In this document: positions 1-64,000 of the stretch, in pieces
Position numbering within the stretch: the first letter of the stretch is position 1
Layout of the letters: each line of letters starts with the position of its first letter
Made by a program: the position numbers and the translations under genes
Assembly (NCBI GenBank): GCA_964358205.1
Contig: CAYHNZ010000001.1
Location: 3,168-67,167, forward strand
Source of the DNA: an uncultured Candidatus Saccharibacteria bacterium
GTDB lineage: Bacteria; Patescibacteriota; UBA1384; 2-12-FULL-50-11
DNA length: 64,000 nt
Direction of reading: 5' to 3'
Notes under the pieces: generated by a model
Told to the model about the DNA's origin: nothing
Databases searched by the model: none
What the model saw: the letters and a program-made list of their open reading frames with translations, nothing else

Positions 1-38
1 ACAATTATTCTTTTCGTGGTCAGCGTTCTGACGAAACG

Positions 39-512
39 GTGGCGTTAGTGACCAAGCAACATGTTTGGCTCTTAATGCCGATTGCGGCGGTTTGGTTAGT
101 GATCGCTTTAGTTGTCGGTGTGGCCTTACTCGGATTTGGCGCCTCAAAAATAACTTCAATCGTCATCGGCCTGACCGTAGTCATTGGTGCTCTCTATAGC
201 TTTTACTTTTGGTTTATGTGGAACGGCTGTGATTACATTGTCACCAATCAACGAGTGATAAAAATTGATCAGGTTGGTTTGTTTAACCGGATGATTTCCG
301 AGGCCGAAATTCATCGAATCCAAGAAATATCAACCGAGATTAAGGGGCCGATCAGAACCCTGCTTAATTTTGGCACCGTGCGGATTAAAACCGCTTCTGA
401 CGATTCAAAATTAGATCTTGAAGATGTCACTGACCCCTACGATGTCCAGCAAGCCATCGTCCAAATCCAGAAACAAGCTTTAGAGCCATCTCGAGCCCCA
501 AGGCAGGTTTAG
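39..512 (+). CDS. Membrane protein with bacterial PH-like (bPH_2/DUF304-type) domain; GTG start; frame is open to window start so 5' end may be truncated
   Basis: N-terminal 2 TM helices followed by 'YIVTNQRVIKID...' motif typical of YdbS/YdbT-like bPH domains; frame open from nt 3. Confidence 0.45.
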   Translation: MALVTKQHVWLLMPIAAVWLVIALVVGVALLGFGASKITSIVIGLTVVIGALYSFYFWFMWNGCDYIVTNQRVIKIDQVGLFNRMISEAEIHRIQEISTEIKGPIRTLLNFGTVRIKTASDDSKLDLEDVTDPYDVQQAIVQIQKQALEPSRAPRQV

Positions 513-514
513 GG

Positions 515-3500
515 CTAGTTACTGCCGAGAACCTGATTTAGCTGCTCGGTCAGTTCTGGGGAGGGTTTTACCAAGAGTTTGGTCGGGAATACTTTTAACT
601 TCTCGCCCTGCATCATTCGCAGTTCTACCGGCAGGGGGCCGGGGTGGGCTTCCAGAATATTCTTTAGTTCGGCGATCGTTTCTTTAGTAGCCGATTTAGG
701 GAGATGGACAACGAAGGTTGTAGGTACTAGGGACTGGGTACTAGGTACTAGCTTTTGATTGACATTGAAATCACCATTTTTTCTAGCTAGTGGCCAGTTG
801 CCAGTTGCTAGTTGCTTCTTCGGTAAATTCACCGGATTGAGGCCATTCAAGGCCCAGGCCCGGTCAACCAAAACTTTGACGGAATTATCTTTGTCGGAAA
901 TCTTACCTTCGATCAAAACTAGCGTATCCGGCTGCCAAAGATGAGTTAATTCCTGGAAATGCGACGGAAAAACGACCAATTCTAGCGTACCGGTCAGATC
1001 TTCAAGCTCAATAAAGCCCATCGTCTGGCCATTTTTAGTGGTGATTTTTTTTAGTGTATGGATGATGCCGCCGACCCGAACCACTTGGCCGGCTTGGCTG
1101 ATGTCCAGCTCGGCGATCGGAGTGGCCAGCTCGGCCAGCAGGGCCGAAAATTGTTTGAGCGGGTGGTCAGACAAATAAAGTCCGAGCAGTTCTTTCTCCC
1201 AAATTAGATAAGCGGCCTTATCGGCGGTCACTTGCGGTAGCGCCAGTGTCGGGGCGGCACCGTTCTTGGCTCCTTCACCAAAAATCGACAGCTGGCTGGC
1301 GTCAGTCTTGCCGCTAGCGCTGACAAACTTGGTTATCAACTCTAGTCCAGCGTTCAAACGAGCCCGCTCTTCAAACCGATCGAGCGCCCCAGCTTTGATC
1401 ATATTCTCCAACACTTTTTTATTGAGATGGGGGCTATTGCGAACCAAAAAATCGTTCAAATCGGCAAACGAGCCGTTCTTTTTTCGTTCAGTGACGATCG
1501 CTTGAGCGGGGATAGTGCCGACATTTTTTATTGCTCCTAAGCCAAAACGCAGGGCTTTTTTCTCTCGGACAACAGCAAAGTCGGTAAACGATTCGTTGAC
1601 ATCCGGCGGTAAAACCGTCAGCCCCAGTCGCTCGCATTCGCTAATCTCAATCGATAATCGATCGGTATCGCCGAGGTCACTCGTCATCACCGCCGCCATA
1701 AAGCAGTCAGGGTAGTGGGCTTTGAGGTAGGCGGTTTGGAAGGCGATTAGAGCGTAGCAAGTGGCGTGACTTTTGTTGAAAGCATAAGCAGCAAAATCCT
1801 CCAAGGAACGGAAAATGTCGGTCGCCTGGTCTTTGGTGACGCCATTTTTAACCGCCCCGTCGATAAACTTGGTTTTCATCTCTTTCATCAACTTGGGGAT
1901 TTTCTTACCCATCGCTTTACGGAGGGTGTCGGCTTCGGCGCCGGTAAAGCCACACATATCTTTAGACAAACGCATCACTTGTTCCTGGTAAACAGGAATA
2001 CCGTAAGTATCGCGAAGGGCGCTTTCGGCCAACGGATGGAGGTACTTAACCTCCTCTAAACCGTTTTTACGGTCGATAAAACTTTGGATCCACTGCATCG
2101 GCCCTGGTCGGTAGAGCGAGACCATAGCCGTAATATCTTCAAATTTGGTTGGGCGCAATTCTTTGATATAGCGCCGCATCCCGCTACTTTCGAGCTGAAA
2201 GATCGATGTCGTCTCGCCACGGGCGAGCAGCTCAAAGGTTTTCTTATCATCAAGCGGCAGGTTTTCGATATCGATCTTGTCCCCGTAAACGGCTTCAATG
2301 ATTTCGGTCGCCCGGTGCATCGTCGTCAGGTTGGAAAGTCCCAGCAAGTCCATTTTAAGCAAACCGATTTTTTCAATCGGCAACATCGAGTATTGAGTGA
2401 CTTGATGGACGTCACCGCCCTGTGACGGCTGGACGGCGACATAGTTTTCCAACGGCTCTTTGGAGATAACGATGGCGCAGGCGTGTTGAGAGGCATGCCT
2501 AATCGTCCCTTCAAGGTGGGTGGCGGCGTCAATCAACTGCTTGTTTTCTGGGTCAGCGTCGTAGGCCGCTTTCAATTCTGGAGCTTGAGCGACCATTTGG
2601 GCCAGCGGGGTGTGACGGCCTTGAACGGGAGGCGGAACCAGCTTGGCCAAGGCATCGACCTTGCCGTAGGGGATGCCTAGCACCCGGCCGACATCGCGAA
2701 TAGCCGCTCGCGCCATAATTGTCCCAAAAGTAATAATACCAGCGACATGATTAGCGCCGTATTTTTCTTTCAAGTAATCAATCACTTCACCGCGGCGGGT
2801 ATCCTCAAAGTCCATATCAATATCCGGCATCGAGATTCGATTTAAGTCTAGAAAGCGCTCAAAGAGCAGACCGTACTTGAGCGGATCGACATTTGTAATG
2901 CCGGTGACAAAAGCAATAATCGAGCCAGCGGCCGAGCCACGGCCCGGGCCGACATAAATACCTTTGGAGCGGGCAAATTTAATCATATCGGCGACAATCA
3001 GGAAATAACCTGGGAAACCGGTTTTCATGACTGTTTCCAGTTCGTAATCTAGTCGAGCCCGAATTTCGAGGGTAATTTCGCCGTAGCGTTGGTGTAAACC
3101 TTTCTCACACCAAGAGCGCAAATAAGATTCCTCTGTTTCGCCCTTCGGTAGCTGGAAATGGGGCAGAAGACTTTGGCCGAGCGGAATCTCTAAATTGACC
3201 ATGTCGGCAATTTTTAGGGTATTAGACAGCGCTTCCGGCACATCACTAAAGGCCTCGGCCAATTCCTGGGGAGTTTTGAGCGAGAAATCACCGCCGTAGA
3301 CCATCCGATCGGTATCGCTGACTAATTTGCCAGTTTGAATGCAAATCAATTGGTCGTGGGCGACGGAGTCGTTGGAGTTAACATAGTGAACATCGTTGGT
3401 GGCAATCAGCGGTAGGCCAGTTTTGACGGCCAAATCTTTGAGATGAGTGTTCAGAACTTGCTGTTCGGGAATCGACGGGTGATGCTGGAGTTCGAGATAG

Positions 3501-4048
3501 TAATTATCTTTACCAAAAATCTCGCTGTACTCGCCGACGGTTTCGTTCAAGCCCTTGAAATCTTTGTTTTCGATCAGACGAGAAGTTTCGCTGGCCAGGC
3601 AGGCGGTGGTGGCAATCAGTCCTTCGTGATGGCGGGAGAGTAAATCGCGATCGATTCGAGGTTTGTAGTAGTAGCCATCTAGGTGGGCGGCGGAAGTGAG
3701 CTTGATCAAGTTTTGGTAGCCCTGAAAATTTTTAGCCAGGAGTAAAAGGTGATAGGGCTTGATGTCCTCGCCAGCGGTTTTGTCAGACATTTTGCGCCTG
3801 GCCACATAGGCCTCTACGCCGATAATCGGCTTGATGTCTTGTTTCTGACACTCCAGATAAAACTCGATCGCCCCGTACATCACACCGTGATCGGTAATGG
3901 CCAGTGCCGGCATCTCCAGCTCCTTGGCGCGACCAACTAATTCCGGCACCTTCCCCAACCCATCAAGCAATGAGTAATGCGAGTGAACATGAAGATGGAC
4001 AAAATTAGGTTTATCCGTCGTAGCTTTAGCGAAGTCGGGCTTACTCAT
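515..4048 (-). CDS. dnaE: DNA polymerase III alpha subunit (PHP domain + Pol IIIa core + OB fold), with low-complexity C-terminal tail; alternative start at 4096
   Basis: N-terminal PHP motif 'FVHLHVHSHYSLLDG', length ~1,180 aa, conserved Pol IIIa core motifs ('GFPGYFLIVAD', 'KMDLLGL'). Confidence 0.9.
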   Translation of the reverse strand: MSKPDFAKATTDKPNFVHLHVHSHYSLLDGLGKVPELVGRAKELEMPALAITDHGVMYGAIEFYLECQKQDIKPIIGVEAYVARRKMSDKTAGEDIKPYHLLLLAKNFQGYQNLIKLTSAAHLDGYYYKPRIDRDLLSRHHEGLIATTACLASETSRLIENKDFKGLNETVGEYSEIFGKDNYYLELQHHPSIPEQQVLNTHLKDLAVKTGLPLIATNDVHYVNSNDSVAHDQLICIQTGKLVSDTDRMVYGGDFSLKTPQELAEAFSDVPEALSNTLKIADMVNLEIPLGQSLLPHFQLPKGETEESYLRSWCEKGLHQRYGEITLEIRARLDYELETVMKTGFPGYFLIVADMIKFARSKGIYVGPGRGSAAGSIIAFVTGITNVDPLKYGLLFERFLDLNRISMPDIDMDFEDTRRGEVIDYLKEKYGANHVAGIITFGTIMARAAIRDVGRVLGIPYGKVDALAKLVPPPVQGRHTPLAQMVAQAPELKAAYDADPENKQLIDAATHLEGTIRHASQHACAIVISKEPLENYVAVQPSQGGDVHQVTQYSMLPIEKIGLLKMDLLGLSNLTTMHRATEIIEAVYGDKIDIENLPLDDKKTFELLARGETTSIFQLESSGMRRYIKELRPTKFEDITAMVSLYRPGPMQWIQSFIDRKNGLEEVKYLHPLAESALRDTYGIPVYQEQVMRLSKDMCGFTGAEADTLRKAMGKKIPKLMKEMKTKFIDGAVKNGVTKDQATDIFRSLEDFAAYAFNKSHATCYALIAFQTAYLKAHYPDCFMAAVMTSDLGDTDRLSIEISECERLGLTVLPPDVNESFTDFAVVREKKALRFGLGAIKNVGTIPAQAIVTERKKNGSFADLNDFLVRNSPHLNKKVLENMIKAGALDRFEERARLNAGLELITKFVSASGKTDASQLSIFGEGAKNGAAPTLALPQVTADKAAYLIWEKELLGLYLSDHPLKQFSALLAELATPIAELDISQAGQVVRVGGIIHTLKKITTKNGQTMGFIELEDLTGTLELVVFPSHFQELTHLWQPDTLVLIEGKISDKDNSVKVLVDRAWALNGLNPVNLPKKQLATGNWPLARKNGDFNVNQKLVPSTQSLVPTTFVVHLPKSATKETIAELKNILEAHPGPLPVELRMMQGEKLKVFPTKLLVKPSPELTEQLNQVLGSN
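716..751. repeat. GGGACT/AGTCCC-type hexamer microsatellite at dnaE 3' end (GGTACTAGGGACTGGGTACTAGGTACTAG); related copies at 4821-4935 in rplS tail
   Basis: Read directly; encodes 'LVPSTQSLVPTT' in DnaE and '[11 protein letters not shown]...SPVP' in L19. Confidence 0.7.
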
Positions 4049-4162
4049 CGGCTTTCTTGTTGTAACAACAAGAGGGGTTTTTAGCAAAAAGCTCAATATC
4101 TTCAGAGCATCTTAACGTTCAATTGACGCTTCCCAAGAAATTCGATATAATTTTCTCTACAA

Positions 4163-4435
4163 ATGGCGCATACAAAGGCGAAAGGTTCTAGTAAGAATAA
4201 CCGAGACTCGCAGTCGAAACGACTGGGGGTAAAGATTTATGGTGGGGAGGTGGTCAAAAAAGGCATGATCATCCTTCGTCAGCGTGGCAGTAAATATTTT
4301 ATGGGCGAAGGTGTCCAGAACGGTAACGACGATACGATTTTTGCCGTTGCCGACGGCGAGGTTAAATTTACCGAGAAAAAAGTCGTTAATTTTGCTGGTA
4401 ATCGGTCGCTTAAAACTTTTGTATCAGTAAAATGA
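4163..4435 (+). CDS. rpmA: 50S ribosomal protein L27
   Basis: '[24 protein letters not shown]...' canonical L27 N-terminus; 90 aa. Confidence 0.9.
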
Positions 4436-5085
4436 GCTTGAACGTTATCGACAAATTTCAGGTCACTCAAATGAAAGCCAAGGTCGCCGATGTTCGACCG
4501 GGCGAAACGGTTAAGGTTCACTACAAAATTCGCGAAGGCGGTAAAGAGCGTATTCAGATTTTTGAAGGTCTGGTAATCGGGACGAAAGCCACCAAATCTT
4601 ACCAAGGCTCTTTTACTGTTCGCAAAGTCGTTGACAGTATCGGTGTCGAGCGAACATTTCCGTTTCATTCGCCGTGGGTCACTAAAGTTGAGCGAGTTAA
4701 ATCCGGTAAAGTTCGCCGAGCCAAACTCAATTTTGTTCGCGAATACGCCATGTCCCGCCGTTTCAAGCTCAAAGACACGGGCTTGGCCGGGACAACCTGG
4801 GAGGAACTAGAAAAACAGGAACTAGGAGCTAGGGACTCGGGACTAGATGGAAAACCAGTACCTAGTTCCCAGTCCCCAGTCCCAGTCAATGCCCAGTCCC
4901 CAGTACCAGCCGAAGCCGAGTCCCCAGTCCCAGCTACCGCCGAACTTGTCAAAGCGGACGAAGCCACGGACAATGGCTCTGATGTCATTTCAGGGCAAGC
5001 TATTAGGGGCGAAAGCGGAGAACTGGGCGACGCAGTATCTGAAGGAAAAGAAATTCCGGATTCTGAAACGAAACTTCCGAACTAA
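4432..5085 (+). CDS. rplS: 50S ribosomal protein L19 with ~100-aa low-complexity C-terminal extension (SPVP repeats); ATGA overlap with rpmA
   Basis: L19 core ('[26 protein letters not shown]...') for first ~117 aa; ORF continues through hexamer-repeat DNA to 5085. Confidence 0.75.
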
Positions 5086-5344
5086 ATACGGCGAGATCGA
5101 CATTCTGGCTGGAGACGGTAAAACGCTGGTAATTGTTGAGGTTAAAGCTAAAACTTCCGATCGCCAAGGTGCGGCAATTGAAATGATCACCCCACGCAAA
5201 CGGGAGAAATTAATTTTGCTCTCCCATGAATTAATGATGAAATATCAGACCAACAATATCCGGATCGACGTCGTCACGGTTGACAACGCCGAAGATCAAC
5301 CAGCGATGAAGCACCATAAAGGTATAATAGAAAGTAACTATTAG
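4973..5344 (+). CDS. yraN: YraN-family (UPF0102) predicted endonuclease; start overlaps rplS tail
   Basis: '...[26 protein letters not shown]...RIDVVTV' matches YraN/UPF0102 pattern (GEIDxI, VEVK, RxDV); internal ATG at 4973 chosen over spurious upstream low-complexity ORF start 4847. Confidence 0.6.
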   Translation: MALMSFQGKLLGAKAENWATQYLKEKKFRILKRNFRTKYGEIDILAGDGKTLVIVEVKAKTSDRQGAAIEMITPRKREKLILLSHELMMKYQTNNIRIDVVTVDNAEDQPAMKHHKGIIESNY

Positions 5345-5348
5345 TTAT

Positions 5349-5480
5349 GAAAATCCCAAATCCCAATAATACAAATCCCAAACAAATCACAATATTCAAA
5401 TGCTCCAAGTTTTTGAATAGTTGGGGTTTTGGTAATTTGAGTTTGTTTGGAGCTTGGGATTTGGGATTTGGGATTTGGGG
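5349..5480. repeat. Long imperfect inverted repeat (AAATCCCAAATCCCAA... / ...TTGGGATTTGGGATTTGGG) with nested 8-bp palindrome (TATTCAAA/TTTGAATA); right arm carries G3N4G3N4G3N4G4 quadruplex motif (5456-5480)
   Basis: Read directly: left arm 5349-5390, right arm 5437-5482, four G-tracts at 5456-58, 5463-65, 5470-72, 5477-80, 12 nt before gltX ATG. Confidence 0.7.
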
Positions 5481-5492
5481 TTTTACTTATTG

Positions 5493-6950
5493 ATGGCTGA
5501 AGAAATTAGAGTTCGGATTGCTCCCAGCCCCACCGGCCGGTTTCATATTGGTACCGCCAGAACGGCCTTGTTTAATTACCTATTTGCCAAAAAGTTCGGC
5601 GGTAAATTTATTGTCCGAGTTGAAGATACTGATCAGGAGCGTCACGACGATTCGTCGCTAAAAGATATTCTCGAAGGTCTGTTGTGGTTAGGCATGAGCT
5701 GGGACGAAGGACCGGAAGTTGGTGGGCCTTATGGGCCGTACTTCCAGCAAGAACGACTCGGATTATATCAGCCGTTTGTTGACCAGCTACTGGAGAAAAA
5801 AACGGCCTACCGCTGTTACTGCACTCCGGAAGAATTGACGGCCGAGCGCGAAAGCCAGCAGGGTCATCACGCCGCACCCAAATACTCCGGTCGCTGTCGT
5901 AATTTATCAGCCCAAGAAATCGATCAGTTCGAACAGGCCGGTCGCACCAGTGCCGTTCGCTTTGTCGTCGAGCCGCAAACAGTTGGCTTTGACGATCTTG
6001 TTAAAGGCAAGGTTGAATTTGACGCATCGCTGTTTGGGGATTTTGTCATTCAAAGATCAGACGGTATGCCGCTGTTTGTTTTCTCCAATGTTATTGACGA
6101 TAATTTGATGAAAATTAGCCACGTTCTGCGAGGCGAAGAACACTTAGTCAACACCGCTAAACAAATGCTACTTGCTAACGCTCTAAATTTCTTGAGTCCG
6201 CAATTCGGACATTTCCCGCTGATTTTAAACGCTGATCGGTCGAAGATGAGTAAGCGCAAGAATCCGGTTTCAATATCGGACGACTACAAGGCCAAAGGTT
6301 TCTTGCCCGATGCCCTAGTCAACTTCATCGCCCTTTTGGGCTGGAATTCCGGTACCGACCAGGAGATATTCTCGCTGGCGGAGCTGGTTGACGAGTTTGA
6401 GATCAAGCGTGTAGGTACCAGCCCGTCAATATTTGATCCTGAAAAATTGCTCTGGATGAACGGCTACTACATTCGTCAGAAATCAATCGGTGAGATCGCC
6501 TCCGAAGCCCAAAATTTTATTACCGACAAGGAGCTCTTTCAAAAAACCCTCGCTAAGCCCGATTATTTTTTGGAAGCAATCGGCTTAGTTCACGATCGGA
6601 TGAAAATCTTGAGCGAAACGGAGGGATTAATCAACTACTTTTTCACCGCTCCCGAATATGATCCAGCGCTCTTAATCGCTAAAAAATCGACCAAAGAAAA
6701 TACCTTGGCCGCCCTCAAAGCGGCTGCTACTGTGGTTGGCGGGCTCAAAACTATGGCGCTCGATGAAGTTGAGCCAGCTCTGCGCGGTGCCGCAACAGAT
6801 CTAAAAATTAAAGATGGCGAACTGCTCTGGGCCGTCCGAGTCGCTCTATCTGGTCGCGACGCTTCACCGGGGGCATTTGAATTATTATCTGTAATTGGCA
6901 GGGAAGAGTCTTTGAAGCGCCTTAATTCTGCTATCGCTAAATTCAGGTAA
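5493..6950 (+). CDS. gltX: Glutamyl-tRNA synthetase (class I, HIGH 'HIGTAR', KMSK 'KMSKRK')
   Basis: 'IRVRIAPSPTGRFHIGTARTALFNYLFA', 'KMSKRKNP'; start moved to internal ATG 5493 matching GluRS N-terminus. Confidence 0.9.
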   Translation: MAEEIRVRIAPSPTGRFHIGTARTALFNYLFAKKFGGKFIVRVEDTDQERHDDSSLKDILEGLLWLGMSWDEGPEVGGPYGPYFQQERLGLYQPFVDQLLEKKTAYRCYCTPEELTAERESQQGHHAAPKYSGRCRNLSAQEIDQFEQAGRTSAVRFVVEPQTVGFDDLVKGKVEFDASLFGDFVIQRSDGMPLFVFSNVIDDNLMKISHVLRGEEHLVNTAKQMLLANALNFLSPQFGHFPLILNADRSKMSKRKNPVSISDDYKAKGFLPDALVNFIALLGWNSGTDQEIFSLAELVDEFEIKRVGTSPSIFDPEKLLWMNGYYIRQKSIGEIASEAQNFITDKELFQKTLAKPDYFLEAIGLVHDRMKILSETEGLINYFFTAPEYDPALLIAKKSTKENTLAALKAAATVVGGLKTMALDEVEPALRGAATDLKIKDGELLWAVRVALSGRDASPGAFELLSVIGREESLKRLNSAIAKFR

Positions 6951-7042
6951 TTATTGTTGACGGCCACCCTGTTTTAACGCATTGTTAAAGCACATGGAGG
7001 GTTTGTTTATATCCACTTACATGGGAGAGGGGGTTTTAGAGT

Positions 7043-10000
7043 ATGGCTCCACAGATTCAACGTGCCAGACGGCGATTTGACGGAGTTTACCAAGCCACTA
7101 GGGGAAAAATCCTTTGCGAGTACAATCTCCACCCAGTCAGGTTCTTCTCGGTATTTTTTTCCGTAGTTGTGTTACTCGGAGTAATCGCCTTCTTTAAGCC
7201 GGTTAGTGCCAGTATCGGTCTGCATCTAGACCAACGGGAGCTACAAAACAAATACCCGAATTTTTGGACATTGGCCGAACAAAAGAAGATCTCTCCAAGC
7301 AGCGATAAATATTTTATTGGAGACGAGCCGGTAGTGCCAAGTTCAAGCCCAGTTGTACTGGCCGTGGCCAGCGATTCTACAAACATTGAAGTAACCGCCG
7401 ACAGCGCGCACGAAGATATTGGTCAAAATCCTAACCAGTTCACAAAAAGCGTTAGCGTCGAACAGGTTGAAAGGGGGACGAAAATCTCCCAAAAGGAGAC
7501 CGATGGGCAAGCTGGCCTGTACAGAATCAAAGCCCAAGACAGGGTGACCGGTGCTGTTACGGCTGAAGAAACCATCGCTTGGGGGGTATTGGCGTTCAAC
7601 CCAGACTATTCAATCTACCCGACTGATACATCCGCCACTTTGGCGATGGCGGTCCTTGATGACCGAGGCAAGATGATCTGTGACGCCTCGCTGACGATCG
7701 AGATTACCGATCCAAACGGCAACAAAAAAATCTTATCGACCGAAAATGAGCTAGTGCTGGTAAATAATGCGTGTCTAATCTACGGCCCTACTTCTGAACC
7801 AGATTATATTGCCAATTATCAAACCGGCACTGAAGGCGATTATCAAGTCACGATAAAGGCACGTGTAGGAAGCGGTGTACGAACGCTCCACGACAAGTTT
7901 TCAGTTAAAGATAATCAGCCGTTTTACTTGCAGCGAGTCGGGGCGACTCGGACTTTTCCGAACGCTGAATATGTCTACAAACTTAATTTTCAGCCCAAAG
8001 TTGACGGCCAATATCAACTCACCGAAACTGTGCCGGCCGAGTTCATTATTTCCGACACCAGCGCCAAGATTACAGAGGTCGGTGATGTCAAAAAATTAGT
8101 CTGGCAAGTTGACGCCAAAGCTAAAGCAGACCAAACGTTGATGTTCGGTTACAAAGGGCCGCTCAAATCACCGCATCTTTATACTTTCGGCCCCGCCGAA
8201 GTCAGCTATGTCGCTGACGCTCGCTCTTCGTCGATAACTCAAAGTCAGCAATCAGCCAGCCGCAAGCTGCAAGCTGAAAGCTGGACCGAACCTCGGGCCT
8301 GGCAGATCGCCTCCGATGCGCCCTCCACCGTCAACTGGGATGGCAGCTCAAGTGCCAACTGGTCAGATGGCGCCAACTGGTCAACCAATGCCATACCACA
8401 GGCTGGCGACAACTTAGTTTTCCCGGCTGGTGCTGCAAATAAATCCAATTCCAACGATCTCGGCGAAAATATGCTGTTTAACTCGATTACTTTTAATGAC
8501 AGTGGCTACACCCTGGCTGGCAACACAATTATTGTCGGCCAAGGATTAAACGGCATCACCGACGCCGTAGTTTCTGGCGGAAACACCATTAGTCTTAACT
8601 TGCGCGTTGATGTAACTCGTTGGTTAACTGTCACCAATAGCGGTGAAACGTTAACAATTTCGGGAACGATTGCTGGCGTTGGCGGTATCACCAAAGAAGG
8701 TCAAGGCAAGTTGGTTCTATCTGGCGCAAATACCTACGGCGGCGTCACCAAAATTAACGGCGGTGATATTAGCGCACGAAGCAACACGGCTCTCGGCACC
8801 ATCGCCACCGGCACGGAAGTTGTAGGAGAAGCGGCGTTAGAATTACAAGGCACAATCGCTATCGGTCGCGAGCCGCTAACGCTGCGTGGCTACGGCGAAT
8901 CGAGCGGCGGCGCGCTTAAGAACGTTTCGGATAGTAATAGTTTTGATGGGCTGATCACTATTGCCGGTATCGCTGAAATTCAATCTGATTCTGGCACACT
9001 CACGCTAAACGGCGGCGTCACTGGTGCGGCAATCCCACTTGTTCTTGATGGGGCTGGCAATATTACGTTTGCCAAAGCCCCGGTCGCAAACACCAGCGGC
9101 TTAATCACTAAAAACGGCGCCGGGACGCTAACGTACAATTTCCCTAACACCTATACTGGTTTGACAACCGTCAATGCCGGGACGCTGACCTACGGGGTCG
9201 ATAACGCGATACTGTCTGGTGGTATCACCGTTAACGGCGGGACTGTCGATATCGCCACGTTCTCCGATATGGTCGGAACGGTGACGCTCGGGACGCTGGC
9301 CGGTGGGAGCGGCATTATTACTGGCTCGACCGGTGTGTTGAGCAGTGCGTCGTATGTGGTGTATGTCGGAACGATTAGCGCCATTATCGCCGGTGACGGT
9401 GGCACTTTAGCGAAATCGACCCCGGGAACGGTGACCCTAACTCGTCCAAATCTATTCAGCGGTGCGACCACGGTCACCGTCGGCACCCTGAAGATTCAAG
9501 ACAGCTTGGCGCTGGGCGTGATCGACGGCATTACCACTGTTTCCGCCGGTGCGACGTTGCAAGTTGATGGCACTGGCTTGTCGATCCCCGAATTTATAAC
9601 TATCTCGGGTGTCGGCCTTTTAAACCAAGGTGTGATCTGGAATTCAACCGGCAGCAACACCGTTACTGGCCTGGTGACCATGGCGGCCGCTTCAACTATT
9701 AAGGCTGATGTTAGTACTACCATTACGTACGCGACGAACGGTTTCACTGGAGCGTTCGGCTTAACCGTCAACGGGGATGGAGACACGACAATTTCCGGGC
9801 CGATTGCGACGACGAGCGGTACGCTCTCAAAAAATGGCCCTGGCACGCTCACCCTCACCGCCTTCAATCCCTACACCGGGGCCACCACAATCAATACCGG
9901 CACGCTCACCTTGAACAGTAACGGCGCCATCACTATGTCAGCTTCGATCGCCATCAACTCAAACGGGAAACTAATCGCTGATAACAGCAGCGTGGTCACT

Positions 10001-13000
10001 GATCGCATTGGCGACGCTGTCGCCGTCTCCATGAACGGTGGCTCTTGGGACTTTTACGGTAGCTCCAGTACCAATACGCTCGCGACCGCCGGCACGCTCA
10101 CGATGACCGGCGGGAAGAATGCCATCACCGTTTTTGCCGGTACCGGCGGTTACACGATTATGCGGTTTGCTTCATTTTCCCGGACCGCTGGCGCCAGAGG
10201 CCTATTTCGAGGTGCTAGTCTGGGCGCGACCCCAGCGGCCAACGTGGCCACAATTTTGTTCACCACGGCTCCAACGCTGCTCGGCGACGATGGCGTGGCC
10301 GGGACCTCGGCCGTCAGTATTATGCAGGGCGTATTTGGTGACAACTCAACCTCCGGAACTGGGACCGACATGGTCACCTACGGTCGCGGCAACAATAATG
10401 GCTTACGGCTCTTGAACGGCGCTGGCTTCAGCAATGAATACACCACAAATTTCTTGACCACCAACGCTAATATTAAAATCTCGTCCGCTACCGCCGCTAT
10501 CACTTCGCAAATTAATTCGCTCATTCTCGATTCCGGCGCCAGTATCACTAACCCCGGTTCGGCCCAAACAATCACTTTTATGTCCGGCAATATTCTTAAC
10601 CTTGAGGCTAGCGGGTCGATTGCCGGTGCTAACACCACCCTGGCCGCCGGAGCGGTTGAGTTTAGTATTAGCACGCCCCAAAGCCTCACGATCTCGTCTC
10701 TCATTACTACCACGGGCGGACTGACCAAAGGCGGCACAGGCACACTAACCTTCTCTACCGCCAAGACGTACACCGGTCTGACTTCGGTTAACGATGGAAC
10801 CTTGATCTACGGCATTAACGATGCGATTAGCTCGGGTGCGGTTACAGTCAACGACGCCACCTTAGATATCGCTACTTTTACTGACACTGTTGGGGCGGTC
10901 GTGGTCCAAGGCGGCACCATTACCGGGACTAGCGGTGTCCTGACAGCAACCTCCTACGATCTTCGGGCCGCCACGATAAATGCAATTTTAGCAGGCTCAG
11001 GAACGCTAACCGTGGTAAACACCAACGAACGCACCGATGCCGTCACGACGCTATCTAGGGACAATACCTTTACTGGTTCGATTGCGCTGACGAGTGGAGT
11101 CTTAAAGCTTGGTGGTGCTGGCGGTGGATCAAACACCCCCTTGGGGACAACTGCGGCAGGCATTACGATGACGAGCGGGGCGATGTTAGATCTGAATGGC
11201 TACACGCTTGTAACGAGTGAAGCAATTTCAGCGACCGGCACTGGCATTGCTCTACAGGGCGCAATTATTAACAGCTCAGCGAGTACGGTCACATATAACG
11301 GTGTGATTACGCAAACCGCGGCTGCTCGGATTGGGGCAAATTATGGGAAGATTATCATCGGGACCGGCGGCATCACTGGCACCTTTAACCTAACTCTTGG
11401 TGGCTTTGGCGATATTGACGTGACGAGTGCTATCACTATTAGCACCGGCACGATCACCAAAGACGGTTTCGGAATTTACACACCTTCAAGTGCGAGTTCT
11501 ACATACACCGGTCTGACGACGGTTAGCGCCGGAACACTGAAGCTTGGAGTTTCGGGCGGTGCAACGAATACCCCGTTGGGGACTAATGCTGGCGGTGTGA
11601 CCGTTACCGCCGGTGCGACGCTTGATATGAATGGCTTCTCTTTGGCGACAGTCGCCGATACCTTAACGATAAATGGAACTGGTTCCGGGACCGGAGATTT
11701 TGCAGCTGGCGCATTGGTGAATTCATCTGGAACGGGCGTTACATATGTCGGGGCTATCGTTCTCGGCTCAGCGACAACCGTCAAATCAAACTCTGGAACA
11801 ATCACCCTAACAACCGGCGGTATTACGGGTGCGTTTGCCTTAACGCTGGGTGGTACGGCGAGTAGTACAATTTCTGGTGTGATCGCGACCGCTGCCGGGA
11901 CGATCATCAAGATTGATACCGGGACGTGGACGTTGTCGAGCGTAAATACCTACACGGGCGCAGCGACAATTTACCAAGGAACAATTAAGAATGGGATCGC
12001 CGCTGCGGCCGGCGGTGGTCCGCTAGGGACGGCTGCTGGGGCAACAACAATTTTTAGCGGCGGCGTACTAGACATGAATGGTTTTTCGCTTAGCGCCTTA
12101 GCAGAAGGGTTAACGATCAACGGCTTCGGCATCGAGAGCGGTGGCGCCATGGTCAATAACTCTGGAAGCGGCGTAACCTATTTGGGGACACGGGCCCTCG
12201 GGTCTGACACTCGAACCACCAACTCCGGCGCCGGCCTGTTAACCCTAAGTGGAATTCAGAGCGGCGCCTTTGAATCTCGCTACGGGGGAGCGGGCAATAT
12301 CACCATTTCGGTGGCGATTGCCGCGACCGCCTCATCATTCTGGAAAGATGGGGCCGGAACAGTCATCTTGAGCGCCGCTAACGGTCATACCGGGGTGACG
12401 ACGGTCGCGGCTGGGACCTTACAATACGGTATTCTCAACACGCTGGCAGCTGGCGCGGTGGTAGTGAACGGCGGAACGCTCAACATCGTTTCGTTTAGCG
12501 ATACGGTCGGTGCGGTGACGTTAGTTGACGGTATGATTTCAGGTACAACCGGAATATTAACAGCAACCGGATACACTTTTGAAAGTGGCACGATCAGCGG
12601 AATTATCGCTGGTGCGGTGGCCGTCAATAAGTACACGGCCGGTACGGTTGTCATCTCCGGCGTCGAAACGATCTCCAGTACCCTGACTATCCACGCCGGA
12701 ACAATCGAGATCAGCGGCTCTGGTTCGGCGGTCGGTGTCACGGCAATTACTATCAACCTCGGTGCGACCTTAACGCTTGATAATTCAACGACGGCTGTGG
12801 CCAGTCGTCTGCTTGATACGATTGTCCTGACCATGAACGGCGGTAATTTTAATTACAAGGGCAATACCGCCAGCACCGCCGCCGAGACGATCGGACAGCT
12901 CCTTTTTTCATCTGGTCACAACACGGTTACCGTGACGCCGGGCGCCGGCGGATCGACGACGCTGACGGCGGCGACTAACCCGGGCATCAATCGTACGGCC

Positions 13001-16000
13001 GGCGCGACAGTGTTGTTTCGTGGGACAAGTCTTGGCTCGACCCCGGCCGCCAACATCTCGACCTTAAAGTTTACAACGGCGCCGATCGTTGTCGGCGGCG
13101 GCGGCGGTACGGGTACCACCACCATCAGTATTATCAAAGGCGCGTATGGGGACAATTCCCTGACTGGAACAGGGACAGACATGGTGACCCATAACGTTGG
13201 GAACACCAACGGTTTGCGACTTCTGAACGGACCTGGGTTTTCCGGTGAGTATGCAGCGAACCTGGGTACCGCTAGTGCCAACGTGAAATTGACAGGGGAT
13301 ACGGCCGCCACGACGACCAATACCAATTCGATTGTTCTGAACGGTGGCGGCGTCACGAACGCCTCGGTGACGTTGCCGATCGCCGCCACCGCCTTAGCCG
13401 GAAACATTTTAATTGCGACCGCCCATAACATTGCCGGCGCGAATACGGTGCTTGGTATAACAACATTCGAACTCAATGTTTTAGCGAACGCGGCCTCAAC
13501 CGTTTCGGCCACCGTTGGTACGGCCACGACTGGGTCGCTTACCCTGAGCGGGAGCGGGAATGTGACCTTTAGCGCGGCGAATCCATATACCGGTACAACC
13601 TTTATTAATAATGCGACGTATACCTATGGCGTGGCTAACGCGATCAGTTCCGGTGCGGCAACGGTGATTGGCGGCACCTATAATCTTAACGGCAACTCCG
13701 ATACGATCGGCGCCCTGAACGCGACAGGTGGCACCATTGCCACCGGCGCGGGCACCTTAACGCTTGGCGGTACTGTCACTACCGTCGCCAACGCCAATGT
13801 AACCTCGATAATTACTGGGAACCTCGCGCTGGGGGCAAACCGAATCTTTAACGTTGGTGACGGCCTGGTCGATAACGACCTCGTTGTTTCGGCGACGGTC
13901 ACCGGCGCCTTTACCGTGACGAAAAGTACGGGCACTGGGGTCTTAGTATTATCGGCGACCGACAGTACCTATAGCGGTAGCACCACGATTAGCACCGGAA
14001 CGTTTCGGTTCGGCAGTGGGGGGAGTGGCGCTAACGGTCCGCTCGGGACGACGGCCGCGGCGACTATTATTTCTAGCGGTGCGTCTCTTGATCTGAATGG
14101 CTATTCGTTAGCGACTGCCGAAGGACTGACTATCAGCGGTACGGGTGTTGGGGCAAACGGGGCAATTATGAACACATCATCGGCCGCCGCAACTTACCAG
14201 GGTCTAATAATCCTCGGCGCGGCGGCAACGATTACGTCGAACTACGGCGATATTACCATTTCCAATACCGGCAGTATGACTGGTACCGGATTTGCGTTGA
14301 CCTTGCGCGGTGCCGGGAATGGTTCAATAGCCACTCAAGTCAATACTTCCACGGGTGGTTCAAGGGTTAAAAATGGCTTAGGCACCTGGACGGTTTCGGG
14401 CGATGGTGGCTACACCGGCGTAACGACAATTACTCTGGGCGTATTAAAACTGGGTGCGGCTGGTGGCGCGACTAATACGCCGCTCGGCACAACCGGTACC
14501 AATACGACGATTGCCAGCGGAGCGATGCTGGACTTAAATGGTTTTACTCTTGGTACGGCCGAGCCCTTATCGATACAAGGCACCGGTATCGCCAACGCCG
14601 GGGCGATTACAACCAGCTCGGGGATCGCGACGAGTTACTCGGGGGCAATTACGATTGCGACCGCTTCCCGTATAACGAACTATGGCAACGGGACATTCTC
14701 ACTCAGCGGTGCAATTGCAGGCGGTGCCGTGGCCTTAACGACCGTCAACGCGCCGGGAACAATTACCCAGACAAGCGCCAGCGTCTGGTCGGGTACGACA
14801 TCGTCTCTCACAAAAGAAGGCTGGGGGACGACGATTTTGGCGGGTCAAAACTCAATCACTGGCTCGATGACCGTCAGTTCCGGCACTCTCCAGCTCGGGG
14901 CAAACGGCGGCGCGGCGAATACTCCGACCGGGACTATTGCCGGAGGCGTGATTGTTTCGGCCGGTGCCGTGTTTGATTTGAGCACCTTCGTGTTGGGCGG
15001 CGCATCCACCTGGGAGCCACTAACCCTTAACGGTTCGGGCATCAAAAACGGCGGCGCCTTAATTAGTGCCGCCACCAGCGGTAATAACTTTGGCGTGGTG
15101 ACTTATGGATCGAGTGCCCGCGTCGTCAACAACGCTTCGGGGACGATTACCTTTGTCGGTGCGCCAACCGGAACCTTTAACTACGTTTTCGGCGGGACAG
15201 GTCCGATCACTATTACGGGTGTAATGCCGGCGGTGGCGATTACCATCACCAAATATGACTCTGGGATCCTGCTCTTAAATGGTGCACATCTCAGCACTGG
15301 ACTGATTCGTATTAACGGCGGGACGGTCAGATACGGCGTGGCCAATGCGATTCTGGTGAACGCCGTGACCATTGCCGGCGGGACGCTCGATATTAACGGT
15401 CAGACCGATGCCGTTGGTGCCATTATCCTGATGAGCGGCACGATTACCAACGGCGGCGCGGCCGCGACGCTAACTGGAACAGCCTATACGTTTTACGGGG
15501 GCGCCATTACCGCAGTGCTGGCCGGAACGGCAATCGCAATGGCGAAAAACACCGGCGCCACGCTGACGATCAACCAAGCTTTGACGAATACCGGTACCTT
15601 AACTATCAACGCCGGCACGGTCCAGTATTTGGCTAGCAACGTCGTGGCTAACACCGCCGCGGTCATCGTGGCTGGCGGCACGCTGGATATCGGCGCGCAA
15701 ACGGATACCGTGGCCGCCGTGACCCTGACCAGCGGAGCGATCACTGGCAGTACCGGAATTTTAACCGGCACTTCCTACGCCGTTGCCAGTGGCACGATCA
15801 GCGCGATTTTAGCCGGCGCGGTTACTCTGGCCAAAACCACGGCCGGTACGGTCACGCTCTCGGGTGTGAATACGTACTCGGGCGTTACGACGATCAGCGG
15901 TGGAGTCTTAAGTGTTGGCACTATTGGTAATGGTGGTGTGGCCGGGAACCTGGGAGCGGCGCCGGCCGCCGCATCCAATATTGTTTCCAATACCGGTACC

Positions 16001-19000
16001 GGGACATTGCAATATACCGGCACGACCTCGTCGACTGACCGCAGCATTACGACGACCGCGGCGATCACTTTAAATCTTGATATTACAAATCCTGCCGCAG
16101 CGCTAACCATTTCGGGGACGACGACTGTAACGACTGCGCCGTTCACGAAAGTTGGACCAGGGACACTGATCTTGTCGGGCACGAACGGTCATACGGGGCT
16201 AACCACGGTCCTGGCTGGGACGCTAAAAGAGGGCGTCGCCAGTGCACTCTCAACGGGAGCGTTAACTGTTACGAACGGGACATTCGATCTCAATAACTTC
16301 TCGGATAGTGTCGGGACAACCACTCTTACTAACGGTGGGCAGATGATCGATTCCGGCGGTACGACCGCGGTTTTGACTAGTACAGCAACTTACGCATTGC
16401 AAAGCGGTAAGATCAGCGCCCGACTGGGTAGCGCCGTTGCTGCCGGTATCTCTAAAACGACAACGGATCGGGTTATTCTTTCCGGCGACAATACGTTTAC
16501 CAGCACCTCTATAGCCTTGAGTGCCGGCGCCCTGAACCTTCAAAGCAACAACGCGCTCGGCGCTGCCGGTACGACCTTAACGACCACCATTACCTCGGGC
16601 GCGGCTCTGGAAACCCAAAATAATATTACGATTCCCAGCACCAAGCCAATTACGGCTAACTTGGGCGGCGTTAACAACAGTGGCGCAATTAGGAATATCG
16701 CCGATGCCAATACGATTCAAGCCAACATCGTGCTTGGTGTGACCAACACTCGGGTGAACTCGGACAGCGGCACCCTCACCTTCCCAACCGTCTCCGGTAA
16801 CACCAACAATTTAATTGTGGGCGGCGCCGGCAATACGACAGTTACCGGTATTATTAGCACTACATCTGGCACCTTAACCAAAGACGGTGCAGGCACATTG
16901 ACGCTTCAAGGCAATAACAGTTATACGGGTCTGACAACGATCAGCGCCGGTGTCGTGAATGTTCGGCATGCCGCAGGTCTTGGCACAATTGCGGCCGGTA
17001 CCTCCGTCGCCGCTGGCGCGGCCCTGCAAATACAAGGGATCGTCACCGTTGGCGCCGAAACGTTAACGCTCAATGGCACGGGCGTTGCCAGCGACGGAGC
17101 GTTAAGAAATATCACCAACAATAATACTTATCAGGGTAATATTACTCTCAATACTACCAGTTCGATTGGCTCCGATGCCAACACGCTCACTCTAAGCGGA
17201 ACAATAACTGGCGGTGCATCCATTGGCTTAACTAAAGTTGGTGCCGGCGAGGTGTCAGCTTCCAATACGGTCACGGTTGGTGGCGACCTAACGATTTCAG
17301 CGGGAACCTTAACTGCCTCCAGCAACACCATTACGGTTAGCGGTAACTGGTCTAATAGCGGCACATTTACGGCCGGCGCGAGTACGGTGGTATTAAATGG
17401 GGGCGCCACCCAGACTTTATCCGGAACCATGACCACCACCAGCGCATTTAACAACCTAACCGTGACTAACGCCTTCGGTACCAACGCCTCGGACTGCGAA
17501 CGAACCAGCTTTGTGGCCTCGATCGATTTCGATGCTGCGGCCACGGTGACAACAAACCTAGTCTTTACGACCGCCAGTACCAGGGTGGAATTCAACAGCG
17601 GGTCAACCTATGCTTTTACCAACATCAACTGGAACGGTCAGGCATCAGGTACGAAAATTTACTTCCGCAACTCGGACGCTTCCGGTACCTGGTTATTAAA
17701 AGTCACCGGCACCCAAACTGCGGTCTCGTTTATTAATGTCTCCCGCTCCGACGCATCGGTCGTCGGCGGTAACGCCATTGTCGCCAACGACGGCACCAAC
17801 ACCGATTGCACCAATAACACCAACTGGACATTCCCGAGTAGCAATACTGCCCCAAATGCGCCAACTAGCTTGGCCCAAAAGCGCACAACCGATGTGGCGC
17901 TCGCCACCGGTGATTGGACCAATGAAACATCCGTTAAGTTTACGGCAACCGCCAGCGACACCGATAATCCCGACACACTGAAGCTCTGTATTGAAGCAAT
18001 TGCGATTGCCAGCAATTTTACTAACACCGACACCGGCTGTGGAAGCTTAACCGCCTATAGCGGTACACCAATCACTGTTACCGTCACCTTGTCTGGCCTA
18101 GTTACCAGTACCGAGTACAAATGGCAGGCGAGAATCAAGGACACGGCTGATGCCGCTTCGGCCTGGAGCGATTACGCCGCCAATGGGTCTAGTCGCGATT
18201 TTGGTGTTGATACAACCGCTTGTACGACCGCCACCGTTTACGATGGCAGTTCCGCTGGTGTAGATGCCGACTTTAACGATAGCTCGCTAACGGCGCTATC
18301 AGGCAACTGGGATGCTTTTACTTGTACTGTTTCGGGTCTGCAGAAGTATGAGTACTCAATCGGCGTGACCGCCGGCGGTACGACAATCAAGGGCTGGACC
18401 GATAACTCGACGACAGCATCGGTCACCGCCGGTAGCTTGATTTTACACACTAATGAGCTCTATTTCATTAACATCCGAGCGACCGACAACGCCAGCAACG
18501 TTTCGTCAGTGGTGTCGTCTAATGGCCAACAGGTTTTACCGTCGTTAAGTTTTACTATGGGCAGTAACACGATTAGCTTTACTAATTTAAATAGCACCAA
18601 CAACCGACTCGACACTAAAACCGTTAGTCTAACCACCAGCACTAATGCTTTCGGCGGTTATATTATTCGCCAGTACGCCGGTGGCTTACTAACCGACGGT
18701 ACCAATACCATACCGATGTTCTCGGCTGGCTCGTACGCCGCACCAGCTTCGTGGGGGACAGGGTTTTGCTCGGGTACAACTTGTGGTTACGGCTATACAT
18801 CTAACGACACAACTATCCAAGGCAGCAACTTATTTAGTAGTGGCACGCTTTATGCCCCCTTTAGCCAAACTCCTTCTGGCGATATTGTGGCCGATCACAC
18901 CGCCGCCGTTGACGGTACGAGCGGTGCAGTTAGCAACGAGTCGTTCACTATTACCCATAAAGTCGCCGTAACCGCTCTACAAGCGGCCAAAACCTATCAA

Positions 19001-19036
19001 GCAACAGTCTACTTGATTGTCACTGGCACTTTTTAA
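7043..19036 (+). CDS. Giant (3,997 aa) cell-surface repeat protein: N-terminal TM/signal anchor, >30 autotransporter-associated beta-strand (PATR-like) repeats 'TxTGxTxVNxGTLxLG', C-terminal Ig/FN3-like region
   Basis: Single uninterrupted ORF; repeated units such as 'NTYTGLTTVNAGTLTYGV', 'NSYTGLTTISAGVVNV', 'NPYTGATTINTGTLTL' throughout. Confidence 0.85.
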   Translation: MAPQIQRARRRFDGVYQATRGKILCEYNLHPVRFFSVFFSVVVLLGVIAFFKPVSASIGLHLDQRELQNKYPNFWTLAEQKKISPSSDKYFIGDEPVVPSSSPVVLAVASDSTNIEVTADSAHEDIGQNPNQFTKSVSVEQVERGTKISQKETDGQAGLYRIKAQDRVTGAVTAEETIAWGVLAFNPDYSIYPTDTSATLAMAVLDDRGKMICDASLTIEITDPNGNKKILSTENELVLVNNACLIYGPTSEPDYIANYQTGTEGDYQVTIKARVGSGVRTLHDKFSVKDNQPFYLQRVGATRTFPNAEYVYKLNFQPKVDGQYQLTETVPAEFIISDTSAKITEVGDVKKLVWQVDAKAKADQTLMFGYKGPLKSPHLYTFGPAEVSYVADARSSSITQSQQSASRKLQAESWTEPRAWQIASDAPSTVNWDGSSSANWSDGANWSTNAIPQAGDNLVFPAGAANKSNSNDLGENMLFNSITFNDSGYTLAGNTIIVGQGLNGITDAVVSGGNTISLNLRVDVTRWLTVTNSGETLTISGTIAGVGGITKEGQGKLVLSGANTYGGVTKINGGDISARSNTALGTIATGTEVVGEAALELQGTIAIGREPLTLRGYGESSGGALKNVSDSNSFDGLITIAGIAEIQSDSGTLTLNGGVTGAAIPLVLDGAGNITFAKAPVANTSGLITKNGAGTLTYNFPNTYTGLTTVNAGTLTYGVDNAILSGGITVNGGTVDIATFSDMVGTVTLGTLAGGSGIITGSTGVLSSASYVVYVGTISAIIAGDGGTLAKSTPGTVTLTRPNLFSGATTVTVGTLKIQDSLALGVIDGITTVSAGATLQVDGTGLSIPEFITISGVGLLNQGVIWNSTGSNTVTGLVTMAAASTIKADVSTTITYATNGFTGAFGLTVNGDGDTTISGPIATTSGTLSKNGPGTLTLTAFNPYTGATTINTGTLTLNSNGAITMSASIAINSNGKLIADNSSVVTDRIGDAVAVSMNGGSWDFYGSSSTNTLATAGTLTMTGGKNAITVFAGTGGYTIMRFASFSRTAGARGLFRGASLGATPAANVATILFTTAPTLLGDDGVAGTSAVSIMQGVFGDNSTSGTGTDMVTYGRGNNNGLRLLNGAGFSNEYTTNFLTTNANIKISSATAAITSQINSLILDSGASITNPGSAQTITFMSGNILNLEASGSIAGANTTLAAGAVEFSISTPQSLTISSLITTTGGLTKGGTGTLTFSTAKTYTGLTSVNDGTLIYGINDAISSGAVTVNDATLDIATFTDTVGAVVVQGGTITGTSGVLTATSYDLRAATINAILAGSGTLTVVNTNERTDAVTTLSRDNTFTGSIALTSGVLKLGGAGGGSNTPLGTTAAGITMTSGAMLDLNGYTLVTSEAISATGTGIALQGAIINSSASTVTYNGVITQTAAARIGANYGKIIIGTGGITGTFNLTLGGFGDIDVTSAITISTGTITKDGFGIYTPSSASSTYTGLTTVSAGTLKLGVSGGATNTPLGTNAGGVTVTAGATLDMNGFSLATVADTLTINGTGSGTGDFAAGALVNSSGTGVTYVGAIVLGSATTVKSNSGTITLTTGGITGAFALTLGGTASSTISGVIATAAGTIIKIDTGTWTLSSVNTYTGAATIYQGTIKNGIAAAAGGGPLGTAAGATTIFSGGVLDMNGFSLSALAEGLTINGFGIESGGAMVNNSGSGVTYLGTRALGSDTRTTNSGAGLLTLSGIQSGAFESRYGGAGNITISVAIAATASSFWKDGAGTVILSAANGHTGVTTVAAGTLQYGILNTLAAGAVVVNGGTLNIVSFSDTVGAVTLVDGMISGTTGILTATGYTFESGTISGIIAGAVAVNKYTAGTVVISGVETISSTLTIHAGTIEISGSGSAVGVTAITINLGATLTLDNSTTAVASRLLDTIVLTMNGGNFNYKGNTASTAAETIGQLLFSSGHNTVTVTPGAGGSTTLTAATNPGINRTAGATVLFRGTSLGSTPAANISTLKFTTAPIVVGGGGGTGTTTISIIKGAYGDNSLTGTGTDMVTHNVGNTNGLRLLNGPGFSGEYAANLGTASANVKLTGDTAATTTNTNSIVLNGGGVTNASVTLPIAATALAGNILIATAHNIAGANTVLGITTFELNVLANAASTVSATVGTATTGSLTLSGSGNVTFSAANPYTGTTFINNATYTYGVANAISSGAATVIGGTYNLNGNSDTIGALNATGGTIATGAGTLTLGGTVTTVANANVTSIITGNLALGANRIFNVGDGLVDNDLVVSATVTGAFTVTKSTGTGVLVLSATDSTYSGSTTISTGTFRFGSGGSGANGPLGTTAAATIISSGASLDLNGYSLATAEGLTISGTGVGANGAIMNTSSAAATYQGLIILGAAATITSNYGDITISNTGSMTGTGFALTLRGAGNGSIATQVNTSTGGSRVKNGLGTWTVSGDGGYTGVTTITLGVLKLGAAGGATNTPLGTTGTNTTIASGAMLDLNGFTLGTAEPLSIQGTGIANAGAITTSSGIATSYSGAITIATASRITNYGNGTFSLSGAIAGGAVALTTVNAPGTITQTSASVWSGTTSSLTKEGWGTTILAGQNSITGSMTVSSGTLQLGANGGAANTPTGTIAGGVIVSAGAVFDLSTFVLGGASTWEPLTLNGSGIKNGGALISAATSGNNFGVVTYGSSARVVNNASGTITFVGAPTGTFNYVFGGTGPITITGVMPAVAITITKYDSGILLLNGAHLSTGLIRINGGTVRYGVANAILVNAVTIAGGTLDINGQTDAVGAIILMSGTITNGGAAATLTGTAYTFYGGAITAVLAGTAIAMAKNTGATLTINQALTNTGTLTINAGTVQYLASNVVANTAAVIVAGGTLDIGAQTDTVAAVTLTSGAITGSTGILTGTSYAVASGTISAILAGAVTLAKTTAGTVTLSGVNTYSGVTTISGGVLSVGTIGNGGVAGNLGAAPAAASNIVSNTGTGTLQYTGTTSSTDRSITTTAAITLNLDITNPAAALTISGTTTVTTAPFTKVGPGTLILSGTNGHTGLTTVLAGTLKEGVASALSTGALTVTNGTFDLNNFSDSVGTTTLTNGGQMIDSGGTTAVLTSTATYALQSGKISARLGSAVAAGISKTTTDRVILSGDNTFTSTSIALSAGALNLQSNNALGAAGTTLTTTITSGAALETQNNITIPSTKPITANLGGVNNSGAIRNIADANTIQANIVLGVTNTRVNSDSGTLTFPTVSGNTNNLIVGGAGNTTVTGIISTTSGTLTKDGAGTLTLQGNNSYTGLTTISAGVVNVRHAAGLGTIAAGTSVAAGAALQIQGIVTVGAETLTLNGTGVASDGALRNITNNNTYQGNITLNTTSSIGSDANTLTLSGTITGGASIGLTKVGAGEVSASNTVTVGGDLTISAGTLTASSNTITVSGNWSNSGTFTAGASTVVLNGGATQTLSGTMTTTSAFNNLTVTNAFGTNASDCERTSFVASIDFDAAATVTTNLVFTTASTRVEFNSGSTYAFTNINWNGQASGTKIYFRNSDASGTWLLKVTGTQTAVSFINVSRSDASVVGGNAIVANDGTNTDCTNNTNWTFPSSNTAPNAPTSLAQKRTTDVALATGDWTNETSVKFTATASDTDNPDTLKLCIEAIAIASNFTNTDTGCGSLTAYSGTPITVTVTLSGLVTSTEYKWQARIKDTADAASAWSDYAANGSSRDFGVDTTACTTATVYDGSSAGVDADFNDSSLTALSGNWDAFTCTVSGLQKYEYSIGVTAGGTTIKGWTDNSTTASVTAGSLILHTNELYFINIRATDNASNVSSVVSSNGQQVLPSLSFTMGSNTISFTNLNSTNNRLDTKTVSLTTSTNAFGGYIIRQYAGGLLTDGTNTIPMFSAGSYAAPASWGTGFCSGTTCGYGYTSNDTTIQGSNLFSSGTLYAPFSQTPSGDIVADHTAAVDGTSGAVSNESFTITHKVAVTALQAAKTYQATVYLIVTGTF

Positions 19037-19109
19037 TAACCAACGAAGCGACGCAAATCAACTCTAGCTTGACAGTTGCCAAAGAAAATAATTACAGTAA
19101 AGTTACAGC

Positions 19110-20207
19110 ATGAGGGGAACAACGCTGCGACGTTTCGGAATATATTTATCAATCACAGTTCTTTTAGTCGCCTTTAGCCCAATTCAGGATACGGCTTTGG
19201 CGGCGGCCATTAGTACTGCTTCCGACACAATGTCCACCATCAAGCAGAGCGTTAACGCTGACCACACCATTCAGTTCATCACTCCTACTGGTGTCGCGGC
19301 CGGCGAAACTATTACTTACGCCTTCCCAACCGGTTTTACCCTGCTGGCCGAAGCGGTTAATAACTTTGACTTTGCCGTCAGTGCCGCTGGCTCGTGTGCC
19401 AGCTTTACCGATAAAGCTCTGGCCCTAACCGCTTCTGGTGCAACCTGGGGGTTAGACGTCACCAGCCAAACCATCACCGTTACATCGGGAACAGATACCA
19501 TCGCTGCTGGTCGTTGCGTGCAGCTAGAAGCTGGCACAGTTGCCACCGACGGCACCACTGGTGCGGCTAACACCATTGTCAACCAGACGGCGGTCCAAAA
19601 TACCACCGACGCCAAAATAGTAATTGATGGTAGTATGGTCGATACCGGTACGATTGCCGTCGAAATTGTGACCGACAACACCTTGGCGGTCACTGCCACC
19701 GTTGACCCAAGCATTACTTGTGCCGTCGATGGTAACATCGCCCAATTTGGGACGTTTGTGACCAGCACGGTTGACACCGCCAGTCAAACGCCGATCTGGA
19801 CCATTAGCACTAACGCCAACACTGGCTACAACTTGTCGGTTAAATCGGCCGGCAATGCCACCAACGCTGGACTATATAGTTCCTCTGCCGCCTATGTAAT
19901 CAAGTCGGCTGACGGTTCTGAAAACTCAACGGCTGACTTAAGCGTGGCCGCGACGATCGGTTATGGTATGCAGGCAAGCAAAGCGAACGGCGACGCCGGC
20001 TCCGCCGCGTCCACTATTTCATCGCCTTACACGTCAACTAGCGATACGGTTGGTCGCTTACAGCTCACTGCGCAAACCGTCTCGTCAGCCGGTGGGCCAG
20101 TTTCCAACGCCACCGTTACCACGACACTTAAAGCCAAAGTCACTGGTTTAGTGCCACCCGGCGCCTACGTTGATACCCTTACTTACGTTTGCAGCGGAAT
20201 CTATTAA
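19110..20207 (+). CDS. Secreted Thr/Ala/Ser-rich beta-rich protein of unknown function (signal peptide)
   Basis: N-terminal signal 'LSITVLLVAFSPIQDTALAAA'; composition typical of surface beta-sandwich proteins. Confidence 0.5.
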   Translation: MRGTTLRRFGIYLSITVLLVAFSPIQDTALAAAISTASDTMSTIKQSVNADHTIQFITPTGVAAGETITYAFPTGFTLLAEAVNNFDFAVSAAGSCASFTDKALALTASGATWGLDVTSQTITVTSGTDTIAAGRCVQLEAGTVATDGTTGAANTIVNQTAVQNTTDAKIVIDGSMVDTGTIAVEIVTDNTLAVTATVDPSITCAVDGNIAQFGTFVTSTVDTASQTPIWTISTNANTGYNLSVKSAGNATNAGLYSSSAAYVIKSADGSENSTADLSVAATIGYGMQASKANGDAGSAASTISSPYTSTSDTVGRLQLTAQTVSSAGGPVSNATVTTTLKAKVTGLVPPGAYVDTLTYVCSGIY

Positions 20208-20211
20208 TCTG

Positions 20212-21222
20212 ATGAGGCAGCGTCTCCACCTGCTTACCAAACTCTTTTTGGCTCTTTTGGTGGGTGGCGTTATTTTTATTTCGGCTACTCGGGCACAAAC
20301 TGACACCGGCATTACTTTCGGTATAACGATTGCGCCAGTTATAGACGAATTTAGCTCTGAATCGGGAACAACAACGTCGCGAACAATCAAGATTACTAAT
20401 CCCATTCAGGAGGTGGTCACCCTTTATCCACAAGCGCTTAATATTTACTCCGATAACGACAAGGGTCAGCCAAAATTTTACAGCCTGAACGAACGTAACT
20501 CGCGCTACTCTGTTTCCGACTGGATTACATTCTCCAAGCCGTTAATAAGGATTGCGCCAGGTGAAGTTGAAGAATTTGCCTACAAGCTAACCGTCCCCAA
20601 GGATGCCGAGCCCGGTGGCCATTACGGTGCGGTGCTGTTTTCAACCAAACCGCCAGTTGTCCAAACACCAGACCCTAAAAATAGTCAAGTCAGCGTGGTT
20701 GGTCTAATCGGCACGCTCGTACTGCACACGGTTCCTGGAGCGGTCGTTCAGAAAGCAACTCTAACTAATTACTCTGCGCCAACAATTTTAATCCGGGCAC
20801 CAGCCAATTTTTCACTAACTTTCCAGAACACCGGTAATGTTCATATTAAACCAGTTGGCGAGATAAAGGTTCGCAATCTTTTTGGGGAAGTAACGACCAG
20901 CCTGAAGGTCAACGACGGCGGCGGTAGCGTTCTGCCGGAAAGCACTCGAAAATATGAAACCAGCTGGAAATTTAACTGGCAGCAGATCGGTAAATTTACC
21001 GCCTCTGCCGTCGTTACTTTTGGTACACCCGAGCAGCAAATAATCTCTGTTAGAACCTTTTACATCATTCCAGTTTGGTCGCTAGTGTTATCTGGCCTGA
21101 TTATATTAATAATTATTTGGTTGATTTTCCGGCGCCAACGCCGAGCGAAAACTATGCCACCGCCACCAACCTCACCACCGTCACCACCGGAACCAAAACG
21201 ACCAGGATTTGCGATGCGCTAA
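20212..21222 (+). CDS. Cell-surface protein with signal peptide, C-terminal TM anchor followed by RRQRR and Pro-rich tail; architecture resembles DUF916/DUF3324-type surface proteins
   Basis: 'LFLALLVGGVIFISATRAQT' signal; C-terminal 'IIPVWSLVLSGLIILIIIWLIFRRQRRAKTMPPPPTSPPSPPEP'; start set at internal ATG 20212. Confidence 0.45.
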   Translation: MRQRLHLLTKLFLALLVGGVIFISATRAQTDTGITFGITIAPVIDEFSSESGTTTSRTIKITNPIQEVVTLYPQALNIYSDNDKGQPKFYSLNERNSRYSVSDWITFSKPLIRIAPGEVEEFAYKLTVPKDAEPGGHYGAVLFSTKPPVVQTPDPKNSQVSVVGLIGTLVLHTVPGAVVQKATLTNYSAPTILIRAPANFSLTFQNTGNVHIKPVGEIKVRNLFGEVTTSLKVNDGGGSVLPESTRKYETSWKFNWQQIGKFTASAVVTFGTPEQQIISVRTFYIIPVWSLVLSGLIILIIIWLIFRRQRRAKTMPPPPTSPPSPPEPKRPGFAMR

Positions 21223-21612
21223 TTAAATAAACCAACGGCTAACGATTCTCCAGATCCGTTTTAATAGAGCGGGAATTGGTCGCTCGTCGCGTTGATAAAC
21301 CAAGCCGGGTTTGGAAAAATTAAGACTGGACTTGATTGACTGATATTGCTCGATAATTGATTGCGAATAAGGAACTTCTTTACCGTCGACTTCGCCCAAC
21401 ACTACTCGAGGTCGAGTTTCCTCGGCGGTATTGCTAATGATTTTTTGGATAGTCAAATTTTGATCGACCACAATTATTCGCTGGGGCAGAACTGTTGCAA
21501 CTACTGTGATTGTGCTTGAGGTGGTTTCGGTCGCCAACAGTAGTGCGTTAGCCAGTAGCACCGTCAATAAGGTGATGAGGCCGTAGCTAATTAGGTTGAG
21601 ACTCCTTTTCAT
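21223..21612 (-). CDS. Small signal-anchored protein, unknown function
   Basis: ORF with N-terminal hydrophobic segment 'LISYGLITLLTVLLANALLLA'. Confidence 0.35.
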   Translation of the reverse strand: MKRSLNLISYGLITLLTVLLANALLLATETTSSTITVVATVLPQRIIVVDQNLTIQKIISNTAEETRPRVVLGEVDGKEVPYSQSIIEQYQSIKSSLNFSKPGLVYQRDERPIPALLKRIWRIVSRWFI

Positions 21613-21614
21613 AG

Positions 21615-22061
21615 CTAAAATCTCACCACCTTAGCGTACACCAAATACCCGCTCGTGGAGTCATTTGGAAAGAATGGAAACATAATATAGAACCGATGAT
21701 CGATAAAGAGGCGATACGGCCGTAAGCGTTTTAACGACTGCTCGGGACTCTCATTGAGCACGCCAAGTGAAGACGCTCGTGAGATGCCAATGAAATTTGG
21801 TTGGGGTAAATCCTGACCGTTGCTGTAAGAAACCGTCAGGTTATCTATCTGCTGATAATACAGTTTAAATTGCTTGGCTATCGTGGCTATCTTAGCCGAA
21901 TCACCTTCAGTGAAAGCGGTAAAAATCTCTCTATTGCCTATAAGTTTTTGATACCGAGAATTAGCGCGCTCGCTGGCCAAGAACCAACTACCGACAAGTA
22001 AAAGCAGAAAAATAGTACCCAATAAAACCCACCGATCACGAATTGATCGTTTCTTCGTCAT
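21615..22061 (-). CDS. Membrane-anchored protein, unknown function
   Basis: ORF with N-terminal TM 'WVLLGTIFLLLLVGSWFLA'; 26-nt overlap with upstream gene. Confidence 0.35.
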   Translation of the reverse strand: MTKKRSIRDRWVLLGTIFLLLLVGSWFLASERANSRYQKLIGNREIFTAFTEGDSAKIATIAKQFKLYYQQIDNLTVSYSNGQDLPQPNFIGISRASSLGVLNESPEQSLKRLRPYRLFIDHRFYIMFPFFPNDSTSGYLVYAKVVRF

Positions 22062-23073
22062 GTTTGCGGATTACCCAGTAGATAACGGCAATGGCCAGGA
22101 TTGTTAACAACATTGAGCGGGTGCCGTTGCCGGTATTGATTCGATTCAGAGATGCGTCAAGCAGTTGCAACTCCTTGGTAGCTTCACTCTTTGGTAGATA
22201 GTAAATAATAAAAACGCCGCCACTATTGCCCAAATCAACTCGACTGGCCTCTACAAATGTTTCAGTCCCTTCGAAATTGATTTCTTCATCACGGAAGGTT
22301 TGGGCGCCGGCTATCAGCGCCGCGACCGCTCGATCCTCCTTAATATTAGTAGTTTTTGAGCGGACCCCATTGTTATCAAAGAGTATGTTGCCGTCGATAT
22401 CCGTTACAACAGATTTAAATGTTGCGTAGTCACTTTTTAGGGCGGCCGCTTGGAAATGATCATTGAGGGCGCTTAAACGGACGGCACTACAAACGATTGC
22501 TTGCAAATCTTGACCCTTTAAGAATGGGGCGCAATAATTGATTGACGCCGCGCCGTCCTTGAGAGTGTAGTAAACTTTACTAGCCGACCCTCTTTTCGTT
22601 TCGATTATATTTTTATAATACGGCTGACTAGAGGCGTTCGTCCCCAACAGCTGTTTTAGGGGGTCACTATCAAGATTTACCGCGATCACTACGCCAGTTT
22701 TATCTAGCACAAACAGCCCACTCCCGATCCCAGTCACGTCATGTTGTTGGTCGATAATTTTCGCAAGCGCCACTTTGTCGCCGCCGATCACGGCCGTCAC
22801 TGCCGGTCCGTAGTTAGTTAGACGAGAGGTGATATTGTAGACTTCGTTGAAGTAGTCGCTGACTACGGATACACTACCAGCGTGAAGAATATCCAATTCG
22901 GCCCAATATTTTTTCTCAAAGGCCTGTAAGTAATGAGTTTTAATTTTCTGACCGGTGTAACTATTATTGAGATATGTAGAAAAACCGAAAATAATAACCG
23001 CTACTAAGACCACCCTCATAATTATCCGGTGGCGTTTTAGTAGTTTTTTCCCCTTCCAAACCATGATATTCAT
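22036..23073 (-). CDS. Membrane protein with extracytoplasmic sensor-like (Cache-like) domain between two TM helices
   Basis: TM 'VVLVAVIIFGFSTYL' ... periplasmic ~280 aa ... C-terminal TM 'MLLTILAIAVIYWVI'; ORF-track start 23229 rejected because the extension overlaps tRNA-like sequence. Confidence 0.4.
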   Translation of the reverse strand: MNIMVWKGKKLLKRHRIIMRVVLVAVIIFGFSTYLNNSYTGQKIKTHYLQAFEKKYWAELDILHAGSVSVVSDYFNEVYNITSRLTNYGPAVTAVIGGDKVALAKIIDQQHDVTGIGSGLFVLDKTGVVIAVNLDSDPLKQLLGTNASSQPYYKNIIETKRGSASKVYYTLKDGAASINYCAPFLKGQDLQAIVCSAVRLSALNDHFQAAALKSDYATFKSVVTDIDGNILFDNNGVRSKTTNIKEDRAVAALIAGAQTFRDEEINFEGTETFVEASRVDLGNSGGVFIIYYLPKSEATKELQLLDASLNRINTGNGTRSMLLTILAIAVIYWVIRKHDEETINS

Positions 23074-23165
23074 ATTCACTTTACCACATTGCCGGGTAGT
23101 ATTTTCCTCACCCAAGAGACGGGTAATTGACTCTGGTTTATGATAAAATTGCAGAAGTATTTTCG

Positions 23166-23217
23166 CTCCGGGATCGGCTAAGGGCAGGCCTGCAGAATCT
23201 GGATCTGCCAACCTTGG
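23166..23217 (+). other. tRNA-Gln(CUG)-like 5' fragment (acceptor 5', D arm, anticodon arm, variable loop and T-stem 5' strand; lacks T loop and 3' acceptor)
   Basis: 'CTCCGGGATCGGCTAAGGGCAGGCCTGCAGAATCTGGATCTGCCAACCTTGG' aligns to the full tRNA-Gln at 23281. Confidence 0.55.
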
Positions 23218-23245
23218 CCCGCCCCGCACTTTACAGTCGTTATGC

Positions 23246-23453
23246 TCCCGAGTCGTCTACTACGAACTGACACTTTCTGTTCCGGGATCGTCTAGCGGTA
23301 GGACTGCAGATTCTGGATCTGCCAACCTTGGTTCGAATCCAAGTCCCGGAACAAAGTGTGTCAGTGAGAAGCGAGTCCGCCAACAAGCGGACGACAATGG
23401 TAGGACGCTAGGTTCTGGTCCTAGTAACCGGGGTTCGAATCCCTGCTCGGGAA
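23246..23453 (+). other. Interrupted 'outer' tRNA-Gln(CUG)-like gene: 5' piece 23246-23259 (acceptor + D-stem + first D-loop nt) and 3' piece 23397-23453 (rest of D loop to acceptor), separated by a 137-nt insert that contains the complete tRNA-Gln
   Basis: TCCCGAG...CTCGGGA acceptor pairing; 3' piece has anticodon stem CTAGG/CCTAG, loop TTCTGGT (CUG), T arm CGGGG-TTCGAAT-CCCTG. Confidence 0.5.
23281..23351 (+). tRNA. tRNA-Gln (anticodon CUG), complete cloverleaf, no encoded CCA; flanked by 12-13-bp inverted repeats (CTGACACTTTCTG / CAAAGTGTGTCAG)
   Basis: TCCGGGA-TC-GTCT-AGCGGTA-GGAC-T-GCAGA-TTCTGGA-TCTGC-CAAC-CTTGG-TTCGAAT-CCAAG-TCCCGGA-A; close to E. coli tRNA-Gln. Confidence 0.85.
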
Positions 23454-23711
23454 CAGTTTAGGGTTGGTAACGATTGCCTCCTTTAACGATGAGCGTTGCT
23501 TCCTTTGCCAATCTTTTTGTGATGTACTACACTTAATGAAGGTACGATCAGGGAAATTAAATGTGGCAAATTGGCCTAATGACTCTTGCTCGGACAGCAA
23601 TTTTCAAGTAGAGTGTGACTTGCACGTTAGGTTATAGGCTGTTGCGGAGTTGAAAAGCAGAAAGGCTCTACTGCGGAGTGTTATTAGACTGGCTTGCCGG
23701 TATCGAACGCA

Positions 23712-24188
23712 CTACGATGAAGGAATGTCGCCCTTCCAACTCCACAATAGCTCATAACCCTTGAGATAATTCTCGTCTCGTACCCGAAGGCAAGTGACAA
23801 CGTAATTCATTTCTTCAATTACACCGTCCTCAAGGTCGGTCATTTTTGTTTCAATCGAGCAAAGGTACATAAATTTCCCAATCATTTTGAAGAAGCAAAG
23901 GCTGCCTCGCTTGCTGGTTTTATTAAGATAAACTCGATCAGGGAAACGCACAATTTTAGCCATATTTTTCAAAACTACATCAAACTCCTCGGCAGGCTTT
24001 CGGTCGTATAGGTGTTTGATAACTCTGGTTGTAATGTGCACTTTAGCGATAGTTAAATTGCAGCCTTGCCTGGTAGCGAGGGTCAAATTAGTAAGATAAA
24101 GAGTCAAATCGACAACAATGGCCTCTGGGTCTGTTCCTTCAATACGTTCCGAGAAGGCTTTATCGAGACTGCTTTCCATCTCGTCCAT
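23712..24188 (-). CDS. Hypothetical protein (158 aa)
   Basis: ORF only. Confidence 0.3.
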   Translation of the reverse strand: MDEMESSLDKAFSERIEGTDPEAIVVDLTLYLTNLTLATRQGCNLTIAKVHITTRVIKHLYDRKPAEEFDVVLKNMAKIVRFPDRVYLNKTSKRGSLCFFKMIGKFMYLCSIETKMTDLEDGVIEEMNYVVTCLRVRDENYLKGYELLWSWKGDIPSS

Positions 24189-24329
24189 AATAAGTCAAAA
24201 GTTGAACCCTGTCTTCAGGGCTGGCTGAAACAGCTCTAACTCCTGCTGAAACGAAAATTTGCTTCGTACGAGAAGCCAGCTCGGCGGATAGTTAGTACAA
24301 ATCAATGAAATTACGTTAAGATAAAAACT

Positions 24330-27300
24330 ATGATGGGTGGGAGGGGTTTTATAGGAGGGCGATTAATCCATTCCGGTCAAAAGTTTTGGCGAAGATTGTC
24401 GAGCCGACGGCGGGTAAATATTTTAATCGTAGTTGGAGTTTTAACACTGATTGTCGGTGGCTTACTTCGTAATGATTTTACGGCTCAAGAGATTGGCTCG
24501 AACGAAGCCCATAACGGTTTACCGCAACTACCGGCCGAACAAGGTGGACCGGTTATCTATCGCCCGAGCGAGAGCGTTTTGCCAGGCGAAACCCTTAACC
24601 TGACTGGCGGTAACTTTAGTGCCCAAGCGACGGCCGTGATCCAGTTGATCAACAACAACGGCACACGCGCCGCTAGCCGCGCCTTGACCCTCGAGAATCA
24701 GAGCGCTTTCTTAATTCAAGCCACCGTTCCTGCCGATTTGACACCCGGCCTCTGGTCGGTTTGGGTCGAACAAATTGTCGACAAGACATTGGTGGCCAGT
24801 AACGAAGTTTATATTAACGCCCCCGATGTGAGCCACTACCCAACTCCCGACGTTGCTCCGGGCGAGAGCCTTGCTATTTACGGTCGGAACCTCACAAAAG
24901 ATAAAAACGACGCTAACGGTTACCGGCAAAGTGCGGTGGTTTTCAAACATAATGGAACAAGCCTGACGGCATCGGTAACGGGTGGCGATTGGTTCCATTT
25001 GGTTGTCAAAGCCCCAGCGGGATTGCAACCGGGTACCGACTACGATGTCTATGTCTCGAATGGTTTGGGTGGTGAGCTAGGCTTGATTAAAGCCCAAAGC
25101 GATAAGCCGCTCAAAGTGGTGGCCGCCGGGACAGCCGATACCTTGGGACTTGGCGTCAACTGGGCTCGCAAACTGGATTTCGTCAACGATGCATCCCGAA
25201 CCTACAACGTTAAAACCGACCCGCGCCTTGCTCGTAAAGCCGTTGGTGACGGAGTAACCAACGATCGGCAAGCGATTCAAGAAGCCATTGACGCGGCCGC
25301 CGCTGGAGGTGGTGGAGTAGTCTACCTGCCGCAAAGTACCTACTACGTTAGTATTGGCACAAACGACACTATTGTTCTTCGTAGCAAGGTGGTTCTCAAG
25401 GGTGAAGGTACCGACAAGACGACGATTAAATACGGCGTGCGGGATGTGAAGGACTTAAGCTATTTCTTGCGTTTTCAGGATATCGATAATGGTGCTGGTG
25501 GTTTAGCCGGTATTACAAGTTTGACAATTACCAATATTAATCACGACAATAGTGATCCAAACTTAGATTTTGTCGGTGGCTCGGCTGGTATTAGTTTTGG
25601 TAACGCCGGTCAGACATTTATGACCAAAGTCAAATACGATATGGGCCCGCATGATTTCGTCGGAAGCGAGTACTCAAGCCAGCTACTAATTAGTGACTCG
25701 GAGATGACCAGCCTCTACAGCTGGATCGGCCCAGCTTTTCGTTTTTCTGGGAAAAAGCCAAATGCCGAGATGTCGGCCGAGCGGAGTGCAAACTCCGGTT
25801 ATTACAACCGATACAGCGGCAATACATTTACATACCTTAACGGCCGATTTTCTTTGTTTGAACAACAAGACTCGACTTTTGAAAATAATCAAGTCATTAG
25901 CGATGTCCGGGCCCAGCCGAACCTCCAAACCCATAACACATGTTGTAGCGGAGGCGTCACCTTTAATTTTAGTAACTTCACCGCCCTGATCGGCAATACC
26001 GTCAAGACCGTCAACGGTATCAATCGGTTCGGTGTAAACGACAGAGAAGCCTTTGTGACCGAGAACCCCCTCGAAGGCTTGTGGCATATGGGTAGCGTCA
26101 CCGACAGTACCGAAACCACCCTGACGGACAATACCCAACAGTGGGAAGATGTCATCAACGGTCGTTGGCCAACCTATAATAACGGCCTTAGTTTCGGCCA
26201 GCCGCATAAACGTGGTGACGCTGCATACAATGCTAGTACCAACACCAACGGTGACGACTGGGACGGTGATGTCCCGCTTAAGCCGGGTAGCCGGCTTCAG
26301 CCGTGGGACCCGATCAGCATTCAGCGTTTGGTGGTGGCGATTACCGATGGAACTGGGCAGGGACAGTGGCGTTACATTACGGCCAACACCCCCACCACCC
26401 TTACTATTGACCGACCCTGGGACTTAAAGCCAGACAGCACTAGCCAGTATAAAATTACCGTCCCGGTGACGATAGACGTGGTCATTGCCAAAAACACGAT
26501 TGAGAACGCTAACGCCGGAATTATCCTTTATGATGGGGGTATTCGAAACCTCATCGCTGACAACCGTGTCATTAATGCCGGCGAAGTGAGTATCTACGCT
26601 AAAGATATTCACAGCGGCTACAATCAACCCTCGTGCGATTTTATGGGGCGGATTATTGGCGATGACCCCTACTCGCCAACACGCGAATCTTTTCCTCGGG
26701 TGGAAAGCAATAACGTGCCGGCCGCTTTCCACGACTGTTATCGCCTCGGCTTAGCCTGGGATAACGAGATAGTCGACAACACCAACGAGAATACCAACGG
26801 CAATTACCCGGCCCAGTTCTACGTCATAAATAATAACTTTATTAACGGTAGCGACCATGACGAGCAGGATTATCTTACGGATGATTGCAACGGTGACGGT
26901 AAAGTTGATAGTGCTGACGCGGCTTGCAATAATGATTACCGCAAAAATCTTCGGGCACCTTTCCATAACAATTCCATGTTTAATACGGTCTTGCGAGACA
27001 ACAAAATCGTTGCCGGAGACAGATTGATGGACGGTAATTACTTATCTAAATTGCCAAATCGTTTTAATTATTTTAGTTTCGACTTCAGTTCCAAGGAACG
27101 TTACTACGTGTTGGCTGGTGGATCAGCTCAAGGACTACTCCAGGAGACTGATGCCGCCAACAAGGCCGTCATCGGGACGATCTTAGACAATAATACCATC
27201 AGTAATATGGGTAACGGTTCAGATGATCAACCTTATATTTTCTCGTTGGGTACGAGCCAAACTACGCTCAAAAGTCTCGGTCAACCTTCGACCGCCTGCT

Positions 27301-27896
27301 ACCGGATCAATCTCACCAAACCCCGTGGCGATCAATCGGCTGGAGGCCTAAATCTACTTTTCTTGGACGCGAATCGTCAAACCACAAACTACAAAACAAA
27401 CCAACAGTATGTAGCTAGTCTGGGTAGCGAGCAAACCGATGCCATCGGTCGAGCAACAATTAACGATGCCGCTGCCAATTTCCTTTTGCGCTATCGTTAC
27501 ACAATTACCCAACGAGCTGATAACGGGGTAATCTGGCAGCAACATCACTGGGTACCAATTGACGCCAACCAGAAGTACACCACTTGGTATAAAGTGCCTG
27601 GCTATCTAGGCAAGAGAACCAACGGGGTATTGGCGAGCGCTCTTTTTGACCCGACTAAATGCGGCACAACCGGCGTTCTCGATTTGACTAAAGCAATTTT
27701 GGGAGACTTCAATAATGATAATCAAATCACCGAGGCCGACATCACGGTCGCCATCCAAGCCTACAACGGCACGACGGATAGCGCCGCTGCAAAAACAGCC
27801 CTCGGTGCCTACAACGACCTTTTGACAATTAAGGATTTGGCGGCGCTTATCAAAACCTTCAACACCTCCTCTAAAGGCGATCCTAACTCGCCGTAA
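24330..27896 (+). CDS. Large secreted right-handed parallel beta-helix (pectate-lyase-fold) protein with Ca-binding DxDxDG-like loops and C-terminal dockerin-like module
   Basis: N-terminal TM/signal; beta-helix-style repeats; 'DDCNGDGKVDSADAA'; C-terminal 'LGDFNNDNQITEADITVAIQAY...AYNDLLTIKDLAALIK' dockerin-like duplicated segment. Confidence 0.6.
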   Translation: MMGGRGFIGGRLIHSGQKFWRRLSSRRRVNILIVVGVLTLIVGGLLRNDFTAQEIGSNEAHNGLPQLPAEQGGPVIYRPSESVLPGETLNLTGGNFSAQATAVIQLINNNGTRAASRALTLENQSAFLIQATVPADLTPGLWSVWVEQIVDKTLVASNEVYINAPDVSHYPTPDVAPGESLAIYGRNLTKDKNDANGYRQSAVVFKHNGTSLTASVTGGDWFHLVVKAPAGLQPGTDYDVYVSNGLGGELGLIKAQSDKPLKVVAAGTADTLGLGVNWARKLDFVNDASRTYNVKTDPRLARKAVGDGVTNDRQAIQEAIDAAAAGGGGVVYLPQSTYYVSIGTNDTIVLRSKVVLKGEGTDKTTIKYGVRDVKDLSYFLRFQDIDNGAGGLAGITSLTITNINHDNSDPNLDFVGGSAGISFGNAGQTFMTKVKYDMGPHDFVGSEYSSQLLISDSEMTSLYSWIGPAFRFSGKKPNAEMSAERSANSGYYNRYSGNTFTYLNGRFSLFEQQDSTFENNQVISDVRAQPNLQTHNTCCSGGVTFNFSNFTALIGNTVKTVNGINRFGVNDREAFVTENPLEGLWHMGSVTDSTETTLTDNTQQWEDVINGRWPTYNNGLSFGQPHKRGDAAYNASTNTNGDDWDGDVPLKPGSRLQPWDPISIQRLVVAITDGTGQGQWRYITANTPTTLTIDRPWDLKPDSTSQYKITVPVTIDVVIAKNTIENANAGIILYDGGIRNLIADNRVINAGEVSIYAKDIHSGYNQPSCDFMGRIIGDDPYSPTRESFPRVESNNVPAAFHDCYRLGLAWDNEIVDNTNENTNGNYPAQFYVINNNFINGSDHDEQDYLTDDCNGDGKVDSADAACNNDYRKNLRAPFHNNSMFNTVLRDNKIVAGDRLMDGNYLSKLPNRFNYFSFDFSSKERYYVLAGGSAQGLLQETDAANKAVIGTILDNNTISNMGNGSDDQPYIFSLGTSQTTLKSLGQPSTACYRINLTKPRGDQSAGGLNLLFLDANRQTTNYKTNQQYVASLGSEQTDAIGRATINDAAANFLLRYRYTITQRADNGVIWQQHHWVPIDANQKYTTWYKVPGYLGKRTNGVLASALFDPTKCGTTGVLDLTKAILGDFNNDNQITEADITVAIQAYNGTTDSAAAKTALGAYNDLLTIKDLAALIKTFNTSSKGDPNSP

Positions 27897-27898
27897 TA

Positions 27899-29113
27899 AT
27901 GCTACTCGGCGGAAAACGGCTAATTACATTGGGCTGTCTGCTAATTTTGGCGGTAGCTTACTCCGGCGACAGACTCTTAGCCAAAGATCTTCCCGGAGCG
28001 GGCGGCAATCAACAAGCCACCGTTAACGCTATTCTCGGTTTTAGCCAGGCCAGCTATACTGGCGCCGTTGGAACAAACACCTCAATCGATCTGGTTGTCA
28101 ACAGCGGCAGTAACGGCTTGAGTATTGTCTCCGTCGCTATTAGCTATCCGGCCAACCTGCTCCGATTTATCGGTGCGGACTATGGAGGTTCCGCTTTTCC
28201 GACTACTGTTAGGGAGGCCGAAGACACCGCTGGAACGATCACTCTTTCCCGAGCCAATTTGAATAACGGAGGGTTTAGTGGTAGTCAGGGTTTGATAGCC
28301 CATCTTAACTTTACCCTCATTGCCCAAGGCTCGACCTTAATCCAAATAAATCAAAATGCCTCCGATGTTCGCGACTATATCTTTGCCGAGAACGTTTTGG
28401 CCAGCGTCACTAGCGCCGCGGTAACTGTTACCCAGGCTGGCGGCGGTACGAGTAAAGGTCCGGGTGGCGGCACCGGCGGTGGAGGAGGGGGTGGTGGTAA
28501 TGGTGGCGGAGGAAGTGGATCTGGTGGCAGTGGTGGAACCGGCAGTGGTAACACCGGTGGGAGTAGCGGTAGTACCACCACCGAAGAAGGCTCGTCAATA
28601 TCAACGGACGGAAGTCAGTCAAACCCAGGCAACCAGAGCAATCAAACCCAGAGCAATAAGAGAGCGACCAAGCCGGTCGTTACCACCTATCCCGACACCG
28701 ATAACTTCCGCAATTTAGTAGTGAAGGCTCTGACCAACCAGGCCATTATTAGCTGGGAAAGTCCGACTGCTTACACTTACGAGCTGAAGTATCAGCTAAC
28801 GAACGGTCAAGCGATTGACGCCCAAACAATTCGCTCCGACCAACCCAACACTCTTTTCCAGGCGGTCATCTCCAATCTAGAAAGCTGTCGAAATTATGGT
28901 TTTACCATCACTCTTTTTGAGGAAAAAAAGACCGTCGAAATGCGCAACGACAGCTTCACCACCCTTGGTTGTAAATTTCTACTACCCGTCGATCCCGTGA
29001 CTGGTCGACTGTCCTCTGTCACCAGCCTACTGATTGCCATCGGTATAACGGCTCTAATAGGTCTAATCAGCTTTTTTACCATCTGGGCTGTCAAAATCTT
29101 TCACGGTCGATAA
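27899..29113 (+). CDS. Membrane-anchored scaffold-like protein: signal peptide, cohesin-like domain, Gly-rich linker, FN3-like domain, C-terminal TM anchor
   Basis: Cohesin-like ~150 aa ('TSIDLVVNSGSNGLSIVSVAISYPANLLRFIGADYG...'); GGT-repeat linker; C-terminal 'LLIAIGITALIGLISFFTIWAV'. Confidence 0.5.
   Translation: MLLGGKRLITLGCLLILAVAYSGDRLLAKDLPGAGGNQQATVNAILGFSQASYTGAVGTNTSIDLVVNSGSNGLSIVSVAISYPANLLRFIGADYGGSAFPTTVREAEDTAGTITLSRANLNNGGFSGSQGLIAHLNFTLIAQGSTLIQINQNASDVRDYIFAENVLASVTSAAVTVTQAGGGTSKGPGGGTGGGGGGGGNGGGGSGSGGSGGTGSGNTGGSSGSTTTEEGSSISTDGSQSNPGNQSNQTQSNKRATKPVVTTYPDTDNFRNLVVKALTNQAIISWESPTAYTYELKYQLTNGQAIDAQTIRSDQPNTLFQAVISNLESCRNYGFTITLFEEKKTVEMRNDSFTTLGCKFLLPVDPVTGRLSSVTSLLIAIGITALIGLISFFTIWAVKIFHGR
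28441..28600. repeat. GGT/GGC-rich low-complexity DNA encoding poly-Gly/Ser linker
   Basis: 'GGCGGCGGTACGAGTAAAGGTCCGGGTGGCGGCACCGGCGGTGGAGGAGGGGGTGGTGGTAATGGTGGC...'. Confidence 0.8.
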
Positions 29114-29612
29114 GATGTACAAAGTATTTTATGGCTTGGCAGTTTTGGTGGCGTTGGCGCTGATAATTATCGGCGTCGTGGCTAGTCGCAAAAACGATAG
29201 CCCAACCAACGGCGACTCCTTTAACACCGACCAACTCCAAGACGCTGAACAGAAAACCCCTTAGAGCCTGACAATAATCTAACCGCAACATCCAAACTAA
29301 TAACAATACTACTTGCCGGTTAAAACAGCCCCATTTCGTCTGCAAACCACTCATCCTTCCTCACCGTATCTCAATATGGTTCGTCGGTCTTCGTGGTTTT
29401 CGCTTGAAATGGGACAGTTTTTCCTCGGCATTAGATTTTGTCAGGCTCTTAAGGGCAAGGCTAAAGTTATAAGGCTAAAGTCTGAAGTAAGTGACAACTT
29501 TCAAGTATTAAGTAATTAGAACTTATTACCTATTACTTACTTTGAACGGACCGCCATCCGCCAGCGGCGGTGAAAAGCGAGGGATAGCGACAAATAACTA
29601 ATTGATCAGGTA

Positions 29613-30023
29613 TCAGGCGATTTGCTCAATATGTAGAGCGTGAGCTTGTTTTAGCAATTTCTTGTCATAGCTGAATAATTTAGAAATACCTGCGTCCAAC
29701 ATTAGCTGTAGTATCAATGCATCATTCACGCCGGTGTTTAATTTTTGGCCCAGGTCAGCATAGCGTAAAGCGAAATCAATACTCGGTGAAGGCTCAACTA
29801 GGATTAGGCCTGGTAGTTTAGCGATTCTTTCCACGGCCCTAACGATATCAGCATCGGGAGAGAGCTTTGATAAGACAAATAATACTTCCTCGATAATATG
29901 GTGCGAGGTTACAAGTTGCTCGTCATCATCTACCAGTTTTTGAAGGAGTCCAATGGTTTGGGAATGGTTATCAGATGTTTCATCTAAGTAATAGACCAGC
30001 ACATTAGCGTCTAGCAAAACCAT
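29613..30023 (-). CDS. vapC: PIN-domain ribonuclease toxin (VapC-like)
   Basis: 'MVLLDANVLVYYLDE...' with conserved acidic residues of PIN fold; 136 aa. Confidence 0.7.
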   Translation of the reverse strand: MVLLDANVLVYYLDETSDNHSQTIGLLQKLVDDDEQLVTSHHIIEEVLFVLSKLSPDADIVRAVERIAKLPGLILVEPSPSIDFALRYADLGQKLNTGVNDALILQLMLDAGISKLFSYDKKLLKQAHALHIEQIA

Positions 30024-30198
30024 TGGACTTCTTTCATAACCCCTATTTGACAGCTTAACTGGGAGCGATTTTGAGCGAAAGGCACGATCTTGTGAGAAGG
30101 CATAGACACATCTACGCTGACGAGCAAATCGTGACTTGTAGCCAAAGTCGCCAGTTGAGTTTGATCAATGGGGTTATGAAAGAAGTCCATTATTTGAG

Positions 30199-30438
30199 CT
30201 ACTCGTATTTACTCTCGGCAAGCTCGTTGAGATATTCCGGGGTTAATGGCCGACCGGCTTTTTCCTGCAGACGAAAGCCTCCGCCAATAACCTTGCGACT
30301 TTTAGCTGTAATAGAAAGCGGTTCAAGACGAGCAATGGGTCTGCCCGCCTTGCCAATGACAATCCGCTCTCCATTAGCCGCCCTCTCAAGTAGCTTGGAA
30401 AAGTTTGTTTTCGCTTCGTGTACATTGATTACATTCAT
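30199..30438 (-). CDS. Phd/YefM-family type II antitoxin
   Basis: 'MNVINVHEAKTNFSKLLERAANGERIVIGKAGRPIARLEPL' canonical Phd/YefM N-terminus; 79 aa. Confidence 0.75.
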   Translation of the reverse strand: MNVINVHEAKTNFSKLLERAANGERIVIGKAGRPIARLEPLSITAKSRKVIGGGFRLQEKAGRPLTPEYLNELAESKYE

Positions 30439-30539
30439 AACACTAGTCTAGTCGACTAAGTGGACTCTGTCAACAGCGACATTCAGTAATTTCGTAATTC
30501 TGTAATTCCCCGCTGTGACTGATTTAGGTTATTCTGGTA

Positions 30540-33254
30540 TTGATGGTATCAACTCACCCAACCCATACTCGTCCAGTGTCGAAAGATTTTTGGTCGCAAT
30601 CGAAGACCCAAGTCTTAACCGACTTGCGCAGTAACGAGCATCACGGCTTAACCAACCAGGAGGCTCGCCGTCGGCTACTAACTCACGGCTACAATGAGCT
30701 TAATAAACCCGATCGACCGTCGCCGGTCAAACTGTTAATTCGCCAGTTTATTAGCCCGTTCGTCTATATATTACTAGCCGCCTCGGCAATCTCGTTCTAC
30801 GAACGGCAGTGGACCGAGCTAGGGGTGATTCTGGTTGTTATCGTTGCCAACGGCATTATCGGTTTTTTGGAAGAATACCGAGCCGAACAAACCATCGGCA
30901 AATTACGGAGTATCCTTGCCCCCCAAGCCCGGGTTATTCGTGAATCGGTTGAGCAAAAAATTCCCGCCCGTTATTTAGTACCGGGCGACATTATTATCGT
31001 TGAAGCTGGTGATCGTGTTCCGGCCGATGCCCGGATACTTGAAGCTAGAAGTATGCGAGTTAATCAAGCGCCGTTAACGGGCGAATCGTTACCAGCTCAC
31101 AAACGCGACACGATTATTGCGAGTGCCTCGGCTCTGCTCGATCGGGACAATATGCTTTATCTGGCCACCCTAGTTGTCTCCGGTCGAGGGGTGGCGGTGG
31201 TTTGTGCCACCGGTATGGGAACGGAATTGGGCAGTATCGCCCGGGAAGTTTCGGGTGTTAAAGAAGCGCCGAGCGATCTGCAAAAAAAGTTACAGGTCTT
31301 GGGTTCTGCCCTACTACTGGCCTCGGTTGTTCTGTCGGTAATTTCTTTTGTCATCGGCTTTGCCAACGGCGTGCCGATTCTTCAGATGTTTCGGACGACG
31401 CTCGCCCTGTTGGTTTCGGTCGTACCAGAAGGTCTGCCGATTGCCCTAACGGTAACGCTCTCGATCGGTTTAACTAGATTGTTTCATCGCCACAGTTTGA
31501 TTCGCCAGCTCTCGGCCACCGAAACGCTGGGGAGTATCACAGTGCTGTGTGTCGACAAAACCGGCACCCTGACCGAAGGGGCAATGATGGTTGAAAAAAT
31601 AGTTCTGCCCTCGGGCGAGTATTCCGTTTCGGGTCGAGGTTTCGATTTGTCGGGCTCGTTCTTTGAAGCTGAAAACAAGATCACGGCGACCAAAGTGCCC
31701 CAGCTAGATTTGATTTTGAAACTAGCTAGCCTGGCGACGATGTCATCGATTTCCAAGGACGACTTGCTGAAAAATCGGGCCAAACAATTAACCGATCCGA
31801 CCGAAACAGCCTTGGCAGTGGTGGCGGCCAAAGCCGGATACTATGCCTTTGAGGAGGAGCGAGATTACCCAGAATTGCTGGAAATCCCTTTCGATCAAGA
31901 GCTTCGCTACTCGGCTTCAATTCATCAATTCGATCATCACCACCGAATCATCGTTAAGGGCTCGCCAGAGCGATTAATCGCTCTTTGCGATTATGTGGCC
32001 GGGACCAAAAAACGGCGATTGCTAAAAACCGACCGAGACAATTTATTGCGACAAGTCGACGAACTGGCAGGGGCGGGCTACCGGCTAGTGGCGCTCTCTT
32101 ACGCTGATTACCCGGCCTCGGCCAGCATTAATGCCAGCCTGGCGAAAAATCTCACCTGGGTTGGCCTGCTAGCGCTGGCTGACCCGATTCGTCCCGAAGC
32201 CAAAAAAGCTATTAGCAACGCCCTAGATGCGGGCATCCGAACAGTGATGATTACTGGCGACCACCTCTTAACCGCCGCTCACATCGCCCGTAAACTTGGT
32301 CTGGATCTTCAGGGCGAGATCGTTCACGCCCAAGACCTGGCTGGACACGATTTGCCTAAGGTGGCAGTCATTGCGCGGGCGACCCCTAAAGACAAACTGC
32401 TGATTGTTGAACGACTTCAACGGCACGGAGATCGGGTGGCAATGACCGGCGACGGGGTAAACGACGCTCCGGCCTTGAAGAAATCTGACATCGGCGTTTC
32501 TATGGGTCGAGGCGGTAGCGACATCGCCGTTGAGGCATCGCATATGGTTCTGCTCGATGATAACATCACCGGCATCGTCTTCGCCGTCGCTGAAGGGCGG
32601 CTAATTTGGGAGAACATCAAAAAAGTGGTTTACTACCTCGTTTCCACTAGTCTGGGGGAAATTCTAACGATTATTGGCGCCGTCTTACTCGGCTGGCCTC
32701 TACCTGTCCTGGCAGTGCAAATATTGTGGATGAATTTGGTCACGGACGGGGTGACTTCGATGGCGCTCGCCGTAGAACCGGCCGAGGAGGATCTGATGAA
32801 GCGACCGCCCAGAAACCTGAAAGAGCCGATTCTGTCGAGCTCAACTTTTGGTCGAATGATGCTGGTATCGGTGGTGATGGCGTTGGGGGCGTTGTTTATT
32901 TTTGAGCGCTTCGCCAGTGACCTGGTTTACGCTCGGTCAGCGACACTGACGACGCTGGTCTTTTTTCAGCTCTTTAATTTATTTAACAGTCGTTCGGCGA
33001 CGGCGTCCGTTTTCAAGATTAACTGGTTTGATAATCGATGGCTTCTATTAATGTTTGGTGTCGCGACAACCTTGCAATTGGGCGTCCTTTACTGGCCGAG
33101 CGTCAGCGGTGTTTTGGGCTTGACGGCCCTGGATTTACCGACGCTCGCTCTCTGTCTGGTGGTCTCTCTCTCGATTGTCTTAGTGGACGAGTTGCGTAAA
33201 TTAGGGCGTATAATGATGCTGTCTTGGGCTAAAACCCAAGCGGTGTTTAACTGA
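30540..33254 (+). CDS. Cation-transporting P-type ATPase (type IIA Ca2+-ATPase-like)
   Basis: 'CVDKTGTLTEG' phosphorylation site, 'MTGDGVNDAPALKKSDIGVSMG' hinge, 10 TM layout, 904 aa. Confidence 0.85.
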   Translation: MMVSTHPTHTRPVSKDFWSQSKTQVLTDLRSNEHHGLTNQEARRRLLTHGYNELNKPDRPSPVKLLIRQFISPFVYILLAASAISFYERQWTELGVILVVIVANGIIGFLEEYRAEQTIGKLRSILAPQARVIRESVEQKIPARYLVPGDIIIVEAGDRVPADARILEARSMRVNQAPLTGESLPAHKRDTIIASASALLDRDNMLYLATLVVSGRGVAVVCATGMGTELGSIAREVSGVKEAPSDLQKKLQVLGSALLLASVVLSVISFVIGFANGVPILQMFRTTLALLVSVVPEGLPIALTVTLSIGLTRLFHRHSLIRQLSATETLGSITVLCVDKTGTLTEGAMMVEKIVLPSGEYSVSGRGFDLSGSFFEAENKITATKVPQLDLILKLASLATMSSISKDDLLKNRAKQLTDPTETALAVVAAKAGYYAFEEERDYPELLEIPFDQELRYSASIHQFDHHHRIIVKGSPERLIALCDYVAGTKKRRLLKTDRDNLLRQVDELAGAGYRLVALSYADYPASASINASLAKNLTWVGLLALADPIRPEAKKAISNALDAGIRTVMITGDHLLTAAHIARKLGLDLQGEIVHAQDLAGHDLPKVAVIARATPKDKLLIVERLQRHGDRVAMTGDGVNDAPALKKSDIGVSMGRGGSDIAVEASHMVLLDDNITGIVFAVAEGRLIWENIKKVVYYLVSTSLGEILTIIGAVLLGWPLPVLAVQILWMNLVTDGVTSMALAVEPAEEDLMKRPPRNLKEPILSSSTFGRMMLVSVVMALGALFIFERFASDLVYARSATLTTLVFFQLFNLFNSRSATASVFKINWFDNRWLLLMFGVATTLQLGVLYWPSVSGVLGLTALDLPTLALCLVVSLSIVLVDELRKLGRIMMLSWAKTQAVFN

Positions 33255-33628
33255 TGAAACAGAAAAAGATTTTATTGGTCGAGGACAACGAGGAGCTCCG
33301 CCGACTCTACAAAGAGGCTTTTAGTCATCACGACTTCGCCGTTTTTGAATCTGGCGACGGCCAGTCAGCCATCGATTCCGCCTTACTTCATGCCCCGGAT
33401 ATTATCTTGCTGGATTTGATGTTACCTCGCCAGGGGGGACTGGGGGCGCTCAAAATTTTTCGCACCCTACCGGAGTGCAAGCACATCCCGATTATTATTC
33501 TGACGGCTCTGCCTAACCCCGAGTACAAAGAACAGGCCGAAGGTCGGGTTCAGGGCTACTACCTAAAAACCGAGATCACCCCGAAGGAACTGATTGAAAA
33601 AATCGAAACGTTGCTAGCACCCAGCTAA
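33254..33628 (+). CDS. Stand-alone response-regulator receiver domain (CheY-like); start overlaps ATPase stop (TGATG)
   Basis: 'KILLVEDNEELRRLY...DIILLDLMLP...IPIIILTA' receiver signature; 124 aa. Confidence 0.8.
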   Translation: MKQKKILLVEDNEELRRLYKEAFSHHDFAVFESGDGQSAIDSALLHAPDIILLDLMLPRQGGLGALKIFRTLPECKHIPIIILTALPNPEYKEQAEGRVQGYYLKTEITPKELIEKIETLLAPS

Positions 33629-33657
33629 ACTGACGAATCCTTGCTAGGGAAAGGGTA

Positions 33658-33720
33658 TTGACAAGCCGTGGTAGGTGTATATAATACACTTATATAGTGT
33701 AGAAAATACACTATTGTAGC
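33658..33720 (+). promoter_or_regulatory. Sigma-70-like promoter TTGACA-16nt-TATAAT (33658-33685) followed by operator-like palindromes (TACACT...AGTGTA) upstream of the SPFH operon
   Basis: Read directly: 'TTGACAagccgtggtaggtgtaTATAATacacttatatagtgtagaaaatacactattgtag'. Confidence 0.5.
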
Positions 33721-33766
33721 TTCACATTCATGTGTGCAAAGCGGAAAGAGCCTTCAGGAGACTAGA

Positions 33767-34642
33767 ATGTTTGGTATCTCACTGTTTCACTCGGCCGGTG
33801 CTACTGGCCACGTTTTCACTCTGAGTCGAGGAACGTTCCAGGACCGAGGTATCGGCTGGAGCGGACTGATCGGCCCGATGACCGCCGTGGCCGTCGTCCC
33901 CACAATCGCACAGGTGATCAACTTTTCTGTCGAAGCGTACACGCAAGACAGACAGCAGATCACCGTTAGCGGCAGTATTCAGGCCAGACTGAACGGCCAG
34001 GATGCTAAGAACAGTTTCGACTTCACCGTCGACAAACACAGCGGCGGCTACCGTAGCAGATGGGAGGCGCTACTCCAGCAGAGCATCGTCGAGCAGATTC
34101 TTGGTCCGATCCGGACCCAGGCGCTTAAACTCGATATCTCGACGGCCGTCACCTCGCAACCGCAATTTGAGGAAGCGATCCGTCAGGCGATCGCTGACAA
34201 GACCAACCCGCTCGTAGCCCGTGGCGTCACAATCGAAAGCTGCTCGGTCTCGACGGTCGAACCATCTGACGACGAAGTTAGCGAAGCGATCGGTTCCAAG
34301 GAGCGCGAAGATCTGCTCTCGGCGGCGGATACCGCCCGGCACGAACGTCGCTCCAAAGCGGCTAATCACGAGCGAGATATCAGAACTTTTGAGGCCGAAA
34401 CCAACCTCAAACTCGAAATGGATCGTTCCAAGCTAGTCGCCGAGCAGGGCAAGAACATGGTCGCGCTTGCCAAGTCGGAAGCCGAAGCCACCCAAGCTCG
34501 TCTCGAGCCGTTGACCAATATCGACCCCGGCAAATTGATGGCCGCGGCGCTGATGGTCGCTGCCGAGAAAGGAAAACTTGGCTCGCTTAACCTGACAACT
34601 GAGCTTCTCGCCGCAGTCACAGCGACTGAAAAAGGCGGCTAA
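33767..34642 (+). CDS. SPFH/band-7 (flotillin/stomatin-like) domain protein
   Basis: SPFH-like core followed by coiled-coil 'EAE..Q' region; start at 33767 has AGGAG 6 nt upstream. Confidence 0.55.
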   Translation: MFGISLFHSAGATGHVFTLSRGTFQDRGIGWSGLIGPMTAVAVVPTIAQVINFSVEAYTQDRQQITVSGSIQARLNGQDAKNSFDFTVDKHSGGYRSRWEALLQQSIVEQILGPIRTQALKLDISTAVTSQPQFEEAIRQAIADKTNPLVARGVTIESCSVSTVEPSDDEVSEAIGSKEREDLLSAADTARHERRSKAANHERDIRTFEAETNLKLEMDRSKLVAEQGKNMVALAKSEAEATQARLEPLTNIDPGKLMAAALMVAAEKGKLGSLNLTTELLAAVTATEKGG

Positions 34643-34644
34643 CG

Positions 34645-35556
34645 ATGGATCGCGTCGTCGTGGTTACTAAGCCAACTCGGCTCGAGGAGCTGATCCGGGA
34701 ACATCTCACTGAAGGGATGGCCCAGTTCTTCCTCGAATCGAAGGACGACTCCATCGCTCCGTATCGGGATGAACATACGACCTATCAAGACGCCTTGACC
34801 GCGGTTCGCCGCCAGATCCCCAACGATCTGGTAGTCACCACTGTCTCGCGGAGCGACTTACCGACGTTTCTCTTTCGAGACGACGATCTGGTGATCGTCT
34901 GCGGGCCAGACGGCCTGTTTGTCAACCTGGCTCAATACGTCACGAACCAGTTGGTGCTCGGAGTCAATCCCGATCCCGACAGCATCGCTGGCAACCTGAT
35001 GCCATTTGAGCCAACCCAGGTTGGCGACGTCATTACTCGCGTCAAGAACGACAAGTACCTCGTCGAGGATCTGCCGTTTGTCAAAGCGACGACGAGCGAC
35101 GACAAAGTCGTCTGGGGCATCAACGACATCTTTATCGGCCGCCGGGATCACATTTCGGCCCGATACAAGATTGCCTTTGGTAGTCGGGAGGAACGACACT
35201 CGTCGGACGGCGTGATCGTCTCAACTGGCGTCGGGACCAACGGCTGGTTACGTTCAATCGTGGCGATGGTCGATGGTCTAATCCCAGAACGGGGGCGCCA
35301 TCTTTTGACGCAGCTACCGGGTCCGACCGACTTAGAGCTAGTCTTCGTCGTTCGCGATCCGTTCCCCTCGCCGGTGACCGGCGCGACAATCGTGACCGGA
35401 CGAGTTGTCGTCGGGTCCTTGCTGAAACTAACCTCTGAGATGCCCAGGGGCGGCGTCATCTTCTCAGATGGCATTATCGAAAAGGGTGTCGACTGGCCGG
35501 CCGGTAGCACCGTGACCGTTACCGTTGGTGAACGTGTTGTTCACCGAGTTGTTTGA
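34645..35556 (+). CDS. ATP-NAD kinase / DAG-kinase-fold protein (divergent: GPDG instead of GGDG)
   Basis: 'VIVCGPDGLF' and 'DGVIVSTGVGTNGWLRSI' resemble NAD kinase GGDGT and DGxxVSTPTGSTAYS motifs. Confidence 0.45.
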   Translation: MDRVVVVTKPTRLEELIREHLTEGMAQFFLESKDDSIAPYRDEHTTYQDALTAVRRQIPNDLVVTTVSRSDLPTFLFRDDDLVIVCGPDGLFVNLAQYVTNQLVLGVNPDPDSIAGNLMPFEPTQVGDVITRVKNDKYLVEDLPFVKATTSDDKVVWGINDIFIGRRDHISARYKIAFGSREERHSSDGVIVSTGVGTNGWLRSIVAMVDGLIPERGRHLLTQLPGPTDLELVFVVRDPFPSPVTGATIVTGRVVVGSLLKLTSEMPRGGVIFSDGIIEKGVDWPAGSTVTVTVGERVVHRVV

Positions 35557-35619
35557 TAGAAAACCTTAGGGGGGCGAATAGCCCCCCTGTTCTTATAAAT
35601 GATATATTTCAATTAAACG

Positions 35620-36309
35620 ATGACAAAACAATCAAAAGAATCTTTCGTTGAGACTGTAGCTCGACTCAGGGTGGCAATCGCCGCCGTCGATGTCGTGCTT
35701 TTAAGTGTGCTCAAAAATAAAGTCCAAGTTTTTCTGATGCCGGTTCACCGGCCGCCGCACTACCGACATCAACATGGCGTACCAGGTGGGGTTATTCGTT
35801 CTGACGAATCGGCTGAGGCCTCGGCCAGGCGCCATCTCAGTGAAAAAGTAGGGGTCAAAGATGTTCATATTGAACAATTCCACACCTTCAGCGATCCCGA
35901 TCGTGATAAACGGAGCCGGGCGATTTCCGTCGCCTTTCTGGCCCTGGTCCCTGCTGTAGCCACTGATATAAATTCAACAGAAAGCGGCCAGTGGTTTCCG
36001 GTTTCCGCCTTGCCGGAGTTAGCCTTTGACCATAAAGATATGATTAAAGTCGCGGTCGAACGCTTGAAACTGAAATTGATAAACACCACTATCATTTCGA
36101 GCTTACTACCCGGGCAATTTACCTTGCCGCAGCTCCAAGAGCTCTACGAAATTATTCTCGCTCGACCGCTCGATAAGCGGAACTTCCGTCGCAAGATTAT
36201 TGCGCTTGATGTCGTTGAGACAGTCGGTCGACAGAAGGACAGTATTTATCGGCCAGCCAAACTCTTCTCCTTTAAGAAAAAGGGTACTCTTAGCAGTGAC
36301 GTTTTATAG
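35620..36309 (+). CDS. nrtR: NrtR-like regulator: N-terminal Nudix hydrolase-like domain + C-terminal winged-helix DNA-binding domain
   Basis: Nudix-box-like 'GGVIRSDESAEASARRHLSEKVGV'; C-terminal 'FTLPQLQELYEIILARPLDKRNFRRKI' typical of NrtR wHTH. Confidence 0.55.
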   Translation: MTKQSKESFVETVARLRVAIAAVDVVLLSVLKNKVQVFLMPVHRPPHYRHQHGVPGGVIRSDESAEASARRHLSEKVGVKDVHIEQFHTFSDPDRDKRSRAISVAFLALVPAVATDINSTESGQWFPVSALPELAFDHKDMIKVAVERLKLKLINTTIISSLLPGQFTLPQLQELYEIILARPLDKRNFRRKIIALDVVETVGRQKDSIYRPAKLFSFKKKGTLSSDVL

Positions 36310-36496
36310 CTCCTGACGTCGCCACAATCAGATCCAGGGTTACTACTTAAAAGCGGGATTAAGCCCGAGTAGCTGATTGGGGAGCACTAATCATCACCAG
36401 CTGCGTCAAGTAGTCGACTTAGGCCGGTTTTTTCGCTAAAATATCAGAGCTAAAAGGTTTTTTGGTCCATCGTCTACTTGGAGCAACAGAGCGACA

Positions 36497-36596
36497 AGCG
36501 AGCCCGAGCTTACGAGGGCGACAATGGCCTAGGACGCCTGGTTCTCACTTCGACCCGCCGGCTGGCGGGGAGAAGCGAGCTGATACTTACAAACTT
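36497..36596 (+). other. tRNA-Glu-like fragments upstream of the complete tRNA-Glu: D-arm piece 'TCGTCTA' + 47-nt insert + 'ATGGCCTAGGACGCCTGGTTCTCA' (D loop to anticodon CUC), then a second insert carrying the CCGCCGGCTGGCGG hairpin
   Basis: Aligns with inner tRNA-Glu 'TCGTCTAGTGGCCTAGGACACCTGGTTCTCAT'. Confidence 0.5.
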
Positions 36597-36673
36597 GGCG
36601 TGTTCGTCTAGTGGCCTAGGACACCTGGTTCTCATCCAGGAGATCACGGGTTCGACTCCCGTACACGCCGCCA
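36597..36673 (+). tRNA. tRNA-Glu (anticodon CUC), complete cloverleaf with encoded CCA; flanked by a perfect 9-bp inverted repeat GCTGATACT (36579-36587) / AGTATCAGC (36678-36686)
   Basis: GGCGTGT-TC-GTCT-AGTGGCCTA-GGAC-A-CCTGG-TTCTCAT-CCAGG-AGATC-ACGGG-TTCGACT-CCCGT-ACACGCC-G-CCA; matches bacterial tRNA-Glu D-loop signature. Confidence 0.85.
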
Positions 36674-36686
36674 AATCAGTATCAGC

Positions 36687-36775
36687 GACATCCAGGAGAT
36701 CACGGGCCTTCGCCCGCCGAAGCGGGGCTACTGCCCGCGAAGGCGGGGGTTCGACTCCTTCGTCACTGACTCGGT
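36687..36775 (+). other. tRNA-Glu-like 3' fragment ('ATCCAGGAGATCACGGG' anticodon-stem 3' strand + variable loop + T-stem 5' strand) continuing the upstream outer copy, followed by GC-rich hairpins and 'GGGGGTTCGACTCC' T-loop-like sequence
   Basis: Read directly; resumes the inner-tRNA sequence from anticodon-loop position 38 onward, then diverges. Confidence 0.45.
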
Positions 36776-36832
36776 TGATTTTTGTCATCAAGAGATATAC
36801 ACTAGCGCAGTATTCGTACCTAAGGAGTTGTT

Positions 36833-37636
36833 ATGGAAGAACCGATTGAAGAACAATTGTCATCGCTTCTTCGGCGACCGCTTCTAACGGTCGAGGAAGA
36901 ACGCTATCTAGCTCGTCAGATGCGCCTCGGTGGTTCGGAGGGAGCCGAGGCCCGAATTCGATTAATTGAGGGTAACATTCGTTTGGTAAATTCAATTGCC
37001 CATTCCTTCAACCGTCAGGAATACGTGAGCGACCTCATCGCCGAAGGAATGATTGGATTAGTGAGGGCTGTTGATGGATTTGATCCCGATAAAGGGTTCA
37101 GGCTCTCCACTTACGCCACTCCGTCCATTCGAAAAGCTATTTCGAAGTCGCTGGCTAATTTTCACAACAATCGCAATGTGGCCCGATTGCCAGATTATGC
37201 GGTTTGGGCACTTCGTCAGCTTCGCCAACTTATCGAGGAATCGCCGCAATTGCTGGGTGATATTGAGACTTTGGCGACAAGAATGGGAACGACACGAGAG
37301 ACGACGGTACTGTTGCTTTTTGCCCACCACGGTGGCCTGACGGCTCTATCGCTCGATGTGCCCGTCACGGGAGATTCCAGCACATCCTTCCTGGAAGTAG
37401 TTCCAGAGCTGAAAGTTGAGGATGCGAGCGTAGAATTGGTCGGTATTTTACTCGAACATTTAACAGAAAGAGAAGCTAAGATTTTCCGGCTTCATTATCT
37501 GGAGGGAGAGTTACTAGTTGAAATCGCGGCCAAAATGAATATCTCGATTACTGGGTTGGGAAGGATTATGTCTAGGGCCAAAGACAAGCTCCGCAGTAAA
37601 TATCCGACACTGACTGAATTAATCCTCGATTCCTGA
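36833..37636 (+). CDS. Sigma-70 family RNA polymerase sigma factor (regions 2-4)
   Basis: 'LIEGNIRLVNSIAHSF...DLIAEGMIGLVRAVDGFDPDKGFRLSTYATPSIRKAI' region 2; C-terminal HTH region 4; 267 aa. Confidence 0.8.
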   Translation: MEEPIEEQLSSLLRRPLLTVEEERYLARQMRLGGSEGAEARIRLIEGNIRLVNSIAHSFNRQEYVSDLIAEGMIGLVRAVDGFDPDKGFRLSTYATPSIRKAISKSLANFHNNRNVARLPDYAVWALRQLRQLIEESPQLLGDIETLATRMGTTRETTVLLLFAHHGGLTALSLDVPVTGDSSTSFLEVVPELKVEDASVELVGILLEHLTEREAKIFRLHYLEGELLVEIAAKMNISITGLGRIMSRAKDKLRSKYPTLTELILDS

Positions 37637-37725
37637 CCGTCACTAATGTGGCGGTCGTTTTTTAAAGGTAGGTATACTAAAGCTATGCTCATGTCAGTAT
37701 TGGTTTTAACACCTAATATTTCGAA

Positions 37726-38613
37726 ATGTCGTTAATTATTTTCTGGCTGATGCCAGTTGTGCTGTTATTGGTTTTAATTCTCTTGGTCCTGCCAATTATT
37801 AAGCCCCACCGAAACGGCCGTCTTTATGTCATCGAGCCGCTCGGCTGGTTGGTTACAACCTGGCAAGTAGCGCGGTTTGAGCCAAACACACAGTCGCTCG
37901 CCCGACTTTTTAAAGTGCTCGCTAGTAGCAATCTTTCGAAAGGCACACTGCTGGAGCAAATCATCGTCTCGGCGGCTGGAGCGCTTCGCATAAAATCCCA
38001 AACTACTTCTGCGACATTGATCGAACATCAGTCGATCGGACCGTTGGCCGAACGGTTTGTCCTGGAAATTAGCACCAAAACCCAATCGGTCATCGTTGGG
38101 CCGCTGGAGCAAATCGGAAGCTTGGTTGAGGATGAAAATATGGCCAAATACCGTATTTTGTCCCAAAAGTCCGCCGACCACGGCTACTTGGCGCTAACAA
38201 TTGCCACTGCTTTTGTTCACGGCGACAAACCCAAAAGAACCAAACATCGAATTGAGGGGCTAGTAGTGATTGAACCTAAGGTCGCCGTCGACCGAGCGGC
38301 AACATTGCAGAAACTTGGCCAAGACTCGGTTCGGTTTCTGTCTGTCGCGCCAGTTGGCTTTACCAGACATTTATATCAACAAATCTTTCCTGACCAAGCC
38401 CCCTTTGGTCTCGATGCCAAAGAGCTAGAAACAGTTCTGCCACCGAAATTTGCCGAAGCCGATTTGGAGAAGGCCGTCGTCGTCGGCGGAGCCGATATCG
38501 TCGCCCGCCATCAAGCCCTGCGAACTTGGCAACGTCGCTTTGACTGCGTCGTTGTCAGTATTAATCCTGAAGACCGAGATTTACCTATTACCCCCAAGAC
38601 CAACATTATCTAA
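37726..38613 (+). CDS. Hypothetical membrane-anchored protein (N-terminal TM)
   Basis: 'LIIFWLMPVVLLLVLILLVLPII' then soluble domain, no recognised motifs. Confidence 0.35.
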   Translation: MSLIIFWLMPVVLLLVLILLVLPIIKPHRNGRLYVIEPLGWLVTTWQVARFEPNTQSLARLFKVLASSNLSKGTLLEQIIVSAAGALRIKSQTTSATLIEHQSIGPLAERFVLEISTKTQSVIVGPLEQIGSLVEDENMAKYRILSQKSADHGYLALTIATAFVHGDKPKRTKHRIEGLVVIEPKVAVDRAATLQKLGQDSVRFLSVAPVGFTRHLYQQIFPDQAPFGLDAKELETVLPPKFAEADLEKAVVVGGADIVARHQALRTWQRRFDCVVVSINPEDRDLPITPKTNII

Positions 38614-38766
38614 ACACAGAATACCAACTTTCCCAGAATATTTCGTTAAACCCTGCGTATGTCATATAGGACATATTCGGTATTAGGGTCTTTGGGCTAT
38701 ACCTGTCTTCAAGCCCTCCCCATAGTTTGCTTTGGCTAAAACTCTCTGGTCGGGTAGAATACGGTA

Positions 38767-39993
38767 ATGAATCGAGACAATTTACTACCGTTATCGGGGT
38801 TTCGCGATCAGCTTGAGCCGAGTAAATCGGCCATATTAGACGAACTGAAGAAAATCTTTCAAAGCTACGGTTATCAGGAGTTGGAAACGCCGGTAATTGA
38901 GCGTCAGGAGATACTGCTCGGTAAGATGGGAGACGAAGCCCAGAAATTACTTTATCTATTCGAAGACAATGGGAAGCGGAAAGTCGGCTTGCGTTACGAT
39001 CTAACGGTGCCTTTGAGCCGATATGTGGCCGGCAATTACCAGAGTATGGCCTTGCCGTTCAAGCGCTTTGAGATCGGGCCGGTTTTTCGAGCCGAAAAGC
39101 CCCAGGCCGGTCGCTTCCGCCAATTTACCCAGGCCGATATCGATATTGTTGGCTCCGACGGAGGGGAGAGGGAAATTCTTGAGATAGTCGCCTCGGTTGC
39201 CCAAAACTTCGGCTTAAAAATCACCTGTGTTATTAACGATCGACGAATAGTTGAAGCGGTGTTTGAAGACCTGAAAGTCAAAACGGATATCCGTCAGTCG
39301 CTCCTGCGCCTGCTCGACAAAAAAGACAAGATTGCCGCCGAGCGGCTGGCTCGTGAGTTAGATGACTTAGGCATGACGACTGTTCAGAAGAAAGCCGTCA
39401 GCGGCCTGTTTCTGGGTGACGACGAGCCATTTGACGAGCTCGAAGGCCTACTTGGCAAGTCCGAAGCCCTAGCCGAACTTAAAAACCTGGTTAAATACGG
39501 CAAATCGATCGGCTTGAAGATGAAGTTTGATTTATCGATGGTTCGGGGGCTCGATTACTACACCGGCACGATTTTTGAATGCGTTGAAAAAAGTTACGGC
39601 GGCGGCACGCTGATGGGTGGCGGTCGCTATGACGGTTTGGTTGAGAGTTTGATCGGTCAGAAGCTACCAGCCGTCGGTATCTCTTTTGGGGTTGACCGGA
39701 TCGGCGAAGTGATGCAACTCAAAACTTCCGAGCAGTTGTTTGTCGTCTGCTTGCCGGAGAACGAAGTTGAAACTCGTCGCTGGGCAACCGAATTGCGCGA
39801 GCAGGGGAAGAGAGTTGAGGTTTATCTGGACTCGGCCGTCGAACTCGGCAAGCAGATTAAATATGCCGACAAGCGGGGCTATAAAACAATTATCATTCCA
39901 CTGGAAGAAGCCTGGAAAAAGGGCTGTGTTGAGGTGAAAGATCTTGAATCCGGCAAGCAGGAAGCAGTTGAGCGAAATCAAATAAGTAAATAG
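38767..39993 (+). CDS. hisS: Histidyl-tRNA synthetase (class II) with C-terminal anticodon-binding domain
   Basis: Motif 1/2 region 'KRFEIGPVFRAEKPQAGRFRQFTQADIDIVG'; 'GGGRYD' motif 3; 408 aa. Confidence 0.85.
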   Translation: MNRDNLLPLSGFRDQLEPSKSAILDELKKIFQSYGYQELETPVIERQEILLGKMGDEAQKLLYLFEDNGKRKVGLRYDLTVPLSRYVAGNYQSMALPFKRFEIGPVFRAEKPQAGRFRQFTQADIDIVGSDGGEREILEIVASVAQNFGLKITCVINDRRIVEAVFEDLKVKTDIRQSLLRLLDKKDKIAAERLARELDDLGMTTVQKKAVSGLFLGDDEPFDELEGLLGKSEALAELKNLVKYGKSIGLKMKFDLSMVRGLDYYTGTIFECVEKSYGGGTLMGGGRYDGLVESLIGQKLPAVGISFGVDRIGEVMQLKTSEQLFVVCLPENEVETRRWATELREQGKRVEVYLDSAVELGKQIKYADKRGYKTIIIPLEEAWKKGCVEVKDLESGKQEAVERNQISK

Positions 39994-40089
39994 CGTTCCA
40001 GCGAAAAACCGCGAGCCATGACCCATCAAAAGCAGGTCAGTGAGCGGTTTTTCACTTCTCCCCGAAGGGTAGCGTGCGGGGTAGGGAGT

Positions 40090-40135
40090 GTGAGGGTGTA
40101 GGGGCTGCTCCGCCACTAAGCCCCTCCACCCTCAC
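40090..40135. promoter_or_regulatory. Strong 17-bp-stem hairpin (GTGAGGGTGTAGGGGCT / AGCCCCTCCACCCTCAC, 1 mismatch) in hisS-ileS intergenic region / ileS leader; followed by A6 on + strand, so not a canonical intrinsic terminator in either orientation
   Basis: Read directly from sequence. Confidence 0.5.
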
Positions 40136-40192
40136 AAAAAAGCCAGCGACGCAGTCGCAAACCAATGTCTTTCGAGGTAAAATCAAACAACA

Positions 40193-43051
40193 ATGCCAAA
40201 GCCAGATTTTTCCGCAGAAACAAAATCGCTTTTTGAAGTAGAAGAAAAAGTCCTGAAGTTTTGGGACGAACAGAAGATTTTTCAGAAATCCCTCGATAAG
40301 AACCCTAAAGAGAATATCTTTTCTTTCTACGACGGCCCGCCGTTTATTACCGGCATTCCTCATTACGCCACGCTTTTGCCGTCTATCGCCAAAGACATTA
40401 TTCCCCGCTATCAAACGATGCGGGGTAAATACGTTCGGCGGATTTGGGGCTGGGATACCCACGGCTTGCCGGCCGAAAACCAAGTCGAAAAACAGCTCGG
40501 CCTGAAGGTAAAAAAAGACATCGAAACGCTGGGAGTCGATAAGTTTATCGCTGCTTGTCGCAACTATGTTGGCGAAGTCTCGGATGCTTGGAAGTGGTAC
40601 ATCGACCACATCGGTCGCTGGGTCGATATGGAGGGCGCCTATCGAACGGACAGCCTATCTTATATGGAGTCGGTGCTTTCTGTGTTCAAACAGCTTTACG
40701 ACAAAAACCTGATTTACCGTGGTCGCCGGACATCGCTCTATTGTCCGCGTTGTGCCACGCCGCTCTCGAAGTTTGAAGTGACGATGGACGACGATTCGTA
40801 TCGTGATGTTGAGGACCCGGCAGTTACAATTGCTTTCCCCCTTTTGGCCGACGACGTTTCACTCTTGGCCTGGACTACCACACCCTGGACTCTGCCTGCA
40901 AACCTTAGCTTGGCAGTCGATGAATTGGCCGAGTACGTCAAAGTAACCGACGGCAAGAAGCAGTACATTCTGGCGCATGAGGCCTTGTCACGTTACTCGG
41001 ATTGCGACTTTGAGATTCTTGAAACATTTAAAGGTAAGAAATTGATTGGTCAGAAATATGAACCGCTTTACAGTTTCCTACCAACCAATCCGGCCACTGA
41101 CTACCAAGTCTATCCAGCCGACTTCGTCTCGATGGATGAAGGCACGGGAATTGTCCATATTGCTCCAGGCTTTGGCGAGGACGATACCAAACTCGGGGAG
41201 AAGGTCGGTTTGTCACTGCACGAAACGATTGACGAAGCCGGGCATTTTATTCCCGAGGTCAAACCCTGGGCCGGTCAGTATTATAAAAAATCCAACTCCC
41301 AAATTTCCGCCGATTTACAAAAACGGGAGCTGTTATTTAAGGAAGAAACGATCACTCACTCCTACCCCCACTGCTACCGTTGCAGTACGCCGCTCATCTA
41401 CAAAGCCCAGGTTTCTTGGTACTTATCGATTGAACCGTTGCGAGCGCAGTTGCTCTCCAGCAATAAAAAAATAAACTGGATGCCCCAACATTTTGGCGAC
41501 AAGCGATTTGCCCACAATATTACTAATGCACCCGATTGGTCGATCAGTCGCACCCGTTATTGGGGGACGCTACTACCGGTTTGGGAGACCGAAGATGGTG
41601 AGATCTTTGTGCCCGAATCAATTACCGAACTGGAAAAATTAAGCGGTCAGAAAATAGACGATTTACATCGCCCCAAGATTGACGAGGTTGTCTTGACCCT
41701 ACCCAGCGGCAAAAAAGCTCGCCGAGTCAAAGACGTGCTCGATGTTTGGTTTGAATCCGGCTCGATGCCCTACGCCCAGGACCATTATCCGTTTGAGCAT
41801 CAAAAAGAATTTGACCAGCACTTCCCGACAGATTTCATTATTGAATACACCGGCCAGCTTCGGGGCTGGTTTTATTATTTACATGTTTTGGCCACTGCCC
41901 TCAAAAAAAGCATCGCTTTTAAAAATGTGGCTGTAACGGGAGTGCTGATGGGCAACGACGGTCGAAAAATGAGCAAATCCTACGGCAACTACCCCGATCC
42001 CCGTGGGACGATTGAGAAGTACGGCGCCGAGTCGCTCCGGCTCTATTTCATGGGATCGAAGATAATGGCTGGCGAGGATCTGGTGATTGCCGAGGAGGAT
42101 ATTCGCGAACAATCCCGCTTGCTTAATGTTTGGCACAACGCCCTAAAGTACTACTCAACCTACGCCGGAATCCACCCTTCTCCCACCCGGCGGGTGGGAG
42201 AAGGGGGAAACAAAGATAATAAGGGCGAAAAAAATGTGCTCGATCGGTGGGTTGAAGCCCGGCTCGAAGAGGCGATTAGGGACTACAGTCAGGGGTTGGA
42301 TAACTTCGATTTTCAATGCTCGACCAAAGCCATCCGGCCTTTTATTGAAGATTTATCGACGTGGTATATTCGACGGTCACGGGATCGTTTTGTCACGGGC
42401 GACCAAGCGGCGCTGGCGACTTTAGGGGCAGTTTTACAACGAGCGGCCATCGCTTTTGCCCCAACTCTGCCTTTTACCGGCGAGTATTTTTATCAGGTCC
42501 TCGGTGGTACGAAAGAGTCAGTTCACCTGGAAGATTATCCGACTGTTGACGAGGTAGTACTGAAAACTGAAAAAGAAACTATTGCCGTCATGGCAACTGT
42601 GCGAACCGTGGCTTCAGTAGCCCATATGCAACGCGCCGAGGCCAAAATGCCCCTGCGCCAACCGCTATCAAACTTGACCGTTGGCGGATCGCCAGATCTA
42701 GCCAATCGGGAAGATCTGATTGAGATTTTACGGGACGAGATGAATGTCGAGAGCGTTGAATTTGGTCAAGAGACCAGGATAGATACCGAGCTGACGCCAG
42801 AGCTGAAAGCCGAAGGCCGCACCCGAGAGTTAGCTCGCAAGCTTCAGGAGGCTCGCAAAAAATCTGGCTTAAAAGTGGGCGAATTGGCCAGTTTCCACTA
42901 CTTTACTCGTGACGACGAATTACGAGAGCTGATTGAAAAACATTCGACCGAATTAGCGAAAACTGCTTCACTGCGCTCCATCGAGCCGATCGCCGATTCT
43001 CCTGGCTTAACTAAACTCGACGGCGAAGAGCTGGCCTACAAATTTGAGTAG
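40193..43051 (+). CDS. ileS: Isoleucyl-tRNA synthetase, eukaryote-like type 2 (KMSKS intact; HIGH region reads 'PHYAT')
   Basis: 'DGPPFITGIPHYATLLPSIAKDIIPRY...WGWDTHGLPAE' matches type-2 IleRS N-terminus; 'KMSKSYGNYPDP'; 952 aa. Confidence 0.8.
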   Translation: MPKPDFSAETKSLFEVEEKVLKFWDEQKIFQKSLDKNPKENIFSFYDGPPFITGIPHYATLLPSIAKDIIPRYQTMRGKYVRRIWGWDTHGLPAENQVEKQLGLKVKKDIETLGVDKFIAACRNYVGEVSDAWKWYIDHIGRWVDMEGAYRTDSLSYMESVLSVFKQLYDKNLIYRGRRTSLYCPRCATPLSKFEVTMDDDSYRDVEDPAVTIAFPLLADDVSLLAWTTTPWTLPANLSLAVDELAEYVKVTDGKKQYILAHEALSRYSDCDFEILETFKGKKLIGQKYEPLYSFLPTNPATDYQVYPADFVSMDEGTGIVHIAPGFGEDDTKLGEKVGLSLHETIDEAGHFIPEVKPWAGQYYKKSNSQISADLQKRELLFKEETITHSYPHCYRCSTPLIYKAQVSWYLSIEPLRAQLLSSNKKINWMPQHFGDKRFAHNITNAPDWSISRTRYWGTLLPVWETEDGEIFVPESITELEKLSGQKIDDLHRPKIDEVVLTLPSGKKARRVKDVLDVWFESGSMPYAQDHYPFEHQKEFDQHFPTDFIIEYTGQLRGWFYYLHVLATALKKSIAFKNVAVTGVLMGNDGRKMSKSYGNYPDPRGTIEKYGAESLRLYFMGSKIMAGEDLVIAEEDIREQSRLLNVWHNALKYYSTYAGIHPSPTRRVGEGGNKDNKGEKNVLDRWVEARLEEAIRDYSQGLDNFDFQCSTKAIRPFIEDLSTWYIRRSRDRFVTGDQAALATLGAVLQRAAIAFAPTLPFTGEYFYQVLGGTKESVHLEDYPTVDEVVLKTEKETIAVMATVRTVASVAHMQRAEAKMPLRQPLSNLTVGGSPDLANREDLIEILRDEMNVESVEFGQETRIDTELTPELKAEGRTRELARKLQEARKKSGLKVGELASFHYFTRDDELRELIEKHSTELAKTASLRSIEPIADSPGLTKLDGEELAYKFE

Positions 43052-43402
43052 GGGCTTGACAGCCATCTCTAGCCTGGAGTAGCCTAGTTAGGCAGGTATC
43101 ATGCCTGCGGGTCTTCCAAAGACCAATGACGTGTTACAAGGAATAGTCCGTATGATGCGTACGAGGGAAATAGAAGGCAAGCAAGAAAAAAAATCGGCGG
43201 AGTTATAACTTCCGCCACGGCTTAGGCAAATGTTCTGTTCGGATGTTGAACTTCGGTTCAAATCAGTCTAGAAATAAGCTCTAGCCAAAAGTAGGGCTGC
43301 GATCGGTTCAATCTTGATTCGATCCAGCCGGCAATCATCCCGTTCTTTCATGAGAACACTTCCAACCGCCGGCCTCCTTCTGGAGGCCGGTACATTCATA
43401 TG

Positions 43403-43437
43403 AAAAAATGCCCGCTTCAATTGTTGAAGCGGGCATT
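43403..43437 (-). terminator. Rho-independent terminator (12-bp perfect stem GCCCGCTTCAAC... followed by T6 on minus strand) downstream of the lipase gene
   Basis: 'AATGCCCGCTTCAATTGTTGAAGCGGGCATT' with A6 upstream on + strand. Confidence 0.7.
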
Positions 43438-43449
43438 GAAGGGAAGTGA

Positions 43450-45162
43450 TTACTTCCGACGAATTGCGATAGATGATGGTGCGGATTGGCCGCGAGGGGC
43501 GCGAGTCGATGGTTCGGTTGGCGAAATGCCGTTGTAGGTCATATGCAGGACGAACCTTCGGTCGTAACGCTTACCATTCGTGTCGTGAGCCAGAACAATG
43601 ATATTCGAGGTCCGGGCTTTCCGTCGCTCGGGTGCGTTCCAGACGGGAGTTTCAGACTCATCGGGCCAGTAATCGATACCCAAAGTTTTGGAGGCACTGG
43701 GACTCATTTGATAGTTCCAGTCGTACCTTTGGTGAGGGAAGAAGACCCCCGGCGGGTAGCTGGGGTTGTACCAATAATTGCCCTGCCAAGCTCCGTATCG
43801 GTCGAACTCCTCAAACTGCACGTTCTCGATCGTCAGCTCGGTCGGTGAGTTGTTAGCGATCGTCACATCGACAGTCCAGTTTCCGTAGTAGCTGGACGCT
43901 TCACACGGCTCGGGGATTACGTTAAGCGACAGCCCGTTTTCGAGGGTCTGGATCCTCTGGTAGACTTCCGTGATAACAACCGGCTCATCCATAGTCAGGT
44001 GTCCGCTGTTTGGGAGGGTTTCTCGGTAGATGGTACCGTTGGTCATGTCGCCTATGCCGAATTGCTGGGCAAGGGCGCTGTTCGAGTTAACGACGTTGTC
44101 ACCGTTACTAGCAAAGAAGAGGTAGTCAACCTGCCCTCTCTGAACATGCTGATAGGCATTGAGACTGGTCAAGGCGGCACTGTTTGGCAGGAGCTCCGCG
44201 ATGGAATCATCGCCGATCGCTACCAACGGAATGCCAACTGGGCTAGTCAAAAATACACTCAAGTAGAAGCCGTACAAAAGCGTTAAGCTCAAGTTGCAGC
44301 CAGAGTTAGGAACAGCCAAAAAGATGGCTCTTTTGACTTTCTTCGTTTCTCCGCTGACCTCGAGGGCGTAGCGAGTAACCAATCCACCCTTGGAATAACC
44401 GATGATGTCGACCGACTTGTCGGCAAAACCGCCTTCGCGGATGGCCCTAGCTAGCTCGGCTCCGGCTTTTGCAAACGGGACCCGGTCGTCGTAACGGAAC
44501 GAGTACGAAGCGTCGTAACCGCCGACAGAAAAGGCTCTGTTGATGGCAGGTTTCATTTCGTCGGCGGTTTGAGAGACGCCGTGAACGATTATGACTGGTC
44601 GGTTTTTAGCTCCAAGGTCTAGGCTAATTCTCGTCAGGCCGTAGTCCGCATCTGGTGAGTTGAATACTGTCGAGATGCCAAGTACGAGCCGAGAAGCGAT
44701 AGTCGGCGACCGCCCGCGATCAAACATTTCCGGGCTGACCGTGATGACGATTTTGCCGTTTTGGCGCTTGACTTCGTACGCTCCGACAGGAGAGTTTCCG
44801 TCAAGCGAAGCGACAAATAGCGTGCCCGGTTGAGTGGTGTCAGGATATTCGACTTGAATGGTCTGGAGAGGAGCAGAGGGCATCTCAATATTGAGTGTTG
44901 GCTGTAAAGCCTTTTCGCCCGGTTGAGCGAAATTTGGCGCCGTCTGCTCAGTGACGGGCAAACTGGTAGGGCCGCCGAAGGTTCCGGCGGGAATGGTGAT
45001 CCTGGCCTGGCCGATGTCGCCAGTGGCAACTTGGTTGGCCGGAATATCGATCGCGATACGGTTAAAGGTGTTGGATCCGCCCGATTCTCCACCTCCACCA
45101 CCACAACCGACGAGTGTCAAAATTAGAACGCTAACAAGCGCCCAAGAACGGATTTCTGTCAT
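43450..45162 (-). CDS. Secreted alpha/beta-hydrolase lipase-family protein (lipoprotein-type signal; GYSKGG nucleophile elbow) with C-terminal beta domain
   Basis: 'VIIVHGVSQTADEM...DIIGYSKGGLVTRYAL' lipase class-2/PGAP1-like motif; signal 'ALVSVLILTLVGCGGGG'; start at 45162 preceded by GAGGA. Confidence 0.6.
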   Translation of the reverse strand: MTEIRSWALVSVLILTLVGCGGGGGESGGSNTFNRIAIDIPANQVATGDIGQARITIPAGTFGGPTSLPVTEQTAPNFAQPGEKALQPTLNIEMPSAPLQTIQVEYPDTTQPGTLFVASLDGNSPVGAYEVKRQNGKIVITVSPEMFDRGRSPTIASRLVLGISTVFNSPDADYGLTRISLDLGAKNRPVIIVHGVSQTADEMKPAINRAFSVGGYDASYSFRYDDRVPFAKAGAELARAIREGGFADKSVDIIGYSKGGLVTRYALEVSGETKKVKRAIFLAVPNSGCNLSLTLLYGFYLSVFLTSPVGIPLVAIGDDSIAELLPNSAALTSLNAYQHVQRGQVDYLFFASNGDNVVNSNSALAQQFGIGDMTNGTIYRETLPNSGHLTMDEPVVITEVYQRIQTLENGLSLNVIPEPCEASSYYGNWTVDVTIANNSPTELTIENVQFEEFDRYGAWQGNYWYNPSYPPGVFFPHQRYDWNYQMSPSASKTLGIDYWPDESETPVWNAPERRKARTSNIIVLAHDTNGKRYDRRFVLHMTYNGISPTEPSTRAPRGQSAPSSIAIRRK

Positions 45163-45267
45163 ATTATCCTCATTGTGAAAGTTCGAAACCTTCACTATCA
45201 GCTTTACAGTACCTAAAAAAACGGCCGGATTGAAATTAATCAATCCGGCCAGGGGATTCGGGGCGAT

Positions 45268-45864
45268 TTAGTTACCGATGATAGGATAGGGCTTGAGCCA
45301 GTCTTTGAGTAGATCACGCAGACCGTTAGCGACGGCGATTATTTGACGATCACTCCCCTTATCGAGACCAGCAAAGACACCGCCACCAGATTTGCCCTTA
45401 ATGGTTTTGGCGCTGACTATTGGCTCCTTCTTTTTGGCGTCAACCATCCAGACTTTCAGAGTTGCTGTGCCTTCGCGTTTGGCGACCAGAAACTGCTGGA
45501 TTAAACGTTGGTCGGTATCGGTGATAACGACGAAAATAACCAAATCAGCTTGGAGTAGGTTGCCGAGTGCGTAAAGTGTCTCTCTCTTCCACACTTCTTC
45601 GTCAGCAAAGTCAATTTTCAAGTTTTGAATCGCTTGAGCGACGGTTTCGGCGTCAATAACGACAAAATTCCGTTTCTCAAACTCCTCCTTCAGAAACTTG
45701 CCACCATGCGCAATTTGCTTATCAGTCAGTGCTTGCCACTTTTCACCAGTGATGCTCCTGACCGGCACTATCGCGACCTTGGTTTCCTTGGGAATGTAGG
45801 TCTGGGCTGAAGCTATATTGGCCACCAGCAGAACAACGATTATCAACAATTTTTTCATGTTCAT
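45268..45864 (-). CDS. Secreted/lipoprotein-like protein of unknown function (paralog of 51588-52299)
   Basis: Signal 'KKLLIIVVLLVANIASAQT'; shared motifs with the 51588-52299 gene. Confidence 0.4.
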   Translation of the reverse strand: MNMKKLLIIVVLLVANIASAQTYIPKETKVAIVPVRSITGEKWQALTDKQIAHGGKFLKEEFEKRNFVVIDAETVAQAIQNLKIDFADEEVWKRETLYALGNLLQADLVIFVVITDTDQRLIQQFLVAKREGTATLKVWMVDAKKKEPIVSAKTIKGKSGGGVFAGLDKGSDRQIIAVANGLRDLLKDWLKPYPIIGN

Positions 45865-45977
45865 TTCCCTCCAATGAGGATGCGCAAATTATACCGAAAA
45901 ATCAGCCAGACTTCCACCCATCCCAGACCAATTTCCGGTGGCTGTCGGTTTAGCCTTACTTCAAGTAGAATCAGGTC

Positions 45978-46625
45978 ATGTTGTTTGCTATTGCTCAATA
46001 TTTTTCGGCCGGGATGTCGTTAATTTTATTGCGGTTATTTACGAATTTACAGATCAAGGGACTCAAAAATCTCCAAGAGGTATCGAAGCCGTTTATTGTC
46101 GTGACCAACCACGAAAGTCACCTTGACCCCCAGCTAACTGGTGTCGCTCTCTTATGGCGACCGTCGTTGTTTCCCCTGCGCTATATGACCAAAAATGAGT
46201 TTTTTCGAATTCCGGTCTTTAATCTTTTTATATGGTTATTGGGTGCTTTTAAGGCGCACCGTAAGCAGGGTATCGGCCGATCGCTGTTGACGCCCATTCG
46301 GATATTGGAGCGCGGCGGCGCCGTGATTATGTTTCCCGAGGGTCGAATTATACCTGAACGCCCTCACCTCGGTGAAGGTCGTCGAGGCGCCGCTATTTTA
46401 GCTTTGAGTACTAGAGCGGCACTGGTACCGATGTCGCTCCACACTCCAGCCGGTTTCAGTTTGGTTGATTTCTTTTTCAAGCGAAAAACGGTGGTGATCA
46501 ATATCGGCTCTCCGTTTTATCTTAATAATTTAGACTATCCCGACTTGACTGATCAGTTTACCTACGCCGCCACCCAGGTGATTATGCAAAAAATATCCGA
46601 TCTGTATTACCAGCACGGGTATTGA
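45978..46625 (+). CDS. plsC: 1-acyl-sn-glycerol-3-phosphate acyltransferase (PlsC family)
   Basis: HX4D motif 'NHESHLD', 'MFPEGRI' motif; 215 aa. Confidence 0.75.
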   Translation: MLFAIAQYFSAGMSLILLRLFTNLQIKGLKNLQEVSKPFIVVTNHESHLDPQLTGVALLWRPSLFPLRYMTKNEFFRIPVFNLFIWLLGAFKAHRKQGIGRSLLTPIRILERGGAVIMFPEGRIIPERPHLGEGRRGAAILALSTRAALVPMSLHTPAGFSLVDFFFKRKTVVINIGSPFYLNNLDYPDLTDQFTYAATQVIMQKISDLYYQHGY

Positions 46626-46692
46626 GAACAGCCCAACTAAAAAACTCCCCGCCTGGTAGGGCGGGGAGCGGGTGGCCGGCGTTCAGCAGAAC

Positions 46693-47139
46693 TTATAGTT
46701 TCTCTATGCCGACACCGACGGCACCGATTGCTTGTCTGCACGGCTTACCATCACAACCGATGTTTGTCGGCGTCCAACCGAACTCATGGTCGAGACACCA
46801 GCCCAGGAAAGTCTTCACCCCTGTTTCCTGGTTAACACAGAAGACTTTGCGCCATAAGGCGTCGAGAGTCTTGCGCATGTTGCATTTCTTCCATGGGTTA
46901 GAGCACTTCCTGCTGTGGGTGACACAGAAGTCTTCCTGTGTCCTGACGGAATCGGTATCGACTTCGATAAGGTCGTAAACCCCACCGCAGCTTCCCCGAC
47001 CATGCTCATTAGAAACACCATCCGGGCAGGGAGGGCGACGTGGCGTCCAGCAAGAGCTGTCGGCGGCCCAGGCTAGAGAAGCGTAAGTGACGAAGACGGC
47101 CACTAGGGCCATCAGTTTTGTTAGAGTCCTACTTTTCAT
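46693..47139 (-). CDS. Small secreted cysteine-rich protein (148 aa, ~12 Cys); start overlaps pilin gene stop by 11 nt
   Basis: Signal 'LMALVAVFVTYASLAWA'; ORF-track 233-aa version rejected because its N-terminal half is out-of-frame overlap with pilin gene. Confidence 0.5.
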   Translation of the reverse strand: MKSRTLTKLMALVAVFVTYASLAWAADSSCWTPRRPPCPDGVSNEHGRGSCGGVYDLIEVDTDSVRTQEDFCVTHSRKCSNPWKKCNMRKTLDALWRKVFCVNQETGVKTFLGWCLDHEFGWTPTNIGCDGKPCRQAIGAVGVGIEKL

Positions 47140-47764
47140 TGGATTGCTCCGTTTTGAAGATGTGGTCAAGTTCCCACTTCTCGGTGGAATCGAACCATCT
47201 GACCGATCCTTGAGCGTTGACGCCCCGGACCTTGTACTTAACGGGGTGGTCGGTGGGGTTGGGGATCGAGTAGGTATAGAGCTTCTTGCCAAACTCGTGG
47301 CTTTGAGCTTTGCACTGCCCGCTACCCAAACCGCAGTTGAAGTTGTGCCACTCCATGTCTTTGATGATCGAGTTCTGCCCCTCTTGAAACTCAACTATGA
47401 GTTCTGGAAGACAAACTTCCACTTGCAGTTGAGCGTAACTCAAGGGGTAATAGAACGAAAAACCGCTGACAATCGAGTGGAGAATCCGAGCATCTTTGCC
47501 CGTCCGCTTGTCGTAGAGTTCCCGATCTTCGTTAATGACACCGACGTCGATCAAGGACTTGAGTCTGGGCGGGAAGTACTGATCGTTATCAGTCCGATAG
47601 ATCTCAATGGCCTTCGCCACTTGGCCTAAACCGGCAATTTCCGGCTGTTTACGAGCTTCGCCGATAGCGCTGCTGAAAACAGGGGAAAGAAGTGCTGCCA
47701 GCACCCCAAGAATGGCGATGACGACGATGATTTCAACGAGCGTGAAACCGATGAGGCGTTTCAT
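47129..47764 (-). CDS. Type IV pilin-like / pseudopilin protein (class III signal peptide, N-methylation site)
   Basis: 'MKRLIGFTLVEIIVVIAILGVLAALL' prepilin leader with G-F-T-L-V-E. Confidence 0.8.
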   Translation of the reverse strand: MKRLIGFTLVEIIVVIAILGVLAALLSPVFSSAIGEARKQPEIAGLGQVAKAIEIYRTDNDQYFPPRLKSLIDVGVINEDRELYDKRTGKDARILHSIVSGFSFYYPLSYAQLQVEVCLPELIVEFQEGQNSIIKDMEWHNFNCGLGSGQCKAQSHEFGKKLYTYSIPNPTDHPVKYKVRGVNAQGSVRWFDSTEKWELDHIFKTEQSNEK

Positions 47765-47767
47765 TGT

Positions 47768-48619
47768 TTATTTTTTCCCCAGCGTTGTTACCGCTGTGTT
47801 GGCGACGATTCGCCGGTCTTGGACCTCAAGAATGAAGTGCGGTTGGTCGGGCGAGAAGTTCCAACTTTGGAGGTCGTCTCGATTGATGATGACTACTGGA
47901 CTTTTGGGAGCCCATTCGGCCATCTGCGGTTCGAGACCCAGAGCCAGAATAATCGGGCTCTTGCCTTGTTGGTGAAGTAGTTTGAGGGCTGTTTGTAACC
48001 CGTTAATGGGGCAACCACACTGGGTCCAGACGAGGATAGTCGAAGTGGACGTCAAGAGCGGTCGCGAAGGCAGGGTACTGCCAACTTCTGGACCGCTGTT
48101 GGTGGCGCTGGATCGTAAACCCAGGCTCAAGAGCAAGCCCTTGGCGGCAATATTGGTACTTGGTAGAGCCCTAATCGCCACCGCCAGAATCAGACTCAAA
48201 GCCCAAGCCCCCAGAGCGAATTGGCCAAGCCGTTCTTTACTGCTGAAGGTAACTTGGAGAAAGAGGGCGATGACACCAGCCCAGACGACGCCACAGAGCC
48301 AGCAAGGGTGATACCCGAGCTGCATTAGCCCGAGCGGAAGTGGGCTTAGCACTCCGGCGACGAGAACCGCCGCCTCGATGTTCTTTCGGAGCAGTTGGTT
48401 CTTACTGAACCCAGCCAGCAGTAGGGTTAGGCCGAAACCAACTCCCATAATGGGTAGGCCAACCTGCTCTAGCCAATTGCGAGAGTGGCACGTCGGGCAC
48501 CACTGCAACAATAGAGCCAGAGAACTTATGGCGATGACGATTGAGCCCAGCGACCACCATACTGTCTTGACAGACAACGGCGAAGCTAGGCGTGAGCGTA
48601 ACGAACTATTTGATGTCAT
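47768..48619 (-). CDS. VKOR-like integral membrane thiol oxidoreductase with CXXC motifs and C-terminal thioredoxin-like soluble domain
   Basis: Multiple TM helices; 'CPTCHS', 'CWLC' in/near membrane segments; C-terminal 'WTQCGCP' region. Confidence 0.45.
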   Translation of the reverse strand: MTSNSSLRSRLASPLSVKTVWWSLGSIVIAISSLALLLQWCPTCHSRNWLEQVGLPIMGVGFGLTLLLAGFSKNQLLRKNIEAAVLVAGVLSPLPLGLMQLGYHPCWLCGVVWAGVIALFLQVTFSSKERLGQFALGAWALSLILAVAIRALPSTNIAAKGLLLSLGLRSSATNSGPEVGSTLPSRPLLTSTSTILVWTQCGCPINGLQTALKLLHQQGKSPIILALGLEPQMAEWAPKSPVVIINRDDLQSWNFSPDQPHFILEVQDRRIVANTAVTTLGKK

Positions 48620-48801
48620 AAGACCTCGTTCGGTGAAGTTTCGATTTCCCTTGATGTCAAGGAACCTCTGAATCCCCGATATTCTGCGCCGAATCAGCCC
48701 CTATGTCAATAGCCTTGTCAGCATTTTGCAATTATTGCTTTTAATACCCCGACGGCTTGTCGGAGATATTAATTTACTGCAAATGTTGTTAGCATAATTA
48801 T

Positions 48802-49644
48802 ATGCAACCAGATACTACCAACGAGCCGAATTCACCACCTGTCCCACCAGTCCAAACGGTGGCGGTCGATCCAGAGAAAAAATCCAAAATTGTCCGTTGG
48901 TTCGGTTGGTTTTTACTGGCTTTCGGTTTGGTAAGTCTTTTTGCGATGTTGAGTGATGCCTCGGACCCGAAAACCGCTCTGGGCACCGACGATCAGACTG
49001 GCTCTGATATCGGATCCTTTTGGCTTAACTTTGGCTTCATTTCAATTCTATTGATTGGAGGATCATTCTTGATTGAAAGCGGTAAACCAGTCATCAAAAT
49101 TCTGCGCAAGTTCTTTATTGTCATCCCAGTACTTTTCATTATTATCTTTGCCGCCACCATTCAAGGCACATTTAATGGCCTGGTTTTTCTCGACCAAGAA
49201 ATTGAGTCACAGCTCGGAGATATTCGGGTTGCCTATCAACAGCGAGCCGATCTCGTTGAACCGCTCCTGACTATCGCCCGTGAACCGCTTCAGCAAGAAA
49301 AGGATATTCAACTGACTTTAGCAAGCGCCCGAGGGAAAATTGCCACCAGCAAAAGTGTTGATGAAACCATCCAGGGTGCCAACCAATTCGAACAAACCTT
49401 GAGCAAACTAGTTTTTCTAGTCGAGCAGTACCCAACCTTACGGGAGACGAAAGAGTACCAAAATGCTCAAGTGGCTCTTGTCGATAGCACTAAATCCTTA
49501 ACACTGGAGAGAAAGATATATAACGAGCGAGTAAAACAATACAATCTAATGGTCAAGTCGTTTCCGACTGTCTTACTCGCCCGAACATTTAGCTATTCGC
49601 CGCACGAGTTCTGGAACGCTACTACCAATCTTGACAGCCAGTAA
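48802..49644 (+). CDS. LemA-family protein with extended N-terminal membrane region
   Basis: C-terminal 'RVAYQQRADLVEPLLTIAR...EQYPTLRETKEYQNAQVALVDSTKSLTLERKIYNERVKQYN...FPTVLLARTF' matches LemA pattern. Confidence 0.65.
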   Translation: MQPDTTNEPNSPPVPPVQTVAVDPEKKSKIVRWFGWFLLAFGLVSLFAMLSDASDPKTALGTDDQTGSDIGSFWLNFGFISILLIGGSFLIESGKPVIKILRKFFIVIPVLFIIIFAATIQGTFNGLVFLDQEIESQLGDIRVAYQQRADLVEPLLTIAREPLQQEKDIQLTLASARGKIATSKSVDETIQGANQFEQTLSKLVFLVEQYPTLRETKEYQNAQVALVDSTKSLTLERKIYNERVKQYNLMVKSFPTVLLARTFSYSPHEFWNATTNLDSQ

Positions 49645-49681
49645 GTCCAGCCAAAATTAACCTAGAAAATATTGGCTGGCG

Positions 49682-51397
49682 TCAACGAGCAACCGAGTAA
49701 ATCATATTCATTAAGCGCCAGCTCTTTTGTTCGCTATAGAGAGTGGGGTCGTATACACCAACCGAATTGCGTTCAAAATATTTGTAGCGGTGCTCGACGG
49801 TGGCCGGATCGGTGCTCAAAGCTAGTTTGTAGAGGGCGTCGGCGATTATTAGTAGGTCGGGATTTAGAGCCGACAGGCTTAACACCCCGCCAGTGAAAGC
49901 CGATGGCGATCCCAAAGCAAAGGGCGGGTCGCCGTAGGCCGGATTACCGCCGTAATTGACTCGATACCAACCGTTGGCGTTAGCGTAGTTAGTAAAAAGC
50001 GGTCGATCAAAGTTGCCGTTAAAAGTGCTGTAGGCGAACTGATTAGTAAACCCCCTCATCTGATTGTCGCTGGGAAATTGGCTACCGACCAGCGAGCGAG
50101 CGCTGTAAAGGGCTTGCAACATAAAAAGATAGCGACGGTTGTGGCTACTGTCGCCACTAACGCCCGCAACCGGCGATTTTTGGTTATCGTTTGGTTTCGT
50201 TTCGCTGGTGTAGCCGGCATAGGCAAAGTCCGGGTGGTCGGTCCAAATACCGGCATCAAAAAACATTCCGGCTACTGTTGCCCCGGTTAAATTTCGTAAG
50301 CTCGTGACGGTTATACGAGTTTCTAAGAGTCGAGACGCCAGGCTGGTGAAATCGAGAAGTTTTTGACGGTCGGGAGCGCTAAGACTGACGAAAGCGGCAT
50401 CATCAGCTTGAGCTTGCAAAAGGAGGGCGTTGCTAGCGACCATCCAAACTAATCGATCAAGAATCGCCCGACGGTAACTAGGAGAAGTGCCTTGAGTTTT
50501 GTTGATTAAGCACTGGCTGTAATTAAAGTAGTTATCGGGATGGGGACAGACAGTGAAGGGGTAATCAAAAACTTTAGGACCGTATTCCCAACGGAGTAAT
50601 TGATCTTGAACGATGATCGGTAAAAAACGCTGGACATAATTGGTCATCACTGCAGTACGTTGGGCTGGTGGAGTGTCGGCAATTAGACTGATGACTTTGG
50701 CGTGAACATAGGTAAATTGAGTCGTGTCAATAATTTGCTCGTTATACGGAGCGTTATACGGCGTGCCGTTAGCGACATTTTTCCAGACCCGAAAACCGTC
50801 GATGCTGGTCAGTCCTTTTTCGCTTTCCATTAGCACCCGGGCCAGATAGTCGAGTTTGCCGTAATCACGACAGGCACCGATCATACTAAGGGTATTATCA
50901 ACTAACGGTTCAAACTGGTAGAGCAGAGCAGAATTATAAGTTTTATTGTAAAGACGAATCGTATTATTCAAATAACTGGTTCCCGGAGTACCGAACTGCT
51001 CTTGTTGGTAATAATTCCAGATGGCGTCAGCCTTCGCTCTGGCTGTTGGCGGTAGACAAGTGGCAAAGTTGAAAGATGAGAATACCTTATCATTAGAACC
51101 ACCGCCTCCAGAACCACCACCGTTTTCATTACCCGAATCGTTTCCCGAGCCACCATTATTTCCACCGGTTGAATTATCTGTCGATTGATTTTTATTAGTC
51201 TTGGAGTTATTACCCGAACTAGTAGAATCTGGGGATGATTCGGAAAGAGCTGGCTGATCAAAGGTCAACGGGTCGAGTACGACATTGCTTGGGCTATCGT
51301 CCTTTTTCCAGCCGAAAACACCGACCGCGACAACGGTTAAGATCAGCAGCCAACCCAGCGCTGTTCCCACGACTAGGCGGCGAACTCTATGCTTCAT
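49682..51397 (-). CDS. Secreted hypothetical protein (571 aa) with N-terminal TM/signal and Gly/Asn/Ser-rich linker
   Basis: ORF; 'GNNSKTNKNQSTDNSTGGNNGGSGNDSGNENGGGSGGGG' linker. Confidence 0.4.
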   Translation of the reverse strand: MKHRVRRLVVGTALGWLLILTVVAVGVFGWKKDDSPSNVVLDPLTFDQPALSESSPDSTSSGNNSKTNKNQSTDNSTGGNNGGSGNDSGNENGGGSGGGGSNDKVFSSFNFATCLPPTARAKADAIWNYYQQEQFGTPGTSYLNNTIRLYNKTYNSALLYQFEPLVDNTLSMIGACRDYGKLDYLARVLMESEKGLTSIDGFRVWKNVANGTPYNAPYNEQIIDTTQFTYVHAKVISLIADTPPAQRTAVMTNYVQRFLPIIVQDQLLRWEYGPKVFDYPFTVCPHPDNYFNYSQCLINKTQGTSPSYRRAILDRLVWMVASNALLLQAQADDAAFVSLSAPDRQKLLDFTSLASRLLETRITVTSLRNLTGATVAGMFFDAGIWTDHPDFAYAGYTSETKPNDNQKSPVAGVSGDSSHNRRYLFMLQALYSARSLVGSQFPSDNQMRGFTNQFAYSTFNGNFDRPLFTNYANANGWYRVNYGGNPAYGDPPFALGSPSAFTGGVLSLSALNPDLLIIADALYKLALSTDPATVEHRYKYFERNSVGVYDPTLYSEQKSWRLMNMIYSVAR

Positions 51398-51544
51398 TTC
51401 GGAGAAAACGAGCTAATATGATGAGAGGCATGTCTCAATTGTAAATGGCTTCATCCCTGATGGCAAAAAAGAACCATGGGGTTTTTTAACTTAAATAAAT
51501 ATCCTCGCGGCCAGCCGCCGAGGTTTCTTGCAAAAAATCAAATT

Positions 51545-51580
51545 AAAAAAAGCGGCTCAATTACAGGGTAATCGAGCCGC
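51545..51580 (-). terminator. Rho-independent terminator (GCGGCTC/GAGCCGC stem, 15-nt loop, T7 on minus strand) downstream of 51588 gene
   Basis: 'AAAAAAAGCGGCTCAATTACAGGGTAATCGAGCCGC' on + strand. Confidence 0.65.
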
Positions 51581-51587
51581 GAGACAT

Positions 51588-52299
51588 TCACTTGCCAATC
51601 TTATTCATGTTAGGTTGAGCTGTTAGCCAAGTCTCCAGGGCCTTGGACAGCGACAGTTGACCAGAGCGCTCCATGTGGGGAGTTTTGGGTCCGCCAGAGA
51701 AGACGCTGATGGGCACAATCAAAAGAGTTACCGCCGTTTTCCAGCCAGGTTCTTTCTCTGTGCTGTCGGACCTAACCTTGTCGGCTTTGAGGGAAAACTC
51801 GGATTTAGCGACATCGACGATCCAGAGGTCGACCGTACTGTGGGCTTTCGTCTTTGGCCCCAAGAAGATCCACTGGGGAACGGATGTTCCAATGGCAACG
51901 AGAGACAGCCACATAATCAACATCCAGCTTCTTGCCTAAGGCTACCAGTTGGGTGGCATCGGGCATGATGAAAGCCTCGGTGTTGAAAACAGCGCCTCCT
52001 AACATCTGCCAGCTAGCGTTTACCTTGGCCTGGTCGACGGTGACGATGCCGAGCTTCTCGAAGGCACCGAAGAGCGCCTTGTGATAGGTCTCGACGGCCT
52101 TGTTGTCAGTGCCAACTTCTCTTTCTTGTCCTTTGTCTGTTTCTTGAAACATTAAGGGCAGAACGGCGACGGTCTTGATCTTAGCGGCTTCTCCCTTAGC
52201 TGGAGTGCCGATTTTCTGGGCCGATGCCGAAGTTGCGAGCAACAGGGTGCCGAGCAACGCCACGGCCAGTGTGAAACAAGTTTTTCTGATCATAGTCAT
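51588..52299 (-). pseudogene. Frameshifted lipoprotein-like gene (paralog of 45268-45864): N-terminal 164-aa ORF and C-terminal 111-aa ORF in different frames
   Basis: ORFs 51805-52299 and 51588-51923 overlap; both halves align to successive parts of the 45268-45864 protein ('KTVAVLPL'~'KVAIVPV'; 'WIVDVAKSEF'~'VWMVDAKKKE'; 'SGGP...LSKALETWL'~'SGGG...ANGLRDLLKDWL'). Confidence 0.5.
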
Positions 52300-52373
52300 G
52301 TGAGATACGCTCCTTAAAAAGGATCAGGATTATCTTAATGCTCTTTGCAATATTAAGCAAGGGTTCTCTTGGT

Positions 52374-52440
52374 ACTTTTCTGGCAATCTGGGGGTAAGAT
52401 GTTTCCGCCGTCCGCCAGCCAGCGGAGGAGGACGGCAGAG
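52374..52440. repeat. Leader repeat copy 1 (ACTTTTCTGG.AATCTGGGGGTAAGATGTTTCCGCCG... with GC hairpin)
   Basis: Near-identical to copies at 52914 and 55961. Confidence 0.8.
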
Positions 52441-52456
52441 TCTAACCTTACTTTCG

Positions 52457-52771
52457 CTAAGCTAGTGGCAAACCGGTGCGTTTAATTTCCGTAGCGAAGA
52501 AATTTAGACGGTCGTCAAAATCCGTGCTTCGAATCGGATGAGGCTCGATCATATCGGTCTGGTCATTGCGAAGATTCATTAACCGAACTCTTTCGGCTTG
52601 ACGGTCATCGCTGAAATCCGCCGAGACGACACAAAGATCGATGTCACTGTCTATGTGTTCAGTGCCCTTGGTTCGTGAGCCGAAAATATAAGCTCGTTCC
52701 GGGTTGATGCCCGAGTTTCGAACCAGTTGCAGATAGAGTTCGGCTGTTTTTAAAGTCTCTGATTTAGTCAT
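52457..52771 (-). CDS. Minimal nucleotidyltransferase (MNT) domain protein (type VII TA antitoxin-like / Pol-beta superfamily)
   Basis: 'AYIFGSRTKGTEHIDSDIDLCVV' GS..(11)..DxD motif; 104 aa. Confidence 0.65.
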   Translation of the reverse strand: MTKSETLKTAELYLQLVRNSGINPERAYIFGSRTKGTEHIDSDIDLCVVSADFSDDRQAERVRLMNLRNDQTDMIEPHPIRSTDFDDRLNFFATEIKRTGLPLA

Positions 52772-52913
52772 TAATCTTTTGGGCGAAGGAAAGGTAGAAT
52801 TCCTCCACCACCTTCAGCCATTTTTCAGCGTACTGCTCGGTTGCTTTCAGGAAGACATCCCATTCTGTCATTTTCTAATTTGAGTTTAACAAAAGGGGTC
52901 GCCCAAAGCCAGT

Positions 52914-52984
52914 CATTTTCTGGTAATCTGGGGGTAAGATGTTTCCGCCGGCTGGCGGAGTGATTTTTGAAGGCGAAAGTTGAG
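52914..52984. repeat. Leader repeat copy 2 (contains CCGCCGGCTGGCGG hairpin and 'GAAGGCGAAAG')
   Basis: ~95% identical to copy 3 over ~70 nt. Confidence 0.8.
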
Positions 52985-53049
52985 AGGGTTGCGAATCTTC
53001 AGGGAAAAAGAGAACCGCCCCCTAACGCCTAACGGTCCTTAAGTATTGT

Positions 53050-53619
53050 CTATTTCTTCTTGCCCGTGACAAAATATAAACCACGCTGGATACCGTCATA
53101 TTTACTAGAAATTGCAGTGAAGACTTCTTCTGTAGAAAGGACTCGGAAAAAAGGCAACTCGGGGTTGCCAACAGTGAATGTGTCTTTTTCGCTGTTGTAG
53201 GCTATTAATAGTGAAAAATGTCCGTAACCTTTTTCGGAACCGTAGATACCCGTGTGATAGCGAAGGATGACGTCATAGTTCGATTCTTGTCCAAAAAGGA
53301 ATCTACTAATTAGATTCTCCCTATCCTTAGGAATAATTTGCCCCGAAATTGATAGAGGGATGCTATGGGATCGAAAAAAGTTATTTATTGAGTATTTTTT
53401 CTTCTCAATCTGGGTGCCATAACCCTCCCTGGGCTCGGAGGCAAGAAACTTAATCTGGGGGTGCTTGAACCTAGAGCGTCCTTTTTCGGGCAAACGTAAA
53501 CCCAGTTCAGCACCAATCGTCTCTTGGTCGAGAATGTCCAGCTTCCGTCGGTAGAGTATCCACTGAAGGGTGGCTGGGACGCAACAATACGGCAGTTGAT
53601 AAAATGGGCGGTAGTCCAT
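53050..53619 (-). CDS. Putative papain-like cysteine peptidase (C39-like fold)
   Basis: Candidate catalytic Cys in 'YCCVPATLQWIL' and His in 'GYGHFSLLIAY'; 189 aa. Confidence 0.35.
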   Translation of the reverse strand: MDYRPFYQLPYCCVPATLQWILYRRKLDILDQETIGAELGLRLPEKGRSRFKHPQIKFLASEPREGYGTQIEKKKYSINNFFRSHSIPLSISGQIIPKDRENLISRFLFGQESNYDVILRYHTGIYGSEKGYGHFSLLIAYNSEKDTFTVGNPELPFFRVLSTEEVFTAISSKYDGIQRGLYFVTGKKK

Positions 53620-53786
53620 ACATACGTATTATACGAAAAAGAGGGACGCTACCACGGAGGAGCGTCCCTTGTCGATGCTGGCCGAGCTTAGCCCATGTCG
53701 CCTTCGGAGCCACCTTCGCAGCTTGTCCGGCTGTTTAGTGCGCTTTGCCCCGATCGCCAATACGGGTGTCCCAAGAGGGATGCCCG

Positions 53787-54608
53787 CTATTTTATAAGAC
53801 GGCCAATTACGCAGGCCTCTTGCCCGATTTCGGTATTTGGTCGAGGGAAAATTATGTACTCGCCCTCTCTGGCTACATATTTAATCTCGCCATCAGTGGC
53901 AAAGATCTTGCCCGTTTCGAGTTTATCGAAGTTTTGGTACTCCTTGTCGAACGCGAATCGAGAGCTAGTTTTTTTAATAAAACGGTCCACGTTAATGTGT
54001 AGCCGACTCCTAAGTGTATCTTCGGGAAGTGAAGCGATGATACCGAAATAGCCCAAAAACTGCAGGATGGTTTTTTCGGCCAAGCCGATATATTTTTCTG
54101 GGTAGAAATTGGACCCACATTCGGCGCAGATGGCTATTTTATTCTGCGCGTGCATATATCCGTCGGTCCCGCCTGGTTCTGATACAGACCAACCAGAGGA
54201 AATGATCTCAAAATTAAATTTGCAGGCTAAATCAAACGACTCTTTCTCGCAGATAAGGAATGGTCGATCTTCCGGACCGTTGTAACCATGTAGATCTAGT
54301 AATGCGTCGCAGCCGTCGAGTAGTTTCATCAGCTCTCGAGCCAAGCCGTCCTCATAGACGGCTCCAGTATTTCCATTAATGAAACAACGATTGAGATTTT
54401 TTTCGGTAAAACGAACGTTCTGCTCGACAGCTTTAGGGTTAGCAATGACGAAATGAACAGTACCCGCATCAATTCGCAGGGCTCCTATTAGTTTCGTGAC
54501 AGCCAGTACGCCTGCTGGCTCATTCCCATGGATACCAGCAAAAACGGCAACGGTTCGGCCAGGTAGTTTTCCACGAACCGTCGTAATCTCAGGATTCATA
54601 GTACGCAT
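53787..54608 (-). CDS. Succinylglutamate desuccinylase/aspartoacylase (AstE/AspA, M14-like) family zinc deacylase
   Basis: 'TVAVFAGIHGNEPAGVLAV...DLHG' zinc-ligand motifs of AstE/AspA family; 273 aa. Confidence 0.6.
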   Translation of the reverse strand: MRTMNPEITTVRGKLPGRTVAVFAGIHGNEPAGVLAVTKLIGALRIDAGTVHFVIANPKAVEQNVRFTEKNLNRCFINGNTGAVYEDGLARELMKLLDGCDALLDLHGYNGPEDRPFLICEKESFDLACKFNFEIISSGWSVSEPGGTDGYMHAQNKIAICAECGSNFYPEKYIGLAEKTILQFLGYFGIIASLPEDTLRSRLHINVDRFIKKTSSRFAFDKEYQNFDKLETGKIFATDGEIKYVAREGEYIIFPRPNTEIGQEACVIGRLIK

Positions 54609-54725
54609 TCTAGCCCCTCGAGTAATTCTTTTCCAGCCCAGTACTAACGAGCTATCAAGCCCTGCTTGTGATTCCGCGCAATCTTATGCCCAAGCTCGTG
54701 GTATTCAGGTAATCTGAGAATCATA

Positions 54726-55199
54726 ATGTTACCAGCCCTCTACATAATGTGCGGCCTGCCCTACTCCGGAAAAACGGTACTCGCCAAGAAATTAAGTAAG
54801 AAATACGGCTGGAAACTGGTGGAAATCGATGGAATCAAGGCACGACATGGTTTTGCTGGCATATGGCAAGATATGAAGATGAAAGATTGGGATGAGATTT
54901 TTAGTGAATCATTCGAAGTCGTCCGAAACGAACTAGGAGCAGGTAGAAGTATTATTTATGACTCGGCTAATCTAACCAGGGAAAGCCGGGACAGACTGAA
55001 GAATATAGCGAAGGAGTCTAGTGCTGAGGCGAGACTGATTTTTCTTGATATTCCAACGGAAGAAGCCATCTCTCGATGGCGGGAGAATGAAAAAGCAAAG
55101 TTTCGACATCACCTACCGGAGTGGGCTTTGAAGGCCGCAATTAAAACATATCAGCCACCGACTACTGATGAGATGCCTGTTTCTCTTGACCTGCCTTAG
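54726..55199 (+). CDS. P-loop kinase (AAA_33/zeta-toxin-like small kinase)
   Basis: Walker A 'GLPYSGKTVLAKKL'; 157 aa. Confidence 0.55.
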   Translation: MLPALYIMCGLPYSGKTVLAKKLSKKYGWKLVEIDGIKARHGFAGIWQDMKMKDWDEIFSESFEVVRNELGAGRSIIYDSANLTRESRDRLKNIAKESSAEARLIFLDIPTEEAISRWRENEKAKFRHHLPEWALKAAIKTYQPPTTDEMPVSLDLP

Positions 55200-55218
55200 T
55201 CCTGGACAAAATCCTTTT

Positions 55219-55899
55219 TTACACCAAGGCAAGCCCTTTTTCTATGAAGACATTGATATCAGAGTAATGCGGGGTCAGCTTTTTCTGTAGATCGACTAGG
55301 TTCGGATAGTTGTGGTCGGTGTACGCGCCGGAGCGATTCCATGGCCAAAAAGTTTTCATGATGGGATCGAGGCCGGTGATGGCGAAAGCATAGACTTCCG
55401 CTAGTTTCCAAATTATTTGATCTGAAACTCCAGGATTCTTAGTGCGCATCCGCGAAAAGAAATGCGAAATGATTAGTTCGTGAGCAGTGATGCGTCGCTG
55501 TTCTCGAGCGTCTTTGTCCCAAATCCGCACCACTTTGTTACCGCCCCAGTTACTGATCCCGGGGTGGAAAAGACTGACGACACATTCGTAATGTTTGTGG
55601 GCGAGCGGAAACCTGGTTAGTTCAGCCAAGCGCTCGAAAAACTTCTGGTCAATCTCGTCCCAACCGCGTTGATACGTCCCAATAACTTCGTCGAGCTTAT
55701 TCCCGATTTCGAGATATCGCTTATTGGCGACTGTCTTGGCGAGTAATTTGTCACCATTAGCGATTTTCTTAGAGTCTTCTGCTGAAATTTTCATAGTTTC
55801 GGCGTACTCCAAAACACCTTGCTCGCTCCGCCCTTTAAGCATCACAACAATCATCTCCGTATCGTATTTTTGGTCTTTGATAAACCGCAGTAGCGACAT
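55219..55899 (-). CDS. Hypothetical protein (226 aa)
   Basis: ORF with AAGGAG RBS upstream of ATG 55899. Confidence 0.4.
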   Translation of the reverse strand: MSLLRFIKDQKYDTEMIVVMLKGRSEQGVLEYAETMKISAEDSKKIANGDKLLAKTVANKRYLEIGNKLDEVIGTYQRGWDEIDQKFFERLAELTRFPLAHKHYECVVSLFHPGISNWGGNKVVRIWDKDAREQRRITAHELIISHFFSRMRTKNPGVSDQIIWKLAEVYAFAITGLDPIMKTFWPWNRSGAYTDHNYPNLVDLQKKLTPHYSDINVFIEKGLALV

Positions 55900-55960
55900 A
55901 TAGCAATCTTACTCCTTAGGGCTTCACGGATAAACCCATTTCTTTTTAAGCCAATTCGGT

Positions 55961-56113
55961 ACTTTTCTGGTAATCTGGGGGTAAGATGTTTCCGCCGGCT
56001 GGCGGAGTCATTATTGAAGGCGAAAGTTGACTTGTCCTCCGAAGCCTCGGCGAAGGTGGGGAAAGCTGTTAACCGTTCCGCCGGCTGGCGGAGACAAGAT
56101 GGCGGGAACGGGT
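55961..56113. repeat. Leader repeat copy 3 (55961-56030) plus adjacent partial copy/hairpin CCGTTCCGCCGGCTGGCGGAG...GGCGGGAACGG (56073-56111)
   Basis: Read directly. Confidence 0.8.
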
Positions 56114-56170
56114 TAGAAGGTTCGGGAGTATGAGGGTGTAATTTTGTATTGATAAAATTAGATCACGGCT

Positions 56171-56590
56171 ATGGATACTATTAAGATATATCGAGCTAAG
56201 ACTGGGCGATGGGGCGGAACGAGCTTTGACGAACTAATTAAAAAAACTCGTCGCTTGTTTAAGGAGATTGAAAGTAATCCGAGACGAAAGCTACATATCC
56301 GTTCGGCGTATTTCAAGAAGGAGAAAATATTCTTTGATTATTTCTGGCCACACCTTAATCAAAAACCACCTCGCCAGCGCCAGAAAAGATTAGCCTACTT
56401 GGAATGTGGTATTGAGTTACTCCAAAATTCTCATCACGCTCCGACATCAAAAGCAAATCCCAATAGGAAGTCTGAACTTTTGCACCGCTTTGCGGGAGTA
56501 ACCAAAGACGACGAACTATTTTTTGTGCAAGTCAAAGAAGATACTAAAACCAAGAAAAAGTTTCTAATGTCAGTTTTTCCACCAGACTAA
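56171..56590 (+). CDS. Hypothetical protein (139 aa)
   Basis: ORF only. Confidence 0.3.
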   Translation: MDTIKIYRAKTGRWGGTSFDELIKKTRRLFKEIESNPRRKLHIRSAYFKKEKIFFDYFWPHLNQKPPRQRQKRLAYLECGIELLQNSHHAPTSKANPNRKSELLHRFAGVTKDDELFFVQVKEDTKTKKKFLMSVFPPD

Positions 56591-56655
56591 CAAAAAATCC
56601 CCCGCAAGTGAGGTATATCAACCTCGTGCCGGAGATTCTTCTTGAACCAAAGATA

Positions 56656-57789
56656 TCATTTACCTGGCAGGCTGTCAATAGTCACAGACCCCAATTTCTC
56701 GGCGACTAATTCCCAGGGGTTAGTAAAGCGGTGATTGCCAACACATTTTTGGAGCTCCCGAAAATTTTCAAAGTTACACTCGCTTTTTAGATAGTCGCCC
56801 AGATCTTTGTTGGTGCTACTTATATAGGCCAGAGTTTGTTTGCAAGAAACAGACTCCGCAAAGGCTTTTCTGAATTCACTCTCATTTTGGCAGTTGTCCT
56901 TTAGGATGATTGAACCCAGGATCAAATCTCGAGTCAGAGACGGCGGGCCGAGATTACCAGTTGCAATAATAGAATCGACACTGGAGGCTTTCTCCATTTT
57001 CTCAAGCAGAGAATCTCTGATCTCTAGGTCTTCTTCATCTTGAGAGACAATGGTTTGGTTGAGGGCTTTAATTACATCGTAGGAGGATGAGTGTTTCTCC
57101 TCCATCTCTTCTTCTTCGATGACTGAAAAAACTTTTTCGGCGATCTTTTCGGCAGTGGTGAAACCCATAAAGGCAGTGAGAATTGCCAGCTCATTATAGG
57201 TGTAATCGCCGTTTTCCCCACCATCGGAAGTGACGACTTTCACTCCGTCCAAGCTCTTTTTCGTAAAACTATCTTGGAAAATCGCGAGACCAGGCTTAAT
57301 TTCGGAAACCTTGTGGTTATTATCGCCGAAGGATCGAGAGAGCAGGGTTAACAAGATCGTGCATATGCCCGCATACGAGGCTTTGTAAAATAGGGGTAGA
57401 TTGCTAAGTTTCTCCCCGTGACTAAATGGTACATTCATTCCCATTCCACCAGACCCGGTTGTTCCAACCTGAATATAGTGAACTTCCTTCAACTTTTTCA
57501 GAACTGGATAGAGGCCTACGTGAAATTTGGTGATGTCAGTTAGATTGTCGTGTGATTTGCGGAAAAATATCGTGGCGATATTTAAGCAGTTGACGATCAC
57601 ATTTGGAGTGATTTTATCGACTATTTCTGCTAAGCTGTCGAGATTTAAAACATCAAGTTGTATGGAATCAATATCTTGTGAGCTGAACTTCTTAAGATCA
57701 GCTCCGGTTACCTCGTAACCTTTTTCCAATCCAATCTCGCAAATCTTTCTGCCAACAGATCCCGCTCCACCCAAGACCAGTATTTTCAT
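56656..57789 (-). CDS. NAD(P)-binding Rossmann-fold dehydrogenase (saccharopine-dehydrogenase-like)
   Basis: 'MKILVLGGAGSVGRKICE' N-terminal GxGxxG; 377 aa. Confidence 0.4.
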   Translation of the reverse strand: MKILVLGGAGSVGRKICEIGLEKGYEVTGADLKKFSSQDIDSIQLDVLNLDSLAEIVDKITPNVIVNCLNIATIFFRKSHDNLTDITKFHVGLYPVLKKLKEVHYIQVGTTGSGGMGMNVPFSHGEKLSNLPLFYKASYAGICTILLTLLSRSFGDNNHKVSEIKPGLAIFQDSFTKKSLDGVKVVTSDGGENGDYTYNELAILTAFMGFTTAEKIAEKVFSVIEEEEMEEKHSSSYDVIKALNQTIVSQDEEDLEIRDSLLEKMEKASSVDSIIATGNLGPPSLTRDLILGSIILKDNCQNESEFRKAFAESVSCKQTLAYISSTNKDLGDYLKSECNFENFRELQKCVGNHRFTNPWELVAEKLGSVTIDSLPGK

Positions 57790-57842
57790 CGGCCTAATTG
57801 TACATCTTGTTAGATAGGGGTAAAAATAATAAAGTCAAGGTA

Positions 57843-59312
57843 ATGAAACTAAAGACCATTACGGGGGAAGCAAAGATTCAAACCCATGAGACCGAGGGGA
57901 TAATTCCCGGGTTTCAACATGCTTTGACTTTATTCAAGCAAGCGTCAATCAATGTCCCGGCATATAAGGCTTTTTTGAAAAGTCACGGAGTGGATCCTAA
58001 AAAAATCAACACTCCAACTGACTTTTCCCGACTCCCCATAATTACCAAGGAGAATTACCTAAAGAAGTATCCGCTACAGGAATTGATGTGGCAGAGAGGA
58101 GTTAGCGACGCTCGGATGATATCGGCTAGTTCAGGGTCGAGCGGACAACCGTTTTTTTGGCCAAGAGGCAATCAAAGCGTTGAAGACTCGGTCGTGATAC
58201 TGGACGAGCTGTTAGACAAGACCTTTCAGACCAAAACCAAAGAGACACTGTGTATCAACGCCTTTGCCATGGGGACATGGATTGCCGGTACTTATATGAA
58301 TTCGGCAATGTGGCGATTGGCTGATTTAGGGCATCGGATAGTCACCATTACGCCCGGAATTACCAAAGAGGAAATTGCTCGCGAACTTGAAGTGTTGGGA
58401 CCAACTTTTCAGCAGGTTCTAATTATGGGTTATCCACCTTTCGTCAAAGATGTCGTCGATTATGCGAAAACCCGTAATATTAAACTCGCTCGACTCGATA
58501 TAAAGTGCTTATTGGCCGGTGAGAACTTTTCCGAGCAATGGCGAGACTACATTCTAGCGAGGATTGGCAAGAAGAACCAACCAGAATCAACTCTGGGGAT
58601 GTATGGAACTGCGGATGCGGGAATAGTTGGTACAGAAACACCCTTATCGATATTTATCAGAAGACTCTCTGCCGATGACCGCCGACTGTACGAAGCTCTT
58701 TTCGGTAACGACTCTATTTTGCCAACTCTGGTTCAATACAATCCCGATCTTCGTTATGCAGAAGAGATCGACGGTAAAATCATCTTCACAACCGACAACT
58801 CCTTGCCCCTGATAAGATATGAGATATTAGACGAAGGCAGAGTCTTGACACCGAGTATGGTTAATAACGTACTTGGCCGGTTTGGAAAGAGAATCCCAGC
58901 TGAAATGAAACCATTTTCTGACAACCCATACATTGCCCTCTATGGAAGACAGGATGTGGCGGCGACATTCTACGCCCTAAATATTTATCCAGAGAATGTT
59001 AAATATGGGCTAGAGATTCCAGCTCTTCAAGCAATTGTGACGGGGAAATTCGTCATTAAGGCCGAATTCGACGACACAACACAAACGCAGGCGTTAGACT
59101 TAAGTGTCGAGCTCCAGCCGGGAGTAAAACCAGACCAAAAGATCGAGAGGAAAATATTTAAAGCGGTTGTCGACAGTTTAGTGCAGAACAACAGCGAATA
59201 CAGCAAGTTATACCAGGAGATTGGCAAGAAGGCGGAGCCGATCGTGCATCTGATGGAGCAAGGGAATCCGGATTTCAAGCCAGGAATTAAGCACCGTTGG
59301 TTTAAGAAATGA
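57843..59312 (+). CDS. Adenylate-forming enzyme of the PaaK / coenzyme F390 synthetase-like family
   Basis: 'SASSGSSGQPFFWPR' (cf. PaaK SSGTTGKP); ~490 aa; start set at 57843 because 57798 would sit 8 nt from divergent gene start. Confidence 0.55.
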   Translation: MKLKTITGEAKIQTHETEGIIPGFQHALTLFKQASINVPAYKAFLKSHGVDPKKINTPTDFSRLPIITKENYLKKYPLQELMWQRGVSDARMISASSGSSGQPFFWPRGNQSVEDSVVILDELLDKTFQTKTKETLCINAFAMGTWIAGTYMNSAMWRLADLGHRIVTITPGITKEEIARELEVLGPTFQQVLIMGYPPFVKDVVDYAKTRNIKLARLDIKCLLAGENFSEQWRDYILARIGKKNQPESTLGMYGTADAGIVGTETPLSIFIRRLSADDRRLYEALFGNDSILPTLVQYNPDLRYAEEIDGKIIFTTDNSLPLIRYEILDEGRVLTPSMVNNVLGRFGKRIPAEMKPFSDNPYIALYGRQDVAATFYALNIYPENVKYGLEIPALQAIVTGKFVIKAEFDDTTQTQALDLSVELQPGVKPDQKIERKIFKAVVDSLVQNNSEYSKLYQEIGKKAEPIVHLMEQGNPDFKPGIKHRWFKK

Positions 59313-59338
59313 ACGAGGAATACGAGCCGATATTCTTC
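59268..59338 (+). repeat. Direct repeat DR1 (~71 nt) spanning the 3' end of the adenylate-forming gene and a 10-codon relic 'MNEEYEPIFF*' of the E1-like gene start
   Basis: ~88% identical to 60593-60663. Confidence 0.8.
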
Positions 59339-59350
59339 TAAATAAAACGA

Positions 59351-59920
59351 ATGAATAAGCCTCAATTACAAATAATTAATTCCAAAGTTTACAATAATAC
59401 TATCCGCCTCTGGCTGGGTCGAGACGATTATTTAAGTCACGACGAGCTCGATGAGTATTGCGTCGCGCTCAAGACAGAGTGGAACAAGGGCGGCGATACA
59501 TTTATAGAGTTAATGATAAAGTGCTTGGGATGGCCGTGGGCTGAAGATGTAGTTAAATGTTATGTCACCGGCACTCGAGCCAGCTTTTCTAGTCCGTTGA
59601 CCGTCGGGTACAAGAAAAATATTAATTTAGCGCTGAATGTATTAACTCACGAGCTTATCCATTGCTATATCAGTCAGCACATTCCCGAGCTTCGGAAGAA
59701 AATTGACGATTTCTACGCTGAATATTCGAACGAAAATCGATTGACCCAAAATCATATTATGGTTCATGCTATTCACGAATATATTTACCGTAACACAAGC
59801 AGAGTTGAAGAATTGGAAGCAGATATTAAGAGTTGCCAGTCAGCACCAGACTACGCCAAATCTTGGGAGATTGTTGGTCGAGTCGGCTATCAAGAGGTTG
59901 TAAAGAAAATAGCCCGCTGA
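59351..59920 (+). CDS. Hypothetical protein with HExxH motif ('LTHELIHCY'), possible metallopeptidase-like
   Basis: ORF; motif only. Confidence 0.3.
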   Translation: MNKPQLQIINSKVYNNTIRLWLGRDDYLSHDELDEYCVALKTEWNKGGDTFIELMIKCLGWPWAEDVVKCYVTGTRASFSSPLTVGYKKNINLALNVLTHELIHCYISQHIPELRKKIDDFYAEYSNENRLTQNHIMVHAIHEYIYRNTSRVEELEADIKSCQSAPDYAKSWEIVGRVGYQEVVKKIAR

Positions 59921-59964
59921 GATTTTGGTCTCAAGGGGCTAAGGGTGTTCGGAGCGGGTTGTTG

Positions 59965-60441
59965 CTACGCTCCCGTGCAACGACTGGTGCAACCGCCTTC
60001 GCCGCTACCACCGTCACCGCCGCATTCGCTGGGAGTGCTACAGTCACCGGCCTTGCCTTGTGGCCAGTAGATTGGATTCAGTTTGCCGAAGCGTAGGCGG
60101 AGTGCGGTCAGAGTCCGTTTGTAAGCGGACTTAGCTGGTTCATCGCTCGGAGAGTGGTGGATGAACTGGCTGAAGTGTTGCGTACAGAACTTGGCGTATT
60201 CCTGCGTGTGGAGGACGAAGCTGTGCCACATCTCGTCAATGATGAGAGATGGCGCATGTGTCTTGTCGGGCTTTTCAGCACAAACGATGAGGAATTTCTT
60301 GCACTCCTCGAACTGCTGGCGTGCTTCTGGTTCGGAAACTTCATATTTCCGACAAAAGTTCATGATGAGTAGGGGAGGAGGTTGATAAGCCATCACCTCC
60401 TCTGCGTTGACGATGTTAACGGTGCTTAATACAGTAGCCAT
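59965..60441 (-). CDS. Hypothetical protein with structured N-terminal domain and Cys/Gly-rich C-terminal tail (CSTPSECGGDGGSGEGGCTSRCTGA)
   Basis: ORF; tail composition. Confidence 0.35.
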   Translation of the reverse strand: MATVLSTVNIVNAEEVMAYQPPPLLIMNFCRKYEVSEPEARQQFEECKKFLIVCAEKPDKTHAPSLIIDEMWHSFVLHTQEYAKFCTQHFSQFIHHSPSDEPAKSAYKRTLTALRLRFGKLNPIYWPQGKAGDCSTPSECGGDGGSGEGGCTSRCTGA

Positions 60442-60592
60442 TTAGGTATCCTCGTATTTTTTCTCAAAGAAGGATCCTTGAGAAGCTCAAGATACAACTT
60501 TATTAATTCATAATCAATAGTTTAACCCCAAGTCAGCCATTTTATGCTAGTCTAAAGGCAAGATGTCGTCATTTCTAAAGGAAATTCTCTTC

Positions 60593-60663
60593 CCGGATTT
60601 TAAGCCAGGAGTTAAGCATCGTTGGTTTAAGCGATGAACGAGGAATATGAGCCGAGATTTTTT
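60593..60663 (+). repeat. Direct repeat DR2: relic 3' end of an adenylate-forming gene ('...FPDFKPGVKHRWFKR*') fused to the true start of the E1-like gene
   Basis: Aligns to 59268-59338 with ~8 mismatches. Confidence 0.8.
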
Positions 60664-61797
60664 CAGTCTCGTGAACATTCTGATGTCAAGGAGCTTATTA
60701 AGGAAGGAAAAATTCGTGAGGTTATTGATAATCTTTCAGAAGAGCTGGAGAATCTATTTCGCATAAACTTTCCCTTCATAACCCCCGCTACCCCAGAGTA
60801 CATCACTACTTTTCAGAAGTTTCTCGGTAGATATCTGAACGGGAAGAAAGAAGCTGAGGTTGGGGTTTGGGCTTACTATCCTTGGAAGCAAACTTTGGTT
60901 CACTTACCCGAAAGTGCAGACTTCTTTAAACTAAGAACTTCCAGAAACAAATTTTTAATAAATAATGAAGAACAGCAGAAGTTCTATAGCTCAAAGATAG
61001 GTATAGCTGGTCTCAGTGTTGGACTCGCAGCCGTAAACTCACTCGTGTTATCAGGCGGTGGTGGGCAAATGAGAATCGCGGATTTTGATAATCTATCCAT
61101 TACAAATTTGAATAGATTGCACTCATCGGTATGTGATTTGAACAGAAGTAAAGCAGCTATTGCCGCAAGAAAGGTTTACGAAATAAATCCTTTTCAAGTT
61201 CTCGAAGTCTTCCGGGATGGAATAACAACAAAGAACATAAGCAAGTTTTTTGGGAGGGGGAGTGATAAACTCGACATTTTTATTGAGGAGATAGATGATA
61301 TTAAGCTGAAAATAGACACGCGAATCTGGGCTAGAAAACTAAAGATACCTGTCGTTATGGCTACAGACAACGGAGATAATGCAATCATTGATGTGGAAAG
61401 ATTTGATTTGGAGCCTAATCGGAAGTTGTTTCACGGTAGAATTGAGGAATCAAAGCTCCTAAGCGTTGGGGAGAACCTTGGAATGACGGAGAGAATAAGG
61501 CTAGCTAGCGCAATCGTTGGAGCAGATATTACTCCGAGGACACGCATGTCGCTCACTATGGTGGGAACAAAAATACCAGCATGGCCCCAGTTAGGCAATG
61601 CAGCAACCCTCTCTGGTGTGGCGGTGAGCTACGTTTCAAGAAGAATACTTACGGGGTTAAGTATGCCCTCTGGTAGGTATGAAGTATCGCTTGACGAGAA
61701 ACTTGATCCCACCTACTTCAGAGGTTCATCTGTACAAGAGAGGGAAATAGACAGAAAAGAGTTCATTTTTACGCTTGGTAAAATATTCGGGAGTTAA
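60634..61797 (+). CDS. E1-like ThiF/MoeB-family adenylyltransferase with ~110-aa N-terminal extension
   Basis: 'KIGIAGLSVGLAAVNSLVLSGGGGQMRIADFDNLSITNLNRL' (GxGxxG + DxDx5NLNRQ-like). Confidence 0.7.
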   Translation: MNEEYEPRFFQSREHSDVKELIKEGKIREVIDNLSEELENLFRINFPFITPATPEYITTFQKFLGRYLNGKKEAEVGVWAYYPWKQTLVHLPESADFFKLRTSRNKFLINNEEQQKFYSSKIGIAGLSVGLAAVNSLVLSGGGGQMRIADFDNLSITNLNRLHSSVCDLNRSKAAIAARKVYEINPFQVLEVFRDGITTKNISKFFGRGSDKLDIFIEEIDDIKLKIDTRIWARKLKIPVVMATDNGDNAIIDVERFDLEPNRKLFHGRIEESKLLSVGENLGMTERIRLASAIVGADITPRTRMSLTMVGTKIPAWPQLGNAATLSGVAVSYVSRRILTGLSMPSGRYEVSLDEKLDPTYFRGSSVQEREIDRKEFIFTLGKIFGS

Positions 61798-61803
61798 TAA
61801 AAG

Positions 61804-62820
61804 ATGTCAATTATAAATCCCTGGTTGATCGAAGAGAAGGATTTCGCAGCGGCTAAAGATCTTAGGAGCCAGATAAACTTCTGGTTGAAATACGCCGTAT
61901 TAGCGGCATCTGCGCACAATACCCAACCTTGGGGCTGTATCTTTAGAGACAACTCCCTAATTGTATATAGGGACGAAGATCGAACTCTTGGAAGCGATCA
62001 AACTACTAGATTGGCTCATATAGGTATAGGAGCGTTTATCGAAAATCTATCCATCGCATCAAAAAGCTGGGGGTATGAACCCAAAATACACATTACTGCT
62101 TTCTATCCTAATGAGTTAGAGATAGCTCATATTTCATTCGAGAAGGCCGTAGAAACTACAGGGAGAGATGATCTCGAGTTGTTCAAAGCAATAACCTCTA
62201 GACACACCAACAGGGGTCTCTATGTGCCAGGAAAGCTAGATGAATCCCTACTAAATAAAATTGCAACTGACAAAGAAGGTACCGCCAAATCTTTTGTAAT
62301 TACTGAGGAAAGTGGGAGAAAACGGATCGGAGAGCTGGTAGCAAAAGGCACCGACATAGCGCTATCGCTGCCCTTTATGAAAAGAGAGTTGGCAAGTTTT
62401 ATTTATTCCTCAAGCAAGCCTAGGGAAATAGGAATGCCAATAGAGTCAATGATTCCGGGTCAACTCAAGAACTTTATAAGACCAGAAACTGCAATAAAAT
62501 ATATGAATCCCGAATCGCTTGCTAGGGAAAATTTGAAAAAATATTCCCAAGCCCCCGCATTAGTAATAGTGGGAACTTATGAGGATGACCCTACGGCATG
62601 GATTGATGCGGGCAGACTCATGCAACGAACCTTACTTAGAGCAGCTGCAAAGGGCTACAGCCATGATATAGCAGCGGGACCTATTGAGATACCTACACTC
62701 CTTCCCATTCTCAGACAAGAGATACAACCCGATACAAGGCCTCAATTACTATTCAGAATCGGTCGAGCCGAAAAGTCTTCGTTATCAGTTAGCTCTGGTA
62801 GGAAAGCCGTAATAGTTTAA
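61804..62820 (+). CDS. Nitroreductase-family protein with tandem/extended nitroreductase fold (SagB-type dehydrogenase-like)
   Basis: 'AASAHNTQPW' nitroreductase signature; second half 'TSRHTNRGLYV'; 338 aa. Confidence 0.55.
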   Translation: MSIINPWLIEEKDFAAAKDLRSQINFWLKYAVLAASAHNTQPWGCIFRDNSLIVYRDEDRTLGSDQTTRLAHIGIGAFIENLSIASKSWGYEPKIHITAFYPNELEIAHISFEKAVETTGRDDLELFKAITSRHTNRGLYVPGKLDESLLNKIATDKEGTAKSFVITEESGRKRIGELVAKGTDIALSLPFMKRELASFIYSSSKPREIGMPIESMIPGQLKNFIRPETAIKYMNPESLARENLKKYSQAPALVIVGTYEDDPTAWIDAGRLMQRTLLRAAAKGYSHDIAAGPIEIPTLLPILRQEIQPDTRPQLLFRIGRAEKSSLSVSSGRKAVIV

Positions 62821-62871
62821 CTTATTGCCAGTTCTTAGATCTGTCGGGTTCGTATGTGGTAGGCTAATCTT

Positions 62872-64000
62872 ATGGAGCTTGTTGTCTTAACTCTCTCAAC
62901 CTTGGCTAACTTGGTAGTAGGGACATTTATCTTAGTGAAGGATAGAGGGAGCCATACGAATCGTTTTTTCTGGGCATTTACGGTTTTTTCCGCTATCTGG
63001 GGAGTGTCTAACTACTTTTCTCTGCACCAAACAAATCCTGAGGCAAGTCTTGGATCAATCAGGATCGTGATGTTCTTCGCTGTTTACTATTCGCTTACTC
63101 TATTTTTAACAATACACACCTTCCCCTCAAGAACTATTTTATTGAAACGGTGGTTGTTTATTATCATAACTCTCGGGAGTGTATTTGTATCAATCTTAAC
63201 TCAAACATCATTGATATTTTCCGGTATAGAAGGCTCTGGATCGAACGCAGCGCCCATTGCCGGTCCGGGGATATTCCTATTTGCTCTAACAACTGGTTCA
63301 TTAATACTATCGTCAATAATTCTGTTGGTTACGCGATATATCAAATCTCGCGACACTCTAAGGGCTCAACTCAAGATGCTATTAATCGGAGTGACTGGAA
63401 GTGCGCTACTCATATTCTTGAGCAATTTTCTGCTCGTAGTTGTGTTTAAATTTAATCTCTTGTTAAATTTTGGGCCGTCGTTTACGTTGATTTTCATTAT
63501 TGCAACCGCTTACGCGATCACCCAACATGGTTTGTTTAATGTTAAGGTCGTTGTAGCAGAAATCGGTGCTGCGGCAATAGTGTTAGTGAACTTCACGCAA
63601 CTCTTTGGCTCAGAGGGAGTTGCAGATTTAGTATTCAGGTTGATTATTTTTGGGATGGTAACTATCTTCGGCTTTCTACTCGTCAGATCTGTCCAAAACG
63701 AGGTCTCCCGTCGTGAGGAAGTCGAGATTTTGGCCAAGGAGAAGACGGCGGCGTTGGGGGAGGTTGAGGAGCGCAACAAGAATCTAGCGACACTGCAGAG
63801 GATTTCCGACATCGTGTTGAACGAAAGTGAGATGCGACCGATGACCCAGAAGATTCTCGATGAGATTCCCAAACAACTGGAATCGTGCGCTGGGGCACTA
63901 CTGTCCGTCGTCAAGGATAGTCAGCTAGTGGCTTACGGCCTGTCGGAGCATCAGTTTGCTCATAAGATCCTGTCGTTGGTCGGTGGAGACTTGGAAAAAT
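62872..64000 (+). CDS. Partial (3'-truncated by window) polytopic membrane sensor protein: ~7 TM helices then coiled-coil and GAF-like start, probably the N-terminus of a sensor histidine kinase
   Basis: Frame from ATG 62872 is open to window end (manually translated); not in ORF track because no stop. Confidence 0.5.
   Translation, partial: MELVVLTLSTLANLVVGTFILVKDRGSHTNRFFWAFTVFSAIWGVSNYFSLHQTNPEASLGSIRIVMFFAVYYSLTLFLTIHTFPSRTILLKRWLFIIITLGSVFVSILTQTSLIFSGIEGSGSNAAPIAGPGIFLFALTTGSLILSSIILLVTRYIKSRDTLRAQLKMLLIGVTGSALLIFLSNFLLVVVFKFNLLLNFGPSFTLIFIIATAYAITQHGLFNVKVVVAEIGAAAIVLVNFTQLFGSEGVADLVFRLIIFGMVTIFGFLLVRSVQNEVSRREEVEILAKEKTAALGEVEERNKNLATLQRISDIVLNESEMRPMTQKILDEIPKQLESCAGALLSVVKDSQLVAYGLSEHQFAHKILSLVGGDLEK

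What the first reader, a model, noticed from the sequence alone, without database searches (positions are those of the whole stretch)
56656..62820. Candidate peptide/small-molecule modification cluster: PaaK/F390-synthetase-like adenylating enzyme + E1-like ThiF + tandem nitroreductase + dehydrogenase, with an inserted HExxH protein and a Cys/Gly-tailed protein
E1-like adenylyltransferases paired with SagB-type nitroreductase-fold dehydrogenases are hallmarks of peptide or cofactor modification pathways such as TOMM-type azoline oxidation and thiocarboxylate chemistry. Here they are translationally coupled to a PaaK-family acyl-adenylate-forming enzyme (ATGA overlap) and lie beside a Rossmann dehydrogenase. 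The 158-aa protein ending CSTPSECGGDGGSGEGGCTSRCTGA is a conceivable substrate or precursor. No YcaO or radical SAM gene is present in the window, so if this is a biosynthetic system it is not a canonical TOMM cluster.
Basis: partly seen in the sequence, partly recalled or inferred. Interest (0 to 1): 0.7.

Follow-up and report, generated by a model that had tools for sequence, protein, structure and literature searches.

The report
Ligase-primed oxazolone-type pathway in groundwater bacterium
The genes are a real, widely conserved small-molecule pathway related to the recently discovered bacterial oxazolone synthases, but started by an ATP-using ligase instead of the usual acyltransferase, wired to a membrane sensor kinase, and here split by a two-gene insertion.

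Summary
All six genes exist as described. The core is conserved: a distant PaaK-like adenylate-forming enzyme (57843-59312), a ThiF-like enzyme (60634-61797) and an Acg-type flavin oxidoreductase (61804-62820). The ThiF gene aligns end to end with the cyclase domain of Rv1355c/TrzS. That enzyme makes N-acyl tryptazolones, a class of oxazolones (JBC 2025).

In 80 genomes carrying the PaaK-like gene, the ThiF gene is adjacent in 74. These genomes are Patescibacteria, Nocardia/Gordonia/Streptomyces, Gammaproteobacteria MAGs and others. In 63 of 66 co-oriented loci the two genes overlap or lie within 20 nt, and 33 show the ATGA-type 4-nt overlap.

The HExxH and Cys/Gly-tailed genes are a foreign 1.1-kb cassette, flanked by a 70-nt duplication of the ligase/ThiF junction. 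They occur in no other locus of this kind, so the 158-aa protein is not a precursor.

The usual N-acyltransferase is not detected. No conserved small ORF and no SagB match were found, and no YcaO lies in the 17.5 kb annotated around the cluster.

Accessory parts are a dedicated reductase (56656-57789) and a 7TM histidine kinase (from 62872).

Best reading: a CoA-independent variant of oxazolone biosynthesis, possibly a signal. This is a new variant of a known kind, with no biochemical test.

The parts
56656..57789 (-). Accessory NAD(P)-dependent reductase: SDR-type Rossmann fold plus a C-terminal domain that Pfam calls PF27054 'Beta_methylindole_red_C'. Divergent from the ligase gene.
57843..59312 (+). 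PaaK-like (ANL superfamily) adenylate-forming enzyme, 489 aa; an alternative TTG start lies at 57798. Proposed to make the N-acyl amino acid substrate.
   Evidence: NCBIfam PaaK 1.4e-12, far below the cut-off. Profile against PDB PaaK 3.6e-11. AF2 pLDDT 85 and Foldseek PaaK1/2 4e-20, followed by BT_0428, ClxA, 2-HIB-CoA ligase and GH3. Invariant P-loop SSGSSG, YGTADAG and C-terminal Lys. Family of at least 3191 proteins.
59268..59337 (.). Left copy of a 70-nt direct repeat: the 3' end of the ligase gene plus a relic of the first 10 ThiF codons (MNEEYEPIFF*, 59309-59341).
   Evidence: the repeat finder family D1, 89% identity, spacing 1325 nt. Alignment. Sequence read directly. The uninterrupted junction is seen in L088.
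59351..59920 (+). HExxH protein, 189 aa. First gene of an inserted cassette, not part of the conserved system.
   Evidence: No family in Pfam, NCBIfam or PADLOC. Only 9 homologues found. Absent from all other PaaK-like loci. Found with the UCP gene in an unrelated context in L089 and alone in L090.
59965..60441 (-). UCP032817-like protein, 158 aa, with a Cys/Gly-rich tail. Second gene of the inserted cassette, not a precursor for this pathway.
   Evidence: Precomputed PF27765. 5371 cluster representatives at E <= 1e-3, with Cys-rich tails general in the family. Cassette DNA is 78% identical to L089 626-1759.
60563..60637 (+). 24-codon relic ORF ending ...PDFKPGVKHRWFKR*. Its last 14 codons duplicate the ligase C-terminus, and its TGA overlaps the ThiF ATG (ATGA).
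   Evidence: Read by eye from the sequence shown, not run through translate or the ORF listing. Right copy of the 70-nt repeat at 60593-60662.
60634..61797 (+). ThiF-like ATP-dependent enzyme of the Rv1355c/TrzS (oxazolone cyclase) type, stand-alone, 387 aa.
   Evidence: NF005901 7.1e-92, covering model positions 9-341 of 722. 36% identity over 363 aa, E 2e-61, to an annotated 710-aa Rv1355c-family fusion, including the N-terminal extension. Best solved relatives are TcdA, 4.7e-9, with the nucleotide-binding motifs and the ...EEIDD Asp aligned. NJ tree places it in a clade of ligase-linked ThiFs sister to the fused type.
61804..62820 (+). Monomeric tandem nitroreductase-fold FMN oxidoreductase of the Acg/FDO group, 338 aa. 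Proposed C-alpha/C-beta desaturase.
   Evidence: NF047509 Acg family 7.1e-58, 196.6 bits against a cut-off of 199. Also matches the C-half of NF005901, 4.6e-18. MsAcg 2YMV 4.6e-11 with the HNTQPW motif conserved. Only 21% identity to the FDO domain of a Rhodococcus Rv1355c-family protein.
62872..64000 (+). Start of a 779-aa 7TM-receptor histidine kinase (HisKA_7TM-HisKA-HATPase) that runs off the window. It is the conserved downstream neighbour of the module.
   Evidence: Full gene on L001, 12239-14578, with Pfam domains. Homologous kinases lie within 7 kb of the module in 37 of 80 genome loci, 37 of the 44 non-actinobacterial ones. Gaps are 0-100 nt in about 27 of the 41 loci that have such a kinase.

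Best explanation
The conserved unit is ligase - ThiF - flavin oxidase, with a reductase and a 7TM histidine kinase as accessories. It is a variant of the oxazolone biosynthetic pathway (OxzAB / TyzACB / TrzAS).

Proposed steps:
1. Inferred. The PaaK-like enzyme adenylates a carboxylic acid and joins it to the amino group of an amino acid, giving an N-acyl amino acid without acyl-CoA. It thereby replaces the N-acyltransferase of the known pathways. The acid may be a 2-oxo or 2-hydroxy acid derived from an amino acid. The SDR would supply it in this locus, and a Leu/Trp-type amino-acid dehydrogenase would do so in other loci.
2. By homology to an experimentally characterised enzyme. The ThiF protein adenylates the carboxylate of that N-acyl amino acid, and the amide oxygen closes the ring to a 5(4H)-oxazolone.
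3. By family-level homology. The Acg-type FMN enzyme desaturates C-alpha/C-beta to give the conjugated oxazolone.
4. Inferred from gene linkage only. The product, or the pathway's expression, is tied to the adjacent 7TM histidine kinase and response regulator.

In this particular genome, a 1.1-kb two-gene cassette (HExxH + UCP032817-like) has been inserted exactly at the ligase/ThiF junction, duplicating 70 nt of it. Those two genes are passengers.
For: Homology to the characterised cyclase:
- The ThiF gene matches the Rv1355c family model at 7e-92.
- It aligns end to end (36% identity, E 2e-61) with a fused Rv1355c-family protein.
- Rv1355c is TrzS, shown in vitro to cyclise N-acyl-Trp with ATP and desaturate it with O2 and FMN (PMC12856293). 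TyzB/TyzC and OxzB do the same (PMC10404671; bioRxiv 10.1101/2020.06.11.147165).
- The nearest solved relative is TcdA, itself an oxazolone-forming dehydratase (PMC12596934).

Flavoenzyme: it belongs to the same FDO/Acg group.

Ligase: it has the full set of ANL core motifs and a PaaK fold.

Linkage:
- Ligase and ThiF are adjacent in 74 of 80 genome loci across at least 4 phyla.
- 63 of 66 co-oriented pairs overlap or lie within 20 nt.
- The three genes stay linked in several different gene orders.

Absences:
- No homologue of a candidate TrzA, or of a GNAT domain fused to ThiF, in the window or in any locus.
- No acyltransferase among the Pfam-annotated neighbours.
- No conserved small ORF across lineages.

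Accessories:
- The SDR family is always next to the module.
- An ELFV amino-acid dehydrogenase sits beside the ligase gene in 11 other loci (in most of them between the oxidase and the ligase) and never together with the SDR.
- The kinase is adjacent in most non-actinobacterial loci.

Insertion: shown by the 70-nt repeat and by cassette homology elsewhere.
Against: - Nothing here is biochemical. The acceptor of the ligase is unknown, and it could be a genuine CoA ligase.
- The ligase-linked ThiFs form a clade sister to the characterised fused type, not inside it (NJ bootstrap 88/100, few fused sequences), so the chemistry may have diverged.
- The flavoenzyme is only 21% identical to the FDO domain of an annotated Rv1355c-family fusion, itself uncharacterised. 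It fits the Acg model best, and Acg's own function is unknown.
- 44 of 80 loci have no detectable flavoenzyme nearby, including almost all Nocardia/Gordonia loci, so desaturation is not obligatory.
- From general knowledge: many Patescibacteria are thought to be anaerobic, whereas the known desaturases need O2.
- The link of the SDR to indolepyruvate-type reductases rests only on the name of a precomputed Pfam hit that I could not verify.
- The TrzA probe used is a candidate identified by position only.
- In this window the operon is interrupted, and expression of ThiF and the oxidase is unknown.
Confidence: 0.5

Rival explanations
1. Classical oxazolone pathway with an unlinked acyltransferase. 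The PaaK-like enzyme is a true acyl-CoA ligase that only supplies an unusual acyl-CoA (aryl-acetyl, 2-hydroxyacyl). An N-acyltransferase encoded elsewhere makes the N-acyl amino acid for ThiF and the oxidase.
For: The closest solved folds are CoA ligases: PaaK1/2, BT_0428 and 2-hydroxyisobutyryl-CoA ligase. Nocardia, Gordonia and Rhodococcus are reported to carry trzA/tyzA-type genes elsewhere (PMC12856293).
Against: No acyltransferase lies in any of about 90 loci examined, whereas in all described systems it is adjacent. PaaK-fold enzymes that couple without CoA exist; ClxA is among the fold hits. Stop/start overlap with ThiF suggests stoichiometric co-production.
Confidence: 0.2
2. A different heterocycle. 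The ligase joins two amino-acid-derived units (a dipeptide or depsipeptide). ThiF activates the C-terminal carboxylate for closure to a six-membered ring (diketopiperazine or morpholinedione) or another ring. The flavoenzyme acts like a cyclic-dipeptide oxidase.
For: The ligase-linked ThiFs are a separate clade from the characterised cyclases. Amino-acid dehydrogenase or 2-oxo-acid reductase accessories point to amino-acid-derived building blocks. From my own knowledge, nitroreductase-fold enzymes desaturating diketopiperazines are known (AlbA).
Against: There is no direct evidence. The nearest characterised ThiF relatives, TrzS and TcdA, both make oxazolone rings.
Confidence: 0.12
3. One reading: a RiPP-like or protein C-terminal modification system (TOMM-like azoline oxidation or thiocarboxylate formation), with the 158-aa Cys/Gly-tailed protein as substrate.
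For: E1-like enzymes do adenylate peptide and protein C-termini (MccB, PaaA, ThiF/MoeB; review PMC12596934). The tail is Cys/Gly-rich.
Against: The 158-aa gene is part of an inserted cassette that is absent from all other loci and present in an unrelated context. Its Cys-rich tail is a general feature of a family with 5371 cluster representatives. No small ORF is conserved across lineages. No SagB or YcaO hit was found among the cluster proteins or the annotated 17.5 kb. ThiF/MoeB models score far below their cut-offs.
Confidence: 0.04
4. A redox or stress module rather than biosynthesis. The Acg-like flavoprotein and kinase form a sensing pair analogous to the DosR-regulon Acg proteins, and the two adenylating enzymes repair or salvage a metabolite.
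For: Acg-family proteins of M. tuberculosis belong to the hypoxia regulon and their function is unknown (PMC10404671). The kinase is tightly linked, and several relatives carry GAF domains.
Against: The most constant pair is ligase + ThiF, not oxidase + kinase. Actinobacterial loci lack both the oxidase and this kinase type.
Confidence: 0.08

Closest known systems
TrzAS (Rv1356c-Rv1355c) N-acyl tryptazolone pathway of M. tuberculosis, M. smegmatis and R. jostii RHA1 (Kleetz et al., JBC 2025, PMC12856293)
   Same: The ThiF-type ATP-dependent cyclase has the same domain layout, including the roughly 100-aa N-terminal extension (36% identity, E 2e-61 to an annotated family member; NF005901 7e-92). 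It is partnered with a monomeric tandem nitroreductase-fold FMN oxidase. Regulatory or signalling genes lie next door: c-di-GMP genes there, a histidine kinase here.
   Different: Cyclase and oxidase are separate genes here. The oxidase is only about 21% identical and fits the Acg model better. The acyl-CoA N-acyltransferase TrzA is not detected, and a PaaK-like ligase is translationally coupled instead. The ThiF clade is sister, not identical. The hosts are mostly Patescibacteria.
OxzAB (Pseudoalteromonas rubra; de Rond et al., 2020 preprint 10.1101/2020.06.11.147165) and TyzACB (M. tuberculosis; Grigg et al. 2023, PMC10404671)
   Same: Same logic: make an N-acyl aromatic amino acid, then ThiF cyclisation and FDO desaturation. 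TyzB and TyzC are also separate genes.
   Different: Both start with an N-acyltransferase that uses acyl-CoA. None of the papers read mentions an adenylate-forming ligase partner.
Indolmycin enzymes Ind2 (NADH ketone reductase of 3-methyl-indolepyruvate) and Ind3 (ATP-dependent coupling that yields an oxazolinone) (PMC8246080)
   Same: A 2-oxo-acid reductase next to an ATP-dependent coupling enzyme, leading to a five-membered O,N-heterocycle. The SDR carries the Pfam domain named Beta_methylindole_red_C.
   Different: Homology to Ind2 rests on a precomputed Pfam label only. Homology of the ligase to Ind3 could not be tested because no sequence was available. That Ind3 is PaaK-like is my recollection. 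Indolmycin biosynthesis has no ThiF or FDO.
PaaK phenylacetate-CoA ligase and other PaaK-fold enzymes (BT_0428, ClxA, 2-hydroxyisobutyryl-CoA ligase)
   Same: Same two-domain ANL fold and core motifs (Foldseek E 4e-20, TM 0.62-0.64; profile 3.6e-11).
   Different: 16-18% identity. NCBIfam PaaK scores 47 bits against a cut-off of 646-700. No Pfam AMP-binding hit. No paa catabolic genes nearby. A distinctive SSGSSGxPFxWPR P-loop.
TcdA (tRNA t6A dehydratase)
   Same: Best solved sequence relative of the ThiF protein (4.7e-9). It forms an oxazolone ring by carboxylate adenylation (PMC12596934).
   Different: TcdA acts on tRNA. It lacks the N- and C-terminal extensions. NF011696 scores 48 bits against a cut-off of 304.
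TOMM clusters (SagBCD / McbBCD)
   Same: An E1-like protein together with a nitroreductase-fold FMN dehydrogenase.
   Different: No YcaO in the annotated 17.5 kb. The flavoenzyme is not SagB-type. No precursor peptide.

Membership tests
Oxazolone synthase systems (OxzAB / TyzACB / TrzAS) | ThiF-like ATP-dependent cyclase of the TrzS/TyzB/OxzB type | tested here: met
   NF005901 'Rv1355c family' 7.1e-92, 309 bits over model positions 9-341; the next ThiF model scores 64 bits. 36% identity, E 2e-61, end to end against an annotated fusion. Caveats: the full-length cut-off of 476 bits is not reached because the gene is split, and the clade is sister to the fused type.
Oxazolone synthase systems (OxzAB / TyzACB / TrzAS) | Flavin-dependent oxidase (monomeric tandem nitroreductase fold) fused or adjacent to the cyclase | tested here: met
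   The gene starts 6 nt after ThiF. Acg-family model 196.6 bits against a cut-off of 199; C-half of NF005901 4.6e-18. MsAcg 4.6e-11. Only 21% identity to the FDO domain of an annotated Rv1355c-family fusion.
Oxazolone synthase systems (OxzAB / TyzACB / TrzAS) | Adjacent acyl-CoA-dependent amino-acid N-acyltransferase (OxzA/TyzA/TrzA) | tested here: not met
   No acyltransferase among the Pfam-annotated neighbours. A candidate TrzA from Rhodococcus plasmids and a GNAT-ThiF N-domain find nothing in the window or in any locus at E <= 0.01. The probe's identity as TrzA is inferred from position.
Oxazolone synthase systems (OxzAB / TyzACB / TrzAS) | Product is an N-acyl 4-alkylidene-oxazol-5-one | not testable with these tools
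   Needs expression and LC-MS.
TOMM (thiazole/oxazole-modified microcin) clusters | YcaO cyclodehydratase | tested here: not met
   None among the called genes of the 17.5-kb contig stretch around the cluster or in relatives' loci. The whole 64-kb window was not scanned exhaustively.
TOMM (thiazole/oxazole-modified microcin) clusters | SagB-type dehydrogenase and a precursor peptide | tested here: not met
   No SagB model among the NCBIfam hits at E <= 0.01. No small ORF conserved across lineages. The 158-aa protein is a cassette passenger.
ThiF/MoeB sulfur-carrier adenylyltransferases | Equivalog-level match and a ThiS/MoaD-type partner | tested here: not met
   ThiF and MoeB models score 25-50 bits against cut-offs of 150-650. 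No ubiquitin-like small gene is conserved nearby.
PaaK phenylacetate-CoA ligase | Equivalog-level sequence match and a paa catabolic context | tested here: not met
   46.9 and 46.5 bits against cut-offs of 700 and 646. The fold is shared. No paa genes in any locus.
Indolmycin-type Ind2/Ind3 pair | Ind2-like reductase domain (PF27054) | tested here: inconclusive
   The hit is precomputed in the protein database, but the model is absent from the local Pfam copy. No paper or structure confirms the link.
Indolmycin-type Ind2/Ind3 pair | Ligase homologous to Ind3 | not tested
Anti-phage E1/E2-type systems (CBASS Cap2, Bil and similar) | Match to PADLOC E1-E2 models with E2/JAB partners | tested here: not met
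   Only 14-18-bit partial hits, E 1e-4 to 3e-3. No partner genes.

The most novel reading that the evidence does not exclude
The ligase-ThiF-oxidase genes make a diffusible oxazolone-type (or related azlactone) signal entirely from amino-acid-derived acids and ATP. This suits CoA- and lipid-poor Patescibacteria. The invariably adjacent 7TM histidine kinase would be its receptor, giving an autoinducer synthase/receptor pair in ultrasmall episymbiotic bacteria. The same synthase genes occur in Nocardia and Gordonia, with the actinobacterial ThiFs nested inside the Patescibacteria diversity. That would fit gene exchange or chemical cross-talk between episymbionts and actinobacterial hosts.
Probability: 0.15. 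Interest if true: 0.85.

Novelty: new variant of a known kind. Interest (0 to 1): 0.6.

Why it matters
Enzymatic oxazolone formation by ThiF/FDO pairs was first reported only in 2020-21. All three described pathways start from acyl-CoA through an N-acyltransferase.

A conserved alternative would add three things:
- a new entry route into this chemistry, using an adenylate-forming ligase, present in at least 74 species-level genomes across several phyla;
- a rare, testable secondary-metabolite or signalling pathway for Patescibacteria, organisms usually described as biosynthetically minimal;
- through its tight linkage to a 7TM histidine kinase, a handle on the unresolved question of what oxazolones are for.

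It also assigns a likely role to a family of more than 3000 'phenylacetate-CoA ligase family' proteins, and to a small reductase family that has none.

Tried and rejected
- PADLOC scan: only weak E1-E2 partial hits, so the defence-system reading was dropped.
- Rfam on the whole window: two tRNAs only.
- Promoter/terminator scan of the cluster: at chance level.
- Housekeeping ThiF/MoeB and true PaaK: rejected on model scores.
- Literature searches for 'methylindole reductase' and 'methylindole-3-pyruvate': no papers.
- The indolmycin PNAS paper (PMC4352800) is not held, so the Ind2/Ind3 analogy stays a lead.
- The afdb50 fold library was unavailable.
- tblastn of the SDR against plasmids: nothing. 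For the ligase, only two unannotated hits.
- The ELFV dehydrogenase's best NCBIfam model was ScyB tryptophan dehydrogenase. PDB comparison shows it is equally close to leucine dehydrogenases, so I do not claim tryptophan specificity.
- Search for a conserved small ORF (precursor peptide): only within-genus artefacts.
- Looked for the upstream window genes (AstE/AspA-like, 139-aa, 226-aa and others) in other loci: none conserved.
- Cluster look-up gave no names or organism for the window proteins.

Full report
WHAT IS THERE.
- Rossmann protein, 56656-57789 (-).
- PaaK-like protein, 57843-59312 (+); a TTG at 57798 is an alternative start, and gene callers on identical contigs use the ATG.
- HExxH protein, 59351-59920 (+).
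- 158-aa protein with a Cys/Gly tail, 59965-60441 (-).
- ThiF-family protein, 60634-61797 (+).
- Nitroreductase-fold protein, 61804-62820 (+).

A 7TM histidine kinase starts 51 nt later at 62872 and runs off the window. Contigs encoding identical proteins come from Hainich groundwater metagenomes, including 0.1-um filtrates. The window is ordinary chromosome, carrying DnaE, GluRS, HisRS/IleRS, a P-type ATPase and a 3997-aa repeat protein. The nearest relatives of the cluster proteins in species-level genomes are Berkelbacteria and Saccharibacteria. The organism is therefore probably a member of the Patescibacteria; this is an inference.

FAMILY ASSIGNMENTS.
- ThiF. It matches the NCBIfam model for the 'Rv1355c family' at 7e-92 over model positions 9-341 of 722, against 64 bits or less for every other ThiF, MoeB or TcdA model. 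It aligns end to end with the N-terminal half of an annotated 710-aa Rv1355c-family fusion from a Rhodococcus plasmid. The match is 36% identity over 363 residues, E 2e-61, and includes the roughly 100-residue N-terminal extension and the GxGxxG / DFDxLxxxNLNR block. Its best solved relatives are TcdA dehydratases, with the nucleotide-binding motifs and the catalytic-site Asp (EEIDD) aligned.
- Nitroreductase-fold protein. It matches the Acg-family FMN oxidoreductase model over nearly its full length (7e-58, 196.6 bits against a cut-off of 199). It matches the C-terminal half of the Rv1355c model more weakly (4.6e-18). It also matches M. smegmatis Acg (2YMV, 4.6e-11), with the HNTQPW motif conserved. 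It is only 21% identical to the oxidase domain of the Rhodococcus fusion.
- PaaK-like protein. It has no Pfam hit. It is a distant PaaK relative by NCBIfam (1.4e-12, 47 bits against a cut-off of 700) and by profile against the PDB (3.6e-11). By predicted structure (pLDDT 85) the best Foldseek matches are PaaK1/2 at 4e-20. These are followed by BT_0428, ClxA, 2-hydroxyisobutyryl-CoA ligase and, further off, GH3 amido synthetases. The ANL core motifs are invariant in the family: P-loop SSGSSG, YGTADAG and a C-terminal Lys.
- Rossmann protein. It has an SDR/epimerase-type N-terminus and a C-terminal domain recorded in the database as PF27054 'Beta_methylindole_red_C'. Its model (pLDDT 87) resembles generic SDR carbonyl reductases only.

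WHAT IS KNOWN ABOUT THE RELATIVES. Rv1355c is TrzS. [quoted passage not shown] It converts N-acyl-tryptophan, made by the acyl-CoA N-acyltransferase TrzA (Rv1356c), into N-acyl tryptazolone by ATP-dependent cyclisation followed by O2-dependent desaturation (PMC12856293). TyzA/TyzB/TyzC of M. tuberculosis and OxzA/OxzB of Pseudoalteromonas rubra do the same with Tyr or Phe (PMC10404671; bioRxiv 10.1101/2020.06.11.147165). In all three systems the first enzyme is an N-acyltransferase encoded next door. None of these papers, nor a 2025 review of ThiF-like enzymes (PMC12596934), mentions an adenylate-forming ligase partner. No held paper contains ThiF, nitroreductase and phenylacetate-CoA ligase together.

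CONSERVATION.
- The PaaK-like protein belongs to a family of at least 3191 proteins.
- A profile-guided scan of one genome per species returned 80 loci: 34 Patescibacteria, 36 Actinomycetota (mostly Nocardia and Gordonia, three Streptomyces), 6 MAGs labelled Gammaproteobacteria and 4 others.
- With HMMs built from the hits, the Rv1355c-type ThiF gene is adjacent in 74 of 80 loci. At least two of the six exceptions (L059, L065) end at or near the contig edge.
- The Acg-type oxidase is present in 36 of 80. That is 31 of the 44 non-actinobacterial loci, but only 5 of 36 actinobacterial ones.
- Gene order varies: ligase-ThiF-oxidase, oxidase-ThiF-ligase, ThiF-ligase-oxidase, and oxidase convergent. 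Linkage is kept throughout.
- Where the ligase precedes ThiF on the same strand (66 loci), 33 have a 4-nt ATGA/GTGA overlap, 10 another overlap, and 20 a gap of at most 20 nt. Called genes in four independent contigs confirm this.
- A 7TM-type histidine kinase lies within 7 kb in 37 of the 44 non-actinobacterial loci. The gap is 0-100 nt in about 27 of the 41 loci that have such a kinase, and a response regulator is present in 20.
- The PF27054 reductase is rarer: 64 homologues were found, all metagenomic. Every one whose context I examined sits divergently upstream of the ligase gene. That includes three members only 34-42% identical to the window protein.
- Eleven other loci carry a Leu/Trp-type ELFV amino-acid dehydrogenase beside the ligase gene, in most of them between the oxidase and the ligase. 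It never occurs together with the reductase. Its substrate cannot be assigned: leucine dehydrogenases at 2.9e-78 and tryptophan dehydrogenase at 7.4e-69 score similarly.

THE INSERTION.
- The window is one of only three co-oriented loci in which ligase and ThiF are far apart (1321 nt).
- A 70-nt direct repeat (59268-59337 and 60593-60662, 89% identical) brackets the HExxH and 158-aa genes.
- The repeat is the ligase-3'-end / ThiF-5'-start junction itself.
- After the real ligase stop there is a relic of the first ten ThiF codons (MNEEYEPIFF*, 59309-59341).
- Before the real ThiF start there is a 24-codon ORF (60563-60637), read by eye from the sequence. It ends with the last 14 residues of the ligase, and its TGA overlaps the ThiF ATG.
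- A 66%-identical relative (L088) has the uninterrupted junction, and both window copies align to it.
- The inserted DNA (59351 to about 60482) is 78% identical to a segment of another uncultured bacterium, where the same two genes sit between unrelated genes. The HExxH gene also occurs alone elsewhere.
- Neither gene occurs in any other ligase locus.
- The 158-aa protein belongs to a very large family: 5371 cluster representatives at E <= 1e-3. Cys-rich tails recur among the best hits (most of those inspected have at least 3 Cys in the last 30 residues) and 126 of the best 150 share a WHxxxLxTxxY-type core motif.
- These two genes are therefore passengers, and the 158-aa protein is not a dedicated substrate.

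ABSENCES.
- No acyltransferase is found among the annotated neighbours in any locus.
- On Rhodococcus plasmids the Rv1355c-family gene has a divergent 250-260-aa hypothetical gene and a GGDEF gene next to it, mirroring rv1356c and rv1354c. I used that protein as a candidate TrzA probe, together with the GNAT part of a Streptomyces GNAT-ThiF fusion. Neither has any homologue in the window or in any ligase locus.
- No small ORF is conserved beyond closely related Nocardia genomes.
- No SagB match was found, and no YcaO lies in the annotated stretch.
- PADLOC gives only marginal E1-E2 hits.

PHYLOGENY. In a neighbour-joining tree of 84 ThiF domains rooted on the GNAT-ThiF fusion, the 78 ligase-linked ThiFs form one clade (88/100 bootstraps). 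It is sister to the five fused Rv1355c-type domains (98/100). The Nocardia/Gordonia ligase-linked sequences form a single clade (100/100) nested among Patescibacteria sequences. This is a small, distance-based analysis without distant outgroups.

INTERPRETATION. The best-supported reading is a variant of oxazolone biosynthesis.
1. The PaaK-like enzyme, using ATP, makes the N-acyl amino acid that the acyltransferase makes in the known pathways.
2. ThiF cyclises it.
3. The Acg-type FDO desaturates it.

Step 2 rests on homology to an experimentally characterised enzyme. Step 3 rests on family-level homology. Step 1 is an inference from the tight coupling, the apparent absence of any acyltransferase and the known ability of ANL/PaaK-fold enzymes to form amides or esters directly. 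The two alternative accessories both act at C-2 of 2-oxo acids (2-oxo-acid-type reductase or amino-acid dehydrogenase). This suggests, weakly, that the acyl donor is a 2-oxo or 2-hydroxy acid derived from an amino acid, as in the Ind2/Ind3 steps of indolmycin biosynthesis (PMC8246080). That analogy is a lead, not a tested homology. The kinase linkage suggests regulation by, or sensing of, the product. The authors of the TrzAS work also raise a signalling role for oxazolones.

Against this reading:
- There is no biochemistry.
- The ThiF clade is sister to the characterised one.
- The oxidase is distant from the FDO domain of Rv1355c-family fusions.
- The oxidase is missing from most actinobacterial loci.
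- The known desaturases depend on O2.

I put the specific model at about 0.5. The broader statement, that this is a small-molecule pathway of the oxazolone-synthase kind rather than a peptide-modification or housekeeping system, I put at about 0.75.

VERDICT. The TOMM, thiocarboxylate and precursor interpretation is not supported. The cluster is a new variant of a recently described kind of pathway, in an unexpected group of organisms, and is interrupted here by a small two-gene cassette. Interest 0.6.

Noticed in passing
window 59338-60592: The HExxH and UCP032817-like genes behave as a 1.1-kb mobile two-gene cassette with no recombinase. It was inserted with a 70-nt target duplication that has since diverged to 89% identity. 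The same cassette (78% DNA identity) sits in an unrelated context in L089.
   Followed up: yes
window 59965-60441 (-): The UCP032817-like family is very large: 5371 representatives of 50%-identity clusters. Members are about 130-190 aa, with a WHxFxLxTxxY core, often a YWP motif near the C-terminus, and a Cys-rich C-terminal tail. Function unknown; the tail may bind metal.
   Followed up: partly
L034, L041, L050, L056, L059, L062, L072, L075, L080, L081, L082: A Leu/Trp-type ELFV amino-acid dehydrogenase sits beside the PaaK-like gene in 11 loci, in most of them between the oxidase and the ligase. It never occurs together with the PF27054 reductase, so the two look like alternative accessories.
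   Followed up: partly
L093 5167-8081 (Streptomyces sp. NBC_01431 plasmid); also hits H5, H6, H12: A 622-aa GNAT-ThiF fusion followed by a KAS III gene. This may be yet another architecture of the acyl-amino-acid/oxazolone theme, with the acyltransferase fused to the cyclase.
   Followed up: no
L007-L030, L066, L067, L084 (Nocardia loci): In Nocardia and Gordonia the ligase-ThiF pair lacks an adjacent oxidase. In 16 loci a roughly 1260-aa nSTAND-WD40 protein is conserved nearby (divergently upstream of the ligase gene in L084, the only Nocardia locus with called genes). LuxR-type HTH genes lie nearby in 17 loci.
   Followed up: no
ThiF tree: The actinobacterial ligase-linked ThiFs nest inside Patescibacteria diversity. 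This hints at horizontal transfer between Patescibacteria and Actinomycetota, which are known hosts of Saccharibacteria (my own knowledge).
   Followed up: partly
L087 9548-9775: In an 80%-identical relative of the ligase, from the same aquifer, the gene after the ligase is a classical SDR rather than ThiF; the contig ends there. The same junction may be insertion-prone.
   Followed up: no
window 53787-54608 (-): An AstE/AspA-family protein (succinylglutamate desuccinylase / aspartoacylase type, that is, an N-acyl-amino-acid deacylase-like enzyme) lies 2 kb from the cluster. It is not conserved in other loci.
   Followed up: partly
window 7043-19036 (+): A 3997-aa ORF with passenger-associated-transport (PATR) repeats. 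Its region has a higher G+C content (0.54-0.58) than its surroundings.
   Followed up: no
L001 14642-15375 (just beyond the window end): A PhD/YefM-PIN toxin-antitoxin pair and a FolC-like Mur ligase follow the histidine kinase.
   Followed up: no

What the first reader, a model, noticed from the sequence alone, without database searches (positions are those of the whole stretch)
59268..60663. Insertion scar: ~71-bp imperfect direct repeats spanning a gene junction flank a 1.25-kb two-gene segment
DR1 (59268-59338) and DR2 (60593-60663) are ~88% identical. Each covers the last ~14 codons of a PaaK-like gene (...PDFKPG[I/V]KHRWFK[K/R]*), the ATGA stop/start overlap, and the first 10 codons of the E1-like gene (MNEEYEP...). 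After DR1 the E1 start is truncated by a stop (MNEEYEPIFF*). Before DR2 only a 24-codon relic of a PaaK-like 3' end remains (MSSFLKEILFPDFKPGVKHRWFKR*). The 1,254 nt between them carry the HExxH protein gene and the divergently oriented Cys/Gly-tail gene. This looks like a cassette insertion, or a recombination between two PaaK-E1 modules, at a translationally coupled junction. That geometry resembles attL/attR sites of elements that target gene 3' ends, but no integrase is present.
Basis: seen in the sequence. Interest (0 to 1): 0.7.

Follow-up and report, generated by a model that had tools for sequence, protein, structure and literature searches.

The report
Gene cassette inserted at coupled gene junction
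A two-gene cassette was inserted exactly where two overlapping enzyme genes meet in an uncultured groundwater bacterium, and 70 bases of that junction were duplicated so both genes stayed intact; this is a clean but ordinary recombination scar, not a new kind of mobile element.

Summary
DR1 (59268-59337) and DR2 (60593-60662) match at 62 of 70 bases. The same arrangement appears base for base in at least four independent groundwater assemblies, so it is not an assembly artefact.

It is an insertion. A close relative (L013, PaaK 84% identical) has PaaK-ATGA-E1 uninterrupted. Its homology to the window stops at 59337 and resumes at 60593. PaaK directly followed by E1 is the usual order across Patescibacteria.

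The inserted DNA (HExxH gene plus a UCP032817-like gene) is 78% identical to a stretch of another genome (L017). There it lies in an unrelated context with no repeats.

The "24-codon PaaK relic" is a chimera. Its ribosome-binding site, start codon and first codons belong to a dispersed ~70-nt intergenic element that travels with the cassette. Only the last 14 codons are PaaK tail.

The cassette encodes no recombinase: one protein has a zinc-peptidase fold and the other has no structural match.

Most likely mechanism: host recombination, with a short homologous anchor plus a microhomology joint at CCGGATTT. Both junction copies were kept because one finishes PaaK and the other starts E1. Whether the copies came from two lineages or from one duplication in place is unresolved.

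Interest is modest.

The parts
57843..59312 (+). PaaK-like adenylate-forming enzyme gene (489 aa), intact. Its last 14 codons and stop codon lie inside DR1.
   Evidence: NCBIfam PaaK models at E 1e-12, below their cut-offs. 3191 homologues, several named phenylacetate-CoA ligase family.
59268..59337 (.). DR1: the junction copy that completes PaaK and carries a truncated E1 head.
   Evidence: 61/70 identical to the single-copy junction of L013.
59309..59341 (+). 10-codon E1-head mini-ORF (MNEEYEPIFF*). It overlaps the PaaK stop by ATGA and ends 9 nt before the HExxH start. Inferred to relay translational coupling to the HExxH gene.
   Evidence: Sequence reading. The coupling role is inference only.
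59351..59920 (+). Cargo gene 1: a 189-aa HExxH protein with a minimal zincin (gluzincin-like) metallopeptidase fold.
59965..60441 (-). Cargo gene 2: a 158-aa UCP032817-like protein (PF27765) with a conserved Cys/Gly-rich C-terminal tail. About 55% G+C against about 43% for its surroundings.
60518..60585 (+). Degenerate copy of a dispersed ~70-nt intergenic element. It supplies the ribosome-binding site, ATG and first codons of the 24-codon ORF, and it travels with the cassette in L017.
   Evidence: Local alignment of window 60528-60581 with L017 1808-1864: score 29 against shuffles 15.8 +/- 2.2, 0 of 2000. nhmmer E 7e-12. Other copies listed.
60563..60637 (+). 24-codon chimeric ORF (element-derived head plus PaaK-like tail). 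It overlaps the E1 start by ATGA and is inferred to act as a translational-coupling leader for E1.
   Evidence: In L035 a 50-codon element-derived ORF with a PaaK-like tail overlaps E1 in the same way although PaaK is absent.
60593..60662 (.). DR2: the junction copy that carries the PaaK-tail relic and the functional start of E1.
   Evidence: 63/70 identical to the L013 junction.
60634..61797 (+). E1-like (ThiF-fold) gene, intact. It corresponds to the N-terminal half of Rv1355c-family proteins.
   Evidence: Pfam ThiF E 1e-15. NCBIfam Rv1355c family E 7e-92, below its cut-off, matching profile positions 9-341 of 722.
61804..62820 (+). Nitroreductase-fold gene (Acg family FMN-binding oxidoreductase type; C-terminal half of Rv1355c-type proteins). 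It is the third member of the conserved PaaK-E1-NR trio.
   Evidence: NCBIfam Rv3131_FMN_oxido E 7e-58, 196.6 bits against a cut-off of 199. Synteny table.

Best explanation
This is a genuine insertion of foreign cargo into the 4-base ATGA stop/start overlap region of a conserved PaaK-E1-nitroreductase operon in a Patescibacteria (CPR) genome.

The cargo is a zincin-like HExxH protein gene, a UCP032817-like gene and a copy of a dispersed ~70-nt intergenic element. It encodes no recombination function of its own. The most likely agent is host recombination, not a dedicated integrase. Either of two routes would give the same product:
- a short stretch homologous to the PaaK-tail/E1-head junction served as the anchor for homology-facilitated illegitimate recombination;
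- or a circularised fragment carrying that stretch integrated by a Campbell-type single crossover.

On the right side, the joint between cargo and junction sequence lies at the 8-9-nt microhomology CCGGATTT(T). The cassette's own flank in L017 shares this sequence with the PaaK tail.

The product carries two copies of the 70-nt junction. DR1 completes PaaK and leaves a 10-codon E1-head ORF ending 9 nt before the HExxH start. DR2 gives E1 its start codon, preceded by a 24-codon ORF that begins with the element's ribosome-binding site and ATG and ends in ATGA. Both copies persist because deleting either one would truncate a gene.

What is shown: the insertion, the empty site, the cargo in another context, the chimeric nature of the 24-codon ORF, and the absence of a recombinase. 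What is inferred: the recombination pathway, the donor arrangement, and the preservation of translational coupling through the two mini-ORFs.
For: 1. Empty site. In L013, L033 and L034 the PaaK and E1 genes overlap by ATGA. Homology to the window ends at 59337 and resumes at 60593, so one 70-nt junction there corresponds to both DRs.
2. Ancestral order. PaaK is immediately followed by E1 in L014, L016, L022, L026-L029 and L031, which include Saccharibacteria and Woesebacteria genomes.
3. Cargo elsewhere. Window 59351-60482 is 78% identical to L017/L018 and 70% identical to L019. There the same gene pair lies between unrelated genes and no flanking repeats were detected at the scanned settings.
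4. Collinearity with L017 continues into the start of the 24-codon ORF. That sequence is a dispersed element present at three other sites in the window and in L034, L017 and L035.
5. The L017 flank reads CTCTACCCGGATTTT. The window reads CTCTTCCCGGATTTT exactly at the left edge of DR2.
6. No recombinase. The HExxH protein has a zincin peptidase fold. The UCP protein has no structural match. Neighbours within about 8 kb are ordinary genes. There are no inverted repeats at the insert ends.
7. Precedent. Single crossovers of circularised fragments produce duplications of the homologous segment flanking the insert, and homology-facilitated illegitimate recombination is documented (PMC3240628; PMC5361080 and the references it cites).
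8. Coupling. L035 has the same element-derived ORF overlapping E1 by ATGA although PaaK is absent. L011 keeps a 24-codon E1-head relic after PaaK, followed by a different gene.
9. A second case. In L022 a 56-nt repeat of a gene's 3' end flanks a UCP-containing 1.3-kb segment, with 9 synonymous and 3 non-synonymous codon differences (P about 4e-4). This implies that two orthologous gene ends were brought together there.
Against: - No donor genome with the required arrangement (cassette, element, PaaK tail, E1 head) was found. L017 has cassette plus element without E1, and L035 has element plus PaaK tail plus E1 without the cassette.
- Seventy bases at about 89% identity, with a longest perfect run of 14 nt, is a poor substrate for RecA-type recombination.
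- The substitution pattern in the window's own repeats (4 synonymous, 3 non-synonymous, P about 0.07) does not separate copies from two lineages from one duplication that later diverged. One shared derived base (CCG in both DRs against CCA in L013, L014 and L035) hints that the two copies are close relatives.
- The CCGGATTT match rests on a single comparison with L017, across a ~96-nt stretch that the window lacks.
- The coupling roles of the mini-ORFs are read from the sequence only. No expression data were available.
Confidence: 0.55

Rival explanations
1. One-step duplicative insertion in place. The cargo was joined at two staggered positions 70 nt apart in a single genome, for example by microhomology-mediated template switching during replication or by repair of a staggered break. 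The two junction copies were identical at birth and diverged afterwards.
For: - When the 8 differences are polarised with L013, L011, L014, L035, L037 and L038, the functional halves (PaaK tail in DR1, E1 head in DR2) carry only synonymous derived changes. The non-functional halves carry the two clearly polarised replacements (I to V, R to I); the K/R difference at DR positions 40-41 cannot be polarised.
- Both DRs share CCG where L013, L014 and L035 have CCA.
- The CCGGATTT microhomology sits at the right joint.
Against: - An 11% divergence means a long residence time in a streamlined genome, yet both relic reading frames are intact.
- DR1-DR2 (8 differences) is no closer than either copy is to L013 (9 and 7 differences).
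- In L022 the analogous repeat clearly diverged under coding constraint.
- No mechanism with a 70-nt stagger is documented for bacteria (my own knowledge).
Confidence: 0.25
2. Site-specific integration. The cassette is a small integrative element that is mobilised in trans and carries an attP-like copy of the PaaK-tail/E1-head junction. An integrase encoded elsewhere recombined it with the chromosomal junction, and DR1 and DR2 are attL and attR.
For: - The geometry matches elements that replace a target gene's 3' end.
- A second UCP-containing segment of almost the same size (spacing 1310 against 1325) is flanked by a duplicated gene 3' end in L022.
- The dispersed element associated with the cassette lies at synteny breaks: between window and L034, and flanking a two-gene module at 52376-52983.
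- The PaaK/E1 junction is in four different states among five close relatives.
Against: - No integrase lies in or near the insert.
- The same cassette in L017, L018 and L019 sits at other sites without repeats and without PaaK or E1.
- The target in L022 is a different gene, so there is no common att sequence.
- Neither the cargo genes nor the element occur in IMG/VR viral contigs.
Confidence: 0.1
3. The interrupted arrangement is ancestral, and relatives such as L013 lost the insert by recombination between the two repeats.
For: Recombination between DR1 and DR2 would restore a perfect PaaK-ATGA-E1 junction, so an empty site alone cannot give the direction of the event.
Against: - PaaK directly followed by E1 occurs across distant Patescibacteria lineages, and none of the 20 or so other PaaK or E1 loci examined has the insert.
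- The cargo occurs independently elsewhere.
- The UCP gene has a deviating G+C content.
Confidence: 0.04
4. Assembly artefact: a chimeric join or a repeat expansion.
For: The source is a metagenome assembly built from short reads.
Against: Independent assemblies from several samples and two assemblers span both copies, three at 100% identity and one at 99.9%. The copies differ at 8 of 70 positions and are shorter than a read.
Confidence: 0.01

Closest known systems
Homology-facilitated illegitimate recombination (HFIR) and single-crossover integration of circularised fragments (de Vries & Wackernagel 2002 and Prudhomme et al. 2002, as cited in PMC5361080; E. coli conjugation study PMC3240628)
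   Same: Foreign DNA with no mobility genes is inserted using one short homologous anchor plus an illegitimate joint. Single crossovers leave the homologous segment duplicated on both sides of the insert (109-950 bp in PMC3240628).
   Different: The anchor here is only 70 nt and the two copies are 11% diverged. The event is inferred from comparative genomics in an uncultured CPR bacterium, not observed. The duplicated segment straddles an ATGA gene overlap, so both copies remain under selection.
Displacement of effector-immunity modules in Vibrio cholerae T6SS clusters and 'orphan' 3' ends in Rhs/CDI loci (Kirchberger et al. 2017, PMC5361080)
   Same: An incoming module anchored on conserved upstream sequence is inserted, and the resident gene end is pushed downstream and retained as a relic. 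HFIR was proposed as the mechanism. The L022 case (a displaced 3' end of a membrane-protein gene) has this same form.
   Different: No toxin or immunity genes are involved. In the window the relic is 14 codons fused to an element-derived start and appears to have been co-opted as a coupling leader for the downstream gene.
Integrative elements and genomic islands that target gene 3' ends (tRNA, tmRNA or protein genes) and form attL/attR
   Same: Imperfect direct repeats made of the target gene's end flank the insert, and the target gene is restored.
   Different: There is no integrase. The insert is very small (1.25 kb). The same cargo occurs at other sites without repeats. The repeat also includes the start of the downstream gene.
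Transposon or IS target-site duplication
   Same: Direct repeats of target sequence flank an insertion.
   Different: The repeat is 70 nt rather than 2-15 nt and is not identical. There is no transposase and there are no terminal inverted repeats.

Membership tests
Integrase-mediated integrative element (attL/attR at a gene 3' end) | A tyrosine or serine recombinase encoded in the element or next to it | tested here: not met
Integrase-mediated integrative element (attL/attR at a gene 3' end) | Direct repeats of target-gene sequence flank the element, and an empty attB exists in relatives | tested here: met
   DR1 and DR2 are 62/70 identical. A single-copy junction is present in L013, L033 and L034.
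Integrase-mediated integrative element (attL/attR at a gene 3' end) | The same element recurs at the same att site in other genomes | tested here: not met
   In L017, L018 and L019 the cassette lies between unrelated genes with no flanking repeats and no PaaK or E1.
Integrase-mediated integrative element (attL/attR at a gene 3' end) | Excised circular form or excision polymorphism in the population | not testable with these tools
   No read-level data were available. All assemblies recovered carry the insert.
Transposon / insertion sequence | Transposase gene and terminal inverted repeats | tested here: not met
   No transposase. No inverted repeat pairs the ends of 59338-60593.
Transposon / insertion sequence | Short, identical target-site duplication | tested here: not met
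   The repeat is 70 nt with 8 mismatches.
Integron gene cassette | attC recombination site and a nearby IntI/attI platform | tested here: not met
   No integrase was found. The dispersed element has no significant fold (z scores -1.1 to 0.2) and matches no Rfam family. No dedicated attC model was run.
HFIR / single-crossover insertion scar (host recombination) | The cargo is foreign to the site and an uninterrupted site exists in relatives | tested here: met
HFIR / single-crossover insertion scar (host recombination) | A homologous anchor is shared by donor and recipient and is duplicated, or lies at one border | tested here: inconclusive
   The 70-nt repeat is the expected footprint. L035 shows that an element-plus-PaaK-tail-plus-E1 arrangement exists. 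No donor carrying cassette, element, PaaK tail and E1 together was found.
HFIR / single-crossover insertion scar (host recombination) | An illegitimate joint at a short microhomology | tested here: inconclusive
   CCGGATTT(T) is shared by the L017 flank of the cassette and the PaaK tail, exactly at the left edge of DR2. This rests on one comparison. The left joint (59338/59339) shows no clear microhomology.
HFIR / single-crossover insertion scar (host recombination) | DNA uptake and RecA-type recombination capacity in the host | not tested
   The window was not searched for com or recA genes. CPR genomes commonly encode ComEC and RecA (my own knowledge).

The most novel reading that the evidence does not exclude
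UCP032817-gene segments of about 1.3 kb, together with the dispersed ~70-nt element (TTTTCTGGTAATCTGGGGGTAAGATG...GAAGGCGAAAGTTGA), could be parts of an undescribed cassette-shuffling system in Patescibacteria that lacks its own integrase or is mobilised in trans. In this reading it inserts at gene ends, duplicates the target end, and brings its own promoter, ribosome-binding site and start module so that the downstream gene stays expressed.

Observations that fit this reading:
- two independent UCP-containing segments of near-identical size are flanked by duplicated gene ends (window and L022);
- the element sits at synteny breaks, and two copies flank a two-gene module at 52376-52983;
- the element has fused to the PaaK tail upstream of E1 twice, at different points (window and L035);
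- the PaaK/E1 junction is in four different states among five close relatives.
Probability: 0.1. Interest if true: 0.7.

Novelty: new member of a known kind. Interest (0 to 1): 0.3.

Why it matters
This is a well-resolved natural example of how a streamlined, uncultured CPR genome gains accessory genes without any mobile-element machinery. The occupied site, the empty site and the cargo in another context are all in hand.

It also shows how an insertion into an overlapping (ATGA) gene junction can be tolerated. The junction is duplicated, and each copy is left with a job: one finishes the upstream gene, and the other, fused to a portable ribosome-binding-site/ATG element, starts the downstream gene.

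The cargo genes (a zincin-like HExxH protein and a UCP032817-like protein) also lie near PaaK-E1-nitroreductase clusters and a conserved 460-aa membrane protein in other genomes. This gives a lead on the function of an uncharacterised, widespread Rv1355c-type enzyme set. None of this overturns current understanding.

Tried and rejected
- Assembly artefact: rejected. Independent assemblies from several samples and two assemblers reproduce both junctions.
- A second PaaK or E1 module in the same window as a recombination partner: none found by tblastn.
- The whole 24-codon ORF as a decayed PaaK 3' end: a PaaK-family HMM matches only its last 15 residues. The L017 small ORF versus PaaK C-termini is at best marginal: not significant against two of the three tails tested and 133 of 5000 shuffles against the third. 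The ORF's head is instead the dispersed element.
- The small ORFs next to the element as a conserved peptide gene: unlikely. Window copies carry a 19-nt GC-hairpin insertion that changes the frame.
- The element as a structured RNA: no Rfam family and fold z-scores near zero.
- The cargo proteins as hidden recombinases or nucleases: the HExxH protein has a zincin peptidase fold and the UCP protein has no match. PDB sequence searches were empty.
- A defence system: PADLOC gives only weak E1-E2 similarity for the E1 gene.
- Phage or plasmid carriage of the cassette: the HExxH gene is absent from plasmids. Neither gene nor the element is in IMG/VR. The UCP family is widespread on plasmids, but only as isolated hypothetical genes.
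- Promoter and terminator scans around the insert were no better than shuffled sequence.
- The synonymous/non-synonymous test on the window's own repeats was not significant.
- The literature search for UCP032817 found nothing.
Full report
OBSERVATION

The window contains one 70-nt direct repeat, 59268-59337 (DR1) and 60593-60662 (DR2), with 62 of 70 bases identical and a spacing of 1325 nt. blastn scores the pair at E = 6e-20.
- each copy holds the last 14 codons of the PaaK-like gene, the ATGA stop/start overlap and the first nine to ten codons of the E1-like gene;
- after DR1 the E1 frame stops after 10 codons (MNEEYEPIFF*, TAA at 59339-59341), 9 nt before the ATG of the HExxH gene (59351);
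- before E1 there is a 24-codon ORF (60563-60637) that overlaps the E1 start by ATGA.

The two inserted genes are convergent with each other: HExxH on the + strand (59351-59920) and the Cys/Gly-tail gene on the - strand (59965-60441).

The arrangement is not an assembly artefact. Independent assemblies from several Hainich groundwater samples span both repeat copies. ENA ERZ1292629, ERZ1292635 and Logan ERR3858116 are 100% identical to the window, and ERZ1292638 is 99.9% identical. The copies differ at 8 positions, so reads can tell them apart.

IT IS AN INSERTION

The nearest relatives with DNA in hand are L013, L033 and L034 (JGI metagenomes), with PaaK 84% and E1 89% identical in protein. 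They have PaaK and E1 overlapping by ATGA with nothing between them. Their homology to the window runs up to 59337 on the left and restarts at 60593 on the right. One 70-nt junction in these relatives therefore corresponds to both DRs.

PaaK immediately followed by E1 and then a nitroreductase-fold gene is also the order in L014, L016 and L022 and in several Saccharibacteria, Woesebacteria and other Patescibacteria genomes. The uninterrupted junction is therefore ancestral. Together E1 and the nitroreductase gene resemble a split Rv1355c-family protein.

THE CARGO

Window 59351-60482 is 78% identical in nucleotides to L017/L018 (NCBI MAG GCA_030699945.1) and 70% identical to L019. In those genomes the same convergent gene pair lies between unrelated genes: an acyltransferase and a GFO/IDH oxidoreductase in L017, and an LCAT-like gene and a MtN3-like gene in L019. 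PaaK and E1 are absent there, and no flanking direct repeats were detected at the settings used.

Neither cargo gene is found in IMG/VR viral contigs. No integrase or transposase lies in the insert or within about 8 kb, and the insert has no terminal inverted repeats.

THE "24-CODON PaaK RELIC" IS A CHIMERA

Collinearity between the window and L017 does not stop at the UCP gene. It continues to the ribosome-binding site, ATG and first codons of the small ORF. A local alignment of window 60528-60581 with L017 1808-1864 scores 29, against 15.8 +/- 2.2 for shuffles, and 0 of 2000 shuffles reach it.

That stretch is a copy of a dispersed element of about 70 nt: TTTTCTGGTAATCTGGGGGTAAGATG ... TCATTWTTGAAGGCGAAAGTTGA. 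It is also present at window 52376-52443, 52916-52983 and 55963-56030. The last two copies are 97% identical to each other. It also occurs in L034, L017 and L035.

In L017 the element opens a 47-49-codon ORF. In L035 it opens a 50-codon ORF that overlaps E1 by ATGA although PaaK is absent.
- The two ORFs are homologous over their first 34 residues (score 53 against 18.6 +/- 3.7, 0 of 5000 shuffles).
- The last 19 residues of the L035 ORF resemble the PaaK tail (3 of 5000 shuffles).
- A PaaK-family HMM matches only the last 15 residues of the window ORF.

The L017 flank reads CTCTACCCGGATTTT where the window reads CTCTTCCCGGATTTT, and DR2 starts at that CCGGATTT. So the left edge of the repeat coincides with an 8-9-nt microhomology between the cassette's own flank and the PaaK tail. 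The window lacks about 96 nt that L017 has between the ORF start and this point.

MECHANISM

The data fit host recombination acting on cargo that cannot move itself. A short homologous anchor (PaaK tail plus E1 head), combined with an illegitimate or microhomology joint, could act in two ways:
- as homology-facilitated illegitimate recombination;
- as a single crossover of a circularised fragment.

Both are documented. The single crossover is known to leave the homologous segment duplicated on both sides of the insert (PMC3240628; PMC5361080 and the references it cites).

I could not settle whether the two copies came from two lineages or from one duplication in place.
- The window's repeats differ by 4 synonymous and 3 non-synonymous codon changes (P about 0.07).
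- DR1-DR2, DR1-L013 and DR2-L013 differ by 8, 9 and 7 bases.
- One shared derived base (CCG in both DRs against CCA in L013, L014 and L035) hints that the copies are close relatives.
- When the differences are polarised with outgroups, the functional halves carry only synonymous derived changes. This is also compatible with divergence in place.

In a second, independent case the two-lineage reading is clear. In L022 a 56-nt repeat of the 3' end of a 461-aa membrane-protein gene flanks a 1.3-kb segment holding a UCP gene and a methyltransferase gene. The repeats show 9 synonymous and 3 non-synonymous codon differences (P about 4e-4).

WHY BOTH COPIES PERSIST (INFERENCE)

Neither E1 nor the HExxH gene has an obvious Shine-Dalgarno sequence (sequence reading). 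DR1 completes PaaK and provides an ATGA-coupled 10-codon ORF that ends 9 nt before the HExxH start. DR2, fused to the element's ribosome-binding site and ATG, provides a 24-codon ORF whose stop overlaps the E1 start.

L035 has an element-derived ORF overlapping E1 in the same way. L011 has PaaK, then ATGA, then a 24-codon relic of an L038-type E1 head, then a short-chain dehydrogenase gene. Both show the same kind of relay.

CONTEXT

The PaaK/E1 junction is a recurrent break point. Five PaaK genes that are at least 80% identical in protein are followed by four different things:
- the cassette (window);
- E1 of the window type (L013);
- a very divergent E1 (L038);
- an E1-head relic plus a dehydrogenase gene (L011).

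In the fifth, L037, the sequence diverges about 20 nt before the stop codon.

The window and L013 are about 86% identical to the right of the insert. To the left they are 70-80% identical, and PaaK is mosaic: codons 75-300 are 82-91% identical and codons 300-490 are 61-73% identical, with L037 the closest in the 3' third. dS is 1.38 for PaaK against 0.60 for E1 and 0.61 for the nitroreductase gene.

UCP or HExxH genes also lie next to a conserved 459-462-aa membrane protein in L017, L020 and L022, and next to a PaaK-E1-nitroreductase cluster in L022/L023. The cargo may therefore be functionally linked to the operon it entered.

VERDICT

The attL/attR resemblance is geometric only. The integrase, common-att-site and transposon criteria were tested and not met.

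This is a new instance of a known kind of event: an insertion scar from host recombination with duplication of the anchor. It has two neat features, the straddling of an ATGA overlap and the co-option of a dispersed element as a start module. Interest is modest at 0.3. About 10% probability remains that the dispersed element and the UCP segments reflect an undescribed cassette-shuffling system in Patescibacteria.

Noticed in passing
window 52376-52443, 52916-52983, 55963-56030 (degenerate copy at 60518-60585); L034 3392-3484; L017 1798-1877; L035 225-307: A dispersed intergenic element of about 70 nt, all copies in one orientation. It contains an extended -10-like TGGTAATCT, a Shine-Dalgarno-like GGGGGT and an ATG. 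Some copies carry an inserted GC hairpin (CCGCCGGCTGGCGG). Two window copies are 97% identical. It has no Rfam match, no significant fold and no match in IMG/VR. Its function is unknown.
   Followed up: partly
window 52376-52983: Two direct copies of the dispersed element flank a small two-gene module: a nucleotidyltransferase (NTP_transf_2) gene at 52457-52771(-) and a 35-codon ORF at 52764-52871(-). The layout looks like a cassette.
   Followed up: no
window 55963-56656 compared with L034 3392-3499: In L034 the element lies 18 nt from the 3' end of the epimerase-like gene. In the window a 139-aa gene (56171-56590) sits between them, and synteny to the left of the element is lost. The element therefore marks a synteny break or insertion point.
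   Followed up: partly
L022 5966-6021 and 7276-7331 (also L023, L024): A second scar of the same form. A 56-nt repeat (75% identical) of the 3' end of a 461-aa membrane-protein gene flanks a UCP032817-like gene plus a methyltransferase gene (spacing 1310). There are 9 synonymous and 3 non-synonymous codon differences. A PaaK-E1-nitroreductase cluster lies immediately upstream on the other strand.
   Followed up: partly
L035 1-430: A relative whose E1-nitroreductase pair lacks PaaK altogether. A tRNA gene on the - strand is followed by the dispersed element and then a 50-codon ORF whose last 19 residues resemble the PaaK tail. That ORF overlaps E1 by ATGA.
   Followed up: partly
L011 8473-8776; L038 1599-1948; L037 2580-2631: Close PaaK relatives (at least 80% identical in protein) differ right at the junction. 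L011 has a 24-codon relic of an L038-type E1 head and then a short-chain dehydrogenase gene. L038 has a very divergent E1 abutting PaaK (TAG then ATG). L037 diverges about 20 nt before the PaaK stop.
   Followed up: partly
window 57843-59312 compared with L013 138-1607: PaaK is mosaic relative to L013. Codons 75-300 are 82-91% identical and codons 300-490 are 61-73% identical, with L037 the closest there. dS is 1.38 against 0.60 for E1 and the nitroreductase gene, which suggests an older recombination break inside PaaK.
   Followed up: partly
window 60476-60492; L017 about 1735-1760; L019 about 8105-8130: A conserved imperfect palindrome (CTCAAAGA-N-TCCTTGAG) lies just upstream of the UCP032817-like gene start in three genomes. 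It could be an operator or a 5'-UTR hairpin.
   Followed up: no
L017 6056-7444, L020 7692-9071, L022 4647-6032: Homologous 459-462-aa multi-pass membrane proteins (51-55% identical) lie near HExxH and/or UCP genes in three genomes. None is present in this window. They may form a functional neighbourhood with the cargo genes.
   Followed up: partly
window 61074-61178 compared with L034 6440/6441: L034 lacks 105 nt (35 codons, in frame) of E1 that the window, L013 and L033 all have.
   Followed up: no
L005 1277-1430 (ERZ1292638): A strain variant with two substitutions across the region. In it the HExxH gene is called as 153 aa instead of 189 aa, so the start may be altered.
   Followed up: no
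window 59850-60300: The UCP032817-like gene has about 55% G+C against about 43% for its neighbours. Its N-terminal half is unusually conserved in nucleotides (83% identical to L022 over 218 nt).
   Followed up: no
window 23160-23455 and 9149-16958: Tandem tRNA-like units occur near 23.2-23.5 kb; Rfam confirms only one tRNA there, at 23281-23351. Diverged internal repeats (40-84 nt) lie within large genes at 9-17 kb.
   Followed up: no
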